A stretch of DNA of 64,000 bases from assembly GCA_033977065.1 (NCBI GenBank), contig JAXCHI010000004.1, forward strand, positions 64,001-128,000. The letters are read 5' to 3'. The translations under genes and the position numbers were made by a program. Of the stretch, positions 1 through 64,000 are shown piece after piece. The notes beneath the pieces are model-generated. The model did no database searches. It was given only the letters and a program-made list of their open reading frames with translations, and was not told the origin of the DNA. How positions within the stretch are numbered: the first letter of the stretch is position 1; every line of letters begins with the position of its first letter. This stretch comes from Candidatus Algichlamydia australiensis (GTDB taxonomy: Bacteria > Chlamydiota > Chlamydiia > Chlamydiales > JAJFMI01).

Positions 1-387
1 CTCCCAGCCAAGACCCCAAGCGCCAATCGTTGGCGACTCCCAGTCATCATGCACAAAGCGCACGTCAATCCGCGAGCGATCAAAGCCAATGACTTCGAGC
101 GATTGCAAATAAAGTTCTTGAATGTTGGCCGGGGAGGGTTTCAGTACGACCTGCATTTGATGAAAGAGTTGTGTGCGGTTGGGATTCTCCCCGTAGCGTC
201 CATCTTGCGGGCGGCGAGACGGTTCTACATAGACGGTGTTGTAGGGCTCAGGTCCCAGTGCACGCAAAAAAGTTGCTGGATTAAAGGTCCCTGCGCCAGC
301 CTCCACATCGTGGCCTTGGCCGAGAGCGCAGCCCTTTTCTACCCAAAAATTTTGCAGACGCAGGATCATCTCTTGAAAAGTCAACAT
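1..387 (-). CDS. glyQ: Glycine--tRNA ligase alpha subunit (N-terminal part; runs off the window edge; usually fused glyQS in Chlamydiae)
   Basis: Own translation of the minus strand from ATG at 387: [15 protein letters not shown]...[41 protein letters not shown]...[16 protein letters not shown], the canonical GlyQ motifs. Not in the supplied ORF track. Confidence 0.97.
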
Positions 388-433
388 GGGTTTTATTGTA
401 GAATATTCTAACTAAATCTGCTAGATAGAAAGT

Positions 434-1216
434 GTGAGTAAAGAAAAGATTGTTCCCTCATTTAGCATTGTGATTTTAGCCAATGCGAGCGATTCCCATC
501 TTCTTAAAAGAACCCTTGATAGCGTGCTCTCGCAAAAAGGCCAACAATTCGAAATTTTACTTATAGATTCTCTTGTCGATCCCGTTGGTAAAGAACTCTC
601 CCACTACTTTCCAAGCATTGACTGCCACTACACAACCGTGAGCAATAATATTTTTCTTCGCATGAACAAAGGAATTACTCTTGCAAAGGGGGAGTATATC
701 CACTTTCTTCTGCCCGGGGAGTTTTATAACTCAGAGCTTGTTTTTGAGACTCTTAAGGGCGAAATTACAGAGCAAAGCTCTCCTGATTGCATTGTTTCAG
801 GGCTTCTAATGCGTGAATTTGGTAAGAAGGTTCCACACATTCACTTTCCGCAAATTAGCAGTATGGAGGAGGCGCAGCGTCACGAGAGCCTTCTTCCTTT
901 CTTTTTCAAAAAAGAACTTTTTGCCAAGATTGGTAAACTCTCACCACACTATCTCTATCAAGGAAATTTCGATTTTCTCTGCCGGCTTGCTGAGAAAAAA
1001 GACCTTACGATTACGCAGTTTCATCGCATTGTGACAGACTATGAGTTGCGCAAATTTTCGCCCAAGGCGGCGATTCAGGAGGCGATGGAGCGTCTTCAAG
1101 TTATTTACAAACATTTTGGTTTTGGCAGAGCTATGATTTGGTGGGTGGCACAGAATCACATACAATTTTTCAAATGGTGGTGGCGCAGTGTCAAGGAGGC
1201 TTTAGGCAAGAGTTGA
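434..1216 (+). CDS. Glycosyltransferase family 2 protein (divergent)
   Basis: FSIVI...RTLDSVLSQ...FEILLID...MNKGITLAKGEYIHFL is a GT2 N-terminal pattern; the DXD position is degenerate (LLPGE). Confidence 0.8.
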   Translation: MSKEKIVPSFSIVILANASDSHLLKRTLDSVLSQKGQQFEILLIDSLVDPVGKELSHYFPSIDCHYTTVSNNIFLRMNKGITLAKGEYIHFLLPGEFYNSELVFETLKGEITEQSSPDCIVSGLLMREFGKKVPHIHFPQISSMEEAQRHESLLPFFFKKELFAKIGKLSPHYLYQGNFDFLCRLAEKKDLTITQFHRIVTDYELRKFSPKAAIQEAMERLQVIYKHFGFGRAMIWWVAQNHIQFFKWWWRSVKEALGKS

Positions 1217-1232
1217 GTTAGATGTTCGGCTC

Positions 1233-1323
1233 CTTCTCGCTACGCCAAATCAAAAAACAGCCGCCACGCCGTATTAATCTATACTACCGTGACGGCTGTT
1301 TTTCGATTTTGCTTTGCGATAAG
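1233..1323. repeat. Long imperfect palindrome (36-nt arms, 30/36 complementary)
   Basis: Arm 1233-1268 cttctcgctacgccaaatcaaaaaacagccgccacg versus reverse complement of 1288-1323 cttatcgcaaagcaaaatcgaaaaacagccgtcacg. Confidence 0.85.
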
Positions 1324-1387
1324 AACCCGTTATGCCGCTTCGCGCATAATTAGTCTCAACTGGTCCCGCTGGGGCGCTTCGCGCGTT

Positions 1388-1801
1388 AACTAGTACTCTG
1401 TAACAGAAAATCTTAGTGTTTAATTTAAAAAAAACAGCCAATAGAGACAGTCGGGCAAATCCCCGCTGCCCTTTGAGCTTCACCTTGGCATGCCAAATTG
1501 CGTTTCGTCGGAAAACCGTGCAAAGCACTACTTCTTCCTCCTGCACCGCAATTTTTCAAAGCCAATCTGAAGCCATCGAGCGCATCGCGCGTTCATTCCC
1601 CACCCTCCACTTTGTTTCGGGAGGGGCCCCTTTCACGTCGCTTGCGCGGCTGTTTTTTTTGTTTTGCAGAAAACTTTGCAAGGTCTAGACAGCTTTTTCA
1701 ATCACATACAATCGCTTTACTTTTCACGTTTGGGATCCATTTTTATGCGAAGGCTTTGACGTAAAAAAAATGCTAAAAATTTCTGTTACAGAGTACTAGT
1801 T
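1388..1801. mobile_element. MITE-like non-autonomous element with perfect 22-bp terminal inverted repeats
   Basis: aactagtactctgtaacagaaa (1388-1409) is the exact reverse complement of tttctgttacagagtactagtt (1780-1801); inner inverted repeat aaaaaaacagcc/ggctgttttttt; no transposase inside. Confidence 0.75.
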
Positions 1802-1847
1802 GTCATTATTATAAACCTTTTGTTAAGATCAAAATGTAATTTTCAAT

Positions 1848-3224
1848 ATGGGGATTTTTATGGCATGCACTTCGGAATCCTTAAGTGGGTTTAGGGAAAA
1901 AAGAGTTGGTGAAAAGGCTTCTGTGGCATTACCGCCAGCTGAGATGTTTTCTTCTCGTCTTGATGAAAACATCCCTATTTCAAAAGAAAAATGGGCTGTT
2001 ACTTTGATTGTTGATGCGAACAGTCATCATGCTCGGCTGATTTTCGAAGGTTTGGACAAAGTCAATCAATTGTGGACAATCTTTGTTCATCTTACTGGGA
2101 ATAGTTCTGGTGTTAGACGTCTGTTTCAGGGCTGTTCGGGAGCAGTAGAGATGAAAGATATTACAGGAAAACCCATAAAGTTTGGAGAGCGTAGTAATAC
2201 TTGGGAAATCTCTGCCAGTTCAGGAAAAAGAGCTGTAGAGTACATTCAGTCTTATTGCAGTAAGTATTTTAATCCGGAGGACTCCCCTTCTGAAAGAGCC
2301 GTAATGAAAAAAAATGAAGCTCCCAAAAGTATTCCCTTTTTTATTACAGGGAATCAATCACTAATTACTAAATTTATCAATGATTTTACAAAAAAAGAAT
2401 TTCATAGCTGCATTACGTTTTCATTACACGTGCTTAGAAAAACAGGCATTACTTTCGAAAATCCCGGCGGTGTACTATTTACAGATACCTTAGACTTCGT
2501 AAGAAAAACTCAGGCAAAATTTAAAAAAACAGATCTAAAATTGGAAGATTTGTGCTGGTTTATCGCCGATGATGATATCGAAAGTATTCGAGAGCACTTT
2601 CCTCCAGAGCATACAAATGTAAATCAAATTATCGCCTTTCACCCAGAATCTCAAAAAATACTAGAGAACCTATCCCCTCTTATGGCGTCAATTTTATATG
2701 GAAGGGAAGACATCTTCAGAATGTTAGTTGAAGAGTATGGAGCCGATGTAAAATTTGCTAGCGAAATTGGTCTTACGCCTCTTTTTATTGCTCTTGTAGC
2801 TGCAAAATTTCCATTTGATCACCCCATCACAACGTATTTGATAAGTAATGGCTCTAAAAACCTTCTAGCCAACGAGGGGGATAAATTGGAGCCATCATTA
2901 TTTTTTTATGAGGGCATTGGGTCTCATACTATAGAACCCATCTTATTTAAAGTGCGTGATGATTTAAAAGCATTCGAAACCAATTTGATTGTTCTGGGGA
3001 TGAGGGAGTTAGATTTTTGTTTTCAAGATAGAACTGTTGTTTTTACTAAGATAAAAACTATAGAAGAAACCACTGGTAGGAAAAATTTAGTCTCGCGTTA
3101 TAAATTCCTCGATCGATTATATTCTCAACTAGAAAAGTTGTGCGATGCGCTTAATGTACCTTCTCCTCCATCATGCTCTCCTACTATCGAAATAAGTACA
3201 CCAGATGGAGACTTTAGTATTTAG
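1848..3224 (+). CDS. Ankyrin-repeat-containing protein, putative secreted effector
   Basis: Ankyrin-like segments LSPLMASILYGREDIFRMLVEEYGADVK and GLTPLFIAL...YLISNGS; ~230-aa unrecognised N-terminal domain. Confidence 0.7.
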   Translation: MGIFMACTSESLSGFREKRVGEKASVALPPAEMFSSRLDENIPISKEKWAVTLIVDANSHHARLIFEGLDKVNQLWTIFVHLTGNSSGVRRLFQGCSGAVEMKDITGKPIKFGERSNTWEISASSGKRAVEYIQSYCSKYFNPEDSPSERAVMKKNEAPKSIPFFITGNQSLITKFINDFTKKEFHSCITFSLHVLRKTGITFENPGGVLFTDTLDFVRKTQAKFKKTDLKLEDLCWFIADDDIESIREHFPPEHTNVNQIIAFHPESQKILENLSPLMASILYGREDIFRMLVEEYGADVKFASEIGLTPLFIALVAAKFPFDHPITTYLISNGSKNLLANEGDKLEPSLFFYEGIGSHTIEPILFKVRDDLKAFETNLIVLGMRELDFCFQDRTVVFTKIKTIEETTGRKNLVSRYKFLDRLYSQLEKLCDALNVPSPPSCSPTIEISTPDGDFSI

Positions 3225-3421
3225 GTTTTTTAAAATAGACAGCTTTGTTTTAGATACAGGGAGTTTTTCAGCCCACTTGGTGAAGGCCTGATTTTTCTAA
3301 GGAGATTGTATTTTCCCTACAAGAATGACTGCATTTTTTTCTGTTTAGAAAGATTTACTCCGTCACGGGTTTCATGAGCTCCATAAGCAATCCCTTAGTT
3401 TTTCTCCTTTATGATGGCATA

Positions 3422-3732
3422 GAAAAACTAAGTACGAATAACGTCTCAGAGAGACTGAACAAAGAAATGCGAAGAAGAGCAAGAGTATTAGGAGTATTCC
3501 CGAATACCAGTCACTGCTGAAGCTGACAACAGCAGTGGTAGTAGAAATCCACGAAGGATGGATAAGCGGGAGGAAGTACCTAACCTGAAATCAGCCCCAA
3601 ACAAAGACAGCTGCCTGAGAGAAGCCGCCAGATAGCTGGAAGCAGGCAGGTGGCTGCGCGGGAAAATTAGGATATAAAAAATAGCTTAAGAGAAAAAGAT
3701 TTCAAATTTTACAGACAAAGTGTTGCTTTATC
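3422..3732 (+). mobile_element. IS256-family remnant: frameshifted transposase C-terminus plus right end
   Basis: Translation KLSTNNVSERLNKEMRRRARVLGVFPN / frameshift / SLLKLTTAVVVEIHEGWISGRKYLT* (stop 3586-3588) matches IS256 transposase C-termini; followed by end-like sequence ttttacagacaaagtgttgctttatc. Confidence 0.8.
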
Positions 3733-3737
3733 ATAAG

Positions 3738-3800
3738 AGTACTCCGTAACAGAAAAAATTAGTGTTTAATTAAAAAAAGCTGTGCTAAATTTTTCTTTGA
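3738..3800. repeat. Degenerate second copy of the MITE left end
   Basis: agtactccgtaacagaaaaaattagtgtttaattaaaaaaagc closely matches agtactctgtaacagaaaatcttagtgtttaatttaaaaaaaac at 1392. Confidence 0.75.
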
Positions 3801-3859
3801 ATGCTCTTCTACTTGAGAAATTTCTTCTCCTTTTGTACTCTGGGTTAAGGATCTTTGTC

Positions 3860-4453
3860 ATGCAAATAGCTCTTGTTTTAACTCTTAGCCGAATTGTTCT
3901 CAGCCCGATTTTCATTTTGCTCTATCTCTACTACGAGTCGTGGGGAATTAGTTTACAGGTTTTGCCCTTTCTGCTCCTTGCGATTTTGGGTCTGTCGGAG
4001 TTAACAGATTTGCTTGATGGCTATTTTGCTAGGAAACTCAATCAGGTCACGGATCTTGGAAAAGTGTTGGATCCGATGGCGGATAGCATCACGCGCTTAT
4101 CGATCTTGTTTGCTTTCACAAGTGGCATTGTCAACTTGCCAATTTTGCTTGTGCTTGTTTTCTTTTATAGAGATAGTTTTATTAGCACGCTGCGGACGCT
4201 GTGCGCCCTAAGAGGTGTAGCCCTGAGCGCAAGAATTTCTGGAAAAATTAAAGCAGTCATTCAGGGATTAACGGTTTTAGTGGTTTTAGTGGCAATGGCT
4301 TGCTTTGCTTTCGGTGCGATTACATTAAAAGAGTTTCAATTGCTCAGCTTTTATGTGGTGCTCGTTGCAGCTCTTTACACTTTGCTCTCGGGCGTTGAGT
4401 ATCTTTGGGCCCACCGGGCTGCAATCAAACAAGCTTGGACTGGTAAACTTTAA
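3860..4453 (+). CDS. pgsA: CDP-diacylglycerol--glycerol-3-phosphate 3-phosphatidyltransferase
   Basis: LTLSRI and the TDLLDGYFARKLNQVTDLGKVLDPMAD motif; start moved to ATG 3860. Confidence 0.93.
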   Translation: MQIALVLTLSRIVLSPIFILLYLYYESWGISLQVLPFLLLAILGLSELTDLLDGYFARKLNQVTDLGKVLDPMADSITRLSILFAFTSGIVNLPILLVLVFFYRDSFISTLRTLCALRGVALSARISGKIKAVIQGLTVLVVLVAMACFAFGAITLKEFQLLSFYVVLVAALYTLLSGVEYLWAHRAAIKQAWTGKL

Positions 4454-5717
4454 TATATTCTTGAGCGGAGGCGGTCCAAGAATAATCTTGGTTTAAAACA
4501 TTTTTCACAAGTCCATCCCAATTTTCATAGGTAAAGGCGCGGTCGAGCGCACGAGTGAGCTCTTGAGCTTCTGGTTTTTCAAAGACGAATCCTGTTTTTC
4601 CCTCAGTAACGGTGTCAGCAAGGCCGCCCGTTTTGCGCACGATGGGAATGGCGCCGTAGCGCATAGCAAGCATCTGTGTGAGTCCGCACGGCTCAAAGAT
4701 CGAAGGAATGAGGATTAGATCTGCTGCTGCGTAGAGCTGATGGCCGAGCTCGTGATCAAATTTAAAATGAAAATGGACATTGGGGTTGTCTTTGTACTCT
4801 TCCTGCAGGGTTTCAAACTGTTTTTGCATGGCGGGTGTTGAAGGGGTGCCAAGCAGGATAAACTGGTTCCCCGTTTTGAGAGTATGGTGGAGGCCAGCGC
4901 GGATAAGATCGGGTCCTTTTTGTGGATCAAGTCGCGTGATGGCAGAGACAAGGCGGCCTTTAGGTGGGGCCATTTTGATTTTTTGTTGGAGTGTCTCACG
5001 ATTCTCTCTTTTGGCTTGGATCGTGTTGGGAGGGTAGTGAGTTGTGAGATTGGGATCGATGGAGGGATCCCACCACTCGGTATCGATGCCGTTCAGAATG
5101 CCGGTAATGCCTTTTTTCTTGAGGTAGGGTTGCAGGTTACAGCCTTTAGAGGTGGTAAGAATTTCTTTGGCGTAGGTAGGGGAGACGGTGGTTACAGCTG
5201 TTGCACTTTCAATGCCAGTGCGTAGAAGATTAGTTTGGTCGGGGTAGAGCGGATCGGGGAGGCCGATGCCAGCGGCGCAGAGGCCTTGGTGCTGCATATT
5301 GTGGATGGTCAGAACAGTTTTCTGTTTGGTGAGGGTGGTGATGTAGGAGGTGGGCCAGTCGTGAAGGTGGATCACATCGGCCTTTTCAATATAAGAGTTT
5401 GCAGCTTCGCAAAAGGCGAGAAAGCGAGCCGGGTCGTCGGGTTCGCCGTAGATGCGGGTGAGTGAAATTTTTTCTATTTCAAGGAGTGTGATCGGAATCG
5501 TCTCGACCATGCCTTTCCAAACTGTATAGGAGAGGTTCTTCTTTACTCTGTGAAGGTTTTTCACATGGCTTAAGAGAAGGCTATCGTATTTAGGTAGGAT
5601 TACTTCCACTTGGTGCCCCATACGAATCAACTCTTTAGAGAGTCCGTAGACCACGTCAGCTAACCCCCCAACTTTTGCGATGGGGTGCATTTCTGATGCG
5701 ACATGGATAATTTTCAT
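4425..5717 (-). CDS. glgA: Glycogen synthase
   Basis: SEMHPIAKVGGLADV, HLHDW, TIHN, GILNGID, PSIFEPCGLTQMLAMRYG motifs. Confidence 0.96.
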   Translation of the reverse strand: MKIIHVASEMHPIAKVGGLADVVYGLSKELIRMGHQVEVILPKYDSLLLSHVKNLHRVKKNLSYTVWKGMVETIPITLLEIEKISLTRIYGEPDDPARFLAFCEAANSYIEKADVIHLHDWPTSYITTLTKQKTVLTIHNMQHQGLCAAGIGLPDPLYPDQTNLLRTGIESATAVTTVSPTYAKEILTTSKGCNLQPYLKKKGITGILNGIDTEWWDPSIDPNLTTHYPPNTIQAKRENRETLQQKIKMAPPKGRLVSAITRLDPQKGPDLIRAGLHHTLKTGNQFILLGTPSTPAMQKQFETLQEEYKDNPNVHFHFKFDHELGHQLYAAADLILIPSIFEPCGLTQMLAMRYGAIPIVRKTGGLADTVTEGKTGFVFEKPEAQELTRALDRAFTYENWDGLVKNVLNQDYSWTASAQEYIKVYQSKLV

Positions 5718-8700
5718 TCTTGGTAGGGTTGTAGAGAAGAGGGACAGCTACATGAGGTGTCGCCTTCTTGTGCACACTCTACTTGGCAGTTTACATTTGG
5801 CCATGGGCTATCGGGTAGTTGCCCGAGGAGGAAGTAGCGATAGAATGGCTTCCAGAACATCTCATAGTTAGCAAAGAAGAATCGGGGATCTTCGTTGAGT
5901 ATGGTAATCAGATTGGGGAGTGTTGAGGAGGAACTCGGGCCATTTTTATAAAAAATCGTAAATGGGGTACCTCCAAGGCTGCTTGGGAAGTAGGTCTGCC
6001 AAATTTCTGTGGCAGAGTCGACAAAGAGCGTACCGGGAACAAATGTTGTTCCATTAATTAGAGCTAAGTCTGAAATAGAGTTTTGTGTGCGATCTGCAGT
6101 AAATATACGAAGAGTCGGTCCTCCAACACTTCCAACAGAGGAGTTTGCGTTCATGCTAAACTCACCGGGACCGACACTCGGCGATGAGGGAAAGCGATTG
6201 TCAACTACAATTGCTGTGTCACCTGTCCCTTCAGTTCGGATGCTCCCAAAGGGTTGCAGGGTAATGTCACGACCCGCTTTTACTGTTAGGTCGCCGCTCT
6301 GATTGTGAATCAATGCTTCTGAGAATGTCATGCCAAAATTTTGTCCAAATAGAAGGATATCTTGACTAGCTGTCACATTCAGTGTGCTCTCTGCGTTGAT
6401 TGTCGTATCCTCAGTTCCAGAGTATAAAGAGAGATTGCGCCCAACATTGATGGTTCCAGTATCGATTGCATTGACTAAGACACCTTCATCTTGTCCAAAG
6501 AGGAGAAAATCGCGCCCAATGTTTAATAGAAAGGTGCGTCCTGGTGTTGGTGTGTCTCCGTTTTGGACAATCGCAGCCTCTCCATTTCTTGACGTAACGT
6601 TAAAATCTCCACCGGTAGTAATGGTAAGCGAGCTGCGACTGGTTCCAGGAGAGGTGTTGGGATTTGCAATTGTATTGACTGTTTTTGCCCCAATAATAGC
6701 CAAATTCTCGTTAGCTGCAGAGAGTCCTCCAAGCAAGTTGAGGTTGGTTCCCGCTTGCACATCTATTTCGGAGATGTCAATTGCGCCAAAGCGCGCATTT
6801 GAAGTGGTGTTTACGTAGCCCCCAATGAAGGCAGCTCCTGAGGCGCCTCCAGCGTTCCCGGCTACAAGGTTGATCTCTCCTGTCGATTTGACCTTGACAG
6901 AGGCGTCTGAGATTGTGCAGGTGCGAGGAGATCCTCCACTAAACCGAGTGCGAAACCCGATCCCAGCAGCGGTGTCTTGATCAACCCCTCCATTAATTTC
7001 AAACTCATCCGCTTCAATAAGAATATTTCCCTCAAGAAAGAGGTTGCCTGTGACGTTTGAACCTCCATGTCCAATCAGTGCGTAAGCTTGCACCTCTACT
7101 CCACCTTGAAGAGTGACTTTTCCTGTAATGGGAACATAAGAGCCCGGTGTAGGCCCGCGAATATCTCCTCTTAATGTCACAACATCTGCGTCATCCACAT
7201 GAGTGTGACCGATTTGCGTAAAGCACTCAGTCTGCCCTGTTAAACCGCGAGCCGTTAAGGTAAGGTCGCGGCCAATGCTATTAATGATAATGTCACCCTC
7301 TTTTAATCCTGCAGTATTTCCTGCTGAACCTCCATGTCCAATAAGAGCAAAGCCATCATCTGCACCCGTATTCCCTGTTGCAGAAATGAGAGTAAGGTCC
7401 CTTCCCACAGTAAGGTAGATATCGCTATCAATTGAGGGGGCATTAAATCCAATTTGAGCAAAGGCGTCATCATTTGTGTCTCCCGCCTCAAGAATCAGAT
7501 CTCTTCCTGCAATAACGGTGACGTCTCCAAAGAGTGTTCCTATTCGCGAGCGAGACTGCCCATTTGTAGGTGTTGTGCTAGGCCCAATTTTGACATCGCG
7601 AGTTGCAGTTAAGGAGATATCTCCATTTATATTGTTCTCAATACGTCCTAAGATCGTCGCATCATTGCCCGCTGTGATGGTGATAGTTCCCGAGGTGCCT
7701 GTATTGATCTGCCCGGGCAAAGTTGTTGAGTTTCCAATGAAAAAATTATTTCCAGCATTAATATTGATTTGAACTGTGTTGTTGCAATCAAGGTTTGTTG
7801 CGGTGCTTACGTTAACATCCCCTGTGGTTGCTGTCATAGTAAAATTTTGCAAGTTTTCCACAAGCAAGTTATCTGAGATATTGATGTCTCTTGCCGCTGT
7901 AAAGGTCATGCTGTTGTTGTCGGTTAAGACAAAAGTAAAATCTGTGTCGGCGCTAACATTGATGTCTTGGTCGGCAATCAGCGTAAGTCCTCCTCCTCCC
8001 GCAGTTGCGTTGTAATCAAAAGCGGCAGTGAAGGAGATATCTCCAGAACCTGCAAAAGCTGAAGAGGTATTGATCGTCACATTTGAAGAGTTGAGCTCAG
8101 AGTAAAGGTCTGTATTGAGAATATTTGCTGAGCCAGCAGAAGGAACAAATACTCCTCCAACAAAAGCCCCTCCGCTTGTGGCAGCAGCAGAGATTGTAAT
8201 ATCTGTTGGATCGTAAAGAGTCATTCCGAGCTTGCCGGATGGCGCTCTTGTGCTTGTTTTTCCTCTTGGAATAAGATTTTCAACTCCTGAGACTTCAATA
8301 AGTCCCCCGTCGCCACAATTGGCGCCCGCTTCAGCGCTAAGCGACCCAAAAAAGCCTGTCACACCGTCAGACCATAGGACAATTGTTCCCCCATTGCCGC
8401 TCTCGTAACTATTTGCTGAAATCTTCGCATTCTCTCCCATGTAGGTGATTTTTGAATTGAGGAGTTGGGGCTCCTTTCCCTGAAATCCTCCCCCAATATA
8501 GACAGAGCCAGCGCCTTGATTTGAAGAGACATCGATTACAGATTCATCTTTCAAGTAGACTTCGTGACCGAGCAGCTGTACTTGTGAGCCTGGAGCAAGG
8601 ATTTTCCCCTTCTCTTCAACTAAAACTCGCGCTTTTTCTGCAATAAGAAAGACGCCGCTATCTGTTGAGTTTACCTCAGTAGCATCGATAATGCCTGTAT

Positions 8701-9391
8701 GACGGATAGCAAGAGAGTAGGGGTTGTTTTGCGCTTTGATTGTGACGCCTTTTCCCTCTAATCTTCCCGAGTTTTCTACAAGACCAGCAGACTCAACATC
8801 TGTTAAGATCGCAAGCTTTTCTGATTTATTGGGTGTAATCAGAATTTTATTTCCGCAGCCAATCGCAACGTGTCCCGACTTAGCTGAAACGCATCCTGAA
8901 TTTTTTACTTGATTTGCAATGAGGTAGACATTCCCACTCACTCCCTCAATCGTGCCCAAGTTCACAATTTCTCCACCGCTGCCAGTAAAGAGCATCTCCT
9001 GTTTGCCGAAGTAGTGGTCAGGGGAGTCGATCTGGTGAGTGGAGAGGAGAGAAGATTGCGCAGAAACCTTTCCCTCTTTTCCAACGACTATTCCATTTGG
9101 GTTGAGAAGGAAAATATGCCCATTTGACTCAAGTGTGCCTAAAATTTTTGTTGGATTTGTCAAAACGCGATTCAGGGTAGCGGAATCGCAGCTGGGTTGC
9201 ACAAAACGAAGAGTTTCTCCTTTTGGAACGTTTAACTCTTTCCATTTTAAATAGGTTTGCGATGAGTCCGTTTTGATCTCAAAGAGCTTTTTTCCTTTAG
9301 AAAAGTGTGCACTACCCCTTACAACCTCTGGATGTTGCGCAGAAATTGTAAACAGTACAGCAGTAGAATAGAGTAAAATTTTATTTATCAA
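5714..9391 (-). CDS. Two-partner secretion passenger (TpsA, filamentous-haemagglutinin N-terminal domain), 1225 aa
   Basis: Signal peptide; TPS domain (FVQPS..ATLNRV..ILGTLESNGHIFLLNPNGI); GG.IEVSG motif; beta-helical G/T/N-rich repeats (AGRDL, A.IGHGG). Confidence 0.9.
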   Translation of the reverse strand: MINKILLYSTAVLFTISAQHPEVVRGSAHFSKGKKLFEIKTDSSQTYLKWKELNVPKGETLRFVQPSCDSATLNRVLTNPTKILGTLESNGHIFLLNPNGIVVGKEGKVSAQSSLLSTHQIDSPDHYFGKQEMLFTGSGGEIVNLGTIEGVSGNVYLIANQVKNSGCVSAKSGHVAIGCGNKILITPNKSEKLAILTDVESAGLVENSGRLEGKGVTIKAQNNPYSLAIRHTGIIDATEVNSTDSGVFLIAEKARVLVEEKGKILAPGSQVQLLGHEVYLKDESVIDVSSNQGAGSVYIGGGFQGKEPQLLNSKITYMGENAKISANSYESGNGGTIVLWSDGVTGFFGSLSAEAGANCGDGGLIEVSGVENLIPRGKTSTRAPSGKLGMTLYDPTDITISAAATSGGAFVGGVFVPSAGSANILNTDLYSELNSSNVTINTSSAFAGSGDISFTAAFDYNATAGGGGLTLIADQDINVSADTDFTFVLTDNNSMTFTAARDINISDNLLVENLQNFTMTATTGDVNVSTATNLDCNNTVQININAGNNFFIGNSTTLPGQINTGTSGTITITAGNDATILGRIENNINGDISLTATRDVKIGPSTTPTNGQSRSRIGTLFGDVTVIAGRDLILEAGDTNDDAFAQIGFNAPSIDSDIYLTVGRDLTLISATGNTGADDGFALIGHGGSAGNTAGLKEGDIIINSIGRDLTLTARGLTGQTECFTQIGHTHVDDADVVTLRGDIRGPTPGSYVPITGKVTLQGGVEVQAYALIGHGGSNVTGNLFLEGNILIEADEFEINGGVDQDTAAGIGFRTRFSGGSPRTCTISDASVKVKSTGEINLVAGNAGGASGAAFIGGYVNTTSNARFGAIDISEIDVQAGTNLNLLGGLSAANENLAIIGAKTVNTIANPNTSPGTSRSSLTITTGGDFNVTSRNGEAAIVQNGDTPTPGRTFLLNIGRDFLLFGQDEGVLVNAIDTGTINVGRNLSLYSGTEDTTINAESTLNVTASQDILLFGQNFGMTFSEALIHNQSGDLTVKAGRDITLQPFGSIRTEGTGDTAIVVDNRFPSSPSVGPGEFSMNANSSVGSVGGPTLRIFTADRTQNSISDLALINGTTFVPGTLFVDSATEIWQTYFPSSLGGTPFTIFYKNGPSSSSTLPNLITILNEDPRFFFANYEMFWKPFYRYFLLGQLPDSPWPNVNCQVECAQEGDTSCSCPSSLQPYQE

Positions 9392-9437
9392 AACAAAAGT
9401 TATATTTATGCAACCCTACTAATAAATAAATAATCAT

Positions 9438-11279
9438 TTACTGTAAACTGATTGAGTTTGCCTCTGTAGCTTCAAAATTAATAAGAGTGATAGTGGGAGC
9501 TGTTAAGTTAAAAAAGCTGGAATTTGAACTCTCTGCTTTTCCCTTAAAGAGAATGGTATTTGTCGCCTCGATATCAGCCCCGTGAGAATCAGAGAAATGA
9601 AAGAAGGCGTTGCTACCTTCTAAAAAGCAAGCAGTATCAGTTACATTGATTGCAACACTCTTTGAATTGTTAAGTGTAAACTCGCTTTGCACATTAAATA
9701 TTTGGGTATGAGCGGTCAAGGCTATGTCAGTAAGAGAGAAAGGAGCTTGAAAATGTACCATATCTGTGGCGTTTAGTGTTAAAGCATTTCCATTTGTAGG
9801 ATCCCCTTTATAAAAGAAGCTTGCTGAGAAGAGGATGGCGTAGTCGGCATTTAGAGTGAGATTTCCTACAGAAGGGCTTTGTGCTGTATAATCAAAATTG
9901 CTTGTAACTTCAATGATTCCGGGCTGATTCTCATCAGAAGTCGTTGAGATGATGACGTTCGCACTGTCTAAAGCGGAATAGAGATCGTCTAAATTGAGCA
10001 TTGCTGTTGGAAGTGTTGGCGTGAAGACATCGGGATTTTCAGAGTTAAATGAGCCCCCAATAGTAGAGGCGTTAGAGATCTGAATATTGGAAGGGTCGAT
10101 GAGAAATGTACCCATTTCTCCATTTTCTGCTTGTGCGTCGACTTCGCCCTGGTAGACCCACCCCTCTCTTCCTGAAATCTCAATAAATCCGCCATTACCG
10201 CGTTTCTCTCCACCTGTCACAGAGGCTTTGCCGAGGAAAGTTGTCTGCTCCTCTGACCAGACAATAATTTTTCCCCCATCGCCTTCAATACCGGCATCTG
10301 CAAGCAGCAGAGCTCCCTTTTCTACAGTTGTTTTTTTCGCATTTTGCAGCAAGGGGTCTTCTCCTCTCTCTCCTCCGCCTATAAATAGGCTGCCACCACC
10401 AGAGTTTGCAGAAAGAGAGATAAGAGCATCCTCTGCGATGAGTACCTCATCGCCTAAAATAGTCGCACTGGCATGCGAATTTTCTCCAAGAATTTTTGCT
10501 CCCTTATCAACTAGAGTCTTGCCCCTTTCAGCAGAGAGAAGAACTTCTCCGCCCTCTGTAGAAATTGTTGTTGCATCAATGAGACCACTGTGTCGAATGG
10601 CAACAGAATAGGGATTGTTTTTAGCCCGAAGAGAGATTTTTTCTGCAATAAGAGCGCCCGAATTTTCAATACTCCCGAGCTCCTTAGCATCCATTTCAAT
10701 CACAAATTTTTCAGATTCAGAAGGCTGTATAAGAATTTTGTCAGCTGCACCGAGACAGATTGCCCCACTTTTTGCTTCGATAGTACCCGCATTTTCTACA
10801 GCTGTTGAGAGCAGAAAGACACTTCCATGAAGCGCCTCAATAGAGCCCAAGTTGACAACAGCCCTCTCTCCACCAGCAAGCTGCATCGGCTCACCCGAGA
10901 AAAATGCATCTGGATTTTTTAACTCATGAGTGGCAGCAAAAAAACTCCCGACACGAACTTTGGCATCTTTTCCAATGAGAATCCCATTTGGATTAAGGAA
11001 AAAGAGCTTTCCGTTTGACTCCAATGAGCCTAATATTTCTGTCGGATCGTAAAGGACTTGATTGAGAACAGCGGATAAATGATCGGGTTGATGAAAGTAG
11101 ACAGAGGCCTCTTTCGGGATGGAGAATCTCTCCCATAAGATATGCGTTTTGTTATTGGCAGTTTTTACCGTAAGCCCTTTTTCGTTGCGGGCAAACTTTG
11201 CCTCTCCGCTCAAAACTTTTGGGTTAATTTGGTGGCTGCTTAGTGCAGAAGTTAAAAGGGCAAGATAAATCAACTTCAT
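9438..11279 (-). CDS. Second two-partner secretion passenger (TpsA paralog), 613 aa
   Basis: Signal peptide; FHQPD..AVLNQV..ILGSLESNGKLFFLNPNGI; GGFIEISG; collinear with the first ~480 aa of the 1225-aa protein. Confidence 0.88.
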   Translation of the reverse strand: MKLIYLALLTSALSSHQINPKVLSGEAKFARNEKGLTVKTANNKTHILWERFSIPKEASVYFHQPDHLSAVLNQVLYDPTEILGSLESNGKLFFLNPNGILIGKDAKVRVGSFFAATHELKNPDAFFSGEPMQLAGGERAVVNLGSIEALHGSVFLLSTAVENAGTIEAKSGAICLGAADKILIQPSESEKFVIEMDAKELGSIENSGALIAEKISLRAKNNPYSVAIRHSGLIDATTISTEGGEVLLSAERGKTLVDKGAKILGENSHASATILGDEVLIAEDALISLSANSGGGSLFIGGGERGEDPLLQNAKKTTVEKGALLLADAGIEGDGGKIIVWSEEQTTFLGKASVTGGEKRGNGGFIEISGREGWVYQGEVDAQAENGEMGTFLIDPSNIQISNASTIGGSFNSENPDVFTPTLPTAMLNLDDLYSALDSANVIISTTSDENQPGIIEVTSNFDYTAQSPSVGNLTLNADYAILFSASFFYKGDPTNGNALTLNATDMVHFQAPFSLTDIALTAHTQIFNVQSEFTLNNSKSVAINVTDTACFLEGSNAFFHFSDSHGADIEATNTILFKGKAESSNSSFFNLTAPTITLINFEATEANSISLQ

Positions 11280-11288
11280 AATTTTTTT

Positions 11289-13028
11289 TTAGTAATTTGC
11301 AATGACGCCAAGATGCCACCTTCCAAAAGAGGCGTTTGGTTCAAATTGAGTTTTATTTAATTTAATCCCGTAGTCAACACGGACATATAAATGGGGATCG
11401 ACAACGAGTCGCAGGCCTGGTCCAACACCGCCAAGCCAATCAAAATTTTTGATTCCGGGAGTCTTTATGTGGTCCCATCCTGCGCCATAATCAAAAAAGG
11501 CGAGCAGGCGAAAGTATTTTCTAATCGCTGGAGTAATAAACTCTATACTACCCAAAAGACCATTATCTTTATTGACATCTCGATAATCGTAACCACGAAC
11601 GGTATCGTAGCCACCTAAACCAAATTGCTCACTTGCCAGGAGATTAGCGGAAGAGAATTGTGCTTTTAAGTGAAGAGAGAGGCCGAAATCATGGGGGAGA
11701 AGAAAATAGGGCTTAGCAGAAGCATTCGCATAAACATAGGTATTGTTGGCCTTGAATCGTAAAGATTCAAAGTCTGCTCTGGATTGATCATTGAAAATAC
11801 TACCAGGCATATAGTAAACGCCCGCCTCAAGAGGTACCTTTACATTCTCATGCTCGTAAATTCCAAAGTAGGTGAAAGCAAGTTGAGAGATTAAAGTTGT
11901 GCTCCCAATAAGAAGCTGGTCACCAAAGACAAGGTTCGTATTTGTACTTTTAAAATCGGCGCCAAAAGAGAGGTCATGCACATATTTTTGGCCTAAAGCG
12001 CGGAGAGGAAATGTGTAGCGCCCGCTTACCTGCCAAGCGTGTCCTCTATTGCGCATATTTGTAATCTCTTCAGTGGGCTTAAACTTTGAGTAACCCCCGT
12101 AGAATGTGAGGAGGTTTTTGCCATAAAAAGGAATGGCGTAACTTCCTGTAGAAGACCAGTAACGATTGAAGTTTGTCGACTCTGTTTGCTGAAATGTGAG
12201 GATATGTCCCAAGTTCCATACGTTAGCCCAGTTGAAGCCAGCATAGAGACGCCCCTTTCCTGTCGACTCGATCCCCGTATTATCAGCACCTGCATAGATT
12301 TGGAAAGTCCTGCGATCACGAACAACATAGTCAACAGAAGTTGTCATATCTTGCTCACCTGGTTTAAAGAGGACAGAAGCCTCTCGCATAGGATTTTTAT
12401 TGATCCAATAAAGATCGTTCGCAATGACACCCGTGTCGACACGATCACCGGGCTTCAAGTCAATTAAGTCTTCAAGAACACAAGTGGAAAAATGCGTATT
12501 GCAACTCACTGTAACAGCATCTACACAGCTCTCATGAACTTCGAATCGGAGCACACCTTCACTCACTTTTTGTTCAGGAGTTGTAATTAGAATAAAGGGA
12601 TGGGAATTTTCCCTATAAAAAGTTGTGATTGCTTCTTTTAAACAGGAGATTTGCTCTGGGCAGATGCCCTTTCCTATAAAAGGACGCAAACACTTAGCGA
12701 GCTTGCGAATGCTACAGGGAAGAGAGAGTCCACGTATTTCGACATTACAATCTTTTAAAATCGGCCCGTCTTTACAATAGGGTGACTCAATAATGATTTT
12801 TTCAATAATACCTGAATTGCATTCAGTTGTAACTGGACAGCACCCCTTCTGATCTTTTTCCTCAAGAGAGGGAAGGCCGCGCTCTTCTGGGGGAGTAATG
12901 CTCTCATACTCCTTTTCTGTTTTTTTGAGTGAGTCTACTGGTTGAAGCTCTGAGAATTCTACCTTCTCTATCTCGTGGGAGAAGAGGGAGATAAAGAAAA
13001 GATTTATAACTATAAATAAATTTCGCAT
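11289..13028 (-). CDS. TpsB outer-membrane transporter (ShlB/FhaC/HecB family)
   Basis: POTRA-like region (PEQKVSEGVLRFEVHE), DNTG..STGK.R, EQFGLGGYDTVRGY (VRGY motif), terminal aromatic residue; adjacent to TpsA genes. Confidence 0.92.
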   Translation of the reverse strand: MRNLFIVINLFFISLFSHEIEKVEFSELQPVDSLKKTEKEYESITPPEERGLPSLEEKDQKGCCPVTTECNSGIIEKIIIESPYCKDGPILKDCNVEIRGLSLPCSIRKLAKCLRPFIGKGICPEQISCLKEAITTFYRENSHPFILITTPEQKVSEGVLRFEVHESCVDAVTVSCNTHFSTCVLEDLIDLKPGDRVDTGVIANDLYWINKNPMREASVLFKPGEQDMTTSVDYVVRDRRTFQIYAGADNTGIESTGKGRLYAGFNWANVWNLGHILTFQQTESTNFNRYWSSTGSYAIPFYGKNLLTFYGGYSKFKPTEEITNMRNRGHAWQVSGRYTFPLRALGQKYVHDLSFGADFKSTNTNLVFGDQLLIGSTTLISQLAFTYFGIYEHENVKVPLEAGVYYMPGSIFNDQSRADFESLRFKANNTYVYANASAKPYFLLPHDFGLSLHLKAQFSSANLLASEQFGLGGYDTVRGYDYRDVNKDNGLLGSIEFITPAIRKYFRLLAFFDYGAGWDHIKTPGIKNFDWLGGVGPGLRLVVDPHLYVRVDYGIKLNKTQFEPNASFGRWHLGVIANY

Positions 13029-13142
13029 TCCCCCTTTCTATCAAAAAAAATCTCTGAGATCAAGCTTGAACAAAAATAATCCCTTCATCTATACTTGGCC
13101 TCTCAGGGAAAGACTGAGTTGTTCAGGCTTTCTTCATAGAGC

Positions 13143-13214
13143 TGGGGTGTAGCCAAGTGGTAAGGCAGCGGTTTTTGGTACCGCCATGCGCAGGTTCGAA
13201 TCCTGCCACCCCAA
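13143..13214 (+). tRNA. tRNA-Gln (anticodon TTG)
   Basis: Acceptor stem tggggtg/cacccca, D arm agccaagtggtaaggc, anticodon arm gcggt-ttTTGgt-accgc, T arm ggttcgaatcc; CCA not encoded. Confidence 0.96.
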
Positions 13215-13224
13215 AAAAAGTTTA

Positions 13225-13312
13225 TAATGGTGAGATAGGCGTGTAGACCGTGGCTAATCTTTAGTCTCTATCTTCTTCAATTGTAGGGCATCTCGCCCTT
13301 ATCTCTCCGTTA
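13225..13312 (+). promoter_or_regulatory. Structured leader between tRNA-Gln and rplY (candidate cis-regulatory RNA)
   Basis: taatggtgagataggcg can pair with cgcccttatctctccgtta; internal hairpins ggctaa-tct-ttagtc and agggc-atctc-gccct. Confidence 0.4.
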
Positions 13313-13341
13313 CTAAAAAGTTAAAAGAAGGAATGTGTCCA

Positions 13342-13902
13342 ATGACAACATTGAAGACGAGTAGCCGTGAAGGCAAAAAACGCAGTGAGCTAACGAAGAT
13401 TCGCCACGAAGGGGATATTCCCGCTGTATTTTATTCAGCTGGCGAGGAGTGCCACAACCTGCGCGTTGATGGTAGCGAATTTCGTGCGGCGTTGCGCGGA
13501 TTAAAATTAGGTCATCTGCCAACAACTGTTTTTGAAATTACCATAGGTGGAAAAAAACAGAAAGTGATCGTGCGTGACATCCAATACAAACCGACAACAT
13601 ATGAAATTTTGCATCTTGACCTTCACAAGCTTGATGACAAGCGCTTAGTGGAAGTCAATGTTCCAATTGAGTGTGAAGGTGTAGCCGATTCTGTCGGGAT
13701 TAAGCTTGGTGGTGTTTTGAGAAAAGTAAAACGTCACGTGAAAGTACGCTGTTTGCCGAAGGATATGCCTAAGCAGTTCACGATTGATGTGCGCAATCTT
13801 GCAATGAACCAGTCAAGCCGTGTAAATCAGCTTGATATTCCCAAGGGCGTAGAGGTTCTTTTAAAAGAGCAAGACGTTCTTGTGGTTATCGCGAAAAAGT
13901 AA
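13342..13902 (+). CDS. rplY: 50S ribosomal protein L25/Ctc
   Basis: IRHEGDIPAVFY, VRDIQYKP...ILHLD, GIKLGGVL; start 13342 chosen from RBS spacing. Confidence 0.96.
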   Translation: MTTLKTSSREGKKRSELTKIRHEGDIPAVFYSAGEECHNLRVDGSEFRAALRGLKLGHLPTTVFEITIGGKKQKVIVRDIQYKPTTYEILHLDLHKLDDKRLVEVNVPIECEGVADSVGIKLGGVLRKVKRHVKVRCLPKDMPKQFTIDVRNLAMNQSSRVNQLDIPKGVEVLLKEQDVLVVIAKK

Positions 13903-13905
13903 ACG

Positions 13906-14481
13906 ATGTATCTAGTTGTAGGTCTTGGAAACCCGGGTAAACGCTATGAACTTACGCGCCACAACATGGGATTTGAAGTGGTGCAAGGGCTAGCAAGTAA
14001 ACATGGGATGAGTTTTAAAAGCGCACAGCGCTTTGGAGCCGACCTTGCCAAGGGAGAACTTTTTGGCAAGGAGGTACTCATCGCTCTGCCGATGACCTAC
14101 ATGAATTTGTCAGGTAATGCAGTACGCAAGATTTTGGATTTTTACAAAATTCCAATTGAAAAACTGCTGGTTGTTGCCGACGATGTGGCAATAGATTATG
14201 GCCGACTGCGTCTGCGCACTAAAGGAAGTAGCGGTGGACAGAAGGGCCTGCAGCACATAGAGGAGCTTCTCTCTACAAAGGAGTATTCAAGGCTCCGTAT
14301 TGGAATTGGAGATAGAGAGCATGGCGATTTAGCCGACTATGTTCTGGGGAAATTAACAGAGGAGGAGCGAGAGCTTTTGCCTCAGATCGTAAGAGGCGCC
14401 ATAGAGGCAATTGAGACCTGGCTCGACAAGGGAACAGACGAGGCCATTCCTCTTGCAAACGGATTTATAACGGAGAATTAA
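13906..14481 (+). CDS. pth: Peptidyl-tRNA hydrolase
   Basis: LVVGLGNPG..Y..TRHN.GF, TYMNLSG, RLRIGIG. Confidence 0.97.
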   Translation: MYLVVGLGNPGKRYELTRHNMGFEVVQGLASKHGMSFKSAQRFGADLAKGELFGKEVLIALPMTYMNLSGNAVRKILDFYKIPIEKLLVVADDVAIDYGRLRLRTKGSSGGQKGLQHIEELLSTKEYSRLRIGIGDREHGDLADYVLGKLTEEERELLPQIVRGAIEAIETWLDKGTDEAIPLANGFITEN

Positions 14482-14485
14482 TTAG

Positions 14486-14824
14486 ATGAAAGAGAGAAAC
14501 CAACTTTATGAGGGCATGTACATCATCAGCTCCTCTCTGAGTGAAGATGCGAGAGGCAAAGCCTTAAGTCGCATCACCTCTTCAATTGAAGAGCGCGGTG
14601 GAAAGATTGAGAAGACCCACGACTGGGGTCGTCGCAAACTTGCCTACGCAATTGATCGCAAAAAAGAGGGGCACTTCTACATCCTCTATTACCTACTACC
14701 AGCATCTCAAATGAAAGAACTTTGGCAAGAGTACAAACTGAATGAAGATCTCTTGCGCTTTATGACGCTGCAAGCGGATGAAGTAAAAGAGAAAATTGAA
14801 TTTAAACCCCTAAATCCGAGTTAA
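14486..14824 (+). CDS. rpsF: 30S ribosomal protein S6
   Basis: [25 protein letters not shown]. Confidence 0.97.
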
Positions 14825-14828
14825 AGAT

Positions 14829-15074
14829 ATGTCTACAAAAAACGGTTACCCAAGCGGCTTTTCACGCAAGCGCAAAGGCTGCCCCTTTGTCTCTGCGGGG
14901 ATTAAAGAGATCGATTACAAAGATGTCGAGACACTCAAGCAGTTTATTACAGATCGCGGCAAAATTTTGCCACGTCGTATCACAGGAGTCTCTCACTACT
15001 TCCAAAAAAGATTAACCCATGCCATTAAGCGCGCGCGCTACATGTCATTACTGCCATTTTCGGCAAACGATTAA
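14829..15074 (+). CDS. rpsR: 30S ribosomal protein S18
   Basis: [32 protein letters not shown]. Confidence 0.98.
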
Positions 15075-15086
15075 GGGGCTAAAGTC

Positions 15087-15605
15087 ATGAAGCAGAAAGA
15101 ACTACTACTACTAGAAGATGTTGTGGGACTTGGTCGCAAAGGCGAGCTTGTTTCTAACATGAAACCGGGATATGTACGCAACTACTTACTCCCACAGCAA
15201 AAGGCTGTGATTGCAGACAAGCGCACACTTCGCATGCAGGAGCGTTTGAAAGCAGAGCGTGCAGCACAAGCGGCTTCAGATCGCAAAGCGTCTGAAGAGA
15301 TCAAAGCAAAAATTGATGGGAAATCTTTTGAAGTGACTGTCAAAGTTGATCCAGAAGGACACCTTTACGGTTCTGTCTCGACAGCAGATGTTCAAGCACT
15401 ACTTGAGCAAGAAGGAGTTCTAGTAGAGCGCCATATGATTCGCATTGGTGGTGCTATCAAAAAATTGGGAACACACAATGTTCCTCTTAAGTTAAAAGAA
15501 GATGTAACAGCAGCCGTTACATTGAAAATTCTTCCCGACCATCCAATTGAGGAAAAAAAGGAAGAAGCTACAAAGAGTGAAAAAGAAGAGCCCAGCGAAG
15601 GTTAA
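15087..15605 (+). CDS. rplI: 50S ribosomal protein L9
   Basis: LLEDVVGLGRKGE..KPGYVRNYLLP, GHLYGSVS. Confidence 0.97.
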   Translation: MKQKELLLLEDVVGLGRKGELVSNMKPGYVRNYLLPQQKAVIADKRTLRMQERLKAERAAQAASDRKASEEIKAKIDGKSFEVTVKVDPEGHLYGSVSTADVQALLEQEGVLVERHMIRIGGAIKKLGTHNVPLKLKEDVTAAVTLKILPDHPIEEKKEEATKSEKEEPSEG

Positions 15606-16314
15606 CCTCTTTTTCCGCGTACTCAAAAAGCGCTCGGATGGCTACCACGAGATCTATACCCTGATGTGCAAGGTCCCTCACCTTGCAGATCTGGTCTCGG
15701 TAGAACTCTCCGAGCGTGATTTTTTGAGCTGCTCTAATCCCCAAATTCCTACAGACAAAACCAACCTTGCTTCCAAGGCTCTAAATCTTTTCCGCCAAGA
15801 GACCGGCTTAAGCTTTTCTGCAAACATTCATTTGGAGAAAGAGATTCCCGTCGAAGCGGGCCTTGGAGGAGGCAGCTCCAATGCTGCAACAGTTCTTACT
15901 CTTCTCAACAGCCTTCATAACAACCCACTGACAAAACAAGATTTGATGACCCTTGGTGCTAAACTTGGGAGCGATGTTCCCTTCTTCTTTGCTCAGCAAG
16001 CTGCTGTCGTCTCAGGAATGGGAGAGAAGGTGGAAGAAATCATTCTCCCAGATCTTGGTCAAATTAAAATTTTTAAACCTAGCTACGGCCTCTCTACAAA
16101 AGAGATTTACTCTCACACCACACCCCAAGCATCTCCAGATCCAGAACAGCTTTTGCAATCTTTTCTGTGTGGGACACCTCTGTTTCATAACGATTTAGAG
16201 AGTGCTGCTTATAAACTCCGTCCGGAGCTTTTTTCCTTTCGAAAAAACCTGGAAAAGCAGTATAATAGTACCTCCATGACAGGGAGTGGGACCGCACACT
16301 TCACTTTAATGTAG
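15577..16314 (+). CDS. ispE: 4-diphosphocytidyl-2-C-methyl-D-erythritol kinase
   Basis: PAKVNLF, DGYHEI, KEIPVEAGLGGGSSNAA, LGSDVPFF, MTGSG; likely GTG start at 15577. Confidence 0.95.
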   Translation: MKKKSPAKVNLFFRVLKKRSDGYHEIYTLMCKVPHLADLVSVELSERDFLSCSNPQIPTDKTNLASKALNLFRQETGLSFSANIHLEKEIPVEAGLGGGSSNAATVLTLLNSLHNNPLTKQDLMTLGAKLGSDVPFFFAQQAAVVSGMGEKVEEIILPDLGQIKIFKPSYGLSTKEIYSHTTPQASPDPEQLLQSFLCGTPLFHNDLESAAYKLRPELFSFRKNLEKQYNSTSMTGSGTAHFTLM

Positions 16315-16323
16315 GAGGGAATA

Positions 16324-16650
16324 ATGGCATCAACATTACCAGTTCAGGGATCAGAAACTCAAAATTATGTTGTGTACAAAACGAATGAAGAGTTAAAAGG
16401 GGTTCGTTTTGTTGCGCAGAATTTTCTGATTATGCCAGGAGCTTGTCTATCTTTAACTGAGTCAGAAGTTCAATGTAGGAATTTTATCTGTTTGGGTAGG
16501 CTAATTGAAGATTCCTCAAAATTTATAATTTCTGGTAAACATTTGTTTGCTTTTAATGGCAGCTTTGAAGAGCTAGCAAATATCATGCAGTTCACCCCAG
16601 AGGAGAGACTAAAAGCATCTCAAAAGTTTTATCCTGGAGGGGGATCATGA
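16324..16650 (+). CDS. Hypothetical protein (paralog of next gene)
   Basis: Strong RBS (aggaggg); shares F.A....IMP.A.LS......C.....LG.L pattern with 16647-17021. Confidence 0.7.
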   Translation: MASTLPVQGSETQNYVVYKTNEELKGVRFVAQNFLIMPGACLSLTESEVQCRNFICLGRLIEDSSKFIISGKHLFAFNGSFEELANIMQFTPEERLKASQKFYPGGGS

Positions 16651-17021
16651 CAGCAGTTCCGGTTACTGATGAGAGTCGTTGCCTTGAAGGGCAGCAAGTT
16701 ACCGTTAGAGGCTCACTTTATGAAAGTTTGGTTGTATGTAAAGATCGTACAATCCAGAACGCAACTTTTCTAGCAAAGCATATTATCATTATGCCAAATG
16801 CTACGCTGTCTATAAAGAACGTAATTCTTTGTTGTGAGAGAGTAGTTGTTCTTGGGAAGTTAAAACATAAAAATCTTATACCTCATTTGAAAGGCGATTT
16901 TGAGCAAGATATGACCGATGATCCCAAAGAAATAGAGAAAGAGTTTGGGTTTTTTGAAGACGACAGTAAGCGTATTTCTTCAATTTTAAAAGAATTCAAG
17001 GAATTGAGAAAAAAAGATTAG
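16647..17021 (+). CDS. Hypothetical protein (paralog of previous gene)
   Basis: ATGA overlap with upstream gene; RBS ggaggggg; shared motif. Confidence 0.7.
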   Translation: MTAVPVTDESRCLEGQQVTVRGSLYESLVVCKDRTIQNATFLAKHIIIMPNATLSIKNVILCCERVVVLGKLKHKNLIPHLKGDFEQDMTDDPKEIEKEFGFFEDDSKRISSILKEFKELRKKD

Positions 17022-17050
17022 TCTGTCATCCTCGTATAAAAGGATAAGAG

Positions 17051-18055
17051 ATGCAGAAAAAGATTTTCTATGATCAACTAATTGTCATTACAGGCGCTGC
17101 AGGTTTTATTGGTTCAGGTGTTGTGCGCCACCTTAATGATTTAGGCTATTCTAATTTGCTTCTTGTTGATGATTTTGGCGAGAGCGAGAAGTGGAAAAAT
17201 TTACATCACAAAAAATACTCTGAAATTGTTTCGCGCTATGAACTTTTTGATTGGTTGAAAGGGCGCGAGCGTGAAATTGAAGCGTTTATTCATCTTGGTG
17301 CCTGCTCTGATACGACAGAGACCGATGGCGATTATATAATGGAGAATAACTACCGCTACTCCATTAAACTTGCCGAATACGCTTTGCAGCATGAGCACCG
17401 CTTTATCTACGCCTCTTCTGCGGCCACATATGGTGACGGAAGCCAAGGCTTTGTTGATGATCATGAGAAGTTAGAAGAGTTAGAGCCGCTGAACTTGTAC
17501 GGGTATTCCAAGCACGCTTTTGACCTTTGGATTAAGCAACACGGGGCACTTGATCAAGCGGTTGGTTTGAAATACTTTAATGTCTTTGGTCCCAACGAAG
17601 CGCACAAAGGACGCATGGCTTCCATGGTCTACCATATGACAAAACCCGCTAAAGAAGAGGGAAAAGTCAAACTTTTCAAATCCTCAGATCCAAAAAACTT
17701 TGGTGATGGAGAGCAGTGCCGTGATTTTATCTATGTCAAAGATGCCGCTGCAATTACATGCAGTTTTTTAGATAACTCTATCGGCGGAATTTTTAATGTG
17801 GGCCGCGGTGAAGCGGTCGCATGGAATACTGTTGCAAAAGCAATTTTCAAAGCTATAGGTAAGCCTGGTAACATAGAATACATCGATATGCCAAAAGATC
17901 TTTTGGGTAAGTACCAAAACTTTACGCAAGCGGATTTGAAAAAATACAAGAAAGCTTTTGCAAAAGAGGATCTTAAACCGCACAGCTGTCAAGGAATTGA
18001 AGAGGCGGTAGCCGACTACGTGCAAAACTATCTTCTCACAGGGAAAAAATGGTAA
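17051..18055 (+). CDS. hldD: ADP-L-glycero-D-manno-heptose 6-epimerase
   Basis: ITGAAGFIGS, HLGACSDTTE, YASSAATYG, PLNLYGYSK, YFNVFGPNEAHKGRMAS, RDFIYVKD. Confidence 0.96.
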   Translation: MQKKIFYDQLIVITGAAGFIGSGVVRHLNDLGYSNLLLVDDFGESEKWKNLHHKKYSEIVSRYELFDWLKGREREIEAFIHLGACSDTTETDGDYIMENNYRYSIKLAEYALQHEHRFIYASSAATYGDGSQGFVDDHEKLEELEPLNLYGYSKHAFDLWIKQHGALDQAVGLKYFNVFGPNEAHKGRMASMVYHMTKPAKEEGKVKLFKSSDPKNFGDGEQCRDFIYVKDAAAITCSFLDNSIGGIFNVGRGEAVAWNTVAKAIFKAIGKPGNIEYIDMPKDLLGKYQNFTQADLKKYKKAFAKEDLKPHSCQGIEEAVADYVQNYLLTGKKW

Positions 18056-19383
18056 AAAAGCTTTTTACGGCTTTTTCTCTCTTAGAGAAAATTGAGGTCC
18101 TTGTCATTGGCGATCTCATGCTTGATCGCTACACAAGTGGCAAAGTAGGGCGCATTTCACCTGAAGCGCCAGTTCCCGTTCTTCATGCTGATGAGGAGCA
18201 CGCTCTTCCAGGCGGTGCGGGTAACGTTATGCTAGGACTTGTTGCACTGGGAGCAACAGTTCACGCAATGGGGCGCGTCGGTTACGATCAAGCAGGAGAG
18301 ATATTGCAATCTCTCCTTTCTCAAGAAAAGATTAATACGGCTGGAATTTTTGTCCAAGAGGATTATCGCACACCAGAAAAGAGGCGTATCATTGCGGACA
18401 ACCACCATCTTCTGCGCATTGATCATGAAAAAATTGCCCCTCCTAGCAAAGAGTTGGAAGAGCAGATTATAGACTCTTTCTCCCAAATTCTTCCCCAAAT
18501 CTCAGTAGTTGCTATTTCTGATTATGGAAAAGGATTTCTCACAAAAGAACTCCTTCAAAAGCTGATTGCGCGCGCGCAAAAAGCAAAAGTCCCTGTTTTA
18601 GTCGACCCCAAAGGATTAGACTTTTCCAAATACTCTGGAGCCACGCTTGTCAAACCGAATTGCAAGGAGGCCTACCTGGCATCAGGACTTTCACAAGAAG
18701 CCTCTCTTGAAGAAGTCTCAGAAAGTATTTTTTCTAAAAGTAAGATAGAGAATCTAGTGATCACGCGTTCTGAAGAGGGAATATCGCTCTTTTCTCAAAA
18801 CACAAGAGAAGATTTTGCAACTGAGGCAAAAGAGATTAAAGATGTCACAGGTGCGGGTGACACCGTTTTAGCTACAATTGCAATGGCAGTTGGAAGCAAG
18901 ATCTCTCTTGTTGAAGCGTGCCAACTTGCTAACTACACGGCCTCTGTTGCTATTGAACATGTGGGATGTAAACCCGTTACTCTTTCACAACTTGCAGAAA
19001 GACTTTTAAAAAACAGCGCTAATGCAAAAATCTTTGAAGAGCACCATCTCTTTGCTTTAAAGGAGTTGCTCAAAGATCAGCCCTTTATCCTTCTTGGAAT
19101 GGATCAGGAGAGTGTCGCATCCATAAAGTGGATCGACGCTCTTCAAGAACTAGCAAAAGAAAAAATTATTCTCTACGTTTCTGAAAAAACGCCTCGTCAC
19201 TATCTCTCTCTGCTTGCCTCACTTAAAGAAATCTCTTTTCTTATACTAGGCTCGCAAAGCCTGACCGAACTCTGTTCTGAAATCGGCCCAAGAAGGGTCT
19301 ATGTATTTGAAGATGAGAGTCTCCATCAGCTGGATGAAGCTGTTGCTCTTCTTAAAAGGCTTTCTAATGAATCTATTGTGTAA
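18049..19383 (+). CDS. hldE: D-glycero-beta-D-manno-heptose-7-phosphate kinase (HldE kinase domain with degenerate C-terminal domain)
   Basis: GDLMLDRY..G...RISPEAPVPV, SDYGKG, VDPKG, DVTGAGDT; the C-terminal ~120 aa lack the usual TNGCFD/HxGH adenylyltransferase motif. Confidence 0.88.
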   Translation: MVKKLFTAFSLLEKIEVLVIGDLMLDRYTSGKVGRISPEAPVPVLHADEEHALPGGAGNVMLGLVALGATVHAMGRVGYDQAGEILQSLLSQEKINTAGIFVQEDYRTPEKRRIIADNHHLLRIDHEKIAPPSKELEEQIIDSFSQILPQISVVAISDYGKGFLTKELLQKLIARAQKAKVPVLVDPKGLDFSKYSGATLVKPNCKEAYLASGLSQEASLEEVSESIFSKSKIENLVITRSEEGISLFSQNTREDFATEAKEIKDVTGAGDTVLATIAMAVGSKISLVEACQLANYTASVAIEHVGCKPVTLSQLAERLLKNSANAKIFEEHHLFALKELLKDQPFILLGMDQESVASIKWIDALQELAKEKIILYVSEKTPRHYLSLLASLKEISFLILGSQSLTELCSEIGPRRVYVFEDESLHQLDEAVALLKRLSNESIV

Positions 19384-20128
19384 AATATCTTTTTATTTTT
19401 TGATGAGTGTTTTTTCTTACAGTCTGAATGAAGTTGAGGAGAAAACTTTTGCAGATGAGCTCTCGGTGCTTACGTTTAATACTTGCGCCTTGCCCAGTGT
19501 ATTACCCAAGTGGTTTGGGGGGATGCCGCCAGTAAACGAGCGTAAAGAGGAAGTCGTTGATTTTATCCACCAGCAAGATGCGGACCTTGTCTGTTTGCAG
19601 GAGGTTTGGGACCCCTATTTCCGTAAATTTTTGGTAGAGGAATTAAAAGAAGAGTATCCGCATATTTTTACTAAAATAGGACCCTCTTGTTGGGGAATGG
19701 ACAGTGGTCTCTTCATCGCATCAAAATACCCCGTAATAGAGACTCTTTATATTCCGTATGATAACAACGGCTCAATTCCAGATCGTGTAATTCACCGTGG
19801 GGTTTTTACCTTCAAAATTGGAGGTCACAAGATTGGCGTAACCCACCTGCAGCCAGGAAGCACTAAGAGAGAGATTCGCAGATCTCAAGTAGCGCAAATT
19901 CCGGAAGATTGTGAAATTCTCATCGGAGATCTCAATACCCAAGATGAAGAGGAACTAAGTGAGTTTTTTTCTAATTACATAAATAGCTATCAAGGTCCTG
20001 CGACACACCCTGATGATCAAAAGATGCAAGATTACATTCTGATACAAGGAAAGCAGCTGTCTCAAATTGAGAGCTATGAGACAGGGTGTTCGGATCATCT
20101 CGCTCTAAAAGCAACAATAAAATTTTAA
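19367..20128 (+). CDS. Endonuclease/exonuclease/phosphatase family protein, sphingomyelinase-like
   Basis: LTFN, DLVCLQEV, DSGLFIASKYP, THLQ, GDLN, DYI, SDH catalytic motifs; hydrophobic N-terminus. Confidence 0.8.
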   Translation: MNLLCKISFYFLMSVFSYSLNEVEEKTFADELSVLTFNTCALPSVLPKWFGGMPPVNERKEEVVDFIHQQDADLVCLQEVWDPYFRKFLVEELKEEYPHIFTKIGPSCWGMDSGLFIASKYPVIETLYIPYDNNGSIPDRVIHRGVFTFKIGGHKIGVTHLQPGSTKREIRRSQVAQIPEDCEILIGDLNTQDEEELSEFFSNYINSYQGPATHPDDQKMQDYILIQGKQLSQIESYETGCSDHLALKATIKF

Positions 20129-20152
20129 AAACTCAAGTTGCTACCCAGTTTC

Positions 20153-20995
20153 TTATTTGTTCAGTGGCTTCTTAAGAAACTGGTCTTGGGAAATTGGACT
20201 ATTACGATTCTCTTCGGATACGAAAAGTGCTTGCATCAAAGATGTATTTGGTTGAACAGCGTAAGAAGAGAAGTCTGTTACTCCCTCTTTTTGAAGGAGT
20301 GCTTCATCAGTAAAAAAGTTTCCTGAGCACTCAAATGAATTTTTTTGAAGGAGTGTATAGGCAGCATCGGCCATAATCGTTGGCCAGCGGCTGCGAGTGT
20401 AAACTTCATCTGAAAAGTGCGCTTTAATTGTCTGTGTGGCAATTGTTGTTTCGGGCCAAAGCGAGTTCACGGCAATCTTTTTTTCTCGAAATTCCTCTGC
20501 CATTCCCAGTGTACATAGACTCATCGCATATTTTGAGAGAGAGAATGCGAGGTGATTTTTAAACCAGCGGGGTGCCAAGTTGAGTGGGGGTGAAATATTA
20601 ATGATATGGGGATTTGAAGCTTTTTCAAGGTAGGGTAGGCACGCTTGGGAGAGGAAAAATGCGGCGCGTGTACTTGTAGAAATAAGCTTATCAAATTGCT
20701 CTGGAGAAGTATGAGGGGTGTCTCCGAAATGGGTAGCACTGGTGTTATTGATCAGAGCATCGACCCCGTGAAATTTCTTAACCACGTCTAAGACAGCACT
20801 TTTTAGAGCGTTTTCGTCAGAGACATCTATTTCTAGGCCGAATGCCCTATTCTCGATTTCCTCTATAGAAGAGTCGAGTTCGTTTGAGAGGATCGCAATG
20901 TTGGCACCTCTAGATGCCAATTTCTTAGCAATTGCTAGACCGATTCCTCGGCTACCACCTGTAATAATAATTGTTTTATTCAGCAACGAACTCAT
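20153..20995 (-). CDS. Short-chain dehydrogenase/reductase (HSDL2-like)
   Basis: ITGGSRGIG, NPHIINISPPL, SKYAMS..TLGMAEEF, VNSLWP.T.IAT, IMADAAY. Confidence 0.88.
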   Translation of the reverse strand: MSSLLNKTIIITGGSRGIGLAIAKKLASRGANIAILSNELDSSIEEIENRAFGLEIDVSDENALKSAVLDVVKKFHGVDALINNTSATHFGDTPHTSPEQFDKLISTSTRAAFFLSQACLPYLEKASNPHIINISPPLNLAPRWFKNHLAFSLSKYAMSLCTLGMAEEFREKKIAVNSLWPETTIATQTIKAHFSDEVYTRSRWPTIMADAAYTLLQKNSFECSGNFFTDEALLQKEGVTDFSSYAVQPNTSLMQALFVSEENRNSPISQDQFLKKPLNK

Positions 20996-21881
20996 AGCTA
21001 CGTAGCTCTTGGAGTTTTGCAATCCGTTTCTCAAGCGGTGGATGAGTTGAGTAGAGCTGGCGGAGAAGAGAGGTTTTTTTAGGGCTGGCGATCATAAAGG
21101 CGGCAAGTTTCTGCTCTTTCTCTTCTATCTGCATGCGCTCAAGACTCTGCAGTGCCGCAATCATTTTTCCCTTCCCAGCAAATTGGGCTCCGCCCGCATC
21201 AGCGCGGTATTCACGAAAGCGTGAGTAGGCGCAGATGATAAGAGAACCAAGTGCCATAAAGAATACTTCAAAAAGCATTACAGTGAGGTAGTAGGTCCAG
21301 CCAAAATGGTTGGAGCGGCGGCTGCTACCACGAGAGAGAGCAGCGTTGAGGGCAAAGGCGGCGATGCGTGCAAAGAACATAACAAAAGCGTTAACAACTC
21401 CTTGAAGGAGAGTCATGGTTACCATATCGCCATTTTTAATATGAGCAAGCTCATGGCCGATAACAGCTTCCACTTGATCAGGTGGCATTTTATCAAGCAG
21501 GGCGTCGCTGACGGCGACAAGGGAGCGTTTTCTTGTGGGGCCTGTGGCAAAGGCGTTCGGGCTTTTGGCGTGAAAAATGCCCACTTCTGGCACCGGGATG
21601 TTGGCGTTTTTGGCAAGTCGCGCCACCATTAGATAGAGAGAGTCCTGTTTTGAAACAAGCTTGACGCGTAGCATCCATTTTGCCATTTTACGCGATAGCA
21701 TAAGTGAGATGAGCGAGCCAACCATTCCCCAGATAAAACAGAAAACAAGAAGGCTTTTATAGTTTAAACCGTAAGCGCTGATATAGGGCTGTACATTGAA
21801 GATGTTCAGGATCAACCCCACTGTGGTAATCACAAGTAGATTGAGCGCCAGAAATAAAAAAATTCTTTTAAACCAGTTCAT
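20976..21881 (-). CDS. htpX: Membrane zinc metalloprotease HtpX
   Basis: PNAFATG, AVIGHELAHIKNGDMVTMTLLQGVVN, REYRADAG, STHPPLEKRI; RBS gaggtgg before ATG 21881. Confidence 0.96.
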   Translation of the reverse strand: MNWFKRIFLFLALNLLVITTVGLILNIFNVQPYISAYGLNYKSLLVFCFIWGMVGSLISLMLSRKMAKWMLRVKLVSKQDSLYLMVARLAKNANIPVPEVGIFHAKSPNAFATGPTRKRSLVAVSDALLDKMPPDQVEAVIGHELAHIKNGDMVTMTLLQGVVNAFVMFFARIAAFALNAALSRGSSRRSNHFGWTYYLTVMLFEVFFMALGSLIICAYSRFREYRADAGGAQFAGKGKMIAALQSLERMQIEEKEQKLAAFMIASPKKTSLLRQLYSTHPPLEKRIAKLQELRSYEFVAE

Positions 21882-21942
21882 ATTCCACCTCACGTTTGAT
21901 CCTATTTTAACAAAAAGTTGCATTCTGGTATACCATACGAGT

Positions 21943-23301
21943 ATGTTCGATTATTCTAAGTGGTTTAAAGAAAATGAGAAGCAGATAAGAGAAGATTTTT
22001 TTACTTTTCTGCGATTTCCTAGTGTTAGCACAGAGCCCGACTTTAAAGGCGATGTCCGGATGTGCGCAAACTGGGTAAAAAAATATTTAGAAGAGATGGG
22101 GTTGCACGCTTCCCTATGGGAAGGGGAGGGGCATCCTGTTCTTTTTGCTGAGACGGAGCATCAAGAGGGCTATCCGACAATTTTACTCTATCATCACTAC
22201 GATGTGCAGCCTGTTGATCCGCTCGATTTATGGGAATCGAAACCTTTTTCACCCACGGTGCGAGATGGAAAAGTGTATGCGCGCGGTGCTTGTGATAACA
22301 AGGGGCAGTGCTTCTATTCGATTACTGCTGTGAAAGCCTATTTGGAAGCGGGGGGTAAGTGCAACATTAAGTTTCTAATTGAAGGGGAAGAAGAGGCGGG
22401 CAGCGCGACATTGAGGCAACTTCTAAAAGAAAAACAAAAAGAGTTGCAGTGCGATCATCTGATTATTGTCGACATCACAATTCCAGAGCCAGGTGTACCT
22501 GCGGTGACACTTGGAATGCGTGGGAATATTGCTTTCCATGTTGAGTGTACTGAGGCCAATTTTGATTTGCATTCAGGTGAGCATGGAGGCTTAGCTTACA
22601 ACCCGAACCGCGCCCTTGCAGAGTTGCTTGCTAAGCTCTGGAACGAAAAAGGAGAGATCGCGATTCCCCAATTTTATGACGATCTAGCAGAAATTTCTAA
22701 AGAAGATCTTGCTGCCTTGAATTTTACTTTTGATGAAGAGCGCTATAAAAAAGAGTTTGGTATTCGAAAAATAGTGGAAGAGGGAGACTTTTCACCCAAG
22801 ATGCGCAATTGGTTGCGGCCGACTGTTGAAATTAATGGAATGGGGGGAGGCTATGTAGGTGAAGGGTTTAAGACGATTATTCCGGCAAAAGCTTCTGCAA
22901 AAATTTCTTGCCGCTTGCCTCCTGGACTCAAACCAGATAAAGTAGAGAAACAGGTAAAAGAGTTTCTATTCTCACATATTGTTGAAGGAATAGAGCTCAA
23001 AGTAGATGTGCTAAGTAAGGGAGGTGCTGGGTATTTTACCCCAGTCTCTAATCCTACTGTTGCTCCAGTAGCGAAAGCATATGAAGACGTGTTTAACCGT
23101 CCTTGTGAATATGCAATTACAGGTGGCTCCATTCCGATTGCTGTGGAGCTTGCTGAAGCCTCTAGAGCAGAGCCCATTTTGATGGGAGTCGCCTTGGCAA
23201 CAGATCAGATCCATGCACCAAATGAGTATTTTGGGTTGGATCGATTTGCACAAGGATTTGAAGTGATGGCAAAAGCCTTAACAAATTTTGAAAATGAGTG
23301 A
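21943..23301 (+). CDS. M20 family dipeptidase
   Basis: YHHYDVQP, YARGACDNKG, EGEEEAGS, DLHSG, GGSIP, IHAPNE. Confidence 0.92.
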   Translation: MFDYSKWFKENEKQIREDFFTFLRFPSVSTEPDFKGDVRMCANWVKKYLEEMGLHASLWEGEGHPVLFAETEHQEGYPTILLYHHYDVQPVDPLDLWESKPFSPTVRDGKVYARGACDNKGQCFYSITAVKAYLEAGGKCNIKFLIEGEEEAGSATLRQLLKEKQKELQCDHLIIVDITIPEPGVPAVTLGMRGNIAFHVECTEANFDLHSGEHGGLAYNPNRALAELLAKLWNEKGEIAIPQFYDDLAEISKEDLAALNFTFDEERYKKEFGIRKIVEEGDFSPKMRNWLRPTVEINGMGGGYVGEGFKTIIPAKASAKISCRLPPGLKPDKVEKQVKEFLFSHIVEGIELKVDVLSKGGAGYFTPVSNPTVAPVAKAYEDVFNRPCEYAITGGSIPIAVELAEASRAEPILMGVALATDQIHAPNEYFGLDRFAQGFEVMAKALTNFENE

Positions 23302-23926
23302 ACAAGTCATACGATCAGAGCAGCCTCTCCACCTCTTTGTAGGTCCCATTTTTGTTGCGATAGCGGAGGCAATTGCCTTAGGCAAAGGTGCGACAGTTGC
23401 TCCCTTTCTGCTCTGGCTCGCCCCAATTGGCCTCATCGCTACTGGTATTTGGCGACTCAAAGGCGCTCTCCTTATATCTGGCATGCTCCTCGCGTTTCCT
23501 CTGCTACACCAGTTTTCTCTCTTCTCATTTGGCTGGGCGCTCTCTGTCTCCCTAGCCCTTCTTGTCTCTGCGCTTCTTATGGAAGAAGATACTCCTTTGG
23601 AAGTCTTCCCGGTTTCAAATAAGGAGGAGGACTACGATGAAGTAAAGGAGAAGCTCTCCTCTTTTAAAAAAGAGAAAGAGAAGATGGAATTGCTTGTTCA
23701 AGCGAGTGATGAAGAGGCGCGAAAAGCTTTCTTCCAAACAAAAAAATTGGAAGAAAAACTGCAAACTTTACTCAGTGAAAAGGCAAAAACTGTTCCACAT
23801 GATGGTGTTCACCATCTTCTTGAAGAGAAAGAACAGGAGATCGATCGTCTGCAAAAAGAGGTTGCTTCTCTAGAGCACGAGCTTGTTCTTAAATCAGCGT
23901 CAGAATCTCGTGACCCGTCTCTGTAA
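23288..23926 (+). CDS. Hypothetical membrane protein with C-terminal coiled coil
   Basis: Hydrophobic N-terminal ~100 aa followed by an E/K-rich helical region. Confidence 0.65.
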   Translation: MKMSEQVIRSEQPLHLFVGPIFVAIAEAIALGKGATVAPFLLWLAPIGLIATGIWRLKGALLISGMLLAFPLLHQFSLFSFGWALSVSLALLVSALLMEEDTPLEVFPVSNKEEDYDEVKEKLSSFKKEKEKMELLVQASDEEARKAFFQTKKLEEKLQTLLSEKAKTVPHDGVHHLLEEKEQEIDRLQKEVASLEHELVLKSASESRDPSL

Positions 23927-24761
23927 TCAAAATCGTATGTTCACACTGAGCAGAGGGTTTTAGATCACCTGTACGCGCTACCCACTGATTATCCTTATCG
24001 ACAACACTACTGCGCACGCCAGCATTGATCATCGGCTCGATTGTAAAAATCATGCCGGGAACTAAAGGAATTTTTGTATTGTTGTAGTGATGAGGTACTT
24101 GTGGGGGCTCGTGAAATTCTAAGCCAACCCCATGACCCACAAAATCGTCAACGACGGAGCAATTTTTTGAGCGGGCGTAGTCTTCAATGACTTTTCCAAT
24201 ATCTGAAACGAGTATGCCAGGTTTTAAAATTGCTATCGATCGTTTCAGGCATTCGCGTGAAACGTCAATCACAAGCTGCTTCTCTTCGCTAATTTCTCCA
24301 ATGATCGCCATCTCAGAGCAGTCCCCGTAGTAGCCATTTAAGATACAGGAGGTATCGATATTGAGTATGTCACCATTTTTTAGCGGGACATCATCGGGAA
24401 TGCCGTGGCAGATGACCTCATTTAGCGATGTACAGATGCTTTTTGGAAATGGGGGAGAGCCGTAGCCGAGAGGGGCGGGAGTGGCGCCTGCATCGGCATG
24501 AAGTTTGAGAGAGAGGGCATCAATCTCATTTGTGGTGACTCCCTCTCTGCACGCTTCAAGGAGTTTTTGCAAAATTTCCGCGGAGAGTTTGCACGCTTTT
24601 TTGATGCCTGCAATCTCTTCGGCTGTTTTGATCCGAATCTGATATTTTTTTGCATACTCTCTACGAAGCTCTTCAAAAGAGAGCGGTGTACCTTCAGGGT
24701 AGTGGCACTTTTTCCATTTTTTTTCGGAGCCGCACCAACAGGGGTCATTTCTTTGAATCAT
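23889..24761 (-). CDS. map: Methionine aminopeptidase with N-terminal SEC-C zinc motif
   Basis: RNDPCWCGS.KKWKKCH; FPKSICTSLNEVICHGIP, GHGVG..FHE.P, FTIEPMIN, SAQCEHT. Confidence 0.96.
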   Translation of the reverse strand: MIQRNDPCWCGSEKKWKKCHYPEGTPLSFEELRREYAKKYQIRIKTAEEIAGIKKACKLSAEILQKLLEACREGVTTNEIDALSLKLHADAGATPAPLGYGSPPFPKSICTSLNEVICHGIPDDVPLKNGDILNIDTSCILNGYYGDCSEMAIIGEISEEKQLVIDVSRECLKRSIAILKPGILVSDIGKVIEDYARSKNCSVVDDFVGHGVGLEFHEPPQVPHHYNNTKIPLVPGMIFTIEPMINAGVRSSVVDKDNQWVARTGDLKPSAQCEHTILITETGHEILTLI

Positions 24762-25513
24762 GAGACGAGTATAGGGTAAACCACTTTTTCAAGAAAGAGA
24801 CCGTGGGCGGGGGCAGTAATTCCCAAACTCTTGCGTTCTTTGCTTGCAATAATTTGTGGCAACTCATCAAGGGAAATTTTTCCTGTACCCACATAGAGAA
24901 GAGTACCAACGAGATTGCGCACCATTTTATAAAGAAAACTTTTTCCTCTTATTTTAAAGAGAAGTTTTTGAGGAGTTATCTGCTCAATTAAAATTTCTTC
25001 TAACTCGCGAACTGTATCTTCACGTATCTCTTTGGCATTTGTGAACGCAGCAAAATCACGCTTCCCGATAATAAGGGGAATTGCGGCTTGCATCAACTTA
25101 AGATCAATAGGATAAGGAAAGTGAAAGGCGTAAGCGGTATCAAAGGGGAGTTGCAAAGATCCGATATCGACTTGGTAGCGGTACTCTTTGCCGCAGGCGT
25201 CTGTTGTCGGATGAAAACCAGATCGTGCAATTTCAATATCTAAAACGCGAATTTCGGCGGGCAATAGGGAGTTGAGACTTCCCTTGAGTCGAAAGGGATC
25301 GATTGGTTTTTCTGTAAAAAAGTTCACAACTTGGCCGCGCGCATGGACACCGCGATCAGTGCGGGAGGCAGCTTGCAAAGTGACGCGCTCTTGCAAAACC
25401 ACTTTAAGGATGCGCTCGAGGGTCTCCTCAACAGAGGGGCGTCCCGCAACTTTTTGCCAGCCGAAGAAGGGGGCGCCATCATAAGCAATGATCATTTTAA
25501 TGTTTTGATTCAT
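24758..25513 (-). CDS. truA: tRNA pseudouridine(38-40) synthase
   Basis: AYDG..FFGWQ, ASRTDRGVHARGQV, FLYKMVRNLVG, TAPAHGLFL. Confidence 0.96.
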   Translation of the reverse strand: MNQNIKMIIAYDGAPFFGWQKVAGRPSVEETLERILKVVLQERVTLQAASRTDRGVHARGQVVNFFTEKPIDPFRLKGSLNSLLPAEIRVLDIEIARSGFHPTTDACGKEYRYQVDIGSLQLPFDTAYAFHFPYPIDLKLMQAAIPLIIGKRDFAAFTNAKEIREDTVRELEEILIEQITPQKLLFKIRGKSFLYKMVRNLVGTLLYVGTGKISLDELPQIIASKERKSLGITAPAHGLFLEKVVYPILVS

Positions 25514-26378
25514 AAAACAAATGATTAGTTAACTTTTTAATATAATTAGATTGTTTCTTATTTAAATTATGAATAATCATAACATAATCACGATTCTTCT
25601 CGAAGGCACTTTTCGTCCAATTGGCGGAGCCAAAAATCAATGTTTTTTTATTAAGTAGACAGAACTTATGGTGAAGCAACTCTAAGCCCCGACTCTCGTA
25701 GGGATACGGTAGCAGCGAAAAAGATTTTTTTGAGCTTCCGCGGGCCGTATAGTGATCGATCGCTATTTGGGCGTGAGGGTGTTGCGCCAAGGCTTCTGTA
25801 AGCAAGGGATGGGTGAGAGTAAACATTGCCATGCGCAGGTCTTTCTGCTTCTTTTCAATCAGTTGTGCCAGGCGCGCAGGTGCCTCTTTATTGGGAAGGT
25901 AGATGAGTTCAACTTTTTGGTTCCCAATTAGAAATTCTTCAGGCGCTCTTTTTGCGGGCAGCTCACGAAGATGCTCTCGTAGAGAGGACGTTAACTCTTT
26001 AGAATAGAGGCCGACCATGAGGTTGCGGTGCATGCGAAGGGATTCGGAAGTGAGGTTGGCAGAGCCAAGAAAAGAAATTTTTTTATCGACCAAAAGAATT
26101 TTTTCATGCATCAATCCAGAAGTTTTGATGCGATGCAAGGAGATTGAGGGGTGAAGCTTGGGCTTTTTCCCTTTATGGTGTGTGTAAATTTCAATGGGAA
26201 GGCCATTTGCGGCGCGGCTATTTAGAAGAGAAATGACCTCGGGATCGCGTAGTTGGTAGGTGGCAATGCAAAGATTTTTTTTAGCGCGCTTAATGAGGTG
26301 AAGAGTGAGCTGTTTAAGATCAGTGCGCTGCTCGTTGCCATAGAAGCGAATTAGCTCCTTGGCTGAGGGCAGCGGCAC
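25497..26378 (-). CDS. Phospholipase D superfamily protein (two HKD-type motifs)
   Basis: MHEKILLVD...GSANLT and LHHKFCLLN...GSANWT; the frame stays open upstream through a hydrophobic stretch, so the true start may be near 26435. Confidence 0.88.
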   Translation of the reverse strand: MPLPSAKELIRFYGNEQRTDLKQLTLHLIKRAKKNLCIATYQLRDPEVISLLNSRAANGLPIEIYTHHKGKKPKLHPSISLHRIKTSGLMHEKILLVDKKISFLGSANLTSESLRMHRNLMVGLYSKELTSSLREHLRELPAKRAPEEFLIGNQKVELIYLPNKEAPARLAQLIEKKQKDLRMAMFTLTHPLLTEALAQHPHAQIAIDHYTARGSSKKSFSLLPYPYESRGLELLHHKFCLLNKKTLIFGSANWTKSAFEKNRDYVMIIHNLNKKQSNYIKKLTNHLFYESKH

Positions 26379-26431
26379 GTATAAACAGTAGGGAATAAGA
26401 AGTAGCGGAAGGAGGAAGGGCAGTAGCCGCT

Positions 26432-26710
26432 TCAGATCTTTTGGCCTTTAGCTCTTAGATCGCGAACAACTTGCGCGAGGTTCTGCTTCTTATAAAGAGT
26501 ACGCAGAGCATCGGTTGAGAGGCGCAGTGTGATGAAGCGATTCTCCTCAGCAAACCAGAGGCGTTTTTTCTTCAAATTGGGAAGAAAGCGGCGCTTCGAT
26601 TTTCCAGTAATGTTGAGGCCAATTCCTTTCTTTTTTTTGGCGATACCGCGGATGCAGTAGGTGCGTCCTTTGCGGGGCTTTTTTCCTGTGACTTGGCAGA
26701 CTTTAGACAT
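26432..26710 (-). CDS. rpmB: 50S ribosomal protein L28
   Basis: [12 protein letters not shown]...[22 protein letters not shown] (long PVC-type L28). Confidence 0.96.
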
Positions 26711-26802
26711 AAAAATACCGTGGTTTAAAGGCCAATATAGCACTTTTACTGGTTAAAGGACAAGAACTGAAAAAACGTTTTGTGGTATTAAAATAAATTC
26801 TT

Positions 26803-28191
26803 ATGGATTCGCGAAAATTTGACCTCATTGCCATCGGTTCCGGGCCTGCCTGCCAGAAGGGGGCAATCCAAGCTGCCAAGCTGGGTAAAAAAGTTGCTAT
26901 AGTAGAGCGCGATTCGCAGCCAGGGGGAGCCTCACTTAACTCAGGTACGATTCCATCAAAATCTTTGCGCGAGGCGATTCTTGATTTAACAAATTTTTAT
27001 GATCGTAGTTTTTACGGCATTCCAAAAGAGCCTCAAGAAATTTTAATCAGTGATCTCAACTTTCGTCTTGTTCGGGTTTTAGAAGAGCAGCGAAAAGTGT
27101 TACAGCGTCAGATTTCTCGCAACCGTATTGAGTTTGTTCGAGGCTCAGCTACTTTTATTGATACCACCACCATTGCTGTTTTGGATGATGCGGGCAAGCA
27201 GATCGATCTGCTTAAAGGGGAAAACATTTTGATCGGAACGGGTTCGCGGCCGCGCAATCCCAAAAACATCCCGTTTGATGACCGCATGATTCTCGATTCC
27301 ACACGACTTTTAGGGATTGATCGCGTGCCAAAAAAATTGCTTGTTTTGGGAAGTGGCGTGATCGGTTCTGAGTATGCAAGTTTTTTTGCAGCACTTGGCA
27401 CAGAAGTGACTGTGGTGGATAAGAGAGAGCATATGTTGCCTCTTTTAGATCGCGAAATTGGCACACATTTACAGAAGGCATTGGAGGACTTAAACTTACG
27501 TTTTTTGGGTCAAAAAATGGTTGAAGAAGTGCTACCCAAAAAAGAGCAAGTTGTGGTCAAATGCAGAGATAAGACGCAAGTAACTGGAGATGTTCTTCTT
27601 TACGCTTTGGGGCGCGAAGCGAGTGTCACAGGGCTTGGTTTGGAGAAGGTGGGAATCGCCCTTGATCAGAAAGGGTACATTCCGGTAAACAACCATTTTC
27701 AGACGCTACATCCTCATATCTACGCGGTGGGGGATGTGATCGGAGGACCGTGTCTCGCATCGACGAGCATGGAACAGGGAAGGCTAGCTGCGCGCCACGC
27801 GTTTGGAGCGCCATCGAGCAACTTTCCCAACTTTTTTCCGATTGGGATTTACACAATTCCCGAAATTTCCTGCTGCGGACTAACCGAAGAGCAGGTGAAA
27901 AAGAGCGGCATTCCTTACGAGGTTGGTCGCGCCTACTACTATGAAATTGCCAAGTCGCAAATTGTAGGCGGAGATCCAGGCATGTTTAAAATACTTTTCC
28001 ATAAAGAGAGCCACGAGATTCTCGGGGTGCACATTGTGGGAAGAGGCGCCACTGAAGTGATTCACATCGGTCAGGTGGCCATGACATTTAAAGCAAAGAT
28101 CGACTACCTTGTCGATCAAGTCTTTAATTACCCTACATATGCTGAGGGGTACCGCATAGCAGCATTAAACGGATTGAACAAATTGAGGTAG
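26803..28191 (+). CDS. sthA: Soluble pyridine nucleotide transhydrogenase
   Basis: IGSGPA..KGAIQAAK, GTIPSKSLRE (no redox CxxxxC), LASTSMEQGR, GIYTIPEIS, VFNYPT.AE.YR.AALNGLNK. Confidence 0.93.
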   Translation: MDSRKFDLIAIGSGPACQKGAIQAAKLGKKVAIVERDSQPGGASLNSGTIPSKSLREAILDLTNFYDRSFYGIPKEPQEILISDLNFRLVRVLEEQRKVLQRQISRNRIEFVRGSATFIDTTTIAVLDDAGKQIDLLKGENILIGTGSRPRNPKNIPFDDRMILDSTRLLGIDRVPKKLLVLGSGVIGSEYASFFAALGTEVTVVDKREHMLPLLDREIGTHLQKALEDLNLRFLGQKMVEEVLPKKEQVVVKCRDKTQVTGDVLLYALGREASVTGLGLEKVGIALDQKGYIPVNNHFQTLHPHIYAVGDVIGGPCLASTSMEQGRLAARHAFGAPSSNFPNFFPIGIYTIPEISCCGLTEEQVKKSGIPYEVGRAYYYEIAKSQIVGGDPGMFKILFHKESHEILGVHIVGRGATEVIHIGQVAMTFKAKIDYLVDQVFNYPTYAEGYRIAALNGLNKLR

Positions 28192-28196
28192 AAACA

Positions 28197-28583
28197 TTGG
28201 CGATATACGATATCAAGCACCACACGCAGACAGAACAGGAAGAAAAACAGCAGCAGCCGGAAAAAAGTTGTTTTAAAGATCGACTCTTTTCCTCCATCGC
28301 CGCTCGTCTCTTTTTTCTCCTTCTTCTCGCTGGTGATATCGCTTGGGGCGCTCTTAGTATTGCCATGAGCCTGCTTTATCTTGCCAGCAATCTGCTCACC
28401 GGTTTCAAGTTTGCTTTTTTTAAAAAACGCCTAAAAAAATCCGCGCTCTCCGTACGAAGAGCGCTTGTCTGTTTTCTTGCCCTCCTTGTGGCAATCATCT
28501 CACCAGCCCTCGGCATCATGTTTGCCTGCAGCTACTTCCTCATGTTTGACAAAAAGGGCATCGAAGAAGTGGTGCCCGCCTAA
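28197..28583 (+). CDS. Hypothetical membrane protein
   Basis: Several hydrophobic helices; immediately downstream of sthA. Confidence 0.65.
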   Translation: MAIYDIKHHTQTEQEEKQQQPEKSCFKDRLFSSIAARLFFLLLLAGDIAWGALSIAMSLLYLASNLLTGFKFAFFKKRLKKSALSVRRALVCFLALLVAIISPALGIMFACSYFLMFDKKGIEEVVPA

Positions 28584-28615
28584 CTGCGCGAGCAATTCAC
28601 CGCCTTCCAAAAAAG

Positions 28616-29122
28616 TTAGCTTCCTTTTGCTTGTGAAGCTAAATTGTCAATAACTTGTGTAGCCATCTTTTGAATTTGTTGTTCCTTAGTTGTTCGTTCA
28701 TTTTCACCCTTAGGAAGAAGTTTTGCTACTTCTTTCATCAAAGCGATTTGCGTAGCAGAGTTCCTTTCTGCCTTCTTTATTTTTTTGGGAGTGAAAATTT
28801 TTAAGGGGTTCTTTCCTCTTTCAACTACAGCTGTGAGTGAGTTAAATAAAAGGTCGACTTTAGGGTTGAGACTATCAATAAGGGCTTCGGCATCCGTAAT
28901 AGCATCTTCTATTAGAGTAGGGGTTAGGGCAGGTTGGTCGTCTCTTCCATTTACGCGGTTTTCTAAACCTTTTGCTCTGGTATTTATTTCAGCGAAAATT
29001 CCCGCATTTTCACCGAGGAGGGGTAATTTTCGAATTCTACTCACAAGTTCATTGAGCCTGGTCATTTGAGCGTTATTTGACACTTGTGTCTTTCTTATGT
29101 TTGTTGCTCCTGTTGAAAACAT
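28616..29122 (-). CDS. Hypothetical protein
   Basis: 168-aa ORF with upstream gagg RBS; predicted helical. Confidence 0.6.
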   Translation of the reverse strand: MFSTGATNIRKTQVSNNAQMTRLNELVSRIRKLPLLGENAGIFAEINTRAKGLENRVNGRDDQPALTPTLIEDAITDAEALIDSLNPKVDLLFNSLTAVVERGKNPLKIFTPKKIKKAERNSATQIALMKEVAKLLPKGENERTTKEQQIQKMATQVIDNLASQAKGS

Positions 29123-29192
29123 ATTATTTACCTCATGTTTAATATATCTTAATAATAAATTTTATTTTATTAATAGTAAATAATATTTTAAG

Positions 29193-30419
29193 TTACTGGT
29201 TTTCAGTCTCTTGACGCGGGTCAAGGTTGGCAGATTGAAGAGAGGTTTGGGGAAGAGGAACGAAATGTTCCTCGGAGGGGACGTTGCGTTTACCCTTGGA
29301 GGAGCAGGAGAGGAGGAGTTGGAGGAGGGTGACAGAGCCCATAAAAAGGAAAAAGCCGGTATGGGGTAGCAGTTCCATAAAGAGGGGCACGAGGAGGGGA
29401 CCGAGGATACAGCCGGTACCAAACATGATGAGCATGACGCTGACGATGGTGGTGATGGAGGCTTCGGGGATGCGGTCGGCGGTGTAGCTGATCGAGAGGG
29501 GGTAGAGGGTAAACATGATGCCGCCGAAGAGTACCATGAGAGAGAGGAAGGTGGGGAAAGTAAAGTGGTGGGCAAAGCAGAGGACGGTGCAGACGGCGAT
29601 AAGGGAGAGGCAGACAAGGTTCATGATTTTGCGACGGTCAAAGATATCAGAGAGGGCGCCGATGGGCCATTGGAGGGTCAAGCCACCGAGGATGGTGAGG
29701 CCCATGGTAAGAGAGATTTGAAAGAGGGTGAGGTCGTTCTCTTTGGCATAGACAGGTCCGAGACCATAGAAGGAGCTGATCATCATGCCGGCGATGATGG
29801 AACCAATAAATCCGATAGGTGCCCGCCTGGCTATGGTGCGAAGAGGCACAATTTGAGGGTGGTGCATTTCAGGAGATTCGTGAGGTGAGGTGCAGAGAGG
29901 AAGGATGGCAAGAGAGCAGAAGATGGCTGATAGGCCGAAGGGCATGAAGCTTGTGAGGTCTGTAAAATTGAGGAGAAATTGTCCGGAGCCTTGGGCAAGG
30001 TAGAGGCTAAACATGTAGAGGGAGAGCGCCCGGCCACGGCTGTTGGAGGAGGAGATAAGAAGGAGCCAGCTCTCGACGATAATAAAGTAGCCAGAAGCGC
30101 ACATGCCAACAAGAAAACGAAAGGCGATGTATTTGATCAGGCCCTGCGAGAGGCCCTGCATCATGATAACGGAGGCGTTGATGGAGGAAAAGAGGGCAAA
30201 AGAGCGGATATGGCCAATGCGGTGAATCACTTTTTCCATCATGAGTGAACCGATTAAAATTCCCGTGTAGTAGGAGGAGTGGAGGATGCCGATTAACCAG
30301 TCTGGTGTTCCCTCTTTTGCAATGTGAAGGCTGAAAAAAGTCGTGAAGAAACTATTGCCAATCATCACAATGGCAAGACTAATAAGAGGCGGAAGTGCGG
30401 ACTTCGCAATAGATTTCAC
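29193..30419 (-). CDS. MFS transporter (YcaD-like)
   Basis: RIGHIRSF, IVESWL, RGRALSLY, LQWPIGALSDIFDRR; ~12 hydrophobic segments. Confidence 0.9.
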   Translation of the reverse strand: MKSIAKSALPPLISLAIVMIGNSFFTTFFSLHIAKEGTPDWLIGILHSSYYTGILIGSLMMEKVIHRIGHIRSFALFSSINASVIMMQGLSQGLIKYIAFRFLVGMCASGYFIIVESWLLLISSSNSRGRALSLYMFSLYLAQGSGQFLLNFTDLTSFMPFGLSAIFCSLAILPLCTSPHESPEMHHPQIVPLRTIARRAPIGFIGSIIAGMMISSFYGLGPVYAKENDLTLFQISLTMGLTILGGLTLQWPIGALSDIFDRRKIMNLVCLSLIAVCTVLCFAHHFTFPTFLSLMVLFGGIMFTLYPLSISYTADRIPEASITTIVSVMLIMFGTGCILGPLLVPLFMELLPHTGFFLFMGSVTLLQLLLSCSSKGKRNVPSEEHFVPLPQTSLQSANLDPRQETENQ

Positions 30420-30474
30420 AATTAACTATATATTCTTTTATTAATATCTAATTATACGAGTAATTAAAATGATA

Positions 30475-33051
30475 TTATTTTGCACGTAAAATAATAGAAT
30501 TATTTTCTAAAACAAGCTCTATAGTTTCACCTGCTTTAGTCGTCTCATCAAGAATAGCAGATGCGAGAGTGTTGGTCACCTCTTTTTGAATGAGGCGTTT
30601 TAGAGGACGTGCACCAAATATGGGGTCGTATCCAGTTTTAGCGAGATAGGTAACGACATGTGGGTCCCAGGTAAGGCTAATATTGCGCTCGAGCGCACGT
30701 TCTTGTACTTTTTTTAATTGAATGAGGACAATCCTCTCCATCTCACGCTCTTGTAGAGGGAGAAAGGGGAGAATTTCATCTAGGCGGTTGATGAACTCAG
30801 GACGAAAGTGGCTCTTGACTGTGGGTTCGACAACTTCTAAAACTTCTTCTTTTGCCCACTCATTAGGGTGCGAGCTGAGTTTTTCCAGCAGTTGTTCAGA
30901 GCCGAGGTTTGAGGTCATGATGAAGAGCGCATTTTTTGCATTGACTGTGCGGCCCTTGCTATCGGTAATGCGTCCATCATCAAAGAGCTGAAGCAAAATA
31001 TTGAATATGTCCGGGTGCGCCTTTTCAACTTCATCTAAAAGGACAACTGAATAGGGGCGGCGGCGCAAGCTTTCAGTAAGTTGACCTCCCTCATCGTAGC
31101 CTACATATCCGGGAGGAGAACCAATTAGTTTTGCAACAGTGTGGCGCTCCATATATTCGGACATATCGAGACGTACCATCGCCTCTTCTTGCGAAAAGAG
31201 CTGGCTTGCTAGCGCTTTGGCAAGTTCGGTTTTCCCAACGCCTGTGGGCCCTACAAAGAGAAAGACGCCCAAGGGACGTGTGGGATCGCTTAAGCCTGCG
31301 CGCGAGCGACGGATCGCTTCACTCACAGCTTGTATAGCAAAGGGCTGTCCGATCACGCGATCAGAGAGGCGCTCTTCTAAGTGAAGGAGCTTTTCCTTCT
31401 CTGTTTCGACCATGTTTTGCACAGGAATACCGGTCCATTTGGCCACAATTTGTGCAATGAGGGGTTCATCCACTTCTTCTTGCAAAAGGCGATCGGGTAG
31501 AGAAGAGAGGCGCCCTTGTGCCTCTTCAATAGCGCGCTCCATTTGAGGAATACGTGAATAGCGCAGCTCTGCAACGCGATTATAATCGAGGCTACGATTA
31601 GCTTCCTCTTCTTGGTGGCGCAGCTGTTCCAGAGAGTTTTTCTTCTCTTTTACGTCAGAAATGAGTCTCTTCTCCTGATTCCAGCGCTCTTTTAGCACGT
31701 CGAGCTCTTCTTTAAGGTGGGCAATCTCTTTAGCACTCTTCTCATCTTCGCGGCCCTCTTTTTTCAGCCGCTCCTGCTTTACAATCAAGCTTGCAAGTTC
31801 ACGCTCTTTAATATCGATCGGCAGAGGTCGTGAACCAATCTGTATGCGAATTAAGCTAGCTGCTTCATCTATCAAGTCGATCGCTTTATCAGGAAGTCGG
31901 CGATCACTGATATAGCGATGGGAGAGAAGCACAGCGCTATATAGGGCATCTTCAGTGATTTGGACGCCATGATAGATCTCATAGCGCTCTTTCAGTCCAC
32001 GCAAAATCGCGACGGCATCTTCTAAACTTGGTTCGGCTACTGTGACCGGCTGAAAACGGCGCTCGAGCGCGGCATCGCGCTCAATGTATTTTTGGTACTC
32101 GCTGAGTGTTGTGGCACCAACACAGTGAAGTGAACCGCGCGATAGAGCAGGCTTAAGCAGGTTCGCAGCATCCATTGCACCTTCTGTTGCACCTGCACCA
32201 ACCAGCGTATGAATCTCATCAATAAAAAGAAGGATCTGCCCCTCTGCGCGCTCAATTTCTTGTAAAATGGATTTAAGACGCTCTTCAAATTCCCCACGAA
32301 ATTTTGTTCCCGCAATTAAGGCGCCCATATCAAGCGCAACAAGCTGTTTATTTTTGAGAGCATCAGGGATGTCGCCGCTGACAATGCGCAGAGCCAAGCC
32401 CTCAGCAATTGCAGTCTTTCCAACTCCAGGATCACCGATTAGGAGGGGGTTGTTTTTTGTGCGACGAGATAAGACTTGCATCGTGCGACGAATCTCTTCA
32501 TGGCGTCCAATAACAGGGTCGAGCTTTCCCGATTTAGCAAGTTCGGTAAGATCGCGGCAGTATTTCTTGAGAGCTTGCATGTTCCCCTCAGCGGAAGGGG
32601 AGCCAACGGCTTTGCCACCACGCATTTCTTTAACTTTCTCTTCAATTTGCGAAAGAGGGGCACCAGATTTTTTCACCAGACTGGCAAAAGGTTCACCGCC
32701 CTGCTGCCAAAAGAGATAGAAGAGATGGTCAGAGCTAATATAGCGATCGCCCCACTTTTGGCAGAGTGCTTGCGCAGCACTGATCATCTTTTGTAATTTT
32801 GGGTTAATGTTGGGCTGGTCAGGAGTTCCACTAAAGGTTGGAAGCTTGCTTAAACTCTTATCAACTTGCTTTAAGAGTCCCGTGCTATCGAGCTGCAAAC
32901 TCGAGAAAAGAGTCGTGAAATATCCACTGGGATCTTGCAGTAGCGCGTGTAAAAGATGATTTTCTGTTACCTCAACGTGAGAGCGTGCGTGCGCTTCTGA
33001 AAATGCTGCCTCTAGGGCGGCTTGAGTAGCTTCTGTAAACTCTGGTTGCAT
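30475..33051 (-). CDS. clpB: ATP-dependent chaperone ClpB
   Basis: Clp N-domain, two AAA modules (GDPGVGKT, GPTGVGKT), coiled-coil middle domain, GYVGYDEGG. Confidence 0.96.
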   Translation of the reverse strand: MQPEFTEATQAALEAAFSEAHARSHVEVTENHLLHALLQDPSGYFTTLFSSLQLDSTGLLKQVDKSLSKLPTFSGTPDQPNINPKLQKMISAAQALCQKWGDRYISSDHLFYLFWQQGGEPFASLVKKSGAPLSQIEEKVKEMRGGKAVGSPSAEGNMQALKKYCRDLTELAKSGKLDPVIGRHEEIRRTMQVLSRRTKNNPLLIGDPGVGKTAIAEGLALRIVSGDIPDALKNKQLVALDMGALIAGTKFRGEFEERLKSILQEIERAEGQILLFIDEIHTLVGAGATEGAMDAANLLKPALSRGSLHCVGATTLSEYQKYIERDAALERRFQPVTVAEPSLEDAVAILRGLKERYEIYHGVQITEDALYSAVLLSHRYISDRRLPDKAIDLIDEAASLIRIQIGSRPLPIDIKERELASLIVKQERLKKEGREDEKSAKEIAHLKEELDVLKERWNQEKRLISDVKEKKNSLEQLRHQEEEANRSLDYNRVAELRYSRIPQMERAIEEAQGRLSSLPDRLLQEEVDEPLIAQIVAKWTGIPVQNMVETEKEKLLHLEERLSDRVIGQPFAIQAVSEAIRRSRAGLSDPTRPLGVFLFVGPTGVGKTELAKALASQLFSQEEAMVRLDMSEYMERHTVAKLIGSPPGYVGYDEGGQLTESLRRRPYSVVLLDEVEKAHPDIFNILLQLFDDGRITDSKGRTVNAKNALFIMTSNLGSEQLLEKLSSHPNEWAKEEVLEVVEPTVKSHFRPEFINRLDEILPFLPLQEREMERIVLIQLKKVQERALERNISLTWDPHVVTYLAKTGYDPIFGARPLKRLIQKEVTNTLASAILDETTKAGETIELVLENNSIILRAK

Positions 33052-33087
33052 GCATCCATTTTAAAAAATGCATCGCAATTTAGCAAG

Positions 33088-33492
33088 CTATTTTACTTCA
33101 TCAATTGAAGCTAAACGTCTTGCACTGACTGAGGAATACGTTGCGCGATTTGTAAGAAGGCAGGGGTAGTCAGGATGTGAACTTTTGGAGATGTCGATCG
33201 TTGCAGGAGTAAGCCAAGCACTTGTGATTCCAATATCTGCAGGGTTGATTTTCCAAACAGAATCGTCAGAGAGTTGTAAATATTTTCCGTCTCTCATATT
33301 CAAGCTGATGTTGAGCGTTTCTCCTTCTCGCAGCTTTGGGTTTGTGCAATTTTGCTCTACCATAGGCTCTTCCTTTTTAGGTTGAGGTTTTGGTGCAGCT
33401 TTTACGGGGGCGGGTTTACTTGTGCAGGCAACAAAGAGACCTGCGGATAGAATTAAAAATTTTGCTCGTGACATAATAAATTTATTTATCAA
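33088..33492 (-). CDS. Hypothetical lipoprotein
   Basis: Lipobox-like FVAC followed by a Pro/Lys linker and a small domain. Confidence 0.65.
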   Translation of the reverse strand: MINKFIMSRAKFLILSAGLFVACTSKPAPVKAAPKPQPKKEEPMVEQNCTNPKLREGETLNISLNMRDGKYLQLSDDSVWKINPADIGITSAWLTPATIDISKSSHPDYPCLLTNRATYSSVSARRLASIDEVK

Positions 33493-33510
33493 ATATAGGA
33501 AATTGAAACA

Positions 33511-34434
33511 ATGACAATTTTATTTGCTATACTTGCGATCGTTTTGGGGACTCTTCTTCTGCACTTTGGAGGAGAAAAACTCCTGCACTCTTCCATTGCT
33601 GTAGCGCGTGGTCTTGGTCTTTCCAATCTTGTTATTGGAATTTTTGTTGTTGCCGTCGCCACCTCTATGCCAGAAGTGCTCACAAGTGTCATCGCACAAT
33701 TTAAGGGGATGCCAGGCGATATTGCAATGGGAAACGTACTCGGGTCAAATATTGCGAATATTGCTGTTGTGCTTGGGGTCTCTCTTCTAATCTCACCATG
33801 TAAACTTACAAAAGAGATCCGCTTTCGTGAAATGGCATTTATGACAGGTGCGCTTTTTCTTATTCTAGCCATTATGTGGATTGGGCCGATAACCTTTCGT
33901 CGCTCACTTCTTCTCTTTGCTGCTCTTATTGGTTACCTCGCCTTTCACGTAATTAAGGCAAAAAAAGAGCGCAAACCGCGCTGCCGGAAAACGCAATATC
34001 TTAAAGAGAGTCTTCTCATCCTCATCGCCACAGTGCTCCTCTTTCTTGGTGCGCGTTTTCTGCTCTATGGTGCTGTAGAAATTGCTACCTGGTTTGGGAT
34101 CTCTGCACGTGTGATCTCCCTTACCCTGATTGCTATCGGCACTTCTCTACCGGAGCTGGCCACAGCAATTGCTGCCGCAAGGCGGAATGAAGAAGAAGTC
34201 GTTCTTGGCAACGTTATAGGAAGTAATATCTTTAATCCTTTGCTGATCCTGCCAGCGGCAGCCCTCGTCCACCCCATTGTATTTTCAAAAGAAATGTTTG
34301 TGCAAGACGCGCCCCTTGTCCTTGTCTTTACCTTGCTCCTCTGGGGAATGCTCGCTCTCTCAAAAAAGCTGACCCGTTACCACGGGATGGCCTTGCTTTT
34401 GGCCTATTTTCTCTATATTCTATACCTATATTGA
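33511..34434 (+). CDS. Calcium/sodium antiporter (YrbG family)
   Basis: Alpha repeats ATSMPE...GNVLGSNIAN and GTSLPE...GNVIGSNIFN. Confidence 0.93.
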   Translation: MTILFAILAIVLGTLLLHFGGEKLLHSSIAVARGLGLSNLVIGIFVVAVATSMPEVLTSVIAQFKGMPGDIAMGNVLGSNIANIAVVLGVSLLISPCKLTKEIRFREMAFMTGALFLILAIMWIGPITFRRSLLLFAALIGYLAFHVIKAKKERKPRCRKTQYLKESLLILIATVLLFLGARFLLYGAVEIATWFGISARVISLTLIAIGTSLPELATAIAAARRNEEEVVLGNVIGSNIFNPLLILPAAALVHPIVFSKEMFVQDAPLVLVFTLLLWGMLALSKKLTRYHGMALLLAYFLYILYLY

Positions 34435-35642
34435 CTAGTAAACATTTAGGTTATAGCGGGAAATTGACCCGCACCGCACTTCTCTGGATGAAGCTCACTA
34501 GTGAACCCTTGGTAGCGCTCTATACCCTCTTGCCCTTTATCTTAAGAAAAGATTTACATGCATCGGCTATCCAAATTTCTCTATTCACCTCCCTAAAACC
34601 AGTCCTTGCGGTCCTTGCCTACTATTTAAGCGCGTATCATGCAAAAAATGGAAAGAGTGTCTATCAAAATTTAATGCATACTTGGGTGCTTGCTTACTTG
34701 CCCTTTTTACTTTTCCCTTGGTTGGGAAATTACGCCTACCTCCTTCTTGCTGCCAGCTGCTACCAACTCTTCAGTAAAGCGGTCACCCCACCATTAATGG
34801 AAATTTTGAAACAAAACATTCCAAAAACTGCCCGTGAGAGCATTTTTTCTAAAAGTTTTATGTTTTGTTTTGTGGAAAGCGCGTTGTTGGGGCTCTTCAT
34901 TGGAAAGATTCTCGATTGGAATGGGGGCTCTTGGCAAGTTCTCTTTTCTATTTCATCTCTCATTGCACTCAGCAGTTATCATATCCAAAGAAAAATCCCC
35001 AAAACAAGCGCGTCCTTATCCATCAAGTTCAAGCATAAAAACCCTCTCCTTGACCCCCTTAAAGAGAGTTTAGTATTGATGAAGCAGGATCGCGACTTCA
35101 AGCACTTTCAAATGGGGTTTATGATTGGAGGAAGTGCTTTGATGTTTATTACACCAGCACTTCCGATCTACTACGCGGATGTTCTTCTTCTCTCACATGG
35201 AGAAGTATCGCAAGCGCGTTTTATCCTAATGGCCTTTGGAGTCTTGATCTCTTCTACAATTTGGAAAAACTTTTTGCACAATAGCTCTATCAATAAATTG
35301 ATGCCCTGGATCACCATCGGTTTTGGTCTCTACCCGCTCTGCGTGCTTTTTTCCAACGTAAATGTGGCCTTTTTTATCTACGGCATTGCGCAAGCGGGCA
35401 GTCATCTTATCTGGCATCTTTCGGGAACGATCTTCTCTAAAGATGGCGATAGCACACCTTACACAGCTGTAAATATTCTTTCACAAGGTTTGCGCGGTTT
35501 GATAGTTCCCTTCCTTGGCGGTGTTGCCTGCACCTTTTTTGGTCCTGTTCCTGTCATGATTGTGGGATCGCTCACAAGCTTTATTGGTGCCTATGTGATG
35601 TACCGGAGCGCTTATCTATCTAATCCTGAACAGGTATATTAA
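34431..35642 (+). CDS. MFS transporter
   Basis: ~12 hydrophobic segments; overlaps the stop codon of the antiporter gene. Confidence 0.78.
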   Translation: MTSKHLGYSGKLTRTALLWMKLTSEPLVALYTLLPFILRKDLHASAIQISLFTSLKPVLAVLAYYLSAYHAKNGKSVYQNLMHTWVLAYLPFLLFPWLGNYAYLLLAASCYQLFSKAVTPPLMEILKQNIPKTARESIFSKSFMFCFVESALLGLFIGKILDWNGGSWQVLFSISSLIALSSYHIQRKIPKTSASLSIKFKHKNPLLDPLKESLVLMKQDRDFKHFQMGFMIGGSALMFITPALPIYYADVLLLSHGEVSQARFILMAFGVLISSTIWKNFLHNSSINKLMPWITIGFGLYPLCVLFSNVNVAFFIYGIAQAGSHLIWHLSGTIFSKDGDSTPYTAVNILSQGLRGLIVPFLGGVACTFFGPVPVMIVGSLTSFIGAYVMYRSAYLSNPEQVY

Positions 35643-35719
35643 AATCACCAAAAACATTGAAACTGAACGTTTTTAGAACTCTTAGTGTACTTGTTTTTGC
35701 TTATGGGGTATATTGAATT

Positions 35720-35752
35720 TGTAATTTATATCAAAATATGATATAAATTACA
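35720..35752. promoter_or_regulatory. Perfect 14-bp inverted repeat, likely AbiEi autorepression operator
   Basis: tgtaatttatatca-aaata-tgatataaattaca, ending 2 nt before the antitoxin ATG. Confidence 0.75.
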
Positions 35753-35754
35753 GT

Positions 35755-36570
35755 ATGAATGTACCCAACAGAAGCCTATTAGGAATAGGAAAGCAATCTC
35801 GTAGATATCTGCAAAGAGTACTTGCTGTAAATGAAGGGGTTATTACTCCCAAAAGAGTCGCAGAAATATTAAATATTAAGATTTCGCGTGCAAACGTACT
35901 CCTTTCTTACTGGACATCTCGTGGGTGGCTACAGAGAATCCGTCAAGGCGCATATGTAGAGGTTTCACTGAGAGGAGCCTCAACAGATCGAGCGTTGGAA
36001 GATCCTTGGGTTATTGCAGAGCAACTTTTTTCACCTTGTTTTATCACAGGCTTAACAGCTGCTCAATATTGGGATTTTACGGAACAAATTGTTGAAGTTG
36101 TAACGGTTTTTACTGAAATACCCATACGTCACAGAAAACAAGAAATAGGGAAAGTGCGTTTTGTTTTTAAGCAAACTTCTCAAGAGAAAAGATTTGGATT
36201 AAAAAAGATTTGGCGTGATAATATTCCGGTATATTTTGCAGATCCATCTCGAACATTAGTAGATCTGTTAGCAGATCCAGCACTTGGAGGAGGAATTGTG
36301 AGTGTAGAGGAAATTCTATTAGAATATTGGAGGAGCGATCATTTGAACCGTGATCTTCTCCTAAATTATGTAAAAAAATACAACAATAAAACAATATTCA
36401 AGCGCCTTGGTTTTTTACTTGAAAAAAATCAATTTGAAGAAGAAAATTTTTTGAAGACATGTCGTGAAAACATAAGCAAGGGATATTCTCAGCTCGATCC
36501 GTCGATAAAAGGAAGCCGACTATCAAAAAGGTGGGGCCTGTGGTACCCGGAAAAATATAATATAAAATGA
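35755..36570 (+). CDS. Type IV toxin-antitoxin antitoxin (AbiEi family, N-terminal wHTH)
   Basis: GWLQRIRQGAY, ITGLTAAQYWDFTEQ, SRTLVDL, KRLGFLLE, RWGL; directly upstream of a nucleotidyltransferase toxin. Confidence 0.88.
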   Translation: MNVPNRSLLGIGKQSRRYLQRVLAVNEGVITPKRVAEILNIKISRANVLLSYWTSRGWLQRIRQGAYVEVSLRGASTDRALEDPWVIAEQLFSPCFITGLTAAQYWDFTEQIVEVVTVFTEIPIRHRKQEIGKVRFVFKQTSQEKRFGLKKIWRDNIPVYFADPSRTLVDLLADPALGGGIVSVEEILLEYWRSDHLNRDLLLNYVKKYNNKTIFKRLGFLLEKNQFEEENFLKTCRENISKGYSQLDPSIKGSRLSKRWGLWYPEKYNIK

Positions 36571-36571
36571 A

Positions 36572-37408
36572 ATGATTTTAAAAGAAGAGATTTTGGTGCA
36601 GGCTGATGAGCACAATCTTTTTCCTACTACCATTGAAAAAGATTATGTCCTCAGTTGGGTATTATGGGGTATTTTTCTACATCCGTTGCTTTCTTCAAAA
36701 CTTGTTTTCAAGGGCGGAACTTGTTTAAAAAAATGTTTTTTTGGCTCATATAGATTTTCGGAAGATCTTGACTTTACTCTTACAAAGCCCACAACACTGA
36801 TCGAGTTAGAAAAAAGCTTTCAAGAGGTTTGTGAATGGGTTCAAGAGAACTCACGGATTATGTTTTTTCAGAAAAAGCAAAAATTTGAGGAATACAAAAC
36901 ACCTCGTGGTAACTTAGCATTTCAGGGGAGACTGCGTTATCAAGGGCCATTAAAACATAAAACAAGTTTCCCTAAAATCAAACTTGATATTACTGCTCAT
37001 GAAATTCTTGTTGAGAAACCTTCTTTGTGTAAAGTCCTTCATCATTATTCCGATAGCTGCAAAGAAGAGGTGCAAATTGCTACCTATTCATTTGAAGAAG
37101 TTTTTGCGGAAAAAATCCGAGCGCTCATTCAAAGGTCGCGCCCACGCGATCTCTATGATGTTATCCACTTAAATAATCAACAAATACATGCTTATAATAA
37201 AGCTTTGGTGCGTGATATTTTGCTGAAAAAATGTAATTTTGCAAAAGTTCCTTACCCAGAAATAGAAAAGCTACTAAACAGACAAAATAAAGAATTTGTG
37301 GCGACGGGCTGGAGCAACATGTTAGCGCATCAGATTTCTGGACTTGAGCCTGTGGAGCATTATTGGAAGCAGCTTCCTGAGGTATTTTCTTGGATCCAGC
37401 AGGTTTAA
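36572..37408 (+). CDS. AbiEii-family nucleotidyltransferase toxin
   Basis: IEKDY, FKGGTCL, YRFSEDLDF, EVFAEKIRAL..R.RPRDLYD. Confidence 0.93.
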   Translation: MILKEEILVQADEHNLFPTTIEKDYVLSWVLWGIFLHPLLSSKLVFKGGTCLKKCFFGSYRFSEDLDFTLTKPTTLIELEKSFQEVCEWVQENSRIMFFQKKQKFEEYKTPRGNLAFQGRLRYQGPLKHKTSFPKIKLDITAHEILVEKPSLCKVLHHYSDSCKEEVQIATYSFEEVFAEKIRALIQRSRPRDLYDVIHLNNQQIHAYNKALVRDILLKKCNFAKVPYPEIEKLLNRQNKEFVATGWSNMLAHQISGLEPVEHYWKQLPEVFSWIQQV

Positions 37409-38565
37409 GCTACTGCAGATTTTGCAGTGGCAGGTCTGCGAGCTAAGATGGCATTTGTGATTTCGTCATTTTTCCCCCAACCTATAATGATCTGTTCTAC
37501 GGTATCGCCAGCAAGATTTTTTTGAGTGAGAAGGGTATTTACAGTCTCTTCTCCTAATTTTTCATCTAAGCTTTTCAATGCTTGAGGAAGATGCTTGGGA
37601 TCTAAAACGGCTTTCCAATGCAGACAACTATTTTGTAATGCGTCAAGCTTCAAAAACTCTTCTTTGGGTTTATTCAATTCAAGTAACGCGAAGCATCTCT
37701 GATGAATTGCTGGAGGCGGATTTAAAAATGTTGTCCGACTAGACTCTATTTGTTCTTTTACTTCTTCATTATCTTTAAAGACATCAAAATACATTATAGC
37801 TAGAAAATGTCTAGTAAGATAGGCAGGACCATTTCTTGCTTGAATACAATAACGAATAAGTGTCTTAAAGTGATTGTCAATAAACCAAGAAAATAAATCT
37901 CCTTCACTTTGTAAAAAAATGGTAAGAAAAAGTTTCCTATCTAATTGAAGCCCATGCTGCACAAATAGTTGCAGCATTTTATCTGAAGCAAAGAAATTTC
38001 GTAAAAAAGAATTATAACGAGCGCAAAAGAGAGGAGCTCCTCTATACGTGGATCCATAATCAATAAGATTAGGATTTGCACCATTTTTTAGGAGACTTTC
38101 AATTTCTTGGAGGTCGCCCTCTTCAATCGCTAATTCTAAAGGATAAGCATTCGTTCTCTTATTTGTTAAAAACCAAGCTATATTTGACTTGCCAGCCGTT
38201 ACTCTTTTATTTACAAATTCGTTTGCTGTTGTTTCATTTGAAAAAATATTTTTCCAATGGTAAGCGTCCCAAGTTTCTTTTATAAGTCGGTAAAATACCT
38301 TGCTATGAACAAAAAAATTTATAAGTAAAATGATACCAGCAATATGTGTGCCTTTGACTGGTAATACTTGTTTATCCTGTAATGAATACTTTATAGTGTT
38401 GAGATTTTCTAAAATATTTAATGTAGATAAACCCCAGATAGAACCAAAACTCATGTAAGAAATAAGACCCTCTTGATTTTCAAGGAGAATACAAATTTCA
38501 GTTCCAACACCTAGAGATGCAATTCCTGCTGAATAGGCAAATGGGGCAACCTGAGAAATTTTCAT
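37405..38565 (-). CDS. Membrane-anchored protein with an ankyrin-like repeat
   Basis: Hydrophobic N-terminus; YPLELAIEEGDLQEIESLLKNGANPNL. Confidence 0.65.
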   Translation of the reverse strand: MKISQVAPFAYSAGIASLGVGTEICILLENQEGLISYMSFGSIWGLSTLNILENLNTIKYSLQDKQVLPVKGTHIAGIILLINFFVHSKVFYRLIKETWDAYHWKNIFSNETTANEFVNKRVTAGKSNIAWFLTNKRTNAYPLELAIEEGDLQEIESLLKNGANPNLIDYGSTYRGAPLFCARYNSFLRNFFASDKMLQLFVQHGLQLDRKLFLTIFLQSEGDLFSWFIDNHFKTLIRYCIQARNGPAYLTRHFLAIMYFDVFKDNEEVKEQIESSRTTFLNPPPAIHQRCFALLELNKPKEEFLKLDALQNSCLHWKAVLDPKHLPQALKSLDEKLGEETVNTLLTQKNLAGDTVEQIIIGWGKNDEITNAILARRPATAKSAVA

Positions 38566-38739
38566 AGGATAAGGTTAGCAAAAACCAAAGAATCGTTCAA
38601 CACGGGCAGACGTATCGCACAACCTTGATTTAGATGGTATTGTCAAATGGCTATGATCAAAAAAAATCATTTTATCTTAATATAAGCTTCATGATAGTCT
38701 GATGCTCGAGTTGAAAATAGCTTTGAGTTTGGATAGAGG

Positions 38740-41700
38740 ATGGGTGTGCGTATGTGGAAGCCAAAAATGCCAAAATTCACCGTCATCACAGGCTGGTGGT
38801 TAAGATTGCATCAAGAGAAAAAACCTACCCTTATGGGAGCCTGGAAGCGATTTATAAGGCAGATTCCTGCTGATTCGCGCGCTCTTGTAAAAAGTCATAA
38901 ACATTTCATTGTATTTGGAGGGCCTAATTCTGGGAAAACAGAGCTCATTCAAGGTTTAATTCAACAAAGTGAGGACCTTTTTCCTTTTGATACAATTTAT
39001 CATGAGGAGTCGATGATTCAGCTCTTCTTTGGTCCCAAACAAATTGTTCATGAAATTGAATTTCCGACTTTAGAAGATCGCTCGATTAAGATGCGGAAAC
39101 AGATCATCCGGTTTTGGAAGAAGCTATTTCAAAATCGCGATCCAATTGTTGTAATTGTGCAAAATTGGGCAGATGAAGAAACACAAGACACTCACGATTT
39201 CAGCCGGTTAGCGCAGTTAATTGGTGGAAAGCTATCTCTTCTTTCTGAAATTTGTAAAAAACCAATTAAGGTACGGATCAATTTAACTCATCTAGATAAA
39301 ATTGAGGGTTATCTTGAATTCGCACACTATTTAAAACAGCAAGATTTAACTTTTTCTATCCCTTTAACTTCTCGTTTTGCTGTCAATACATTAGAAGAAA
39401 AATTCCAAACTTTTGCTGACCAACACCTCCCTAACATGCTCACTTCTCTTTCCGATAAAGAATTCATTAAAATCCAACGGTTTTTTAGGGAAGTTCCAAA
39501 AGCATTTCCAAAGATCGAGGAGTTTTTGCGTGCTGTGATAACACGAGTGCGCTCAAAGGGATTTGTCGACTTAGAGATGCTTACCTTTAGCTCGAATAGC
39601 GAAGGAAGCACATCACTTGTTCCTTTTGATTGGAAAAAAGAAGCGGCTGCTGCTATTTTCTTTCGCTATCCAATGCTTAAACATCAAATTGCAGCAGTAT
39701 TTGTCGCATCTATAATTTGTGGATTTACATACAAGCTCTATCACAATGACAAAGAGCATTTGGCATTAGCAAACAGGGGGATTGATTTACTGCGCCGTTG
39801 CGAGGTGGCAAAATTTCAAAGAGAAGTGTTACCAAAATATGCAAAGCTGCTGCACTTTCAAAAACCTTCTCTTTACTCTTACGCGTTACCCAAGTTTTAT
39901 TTTAAACAAATTTGCAAAGCCGAAGAGGCGTTGGTTAAACAAATGTATAGGCATATTTTAGAGCCAAATTTTTGCCATATGCTTTTAAAAGAGGAAATAG
40001 AGTTTCAGTATATCTACTATCTTGGCTTGATGTATGCAGTAAAAAGAAATGATGTGGGTTCGTGCTTTATTGAGAATCTTGAAGCCTTTGCTCATCAGAT
40101 GGATCTCGACCCGAACTTTATAAAAACCTATATTTTCCTCTCAAAAACTCCAGGTTATCAGCTTGCAAAAGAGAAGACAGTAAAAATTAATCCAAATCTA
40201 TCACTTACAAGTCTACGTCCTTGGATTAAGTTTTTAAAGTACTTTGATCGGCTGAATAATGAACCTGTTTTTATGAGTCATAATTTTGAGACTTTGCATT
40301 TCGAAGCTGTAAATCTTTTAAATACTCTCGATTATCTACAAAACAATCCTGTAGTTGCATTTGCTTCTGTTTTAGAGGAGGATAAGAATTTTCAGAACGC
40401 ACCTCCTGAAGAGTTTGAGCATGTCAAAACAGTTAGTTGGATTTATCAAAATCGACACAAGCTAAAAGAGTTTTTACTTTTCATAAAAAACACCTCAATT
40501 GACCTTCCTGATGTGCGTAATCTTAATATTTCGCAGTTGTTTGCTCAAGTAGATGAGATTCAGAAAATTAATCAAATTCCCGAAACTCTATTTAACTTTA
40601 TTATTGAGGGAAATTCTTACTCATTTTTGTCTAAGAAATGGACAGAACTGACTGTTAACCACAGCGTACAACGCGCTCTACAAGAATTTATCGTTCATAA
40701 CACCAACTCTGGTGGACGTATCTTTTTTACAAATTGTGATCAGCCTCTACCTCCAGTAATGACAACTTTTATGGGGCAGTTCCCGCTTATTCGAGAGGAT
40801 AGAGCTGTACCTGCTAAGTACTCTCGCATTGCTTTTGAGAAAAATGTTCGTATGACTACAGAAGTTCTCCTAGAAAAAGTTGAAGAGCTACCTCTAGCTA
40901 AGGATGAGAAGATTCGCTTTAATCACTTTCTTCGCAATGAAGTAGCAAGCTATATCAAAAAATTTCAAGAGCACTACTTAAGTTTTTATCACGCTTGTCA
41001 GATCAACACAGAAGGTCTGCAAGAGATTAAAGGTACTTTGAGAGGGCTATTAAAAACTACAGCACCTTTTTACGATTTTTTACAGTGCTTTCATTATCAT
41101 AGCGGGGCTTTTTCTCAAGAGACTTCCTGCTTAGAGAGTTTTGAAGAGCTCAATCAATTTGCCTTTTTAGCAAATATTTTTGATGTTGAGAATAGAGAAG
41201 AGGCACTTGAACCCTACTTTAGAGTTGTTGCAGATATTCTTAGCGATCTAGAAAGAGACTCTCCTGAAAGCTTAGATAGTTTTCCCTACCTCTCTGCTAA
41301 CTTGACACCAGCAGCAAATATCGGCCTGCAAATTTTGCAAAATACGGAAGGGTCTTACCGTAATCAAGTAATTGCCTCTTTAGAAGAGATGGAGATTCCG
41401 AAATACTTCCATAAACCTTTTTTACAGCCTATTGAGGCCCTTTATAAGGTTGGGCTTATAGAGCTTAAAAAAATCATAGAAGACTTGTGGAGAGAAGAGC
41501 TTAGCCCTTCTGTAAATGCACTTTTTGAAAAATTTCCCTTTGCACTAGACTCTAACAAGATTGCTTCAATTGAAGAAGTTGCAGCAAAACTCAATCCCAA
41601 AAGTCAATTATGGCAAAGAGTACACGAACTTATTTCATCTGTTTCGAAGCAAGATGGAGATAGATGGGTATCAAAAGATCCCGAGAACATCAACCTTAAT

Positions 41701-42174
41701 GGGCAAATTTTTAGCTTGTTAAGTCGGTTTTCAAAAGCAACAAATGGTTTGTGGGATGAGAAGGGAAATCCTAGAGAGCTTACCTTTAAATTTCGCCCCA
41801 TACCTTTCTCATATACTGCCAATGTAAATCCGTTGCCAATTTGCTCATACATACGTGTTGGAGATAAAATTTTTCGGAATTTCAACCAGGAGTCTGCCAC
41901 AGAAACCCTCAGGTTCCCTTGGTGGGAAGAGTTGCCCGCCTGTGTGGGGGTAGAGCTACTTAATAAAAAAACGCGTGTGACATCTCACCGGACTAAAAAA
42001 GAAGCGCCTAAGCATTGGAGCTTTTTTCATGTGCTTAAGCAAGGAAGGCAAGAGAGCAAGAATCTTTGGACGTGGACTTTCCCTAGTGGTCAAGGAGAAG
42101 TGCGCGAAGCATCAATATTTTTTGAAACGTCACCGGATACGCTTTTCAGTTGGGATAGGGAGAGAATAGAATGA
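38740..42174 (+). CDS. tssM: T6SS membrane complex protein TssM/IcmF (PdpB-like), divergent
   Basis: 1144 aa; Walker A GGPNSGKT; LTHLDKIEGYLEF (IcmF T..D...G..EF); TM helix near residue 320; C-terminal KHWSFFHVL resembling the TssM W..F.L motif; T6SS context. Confidence 0.75.
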   Translation: MGVRMWKPKMPKFTVITGWWLRLHQEKKPTLMGAWKRFIRQIPADSRALVKSHKHFIVFGGPNSGKTELIQGLIQQSEDLFPFDTIYHEESMIQLFFGPKQIVHEIEFPTLEDRSIKMRKQIIRFWKKLFQNRDPIVVIVQNWADEETQDTHDFSRLAQLIGGKLSLLSEICKKPIKVRINLTHLDKIEGYLEFAHYLKQQDLTFSIPLTSRFAVNTLEEKFQTFADQHLPNMLTSLSDKEFIKIQRFFREVPKAFPKIEEFLRAVITRVRSKGFVDLEMLTFSSNSEGSTSLVPFDWKKEAAAAIFFRYPMLKHQIAAVFVASIICGFTYKLYHNDKEHLALANRGIDLLRRCEVAKFQREVLPKYAKLLHFQKPSLYSYALPKFYFKQICKAEEALVKQMYRHILEPNFCHMLLKEEIEFQYIYYLGLMYAVKRNDVGSCFIENLEAFAHQMDLDPNFIKTYIFLSKTPGYQLAKEKTVKINPNLSLTSLRPWIKFLKYFDRLNNEPVFMSHNFETLHFEAVNLLNTLDYLQNNPVVAFASVLEEDKNFQNAPPEEFEHVKTVSWIYQNRHKLKEFLLFIKNTSIDLPDVRNLNISQLFAQVDEIQKINQIPETLFNFIIEGNSYSFLSKKWTELTVNHSVQRALQEFIVHNTNSGGRIFFTNCDQPLPPVMTTFMGQFPLIREDRAVPAKYSRIAFEKNVRMTTEVLLEKVEELPLAKDEKIRFNHFLRNEVASYIKKFQEHYLSFYHACQINTEGLQEIKGTLRGLLKTTAPFYDFLQCFHYHSGAFSQETSCLESFEELNQFAFLANIFDVENREEALEPYFRVVADILSDLERDSPESLDSFPYLSANLTPAANIGLQILQNTEGSYRNQVIASLEEMEIPKYFHKPFLQPIEALYKVGLIELKKIIEDLWREELSPSVNALFEKFPFALDSNKIASIEEVAAKLNPKSQLWQRVHELISSVSKQDGDRWVSKDPENINLNGQIFSLLSRFSKATNGLWDEKGNPRELTFKFRPIPFSYTANVNPLPICSYIRVGDKIFRNFNQESATETLRFPWWEELPACVGVELLNKKTRVTSHRTKKEAPKHWSFFHVLKQGRQESKNLWTWTFPSGQGEVREASIFFETSPDTLFSWDRERIE

Positions 42175-42587
42175 AAAAAATTACTATTATCTTATTGATT
42201 CTACTTACTGCATGCAACTCGCGTGCAAACCATGTTGCAACTTTTCAGATTAAAACTGATGCAAATACGAATGAAGGAATCCCTTTTTATGTTGTTGCAA
42301 AATCGACAGAGTATATGGAATATGTCTGCGATGACTACCATAAAATTTACAACGAATTAGCATCTGCATCAGATGAGGATGAAAGGATCGTAACCTTTTT
42401 CATCATTCCAGGTGAAACAAAAAAAATTCGTGTCGAAGGCAAAGGAAATAAAGCTCCTGCAATTTATTTTCTTTTTACAAAACCGGGTGAGGCGTGGAGT
42501 TACTACGCTTCTGGAGGAGGTAAGCAATCAGTAAAACTTTTTTTAGGAAAGCACGAAATTGAAGCACAGAGTGCTTTTCGCTCATGA
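42171..42587 (+). CDS. Lipoprotein, TssJ-like
   Basis: Lipobox LTAC; DANTNEGIPFYVV resembles the TssJ N..G..P..V strand; ATGA-coupled to tssM. Confidence 0.6.
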   Translation: MKKITIILLILLTACNSRANHVATFQIKTDANTNEGIPFYVVAKSTEYMEYVCDDYHKIYNELASASDEDERIVTFFIIPGETKKIRVEGKGNKAPAIYFLFTKPGEAWSYYASGGGKQSVKLFLGKHEIEAQSAFRS

Positions 42588-44230
42588 AAAACGGTCTTGG
42601 TAGGTTTATTGAGCACCGTTTTTCTAAAAAAGAGAACTGGTTCCCTTCAGCTATTTTATCTTGGATTGAATCTAGTCAAAAAGAGCCTGAAAAATTTTAT
42701 GAAGAGCTTTTAGGTTACTGCCAAAAAAAGCTTGCACTTTCACTAGATAAGTATGATTTTTACCAGAGTGCTGTTCTCCAACATCTAGGTAAAAATGCTA
42801 CTGCTCTTTCCATAATGAATGCAAATGGTGTCTATGAGGAGTGGTCTTATGAGAAGCTGCATTTGGCAGTAAATTATCAAGTCAATCGTTGGAGAGCTCT
42901 TGGCCTTTCAACTGGTCAATGTGTAGCGATTGTTGCTCCAGTTTCGCCTCACTATTTTGTCGCTTATCTCACAGCATTGCGCTTAGGATTGAGTATTGCC
43001 TACTTTCCTTTGAATGATCCTTTTTTGTCTAAAGCAGTGATCTTGCAAAAGCTCATGGAGTTAAAGCCTTTTGCTGTAATTACTTCTGAGGAGGATTTTC
43101 CAAAAGATCCCTCTTATGAAACCATTGAGTTACTTGAGCTGCCAGAATCAAAAAACAATTACACTCCAACTTCTACAAATTATTCACCAGAAACCACGAC
43201 ACAAATTTTTATCGGCACCTACTCTAAAACGTTCCTTACACTTACCCCGCTCTCAGCAAAAAATCTCTATTTTGCTGTTCTACGGGATGCCGTAGCTCTT
43301 TTAGGGCTAGTTCCAGGATCAACTCTTGCCTATCCACTGGGCTCTTCTCTCTATCATCCTAATATCTTGAACACACTTTTCCTTGGTGCTCGGTTTTTGC
43401 ACGTTGATTCGGGATTTCTTAAGAAAAATCCCCAATGCATGGCAAAAGAAAAAGTTCATGTTTTTGGTTTATCTAAGGCAGCAATGACTCTTTGGGAAGA
43501 GACGCCTGGTGTTCCCTCAAGCAGTCTTAAACTGATATATAAATCCCCCTTTGATCAGAGGTGCTTTACTTTTAAAGCATTTGCGGTAGTCAACAAGATA
43601 GAAAAAGTTTCAAGCGCAAATCTACTGATTGATAATAGCGCAGGAGGGGTTACTCTTTTTTCTAAACTCTCTCTCGATTTTCCCGAACTTTTTATGCTTC
43701 CAAACATAGGTCTTTCTTGGGAACTTTCTGATCTGAAAAAAAAGGAAAAAAAATCTTTGAGGAATTTTGGCAGCTTTTCTGTAAGTGGGATGATGACACC
43801 TCTTCTTCTTGTAAAAAACGATCAAGGGTATATCCTCAGCGACTCTCAAGTGCCCTCAAGGGATGGAAAACCCTTTCCTGTTGAGAAAATCGAGAGTGCT
43901 ATCTCTTCTATTCCTGTAATAGAGAGTGCCTCTCTTTTTCATGCTGTAAAGGGAGGAACAATTGCAAATCGGGTTTATGTTTTGCTTGTTTTTACCTACG
44001 AGAGAGGGCCTTCTCTTGAAGAAGCTATACATAATACGATTCTTGATCAAGTAGGTGAAGCTTACCTACCTGATTATATCGAGTATTACCCACTTCATCC
44101 CAAAACTCAAGCTGGGCAAGTTGACAAAAATTGGTGTAAAGAGCAGTATGCTACCGGATTACTTGATAAAAAAAGTAATATTGAGATCTACAAAAAATTA
44201 TCTCAGCTACAAACTCTTTTAGGGAGGTAA
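42584..44230 (+). CDS. AMP-binding (acyl-CoA synthetase-like) fold protein, degenerate active site
   Basis: WSYEKL..V, GQCVAIV...Y.VAYL.ALRLG, EKIESAI..IP.I, IEYYPLHPKT..GQVD; the TSGST P-loop is not present; ATGA-coupled to the tssJ-like gene. Confidence 0.65.
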   Translation: MKNGLGRFIEHRFSKKENWFPSAILSWIESSQKEPEKFYEELLGYCQKKLALSLDKYDFYQSAVLQHLGKNATALSIMNANGVYEEWSYEKLHLAVNYQVNRWRALGLSTGQCVAIVAPVSPHYFVAYLTALRLGLSIAYFPLNDPFLSKAVILQKLMELKPFAVITSEEDFPKDPSYETIELLELPESKNNYTPTSTNYSPETTTQIFIGTYSKTFLTLTPLSAKNLYFAVLRDAVALLGLVPGSTLAYPLGSSLYHPNILNTLFLGARFLHVDSGFLKKNPQCMAKEKVHVFGLSKAAMTLWEETPGVPSSSLKLIYKSPFDQRCFTFKAFAVVNKIEKVSSANLLIDNSAGGVTLFSKLSLDFPELFMLPNIGLSWELSDLKKKEKKSLRNFGSFSVSGMMTPLLLVKNDQGYILSDSQVPSRDGKPFPVEKIESAISSIPVIESASLFHAVKGGTIANRVYVLLVFTYERGPSLEEAIHNTILDQVGEAYLPDYIEYYPLHPKTQAGQVDKNWCKEQYATGLLDKKSNIEIYKKLSQLQTLLGR

Positions 44231-44233
44231 TGT

Positions 44234-44563
44234 ATGGGAGAGATGGTAGGAGATGGTGCAAAATTTACTTGCACGCTCTGCGATTCAGAAATTGAACTTG
44301 AAGTTTCCGAATCATCTACAACAGGAAGTGGTAAAAAAATCGCTACCGAGTCAAACCACAAATTCATACCCGCACCCTTATGCAAAATAGTTCCCCAGTC
44401 ACCACCTCCATGCGCCCCTGCTGTTGCTATTACTGACCCAGGACAATCGCCAGTTAGCATTGATGGGAGCCAGGCTTTAGGAAAAGAGTGTCAAGGAGTA
44501 TGTATGCGCGGGGGTTCGCTAGCTCTTTCGGACCCGGCTCAGGAAGTTTTTCAGCATAATTGA
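44234..44563 (+). CDS. PAAR-like spike-tip protein (DUF4280/IglG-like)
   Basis: GAKFTC, CK....PPPCAP, VSIDG..AL......C.RGG.L...DPAQ, the Cys-based DUF4280 pattern. Confidence 0.8.
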   Translation: MGEMVGDGAKFTCTLCDSEIELEVSESSTTGSGKKIATESNHKFIPAPLCKIVPQSPPPCAPAVAITDPGQSPVSIDGSQALGKECQGVCMRGGSLALSDPAQEVFQHN

Positions 44564-44601
44564 TGTAGTAAGCAGAATAAGTGCAATTTTAGGAGGAAAA
44601 G

Positions 44602-47600
44602 ATGGCAGTAGATGGAAGCGGAGGGATGAATCTGGGAGGAAGTTTTCCTAGTTCCGATAGCTCAAAGGCAACATTTAAGCAGCTTACAAGCGGGGTTTTT
44701 AAGGCTCAGGTTGCGGATTGGAGTGATAGATTAAGTTGGCATGAGAAGCAGAAAGAAAATAGAAATCTGTTAAAAGCAGCGATTACTGTTGATACAGCTC
44801 TATTTTCAATCGTTTTTGCTCACGCATGTACACTTTTTAAAAAAGATGATGCAAGATCCGGGAAGATCACTGCTTTAGTCTATTTAGCTGCTCGGGTCTC
44901 ACTTTTTTACTCAGCGGCCCACCTTCTTTTTGTGCAATTAGGCCTTAGAATCTTAGAGGGTAAAAAACCAGAAACTAAGAAAGATTTAAGTTCACAAGAA
45001 ACACTTCTAGAAATTGCTGGGTGGCTGTTTTCTGGAGTACATTTTTATAATCACTATCGCACCCCAGTTATCGATTCAAAAATCAAAATTCTCAAAGATG
45101 CCACAAATGAAGTTGAGCAACTATCCTTTCGCGTTGATACGGTCTATCATCGATTTGCAATAGTCATGAAACAGCTTGCGGAAAAAATAGGGGGTAGTAA
45201 GGAGCTTGCTACGATTAGTAGAGAAATTAAAAAATTAAAGCTCCCTGAAAAAGAAGAAAAGATTTTGGAATCTAATATTGATGCAATTGTCAATTGTGAT
45301 GCAGAAGGAAAGAGTGCTGAACTGTTCGCGAGATTTTCTGCTGAATTTAGTGAAGAAAGGGCAGACGTAGGTGATGTTGTTCTCAGGTCTGCGGATATAG
45401 AAGAAGTAAAAGCAAACCTATTGACAATTGCTAAGAAAAATAAAACAGGTTTTCAAAATTCCTTAGAGAGTGCCGTTAAAGTAGGTGATAGAGAGTTTAT
45501 CTCTGATTTCTTTGCATTAGGAGATGAGTACATCGCGCTTATAGATCTGCGCAAACTTTTGATTTTAGCGATTGAAAGTAGCCAGAAAGAAGTTGTAGGA
45601 GTTCTCGTTGAAAGAAATATTAAAGAGCTTGCTAAATTGAGTGGAACTGCATATACAAAGCTCGCACACGAGCATAATGAGGGAGATATTTTAAAGACAC
45701 TTGTATCAGGTGGATTTGAAAGAGAGGAAAGTTTGCTTTCTGAGGTTGTAAGAGATGGAACGGTCGAAGATGTAAGCAACCTTCTTGATGCTCATGAAAA
45801 TAAGGAAGCAACTCAAACTCCCCAAGAACTTCAGCAAGCGCTTATAAGTGCAATTAAGAGTGGTAAAAAGGAAGCTGTTGAAAATCTCTTAAAAGTAGGA
45901 GTCTCATGTACTGAAAAATGTTTTGAAGAAGAAAAAACACCGCTAATGTTTGCGATTGATGAGGGTCTAACAGAAATCGCATCAATATTAATTCCTGAGT
46001 ATTCAAAAGAAGATCGTAATAAAGTAGATAAAAGTGTAGAAACAGCTCTTTTTAAAGCAGTGAAAAAGGGAGAGGAACAAACAGTTAAAGATCTTTTATT
46101 AGATAAAGATAAAAAAGCTTCATTATGCATAAAATGTGGAGAAAATGAAGAGACACCTCTTATATTCGCGATTCGAAAGGGTAATCTCTCTACCGCAGAA
46201 ATATTAATTGAAAATAGTTCTGAGGAAGATCTTCGCACGACTGATAAAGCTAATCAAACTGCACTTTACTATGCAGAAAAGGGTAAATATAAAACCATAG
46301 TTGAAAAAATTGTAGGTAAATGGGGAGATCCAGTTAAGGCTGATTATGAAAACCAGAAAACAACTTTGACAAAAGCAATTGTTGAAAAAAAATTTCTTGA
46401 GGCAGAAGCTCTTATTGGGAAATTCGATCATGAACAAGTTGACATAGGCAATCCAGGAGAGAGAGCTTTAGATTACTTGTTGGCATGTGGAGATAAAGCA
46501 GAAGCATGCATGCAAAAATTCTATGAGGAATATCATGGGGACTTATCAACAGATGACATGGTACTGATTCTTTTTTGGTTTATGAAAAGAGATAGTGATG
46601 TCTCTCGTAAGTTTGCCGCTGAGACTATTTTCCTAGAAGCTAATAAGAAAGAGAATTTTTTAAATGTAGTTCAATATTTGCTTGAGGATGCTACGAAAGG
46701 AATTTCTGAAGAAGAAACAGTAGAATACTTAGATTGGGTAGCTCGAAGAGGAAACACAGATGTTATCAGAACTTGGTTAAATATGTTAGGAATCTCTGCA
46801 ATTCCCCAAAAGAAAAAACTTCTTAATTGGCTTAATTTTGCAATTCAACAAGGGAATCTCGATTTAACTAAATACTATTTAGAAAAAATTAGAACTGATG
46901 AAAACCAGATACTTGAAAATAGAGATTTAACAGATCTTGGTGAAGAAAATATCAAAAACATTAGAAGGTCTCGTAGAAATTGGGAGAAGAAAAAAGGAGA
47001 GAATCAATGGCTCTTTGTTGAAGCTCATTTAAATGCTATTGAGAAGGGAGAGCAGGAATTATTGGATATTGTTCGAGAGTATAGTGGCATTCAAGAGAGT
47101 AAAGAGGGCAACAAGTATGTTGAAGAGTTGGTATGGCTCATTAAAAGATTTTCTGAAGGAGCAGAACAGGCTCAACCGATGATTACACAAATTCTAAACG
47201 AACATCCTAGTGCAATGAATTGTCTTTGCAATGATGGGTTGACAGCTCTCATGCATGCAAACACTCTGTTAAAAGATGGTAGTCTTTCAAATTTTTTAGA
47301 GTATGATGGATTAGATTTATACACGCTCGACTTTGAAGGAATTCCACTTTTAGGCCATGCGGTCCGTGGAGGTAAAGAGAAGAATATAGAAGTTGTTTTT
47401 TCTTATTGCCAATCTGATTTGGAAAGATCTTTGGCTATTGCAAAAGAGACAGAAGGAGTAGATTCCAATATTGTTAATACTTTTTTAAATTTGGTAAAAG
47501 AGAAAACGCAGGGGGGTGAAGGGATGTCGGTTGATTCACCGTTAGTTCATGCGGCTGGTGCTGGTAATTGGGGTAAGGTAAAAGAGCTTCTTAAGAGGCA

Positions 47601-48627
47601 TCAAGATTCTTTAAGGCTAGCGCTTATACTAGCAACAACTTCAACGAGGATTCCAAAACATATTCTCGATTTAATTGAAGAGGAGCTTATACAAGCGGAC
47701 TTTGATGTAAGAGATGATTACAGGACTTTCTTGCAGTGGGCTGTTGAAGCAGGCTCTTTTAGGTGTGTCACAAGCATATTAAGTAGGCTAAAAGTCGATG
47801 ACCCTGCCGTTCATGGGGTTTTGAAAACAAGCTGGGAATCCGGAGATCGAGCAATTTTTCAGTGCTGTCTCTTCCATTCAAACTCTCAAAAGTTGTACCA
47901 AGATTATTTAATGAAAGGTGCAGAAAGAGGAGATCAGGAGCTAGTTAGGCAAATTGTAGGCAGTCGCGATCCTAAAGTAAAAGATATATCAAAAAAAATT
48001 GCTTTGTTTTGTGCTTGGGAAGAAGGGCATAAAGCCATTGCCAAATATTTAAGTACCTCTCTTGGAGGGGATTTTGGAAACAATTCTAAGAGGAGGACTT
48101 TTGTTGAGTATGCTGCATTGTACCAGCTCTTTGGTATGATAGATATGACGATGAGATCACTTACAAATAAAGGAAAAAGAAGAGATTGTGTTGTGTACGC
48201 TGCCCGTTATGGAAATGAACAACTTTTAAAAGAGTTAGAAAAACTATGGAGTTTTTCAAAGGAGTCACAAACTCTTTCTAAAGGCTTGGAAACAGCTATT
48301 TTGAATCAACATTTGCCTATAGTCGAATATTTTTTAGAGTTAGGAGCAGTTCCTGAAGATAAGTGGATTGAGTATGCGCTCCTACTACAGGATTTAGACA
48401 TGGCAGTTATGCTTGCGGATAAGAGCAGTTATGAAAATCTTGAAGCTTACTTAGAAGTTAAAAAAACTCAAACTGAAAAAGCAACTAGTAAAATTAAAAA
48501 AGATTTTGATGGTTTAATTATGGAGGAAGAAAAAGTGAAAATCGAAAGAAAAGGAACTTTAAGGCTTGCATTGATGGATTTCTTTAAAGATGATCTTGGA
48601 AAAAAAGCGAAGAAGAATAAGGGCTAA
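44602..48627 (+). CDS. Large ankyrin-repeat protein (1341 aa), candidate effector
   Basis: Many ankyrin repeats (KTPLMFAIDEG, ETALFKAVKKG, ETPLIFAIRKGN, SPLVHAAGAGN); hydrophobic helices near the N-terminus; RBS aggagg. Confidence 0.85.
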   Translation: MAVDGSGGMNLGGSFPSSDSSKATFKQLTSGVFKAQVADWSDRLSWHEKQKENRNLLKAAITVDTALFSIVFAHACTLFKKDDARSGKITALVYLAARVSLFYSAAHLLFVQLGLRILEGKKPETKKDLSSQETLLEIAGWLFSGVHFYNHYRTPVIDSKIKILKDATNEVEQLSFRVDTVYHRFAIVMKQLAEKIGGSKELATISREIKKLKLPEKEEKILESNIDAIVNCDAEGKSAELFARFSAEFSEERADVGDVVLRSADIEEVKANLLTIAKKNKTGFQNSLESAVKVGDREFISDFFALGDEYIALIDLRKLLILAIESSQKEVVGVLVERNIKELAKLSGTAYTKLAHEHNEGDILKTLVSGGFEREESLLSEVVRDGTVEDVSNLLDAHENKEATQTPQELQQALISAIKSGKKEAVENLLKVGVSCTEKCFEEEKTPLMFAIDEGLTEIASILIPEYSKEDRNKVDKSVETALFKAVKKGEEQTVKDLLLDKDKKASLCIKCGENEETPLIFAIRKGNLSTAEILIENSSEEDLRTTDKANQTALYYAEKGKYKTIVEKIVGKWGDPVKADYENQKTTLTKAIVEKKFLEAEALIGKFDHEQVDIGNPGERALDYLLACGDKAEACMQKFYEEYHGDLSTDDMVLILFWFMKRDSDVSRKFAAETIFLEANKKENFLNVVQYLLEDATKGISEEETVEYLDWVARRGNTDVIRTWLNMLGISAIPQKKKLLNWLNFAIQQGNLDLTKYYLEKIRTDENQILENRDLTDLGEENIKNIRRSRRNWEKKKGENQWLFVEAHLNAIEKGEQELLDIVREYSGIQESKEGNKYVEELVWLIKRFSEGAEQAQPMITQILNEHPSAMNCLCNDGLTALMHANTLLKDGSLSNFLEYDGLDLYTLDFEGIPLLGHAVRGGKEKNIEVVFSYCQSDLERSLAIAKETEGVDSNIVNTFLNLVKEKTQGGEGMSVDSPLVHAAGAGNWGKVKELLKRHQDSLRLALILATTSTRIPKHILDLIEEELIQADFDVRDDYRTFLQWAVEAGSFRCVTSILSRLKVDDPAVHGVLKTSWESGDRAIFQCCLFHSNSQKLYQDYLMKGAERGDQELVRQIVGSRDPKVKDISKKIALFCAWEEGHKAIAKYLSTSLGGDFGNNSKRRTFVEYAALYQLFGMIDMTMRSLTNKGKRRDCVVYAARYGNEQLLKELEKLWSFSKESQTLSKGLETAILNQHLPIVEYFLELGAVPEDKWIEYALLLQDLDMAVMLADKSSYENLEAYLEVKKTQTEKATSKIKKDFDGLIMEEEKVKIERKGTLRLALMDFFKDDLGKKAKKNKG

Positions 48628-48629
48628 AT

Positions 48630-48833
48630 TTATTTACGAAGATGCAGGCCAATATGAAAGCATGTGCCTTTTTTTGCAAGGGGGGCAAGAGGCCCCTCCG
48701 GCTTAATGTTTTCTGCGATGGGAACTTTTCTTTTTTTTGTAGCTGCAGTTTGGTCAGATGTGTTAGCTTTCCCTTTTCTCAAGGGGTTTATGAGTTTATT
48801 GAGGATTTTTTTGAATTTAGAGGGGGCTTTCAT
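48630..48833 (-). CDS. Small basic hypothetical protein
   Basis: ATGA-coupled to the upstream small ORF; last gene of the tssB operon. Confidence 0.45.
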   Translation of the reverse strand: MKAPSKFKKILNKLINPLRKGKANTSDQTAATKKRKVPIAENIKPEGPLAPLAKKGTCFHIGLHLRK

Positions 48834-49015
48834 TTAAAAATCTCCATGTCTAGTAGTTCTTCAAATTCGTTGAGAAGAGCTGCCCACTCCTCCAGAGGCG
48901 CATTGCGGATCTGATCGAGGCGATTTTGGAAAAAATTCGGATCACTCACCTCGGGTAGGGCTTGCTCGATTTCATTTAGTTTTTTAACCATCTCAAATGG
49001 GACTGTTGATTCCAT
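48830..49015 (-). CDS. Small acidic helical hypothetical protein
   Basis: Starts 5 nt after the tssL stop; coupled to the next ORF. Confidence 0.55.
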   Translation of the reverse strand: MESTVPFEMVKKLNEIEQALPEVSDPNFFQNRLDQIRNAPLEEWAALLNEFEELLDMEIFK

Positions 49016-49020
49016 GCCTG

Positions 49021-49635
49021 CTAGTTTAGAGTTGATTGAGCAAATAAGATGAGTAAAAAGAGGAATGAGAGTGCAGCGGCGGCAGCATAGTAGTGTTTTG
49101 GTTTGAATTTTTGAGGTTTTTGAGGAGATAGCTCTTCACTCTTCTTTAGTTCGATTTTCGCGTTTCCAATACGCTCTTGCAAAAGATCTAGATATTTATC
49201 GATTTGTAGTTGCGTATCTTTATATTGTCCTTTAAACCCTCGCTTAATAATAAAGTAATAGACTTCATAAACAATTAGGGGTGTTTGGCGGTCCTCCAAA
49301 ATGCTATCGCACTTTTTAAAAAAGACTTCGCCTGCTTTATGCGTACCAAGGGTGTGTTGTAAAGGAGGCCAACTAATATTATTTTTTATCTGCCTATGAG
49401 CAAAGCTTTGCATCTGTTCATTTATATAGGAGGTAAGAGCAAATTCAATCAGAAGACTTTGGGATGGATTAAGGTTTTTATGAAGAAAGTTTTTCAAACT
49501 TTCAAGAATTTTGGTTGCTTTGGTTTTTAGCATTTCCACCTGTTCTTGCTGAACCTCTTGGTGGTCGATCAACTCTCGCTCGGTTTCTATCTCCTCAAGA
49601 CAAGAAGAAATTTTTGGCCAGTATTGTGAGCTCAT
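49021..49635 (-). CDS. tssL: T6SS TssL/DotU
   Basis: FAL..YINE, WPPLQ......AGEVFF, YEVYYF....GFKGQY, single C-terminal TM helix. Confidence 0.88.
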   Translation of the reverse strand: MSSQYWPKISSCLEEIETERELIDHQEVQQEQVEMLKTKATKILESLKNFLHKNLNPSQSLLIEFALTSYINEQMQSFAHRQIKNNISWPPLQHTLGTHKAGEVFFKKCDSILEDRQTPLIVYEVYYFIIKRGFKGQYKDTQLQIDKYLDLLQERIGNAKIELKKSEELSPQKPQKFKPKHYYAAAAALSFLFLLILFAQSTLN

Positions 49636-51223
49636 TCTGTTTCCCTCCTTTTATGATTAATGGACGCTTGGCTCCCGGAATGTGCACTTTCACCTCTATT
49701 TCAAAATAGGAGAGCCATGCGTGCAAAAACTTATGTAGATACACAAAAAATAGTACGACAAGCTCCCATTTTTGTCCGCCCCAATTTTTAAGAAAAAACT
49801 CATACTCCATTAAAGAGCCGGTGTTGTTATCTTTGATTTTTTGGTTGGTTTGCATTTTCACAATGAGGTCGGGGATGATATCAAAAAGACTATTATCAAG
49901 ATTTTTTGCTGCATTTAAGATGAAAAGAAGCTCATTAAGCGTAAATGTGTTTTGATTCTTGAGGGAGAAAATGCGCAGTAGGTAGTTAGGGTCATCTTGT
50001 TGTGTATTTTCATAAGGGTATATTTTGCTTAGGAGGCGCGTTTTTTTATTTGTAAGTTGCGAGATAGAGGCTTGTATGGTCTGCTCTTCATTTACTGTAT
50101 CGGCAAACCATGGTTGTGTCCAAAGGGCTTTTACAGTAAGGGTTTCAGGCTTTGTAAAGGCTTTTGGCATGTTGAGAAGAAGGTGCTTAGAGTGGTAGTC
50201 GATTTCGTAGGTCTCTTCTTTGCGCCCTAAAATACCGGGTTTTAAAGTTTTCGTTCCTGTAGGAAGAATTTTTGCTACGTGGAGAACGGTGTGAAGCTGG
50301 TATTTAAGACTTGGTTCTGGGTGAAGCAGTGGGTATCCCTCTTTTGTTCCATCGCATATAACTGGATCCGAGTACTCAGTTTTAAGATTGATTATGGGTA
50401 CGGCAAAAGGAACAAATGTCTCGTCTGTAAGTTTAATGCTAGAAGGCCAGCTAGAAGAGAGGCGAATTGTTATCGTAATCTCTTTCCACCCTTTTTCAAT
50501 CTCAGGCAGGTCAAGGGTCATATAAAGCTCTTGCTGCGGGAAGTGAAAAAAGGTACGAACCTGCTCAACTGGGTGAGTAAGGATTTTGCGATGACCTCGA
50601 TATCCAAATGTTGCTTTGGTAGTTTGAGGTTCTTCACAATCATAAGTAATGGTGATGCTCTCCATTGATCGCTGCAGTGCAAAAAAAATACGCAGAGAAG
50701 AGAAGAAGCTAGAGAGGTGGTTAATATAGAAAGGGATTTCGCTGATTCTCTTATTTGTCTTTTCACTTAGTCGATAAGTCATGCTGAAAAGATAGGTGTG
50801 ATCTTGTTGCTTTTCAAATTCAGATTGGGCTATCGACATTGGCAGGAGAGAGAGCGGTTCAAGGGTTTGGAAAGTTGCTTTAGGATTATTGTCTGTGCAA
50901 AGGTAAAATTCGGTTCCTGCTGGAAGATCTATAATTTCCGGGTTTTTCAAGGAGTGGGCAACTTGTAGCATGGAGACGGAAGGGAGGGGATTGAGTAAAA
51001 AGGGAAAATATTGACGAAAAAGGCATTGATGCATCTGTGTCATTTTATCTACGGCTTGTAAACGAGATTGCGCTCCATAAAATGCAAGAGCTTCAATCAT
51101 GCGCTTTACGTTTGGGTCGTCAATTTCAAGAGGGGTATCTTTATATAGTTCAAGATGCGTAGCACGAAATCTTTCAATCTCTCTTAGGTTTTGCAGAAAA
51201 GCTTGATAGAGGCTATCACTCAT
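49595..51223 (-). CDS. tssF: T6SS baseplate TssF
   Basis: DDPNVKRMIEALAF..A..R, FP..LNPLPS..MLQ, AVPIINL, LWTQP. Confidence 0.88.
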   Translation of the reverse strand: MSDSLYQAFLQNLREIERFRATHLELYKDTPLEIDDPNVKRMIEALAFYGAQSRLQAVDKMTQMHQCLFRQYFPFLLNPLPSVSMLQVAHSLKNPEIIDLPAGTEFYLCTDNNPKATFQTLEPLSLLPMSIAQSEFEKQQDHTYLFSMTYRLSEKTNKRISEIPFYINHLSSFFSSLRIFFALQRSMESITITYDCEEPQTTKATFGYRGHRKILTHPVEQVRTFFHFPQQELYMTLDLPEIEKGWKEITITIRLSSSWPSSIKLTDETFVPFAVPIINLKTEYSDPVICDGTKEGYPLLHPEPSLKYQLHTVLHVAKILPTGTKTLKPGILGRKEETYEIDYHSKHLLLNMPKAFTKPETLTVKALWTQPWFADTVNEEQTIQASISQLTNKKTRLLSKIYPYENTQQDDPNYLLRIFSLKNQNTFTLNELLFILNAAKNLDNSLFDIIPDLIVKMQTNQKIKDNNTGSLMEYEFFLKNWGGQKWELVVLFFVYLHKFLHAWLSYFEIEVKVHIPGAKRPLIIKGGKQNELTILAKNFFLS

Positions 51224-51227
51224 AAAG

Positions 51228-52166
51228 TTACCAGTTGACGAATGCGTCGCTATCGATGCTTAAAAGGTTTTTAAGAAGTTTCCACTGGAGGTTCTCTTTA
51301 CTTTCCCAATGGTGTGCGATGACATCAGCGTGCTTTGCGTGTAGGGATAAAAATGTGGAAAAGAGCTCTGGAAAGTAGTGGATAGGATCGAAGTTTTCAA
51401 TTTCACTTGTAATTACTTGTGCGCAAACAGCGGCTTTGTTGTAGGATTCATTTTCAATAAGGTTTTCAAAAATTTTTATTAAGCTAATTAATTTTTCAAA
51501 GGGTTTAGATGGAGTGGGGTTAGGAGATTGCTTTTCTACCTCATTTGGGAGCAGGGGCTCTTCTTGTATGCAATCTTCTTCTTCGACAAGTTCTTCTTGC
51601 TTCTCTTCTTGACTAGGCTCTTTTTTCATCTCTTTGATTTTCGCGCTCAAGCTATAAATACTTTTGATTGCTTGAGATTTTGGCCATCTGCTTTGAAAAA
51701 ATAGGACAAATGTCTTTATTTCATCGATCAATGCTTCATTTTCACTTGGAGAAATTGCGTGGCACTTCTCCCAAAGAAGACGGTTTTGGGCATCTTTTTG
51801 CATGACCATTTTGCAATATTCAAGTTTTTTTGCAATTTGTGAAAAGAGCCAATTAGTACTGGTTTGTGTATGGACTTCAAGAAGTGTTTTTGGTTCAAGA
51901 GTTTTCCACTTTTTCTTTATAAGATTTTGTAGGAAAGGGAGGGTTTGAAGAAGGCTTACAACTCCATTTTTTAAAAACTGGATGTAAAGGTAATGAGCAA
52001 TAATACGGATATCTGGTCGGTTTTCATCAAGAAGTGTTTCTACTTTTTCTTGCGCTCGAATAGCCTTCTCACCCTCCATGAATTTCACAATTTCATCAAA
52101 GCTTTGGGAGGAAACGGGCTTTTTTTTAGAGGCTTTTTCTAACAGGATTTTTTCTAGGAGGTTCAT
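51228..52166 (-). CDS. TssA-like (ImpA N-terminal-like) T6SS protein
   Basis: PDIRIIAHYLY...G....L..L..L....WKTLEP resembles ImpA_N (DLR...L...G...L..L...W..L.P); acidic/Pro linker; short C-terminal domain. Confidence 0.55.
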   Translation of the reverse strand: MNLLEKILLEKASKKKPVSSQSFDEIVKFMEGEKAIRAQEKVETLLDENRPDIRIIAHYLYIQFLKNGVVSLLQTLPFLQNLIKKKWKTLEPKTLLEVHTQTSTNWLFSQIAKKLEYCKMVMQKDAQNRLLWEKCHAISPSENEALIDEIKTFVLFFQSRWPKSQAIKSIYSLSAKIKEMKKEPSQEEKQEELVEEEDCIQEEPLLPNEVEKQSPNPTPSKPFEKLISLIKIFENLIENESYNKAAVCAQVITSEIENFDPIHYFPELFSTFLSLHAKHADVIAHHWESKENLQWKLLKNLLSIDSDAFVNW

Positions 52167-52169
52167 TGG

Positions 52170-54146
52170 CTAAGCTCCATTTTTTACCGTACTTGCGTTA
52201 TTATGAATCATCTTGCTTGATATTACAGCTTTTGATTGAAGATCAGCAGTGTAAGTGTTTCCTTGTATTTCAATGCTCTCATCTGCTTGAATAGAAAATT
52301 TTTTACATTTGAAAGTGAAGGAGTCTGGTTTTTGAGTGCAGGTGCTCTTTATGCCTTTTTGCTCGCATGTATGTGTCATCTCTTTTCCATCAAAAAGAGT
52401 CTCTTGTTTCATTCCTGTCTCTTTATTCTCAAGTGAGTAATGCACTTTGTCGTTTGTATGTTCAATTGTCGTTGTTTTTTTACCCGTAAGCTCAATTGTC
52501 GACTGAATACTCTCTTTTTCAATTTTAACTGTTTGTGTTTGCGTCATCGAACTTGATTGGATAAGAGTAAACACAGAGTTGCTTCCACCTTCAAATTCAT
52601 GCTTTAAAATGACATACTCATACGCTCCATTTGATGAGAGTACAAGTTGGTTACCTTGCGTGCCACTAGGTAATCGTGCGTGGGGTTGCCAGTCGAGTAC
52701 CCTATGAATTTTTGCAGTGCGGAAGTAGATATTTAAAAGTACTTGCTGATCCTTGCAGAGGGGGTAAAAGTGTTGACCTGTCATAAAATCGGGAAAGAAA
52801 GGGACAACGAGCTTTTCATCCATGGCAAGAGGTACACTTACTTGATAGTGGCCTTGTGGTGTTCCATCAGATGTATTGATATTGAAAGTGGTCTGCTCTT
52901 TTGCTCCTATTTCGCAAAAGACTGTTCCTTGTATCGAAAAGGGATAGTTTGGTGGATTAAAAGGGGGGCGGTCTATATGCTTTTCCTCTTCGTCTTCTGC
53001 ACATATTTCTATTTGCAATTCGTAGGGTTCTTTTTTGTGGAAAATATTATTTGCTTCTGTCTTTCGTCTTGCTCGAATAGAGGCAGTACGTATACGGAAG
53101 GTTTTTTCTGAAAAGGCAAAATTATTGCTCCAATGCCCAGTAGAGAATTTATGACTCGCGAAATTGATAAATGAGTTGGGGAGGAGTTTGTCAAAGTGAA
53201 ATTGATTTACTAAATCGTTTACTGAAAAATAAAGAAGGTTTTTTTCAGGCTTCATTACAGAGCTCACATACCCGTGCCGGTGTTCTGGGAAAATCTGGTC
53301 GATTTCTTTGTCGATAAAGGTTTTACAAGCTTGGGCAAAAGCGTCGCTTACCTCCTTTACTACTTCGTTTATCGTGTCGGGTTGGTGAAGAAGTTTTTGT
53401 TCTGTTGCGCGTGGGGGAGTTGGACAGAGGCAGCGAGGCGGTGTAATCGCTTCTTGGTAAATGGAGTAGGGGGTCTCTTCAAGCGCGGGCTTTTCGCTAT
53501 AAAAGGTGTAGCTATTGTTGGCAAAGTCATAGAGGAGTAGACCTCCTTCTTGGTGAAGATACCAGTGGAGAAATGAATAAAATTGTGGACGCTTTTCTTC
53601 AGGGATTTCAGCTTTTTCTTCTAAAGAGAATGCGAGTATGGGATAGGATGTCTCTAATGCATCAAATTTATAGTTTAAGTTTATGCTAGGAGTTTTATGC
53701 TCCTCAAAGACGTTTTTCATTGTTTTATTTACATAGATACTTTGAGGGAAGTGCTCACTCCAGATTGCTTGTGCGTTGTCTTTGAATGTAATGCTCCAAA
53801 GGTAGATACAAGTTGCTGAGTTTTCATAACTGTTAGTGACGCATTGGAAACTCTGTTTGGTAACGGTTCCTGTTAGCAAAAGAAGGGGAGAGGAGTCGTC
53901 TTCACTATTGTAAAACTTGAGGGTTGCAGTGATAACTTTTGTGCTAAGAAGTAGGGAATCAAGATCTTGATTGTTCATGCTTGTAATTCCAATTTCCGCT
54001 TGATAGCCGTAGGACTGTAGATCAAGGCTAAATTCGTGAATGTCGTTTGGATAGATCGTTTGGTCACTACCATCTGCCTTAAGTTGAAGAGTGAATATTA
54101 AGTCTTTGCTTAATTTAGCTGTTTTTTGTGGGGAAGCTACCATCAT
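52170..54146 (-). CDS. Divergent VgrG-like spike protein
   Basis: 658 aa; SFLHWYLHQEGGLLLY (VgrG F..RL...EG..Y); GQHFYPLCKDQQVLL (OB-fold G..F.P..G.EV.V); C-terminal T/S/K-rich beta-strand repeats; follows tssE. Confidence 0.7.
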   Translation of the reverse strand: MMVASPQKTAKLSKDLIFTLQLKADGSDQTIYPNDIHEFSLDLQSYGYQAEIGITSMNNQDLDSLLLSTKVITATLKFYNSEDDSSPLLLLTGTVTKQSFQCVTNSYENSATCIYLWSITFKDNAQAIWSEHFPQSIYVNKTMKNVFEEHKTPSINLNYKFDALETSYPILAFSLEEKAEIPEEKRPQFYSFLHWYLHQEGGLLLYDFANNSYTFYSEKPALEETPYSIYQEAITPPRCLCPTPPRATEQKLLHQPDTINEVVKEVSDAFAQACKTFIDKEIDQIFPEHRHGYVSSVMKPEKNLLYFSVNDLVNQFHFDKLLPNSFINFASHKFSTGHWSNNFAFSEKTFRIRTASIRARRKTEANNIFHKKEPYELQIEICAEDEEEKHIDRPPFNPPNYPFSIQGTVFCEIGAKEQTTFNINTSDGTPQGHYQVSVPLAMDEKLVVPFFPDFMTGQHFYPLCKDQQVLLNIYFRTAKIHRVLDWQPHARLPSGTQGNQLVLSSNGAYEYVILKHEFEGGSNSVFTLIQSSSMTQTQTVKIEKESIQSTIELTGKKTTTIEHTNDKVHYSLENKETGMKQETLFDGKEMTHTCEQKGIKSTCTQKPDSFTFKCKKFSIQADESIEIQGNTYTADLQSKAVISSKMIHNNASTVKNGA

Positions 54147-54511
54147 GGTTGAACCTCCAGTTCTAAAAGTTCTTTTTGATTTTGAAAAGAGAGGAGAAGA
54201 GATCGCTTGGTTTCATGGATCTGACACTTCAAAAGAATTGAAATTTGAAAAATATTGCTACTTTCTACTGGTTCTACTGAATCAATAATCAGGCGAGGTT
54301 CATATTTTTTTAAGACAGCTGCAACTTGAAGGGCGATTTTTTTAACAAAATTCGAAGACTTACTTCCATAAACAATATCTCCTAGGCCATAGTCTCTTTG
54401 AACAGCTTCAAAGAGGCGTTTTGTACTAAGTAAGCAGTGGATATGGTCCAAGATCTCCTGCTCAAAATTTAGCTGGTTTTTTTCTGATCGAAACTTATTG
54501 AAAAAGCTCAT
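54143..54511 (-). CDS. tssE: T6SS baseplate TssE (gp25-like)
   Basis: ILDHI..LLSTKR, DYGL.D, LKKYEPRL. Confidence 0.88.
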   Translation of the reverse strand: MSFFNKFRSEKNQLNFEQEILDHIHCLLSTKRLFEAVQRDYGLGDIVYGSKSSNFVKKIALQVAAVLKKYEPRLIIDSVEPVESSNIFQISILLKCQIHETKRSLLLSFQNQKELLELEVQP

Positions 54512-55758
54512 TTTATCGCCTCACTTTTCCAATAAAGACAGGGGTGTAGAGCATCGCTACTACTATGACAAGCAAAAGCAATGCGCCTCTCTTTGATTGC
54601 AGTATTCCACTCCACTCCCTTTTTTACAGAGAAAATGTAGGCAGATTTAGAAAAATTATTATTAAAAGGGGCGGTTTCAAGGCGGAGAAGTTCAATTCCA
54701 CTTAGAGCAAACTGACAAATAATAGGTAGGCGTGAATAAGCAGCAAGTTTAATACCTTCAATGTCTGACTTAATAAGGGTGTTTTTTGGTGGTTGTAGTA
54801 TGAGATAGATTTCTGTAGCGTCTTTTAGAGTGGAAGGTAATTCCTCTGAAAGGAAGCAATCTTCCTTCTTTTCGAATTCGATCTGGTGCATTTTTTCTGT
54901 TGAGGTGGTATTGTAATTACAGATATTGTTAATCAATTTTGAAAATATGCAGTCTAATTTGTTGTGATCGTAGAGAGTGATATCTGGGGGTGTACGATCT
55001 GCATGGATTAGGGAGAGTGTGTCAAGAAGTTGGCAGAGATGTTCATAAAAAAAATAGGGATGAAAAAGAGTTTTCTCTTCAACATTTTGGAGATAGCGCT
55101 CTACTTTTGTAACTTCTTTTAGGCAGATGCGCGTATCAATTGTACGTGTATCATATTTAAATTCCTCTTTTAGACCTTCAAGATAAGATTTAACTTGATC
55201 TCTGTAAGATTTGAAAAAAGGAGTTTCTACTACAGAAAGTGATGGCGGAATGTACTCTCCTAATTTCCAAAACCCTTCAGCATTACTTTCTAGCTCTGCA
55301 ATTTTAAGAGAGCTTTTTAAAGAGAGGTCAGAATCTGTTGATAATTTGAGTTGATACATGGAGAAAAGAATTTTTTCACTACCTTCTTCTGCTTCTATTT
55401 CGTCCTCATGTTCAGATTGGGATTTTAATAGATAGAGGTAGAGGGATACTGTTTTGTTCCGCACTTTTGGAAGAGAGTAGTGGGGAACTGTGGCGTTACT
55501 GGGAACATTAATAATTTCTCCATTTGGAAAGATAGCATGCATCTTCTCAATATTAATTATTCCTCTTTGGAGTTTTGCATTATCCCATTTTAGACTCTCA
55601 ATTCCATAACAGGGAAGTCCTAGCATGGCAGTATAGCGGCGCGTATGAGCAAGCAAAGCACGCTCTTGCGCAATCAGATGGGCAGGCAGGAGTGCCTGCC
55701 CAGTTTTCCAAGAGACATGCTTTAACTGCTCCCCTTTAAGCAGCAGGTGGTGTTCCAT
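54508..55758 (-). CDS. tssK: T6SS baseplate TssK (IglD-like)
   Basis: VSWKTGQALLPAHL.AQE, YIPPSL, HPYFFYE.L, YDHN.L...F..L, FALSGIEL. Confidence 0.85.
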   Translation of the reverse strand: MEHHLLLKGEQLKHVSWKTGQALLPAHLIAQERALLAHTRRYTAMLGLPCYGIESLKWDNAKLQRGIINIEKMHAIFPNGEIINVPSNATVPHYSLPKVRNKTVSLYLYLLKSQSEHEDEIEAEEGSEKILFSMYQLKLSTDSDLSLKSSLKIAELESNAEGFWKLGEYIPPSLSVVETPFFKSYRDQVKSYLEGLKEEFKYDTRTIDTRICLKEVTKVERYLQNVEEKTLFHPYFFYEHLCQLLDTLSLIHADRTPPDITLYDHNKLDCIFSKLINNICNYNTTSTEKMHQIEFEKKEDCFLSEELPSTLKDATEIYLILQPPKNTLIKSDIEGIKLAAYSRLPIICQFALSGIELLRLETAPFNNNFSKSAYIFSVKKGVEWNTAIKERRIAFACHSSSDALHPCLYWKSEAIK

Positions 55759-56377
55759 AAGTGAACATTTTTTTGCTGTCTTTATTGTAGTAGTAGGTAA
55801 TGCCTTGCTCTTTTCCCTCTTTCCAATCTTCTCCCTGAATGGCGAGTGAAACGATATAACCTGAAACAGAGTACTTTTTTTGTGGTCGAACTTTCTTCAG
55901 CGGCTTACCGCCCCAGTCGGCTTGTGGAACGATTCTTCCTCTAAACTCACCAAAACCTAAGTCGTGTGAAAAGTGCTTTTCATAGGCTCCTTTTCCACTT
56001 CCTTCTCCACTACGATACCTCCAGGATATGTAAGTGCCGCTGATAACGTTTTCATCTTCATCCTCAACTTTTGCCTCAACTTTTGAGAACATGCTATCAC
56101 TCATAAATAGTTGTATGCGTTTAGGATCTTCAGAGTCTTTGCTCCATTGAAAGGACAATATTGGACCAATCGTAGGAACTTTTACACTTGTGCTATCAGG
56201 TAAAAAAAGTGGGATCATATCCCCTTTTTTTTCTGTAAAATCCGTTTCATCAATTGTCATTGTTAGCATATGAGCAACGGATGCGGTTGATCCAGATCCA
56301 AAGCCCATTGCTGTATCCATTGAATAAAGCTCATCAATTGGAACTCTATTGCTATTACTTTCAGTTGCTGTACTCAT
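55736..56377 (-). CDS. Putative T6SS inner-tube protein (non-canonical Hcp, IglC position)
   Basis: 213 aa; between tssC and tssK; strong RBS (ggaggt); no canonical Hcp motif; assignment is positional. Confidence 0.55.
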   Translation of the reverse strand: MSTATESNSNRVPIDELYSMDTAMGFGSGSTASVAHMLTMTIDETDFTEKKGDMIPLFLPDSTSVKVPTIGPILSFQWSKDSEDPKRIQLFMSDSMFSKVEAKVEDEDENVISGTYISWRYRSGEGSGKGAYEKHFSHDLGFGEFRGRIVPQADWGGKPLKKVRPQKKYSVSGYIVSLAIQGEDWKEGKEQGITYYYNKDSKKMFTYGTPPAA

Positions 56378-56446
56378 CTCAAACCTCCGTTATTGAGATT
56401 GATTTCTTACTTTCCCTCCAATTTTTAGAGGGGACTATTTGTAGCA

Positions 56447-64000: not shown

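Follow-up and report, generated by a model that had tools for sequence, protein, structure and literature searches.

A divergent, predicted IglC-type tube gene in a Francisella-like type VI secretion cluster of an environmental chlamydia

Introduction

Which gene encodes the inner tube of a type VI secretion system (T6SS) in the chlamydial DNA examined here? The window, the whole stretch of 64,000 nucleotides from Candidatus Algichlamydia australiensis, carries a T6SS cluster in which a first-pass annotation, made from the sequence alone, had found no Hcp-like motif. That annotation proposed that an orphan open reading frame (ORF) of 213 amino acids beside tssC encodes a novel family of tube protein. 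Our follow-up supports the tube hypothesis. The ORF very likely encodes the inner-tube subunit, functionally a TssD/Hcp and structurally of the IglC type, of a Francisella-like T6SS in an environmental chlamydia, and the predicted model points to a very divergent IglC-type tube, not to a new fold.

Results

The ORF and its position

The 213-aa ORF (55736..56377, minus strand) is unannotated and starts with ATG; a Shine-Dalgarno motif, GGAGG, can be read from the sequence at 56384..56388 (minus strand), 6 nt ahead of that start. Directly upstream lies tssC, which encodes the large sheath subunit (56447..57967, minus strand; PF05943, 1.2e-100; PF18945, 1.4e-31; TIGR03355, 3.5e-140, above the cut-off), with 69 nt between its end and the ORF. 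Downstream is the baseplate subunit gene tssK (54508..55758, minus strand; PF05936, 9.9e-40; TIGR03353, 2.3e-83), whose ATG at 55758 falls inside the last codons of the ORF, and the resulting 23-nt overlap is suggestive of translational coupling. The first-pass annotation had read this arrangement correctly, as a real ORF that follows tssC, has a strong ribosome-binding site and overlaps tssK.

It had also placed a short hairpin upstream of the ORF, at 56413-56432. Folding locates the hairpin at 56414..56432 on the minus strand, between tssC and the putative tube gene, as an 8-bp stem (including one G-U pair) with an AAA loop. The folding signal of the whole 81-nt stretch that holds it is modest (-18.3 kcal/mol, z = -2.28; 4 of 200 shuffles fold equally well). 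We rejected the hairpin as a terminator: the stem is not followed by a T-run, and the terminator scan did not flag it.

In Francisella, iglC sits between iglB and iglD. The gene here has the position of an IglC-type gene, behind the large sheath subunit and ahead of TssK/IglD, with IglE-, IglI- and PdpA-type parts nearby. The roles of IglAB, IglC and IglD are set out in Table 1 of a review (PMC5924787).

The surrounding T6SS cluster

The neighbouring T6SS machine is present and intact. The small sheath subunit gene, tssB, occupies 57964..58500 (minus strand; PF05591, 1.2e-42; TIGR03358, 9e-45). The minus strand also carries tssE (gp25-like; 54143..54511; PF04965, 3.7e-10; TIGR03357, 7.8e-9, below the cut-off), a gene for an IglI-family (TssA-like) protein (51228..52166; NF041244 IglI_fam, 4e-59, 200.9 bits, cut-off 100; weak ImpA_N), the tssF or IglH-type baseplate subunit gene (49595..51223; PF05947, 5.1e-28; NF041246 T6SS_IglH_TssF, 90 bits, cut-off 75) and tssL/DotU (49021..49635; PF09850, 1.8e-14). 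Encoded on the plus strand are a TssM/IcmF-like membrane-complex protein, weakly assigned (38740..42174; IcmF_helical, 6.6e-4, below the cut-off), an IglE-like lipoprotein analogous to TssJ (42171..42587; PF22361 IglE_N, 1.1e-12; NF041245, 4e-16, with 59 bits, under the cut-off of 75) and a weak IglJ-like baseplate protein (61730..62566; NF041243, 2e-4, below the cut-off). By tblastn, the TssM/IcmF-like protein has syntenic homologs in Myxococcota T6SS loci, and the IglJ-like protein has homologs in other loci of the same T6SS type (L050 and L067). A DUF4280 protein (44234..44563, plus strand; PF14107, 6.9e-8) is presumably the PAAR-like tip. After its gene comes that of a 1341-aa ankyrin-repeat protein.

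The spike was recognised by fold only. A 658-aa protein (52170..54146, minus strand) had no Pfam or NCBIfam match, and its AlphaFold2 (AF2) model, built on an alignment of 16 syntenic orthologs (pLDDT 74.4), returned chains of the Francisella PdpA-VgrG complex as the top Foldseek matches (6u9g_A, 6u9e_A and 6u9f_A; E ~2e-18), with eCIS spikes and VgrGs next below; we call it PdpA/VgrG-like. Among the Francisella-specific parts, IglI_fam and IglH/TssF score above their cut-offs and IglE and IglJ below them, while IglC and PdpA are assigned by fold only. The canonical T6SS equivalog models accept TssB, TssC and TssK, and these scores beside Francisella-type parts make the cluster look intermediate. 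Neither PF05638 (T6SS_HCP) nor PF11550 (IglC) had a match at E ≤ 1 in a six-frame search of the whole 1.8-Mb genome (93.4% complete), so the earlier remark that the cluster lacks an Hcp-like motif extends, for PF05638, to the entire genome.

Sequence relatives of the 213-aa protein

Direct searches left the protein almost alone. It matched no Pfam family at E ≤ 10; NCBIfam gave TnpB at 0.088 only, which is noise, and PDB sequences gave only chance matches (E 0.31 and 0.82). A word-indexed homolog search had 99 candidates, of which the protein itself was the sole match, and nothing matched when the proteins of 60 relatives were searched. Exhaustive phmmer against 1.84 billion representatives found two full-length distant homologs, P0005 (1.2e-10) and P0007 (5.6e-5), both on ~1-kb contigs and both sharing subfamily-specific insertions with the 213-aa protein over their full length. 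Another hit, the 764-aa repeat protein P0006, was discarded as spurious, as it matches residues 96-129 only, in 6 stretches. Metagenome contigs scanned with P0005, and with a profile of the 213-aa protein, P0005 and P0007, yielded no locus.

Profiles place the protein in a large family. The slot between tssC and tssK is home to an unannotated family of ~190 aa in Chlamydiota and Myxococcota, with at least 271 proteins at E ≤ 0.01 in a family profile search; among the matches listed, all are nameless or called 'hypothetical protein'. Aligned alone by hhalign with the profile of the chlamydial slot proteins, the 213-aa protein scored poorly (prob 15%, E 0.0018), and the link became convincing only after P0005 and P0007 had joined the protein's profile (98.2%, E 5.9e-14, 178 columns, against eight chlamydial slot proteins). 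This alignment shows profile-level homology over the full length. Slot-family profiles also find the 213-aa protein at 4.0e-30 and 1.2e-49, values from profiles in which it is itself a row. The earlier label of 'orphan' is accurate for direct searches, with their two distant homologs, and fails at the profile level. The family profile met antibody-type noise only among PDB sequences (E ≥ 0.11), and when 128 members were compared with family models, Hcp and IglC were not among the first 25 of the 35 families matched.

Within this family the 213-aa protein is an outlier. Of the 45 columns with ≥85% conservation across the other 127 rows it keeps 13 (P60, W78, D84, Q191 and G208 among them), while other chlamydial members keep 15-26. 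Its identity to the chlamydial orthologs is 12-20%, whereas the corresponding values are 61-67% for TssC and 37-43% for TssK. Such divergence could reflect relaxed selection on a decaying relic in a T6SS island that is being lost. The patchiness of the system fits that account: it occurs in 13 of the 400 genomes of a phylum sample and is absent from the same-genus and same-family genomes searched (76% and 90% complete). We nonetheless consider decay very unlikely. The frame is intact and full-length, with its strong Shine-Dalgarno motif and tssK overlap, and lies among T6SS genes that are all intact; the AF2 model described below is confident and compact, and the insertions shared with the two nearest homologs have been kept. 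The other chlamydial slot orthologs are also divergent from each other (22-35% mutual identity), so it is the lineage that evolves fast, and not just this one copy.

Linkage of the family to T6SS loci

Slot-family members adjoin T6SS genes in 29 of the 34 loci examined. The exact slot, with tssC upstream and tssK downstream, is occupied in 25/34; in four further loci the member is beside tssB/C or tssF (two at tssF), or across a circular contig origin from tssC. The neighbourhoods of homologs, a check that the first-pass annotation had suggested, are thus overwhelmingly T6SS loci. A VipB sheath gene was present in 13 of 400 sampled Chlamydiota genomes; the slot family is present in all 13, immediately downstream of tssC in 10 of them. 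In a sample from one Myxococcota class, 25 of 201 genomes carry the family, and Myxococcota genomes often have 2-5 matches. L027 and L028 lie outside T6SS loci, in two genomes without a VipB match, and L029 and L030 are second copies outside the T6SS loci of T6SS-positive genomes. The N-terminus of L028 is, by eye, hydrophobic and signal-peptide-like.

Members outside T6SS loci, second copies and the multiple matches in Myxococcota would all suit a protein that has the Hcp/IglC fold but works as a specialised secreted carrier, chaperone or effector-type Hcp, with something else forming the main tube. Effector-binding Hcps are known, according to PMC5924787. In the genome studied here, however, the family profile has one match only, the 213-aa gene, and together with the lack of a Pfam Hcp or IglC match this leaves no other tube candidate in the genome. 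This copy also sits in the conserved tssC-tssK slot. We give the carrier role a slim chance and read the protein as the main tube subunit.

Predicted fold

The fold check proposed in the first-pass annotation returned a predicted tail-tube fold, nearest to that of Francisella IglC. Our AF2 model of the 213-aa protein has a pLDDT of 79.9 and a pTM of 0.79, with residues 1-7 and 137-142 at pLDDT < 50, and its input alignment is dominated by Myxococcota sequences, which may impose local details of the family. (A single-sequence model from the ESM Atlas was poor, with pLDDT 0.29 and meaningless neighbours, and was set aside.) Three methods placed IglC (2qwu) as the top structural match. Foldseek gave E 5.8e-4, prob 1.00 and TM 0.59/0.60; VIA aligned model residues 9-211 with chain residues 13-209 (Z 14.2, rmsd 3.2 A, 178/207 residues); and exhaustive VIA against 48,161 chains, run without the Foldseek pre-filter, ranked 2qwu first at Z 13.8, ~5 Z units above the next. 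The rmsd of the 2qwu alignments was 3.2-3.3 A. In the exhaustive search, Hcp proteins and fusion constructs of Hcp filled ranks 2-12 (Z 7.3-8.9), and the tube proteins of phages, pyocins and eCIS came after them (Z 4.6-6.9). Hcp structures held ranks 2-13 of the pre-filtered search, and Hcp Z scores overall were 7.3-9.3 over 114-141 residues.

An N-terminal extension of ~32 residues is described as peculiar to IglC in PMC5924787. Hcp alignments begin at model residue ~32 and the IglC alignment at residue 9, which suggests that the 213-aa protein carries this extension. In a predicted, not an experimental, structure, the protein thus has the Hcp tube fold and, more closely, the IglC fold with its N-terminal extension. 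The proposal of a novel tube family stands for sequence, as neither Pfam nor NCBIfam has a model for it, and gives way for structure, which is of the IglC type down to the extension.

Tube folds also occur in accessory parts, such as a tube initiator or a baseplate-proximal ring like T4 gp48/gp54 or Afp7, and the weaker structural matches include the AFP baseplate (6rbk/6rao, Z 6.5) and the PVC baseplate (Z 6.0). The model resembles IglC (Z ~14) and Hcp (Z 7-9) clearly more closely, however, and whole-genome searches with Pfam Hcp and IglC and with the family profile found no further gene for a repeating tube. The cluster has a PdpA/VgrG-like spike, and in T6SSs the N-terminal domains of the spike itself act as the initiator. 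We regard an accessory role as very unlikely and retain that of a repeating tube subunit. A four-copy complex prediction scored 0.00, with controls not run, and speaks neither for nor against rings.

Discussion

By analogy with Hcp and IglC, the 213-aa subunits would assemble into rings that stack and polymerise on the PdpA/VgrG-like spike, which would be seated in a baseplate of TssE/F/K plus the IglJ-like protein. The TssB/TssC sheath would wrap this tube, and its contraction would drive tube and spike out through an envelope complex of IglE/DotU/TssM-like proteins. By the same analogy the 213-aa protein would be secreted by the T6SS and be needed for the sheath to work. Since the gene after that of the PAAR-like protein encodes an ankyrin-repeat protein, the machine is probably aimed at a membrane or the cytosol of a eukaryotic host.

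According to PMC4793230 and PMC12955703, only Francisella has T6SSii, the version with the IglC tube and the PdpA spike; PMC13098142 adds Dongshaea. Our literature search, which covered the article text of papers open without subscription, found none that describes a tube like IglC, or a T6SS like that of Francisella, from Chlamydiota or Myxococcota. In a coral paper (PMC11809670), the T6SS belongs to Endozoicomonas. This unusual Francisella-type injection machinery is most likely not confined to Francisella.

More tentatively, and as a possibility that we do not favour on balance, the chlamydial and myxobacterial clusters may be an unrecognised sister or ancestral lineage of Francisella T6SSii, in which sheath and TssK are of the canonical type, the tube is of the IglC type, the spike of the PdpA type and further parts of the IglE, IglI, IglH and IglJ types. 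If so, they would bridge T6SSi and T6SSii, and 'Francisella-only' machinery would be old and horizontally mobile, serving intracellular bacteria and predators. On this reading the tube would evolve faster in chlamydiae than any other core part (12-20% identity, compared with 61-67% for TssC), owing to its delivery into the eukaryotic host and the selection that the host exerts on it.

The putative tube gene would supply the tube that was missing from the T6SS of 13 among the 400 Chlamydiota genomes sampled, systems that HMM-based T6SS finders requiring Hcp or IglC would call incomplete. Culturable myxobacteria, among them Sorangium or Polyangium strains with a member in the tssC-tssK slot, could be models of IglC-type tubes that are not pathogenic; according to a 2018 review (PMC5924787), the assembled structure of such tubes was not yet known. 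In obligate intracellular chlamydiae, a contractile injection system with an adjacent ankyrin-repeat protein points to a route of host interaction beyond type III secretion.

Comparison with known systems

Francisella IglC (2qwu; PF11550), the inner tube of T6SSii, is the best structural match to the predicted model. The lengths are similar (213 against 207 modelled residues), each gene lies between that of the large sheath subunit and that of TssK/IglD, and the cluster here includes, as in Francisella, genes for a PdpA-like spike and for proteins like IglE, IglI, IglH and IglJ. Unlike IglC, to which it is 10% identical in the structural alignment, the 213-aa protein is not detected by PF11550, nor is any family member among the matches listed; the hosts are Chlamydiota and Myxococcota, not Francisella, and the sheath and TssK around it exceed the cut-offs of the canonical T6SSi equivalog models.

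Canonical Hcp/TssD (PF05638; P. aeruginosa Hcp3, 3he1; EAEC Hcp1, 4hkh; the M. xanthus tube, 5urw) has the same beta-barrel-plus-helix tube fold and, we infer, the same role. It differs in having no sequence match to the 213-aa protein, which is ~50 residues longer with its N-terminal extension, and its Z scores against the model are ~5 units below that of IglC. The tail tubes of contractile phages, R-pyocins and eCIS (T4 gp19, pyocin 5w5e, Afp/PVC) share the fold with much weaker similarity (Z 4-6.9); they belong to phage or extracellular particles, whereas the gene described here lies in a T6SS cluster with membrane-complex genes.

The proposed tube gene and its flanks

The tube gene, so called for its proposed role, is a minus-strand ORF of 213 amino acids (55736–56377) that begins with ATG, with a Shine-Dalgarno sequence (GGAGG, 56388–56384) 6 nt ahead of the start. 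It lies 69 nt downstream of tssC (56447–57967, minus strand) and overlaps tssK (54508–55758, minus strand) by 23 nt. The first-pass annotation had described an ORF with this position, ribosome-binding site and overlap, and had placed a hairpin in the intergenic space upstream; all of these were found. In the hairpin (56414–56432, minus strand), a stem of 8 bp with one G-U pair carries an AAA loop. The 81-nt sequence containing it folds at −18.3 kcal/mol (z = −2.28), with 4 of 200 shuffled sequences folding equally well. It has no T-run on its 3′ side and was not flagged in a terminator scan.

The absence of Hcp, previously noted for the cluster, holds genome-wide: translated in all six frames, the genome (1.8 Mb, seven contigs, 93.4 per cent complete) gave no match to Pfam T6SS_HCP or Pfam IglC at E ≤ 1. 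These searches brought up no further candidate for the tube.

Relatives of the proposed tube protein

The tube protein matched no Pfam family at E ≤ 10, returned only noise from NCBIfam and PDB sequences, found only itself in a word-indexed homolog search and had no match across sixty related genomes. An exhaustive phmmer search of 1.84 billion representatives identified two full-length homologs, P0005 (210 aa, E = 1.2e-10, 27 per cent identity) and P0007 (209 aa, E = 5.6e-5). A repeat protein also matched by this query was discarded.

Of 301 genomes from the same order, 8 had a match to the window’s TssC, the window’s own genome among them. Five of the seven other loci carry an ORF of 189–196 aa between tssC and tssK. 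In the other two (L007 and L009, from genomes G267 and G064), an ORF of about 492 aa follows tssC instead, and the tube gene is 14.5 kb away in G267 and adjoins tssB, on the opposite strand, in G064. The five slot proteins are mutually related (BLASTP E-values of 1e-8 to 4e-48 for most pairs) and show marginal, colinear similarity to the tube protein (E = 0.07). Alone, the tube protein aligned to eight slot proteins with a probability of 15 per cent in hhalign (E = 0.0018). Because a profile combining it with P0005 and P0007 reached 98.2 per cent against the slot family (E = 5.9e-14, 178 columns), we consider their homology established at the level of sequence profiles.

With an 11-sequence profile, the slot family comprises 271 proteins at E ≤ 0.01. 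Among the 120 matches listed, members are 187–194 aa long, have no precomputed Pfam domain, are all called ‘hypothetical protein’ where a name is given, and are labeled Sorangium, Polyangium, Nannocystaceae or Myxococcota where an organism is given. The earlier description of the gene as an orphan is therefore apt for direct searches, where it stands nearly alone, but not at the profile level. The TssC scan of genome contigs matched two Myxococcota MAGs and MAGs of Simkaniaceae and Parachlamydia, a result that places the window’s organism with the environmental chlamydiae.

Genomic context of the slot family

Among 400 genomes sampled from the phylum, the slot-family profile was found in fifteen and the VipB sheath family in thirteen, and all thirteen sheath-positive genomes carry the slot family. 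Ten have the gene immediately downstream of tssC, and the remaining three have it no more than 15 kb away (adjoining tssB in G064, at 3.6 kb in G410 and at 14.5 kb in G267). Two genomes (G178, G259) carry the slot family without a sheath match.

Across thirty-four loci (L014–L047, the window’s own included), tssC upstream and tssK downstream both fall within 1.5 kb in twenty-five. The slot-family gene abuts tssB/tssC in L026 and tssF in L020 and L023; in L014, the gene and tssC are on either side of the origin of one 2.13-Mb contig, if that contig is circular. Five loci (L027–L030, L047) have flanks without a T6SS gene. The first-pass annotation had asked whether homologs occur mostly outside T6SS loci; T6SS genes lie beside all but these five, if L014 is counted as circular. 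Two of them hold orphan paralogs: a 209-aa protein (L028:1381–2010, plus strand) with an N-terminus that by eye resembles a signal peptide, in a genome without a sheath match, and a 318-aa ORF (L029:1405–2361, minus strand) combining an N-terminus with a weak F-box-like match (E = 0.007, below cut-off) and a tube-like part.

In a Myxococcota class sample around one MAG, the slot family occurs in 25 of 201 genomes, often in multiple copies. Second copies in G494, G503, G539, G576, G597, G631 and G637 lie in open frames of about 241 aa. Their profile matches are split (positions 2–50 and 54–124 or 54–187), as though an insertion had lengthened this variant.

Predicted fold

The tube protein was modeled with AlphaFold2 from an alignment of 128 rows, with the tube protein first and 117 rows from the 120 listed slot-family matches. 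The model (pLDDT 79.9, pTM 0.79) is a beta-rich domain with a single long helix at residues 94–106. Comparison with tail-tube proteins, part of the check originally proposed, ranked IglC first and Hcp next. In Foldseek against the PDB, the best match was Francisella IglC (2qwu_A, E = 5.8e-4, probability 1.00, TM 0.59/0.60), followed by Hcp proteins (probability 0.69–0.97). VIA-align on the Foldseek candidates gave Z = 14.2 for IglC (rmsd 3.2 Å, 178 of 207 residues), 7.3–9.3 for Hcps and 4–6.5 for AFP, pyocin and phage tubes. Across all 48,161 representative chains IglC was again first (Z = 13.8), and ranks 2–12 were entirely Hcp or Hcp fusions (Z = 7.3–8.9).

The analysis thus supports the tube role proposed at first: the gene very probably encodes a T6SS inner tube of the IglC/Hcp kind. 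The proposal of a novel tube family stands in part, at the sequence level. To this kind the protein adds a member that is new, lacks annotation and has diverged strongly, but its predicted fold is already known.

The surrounding T6SS cluster

The minus strand carries, in order, tssB, tssC, the tube gene, tssK, tssE and genes for a 658-aa protein, an IglI-family protein, TssF and DotU/TssL. Upstream, the plus strand encodes a TssM-like protein (a weak assignment), an IglE-like lipoprotein (PF22361, 1.1e-12; NF041245, 4e-16), a 548-aa protein, a DUF4280 protein and a 1341-aa ankyrin-repeat protein. TssB, TssC and TssK passed canonical T6SS equivalog models, the IglI-family protein exceeded the NF041244 cut-off (4e-59) and TssF also passed the IglH/TssF model. 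An IglJ-like gene (61730–62566) is a weak match. The 548-aa protein (42584–44230), encoded between the IglE-like and DUF4280 genes, has a weak N-terminal match to AMP-binding enzymes. The ankyrin-repeat protein (44602–48627), directly 3′ of the DUF4280 (PAAR-like) gene, is a candidate eukaryote-directed effector. Divergent from tssB is a 461-aa protein (58606–59991, plus strand) with a hydrophobic C-terminal half, weak similarity to BTH_I2691-family T6SS effectors (E = 0.008) and T6SS-adjoining homologs (26–29 per cent identity) in chlamydial loci L048 and L051.

The 658-aa protein (52170–54146, minus strand) has no Pfam or NCBIfam match. It was modeled with AlphaFold2 using syntenic orthologs gathered from related loci (pLDDT 74.4). 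Its top three Foldseek matches were chain A of Francisella PdpA-VgrG complexes (E = 1.9e-18 to 1.0e-17), with eCIS spikes and VgrGs ranking after them. Chain A has 583–717 modeled residues, and we infer that it is PdpA since Francisella VgrG is far smaller. By its modeled fold, the 658-aa protein probably serves as the spike in this system. From the gene set, the model matches and the PdpA-like spike fold, the cluster is a complete-looking T6SS in which canonical parts are mixed with Francisella-type parts.

No ClpV was seen within the cluster. A ClpB-type AAA+ protein of 858 aa (30475–33051, minus strand) is encoded about 6 kb away. Sheath disassembly in Francisella is reported to use ClpB (PMC7182274, PMC5481754).

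Divergence and possible horizontal acquisition

The tube protein is 12–24 per cent identical to other slot-family members, retains 13 of 45 strongly conserved columns and forms, with P0005 and P0007, a subfamily of about 210 aa with insertions in common. Of the core parts compared between chlamydial loci, the tube is conserved least: identity to the window’s copy is 61–67 per cent for TssC, 37–43 per cent for TssK, 27–40 per cent for the spike and 12–20 per cent for the tube. GC content is 0.36–0.39 over 36–56 kb, a stretch that takes in most of the T6SS cluster, against 0.41–0.47 in the window’s blocks from 1 to 36 kb. This drop and the patchy distribution (13 of 400 phylum genomes) suggest that the cluster is a horizontally acquired island. 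At its left edge, the low-GC region carries an AbiEi antitoxin/AbiEii nucleotidyltransferase toxin pair (35755–37408, plus strand).

Comparison with known systems

Three papers (PMC4793230, PMC13098142, PMC12955703) describe the Francisella-type system, T6SSii, as Francisella-specific or -associated, with Dongshaea added in PMC13098142. In the mostly open-access literature searched, we found neither the slot family nor a T6SS resembling that of Francisella described for Chlamydiota or Myxococcota. The predicted tube completes a chlamydial and myxobacterial T6SS whose tube, spike and accessory parts are of the Francisella type. IglC, the Francisella tube, resembles Hcp in structure, not in sequence, and has a 32-residue N-terminal extension, according to a 2018 review (PMC5924787). 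The tube model aligns with Hcps from about residue 32 and with IglC from residue 9, and the predicted protein has this N-terminal extension in common with Francisella IglC.
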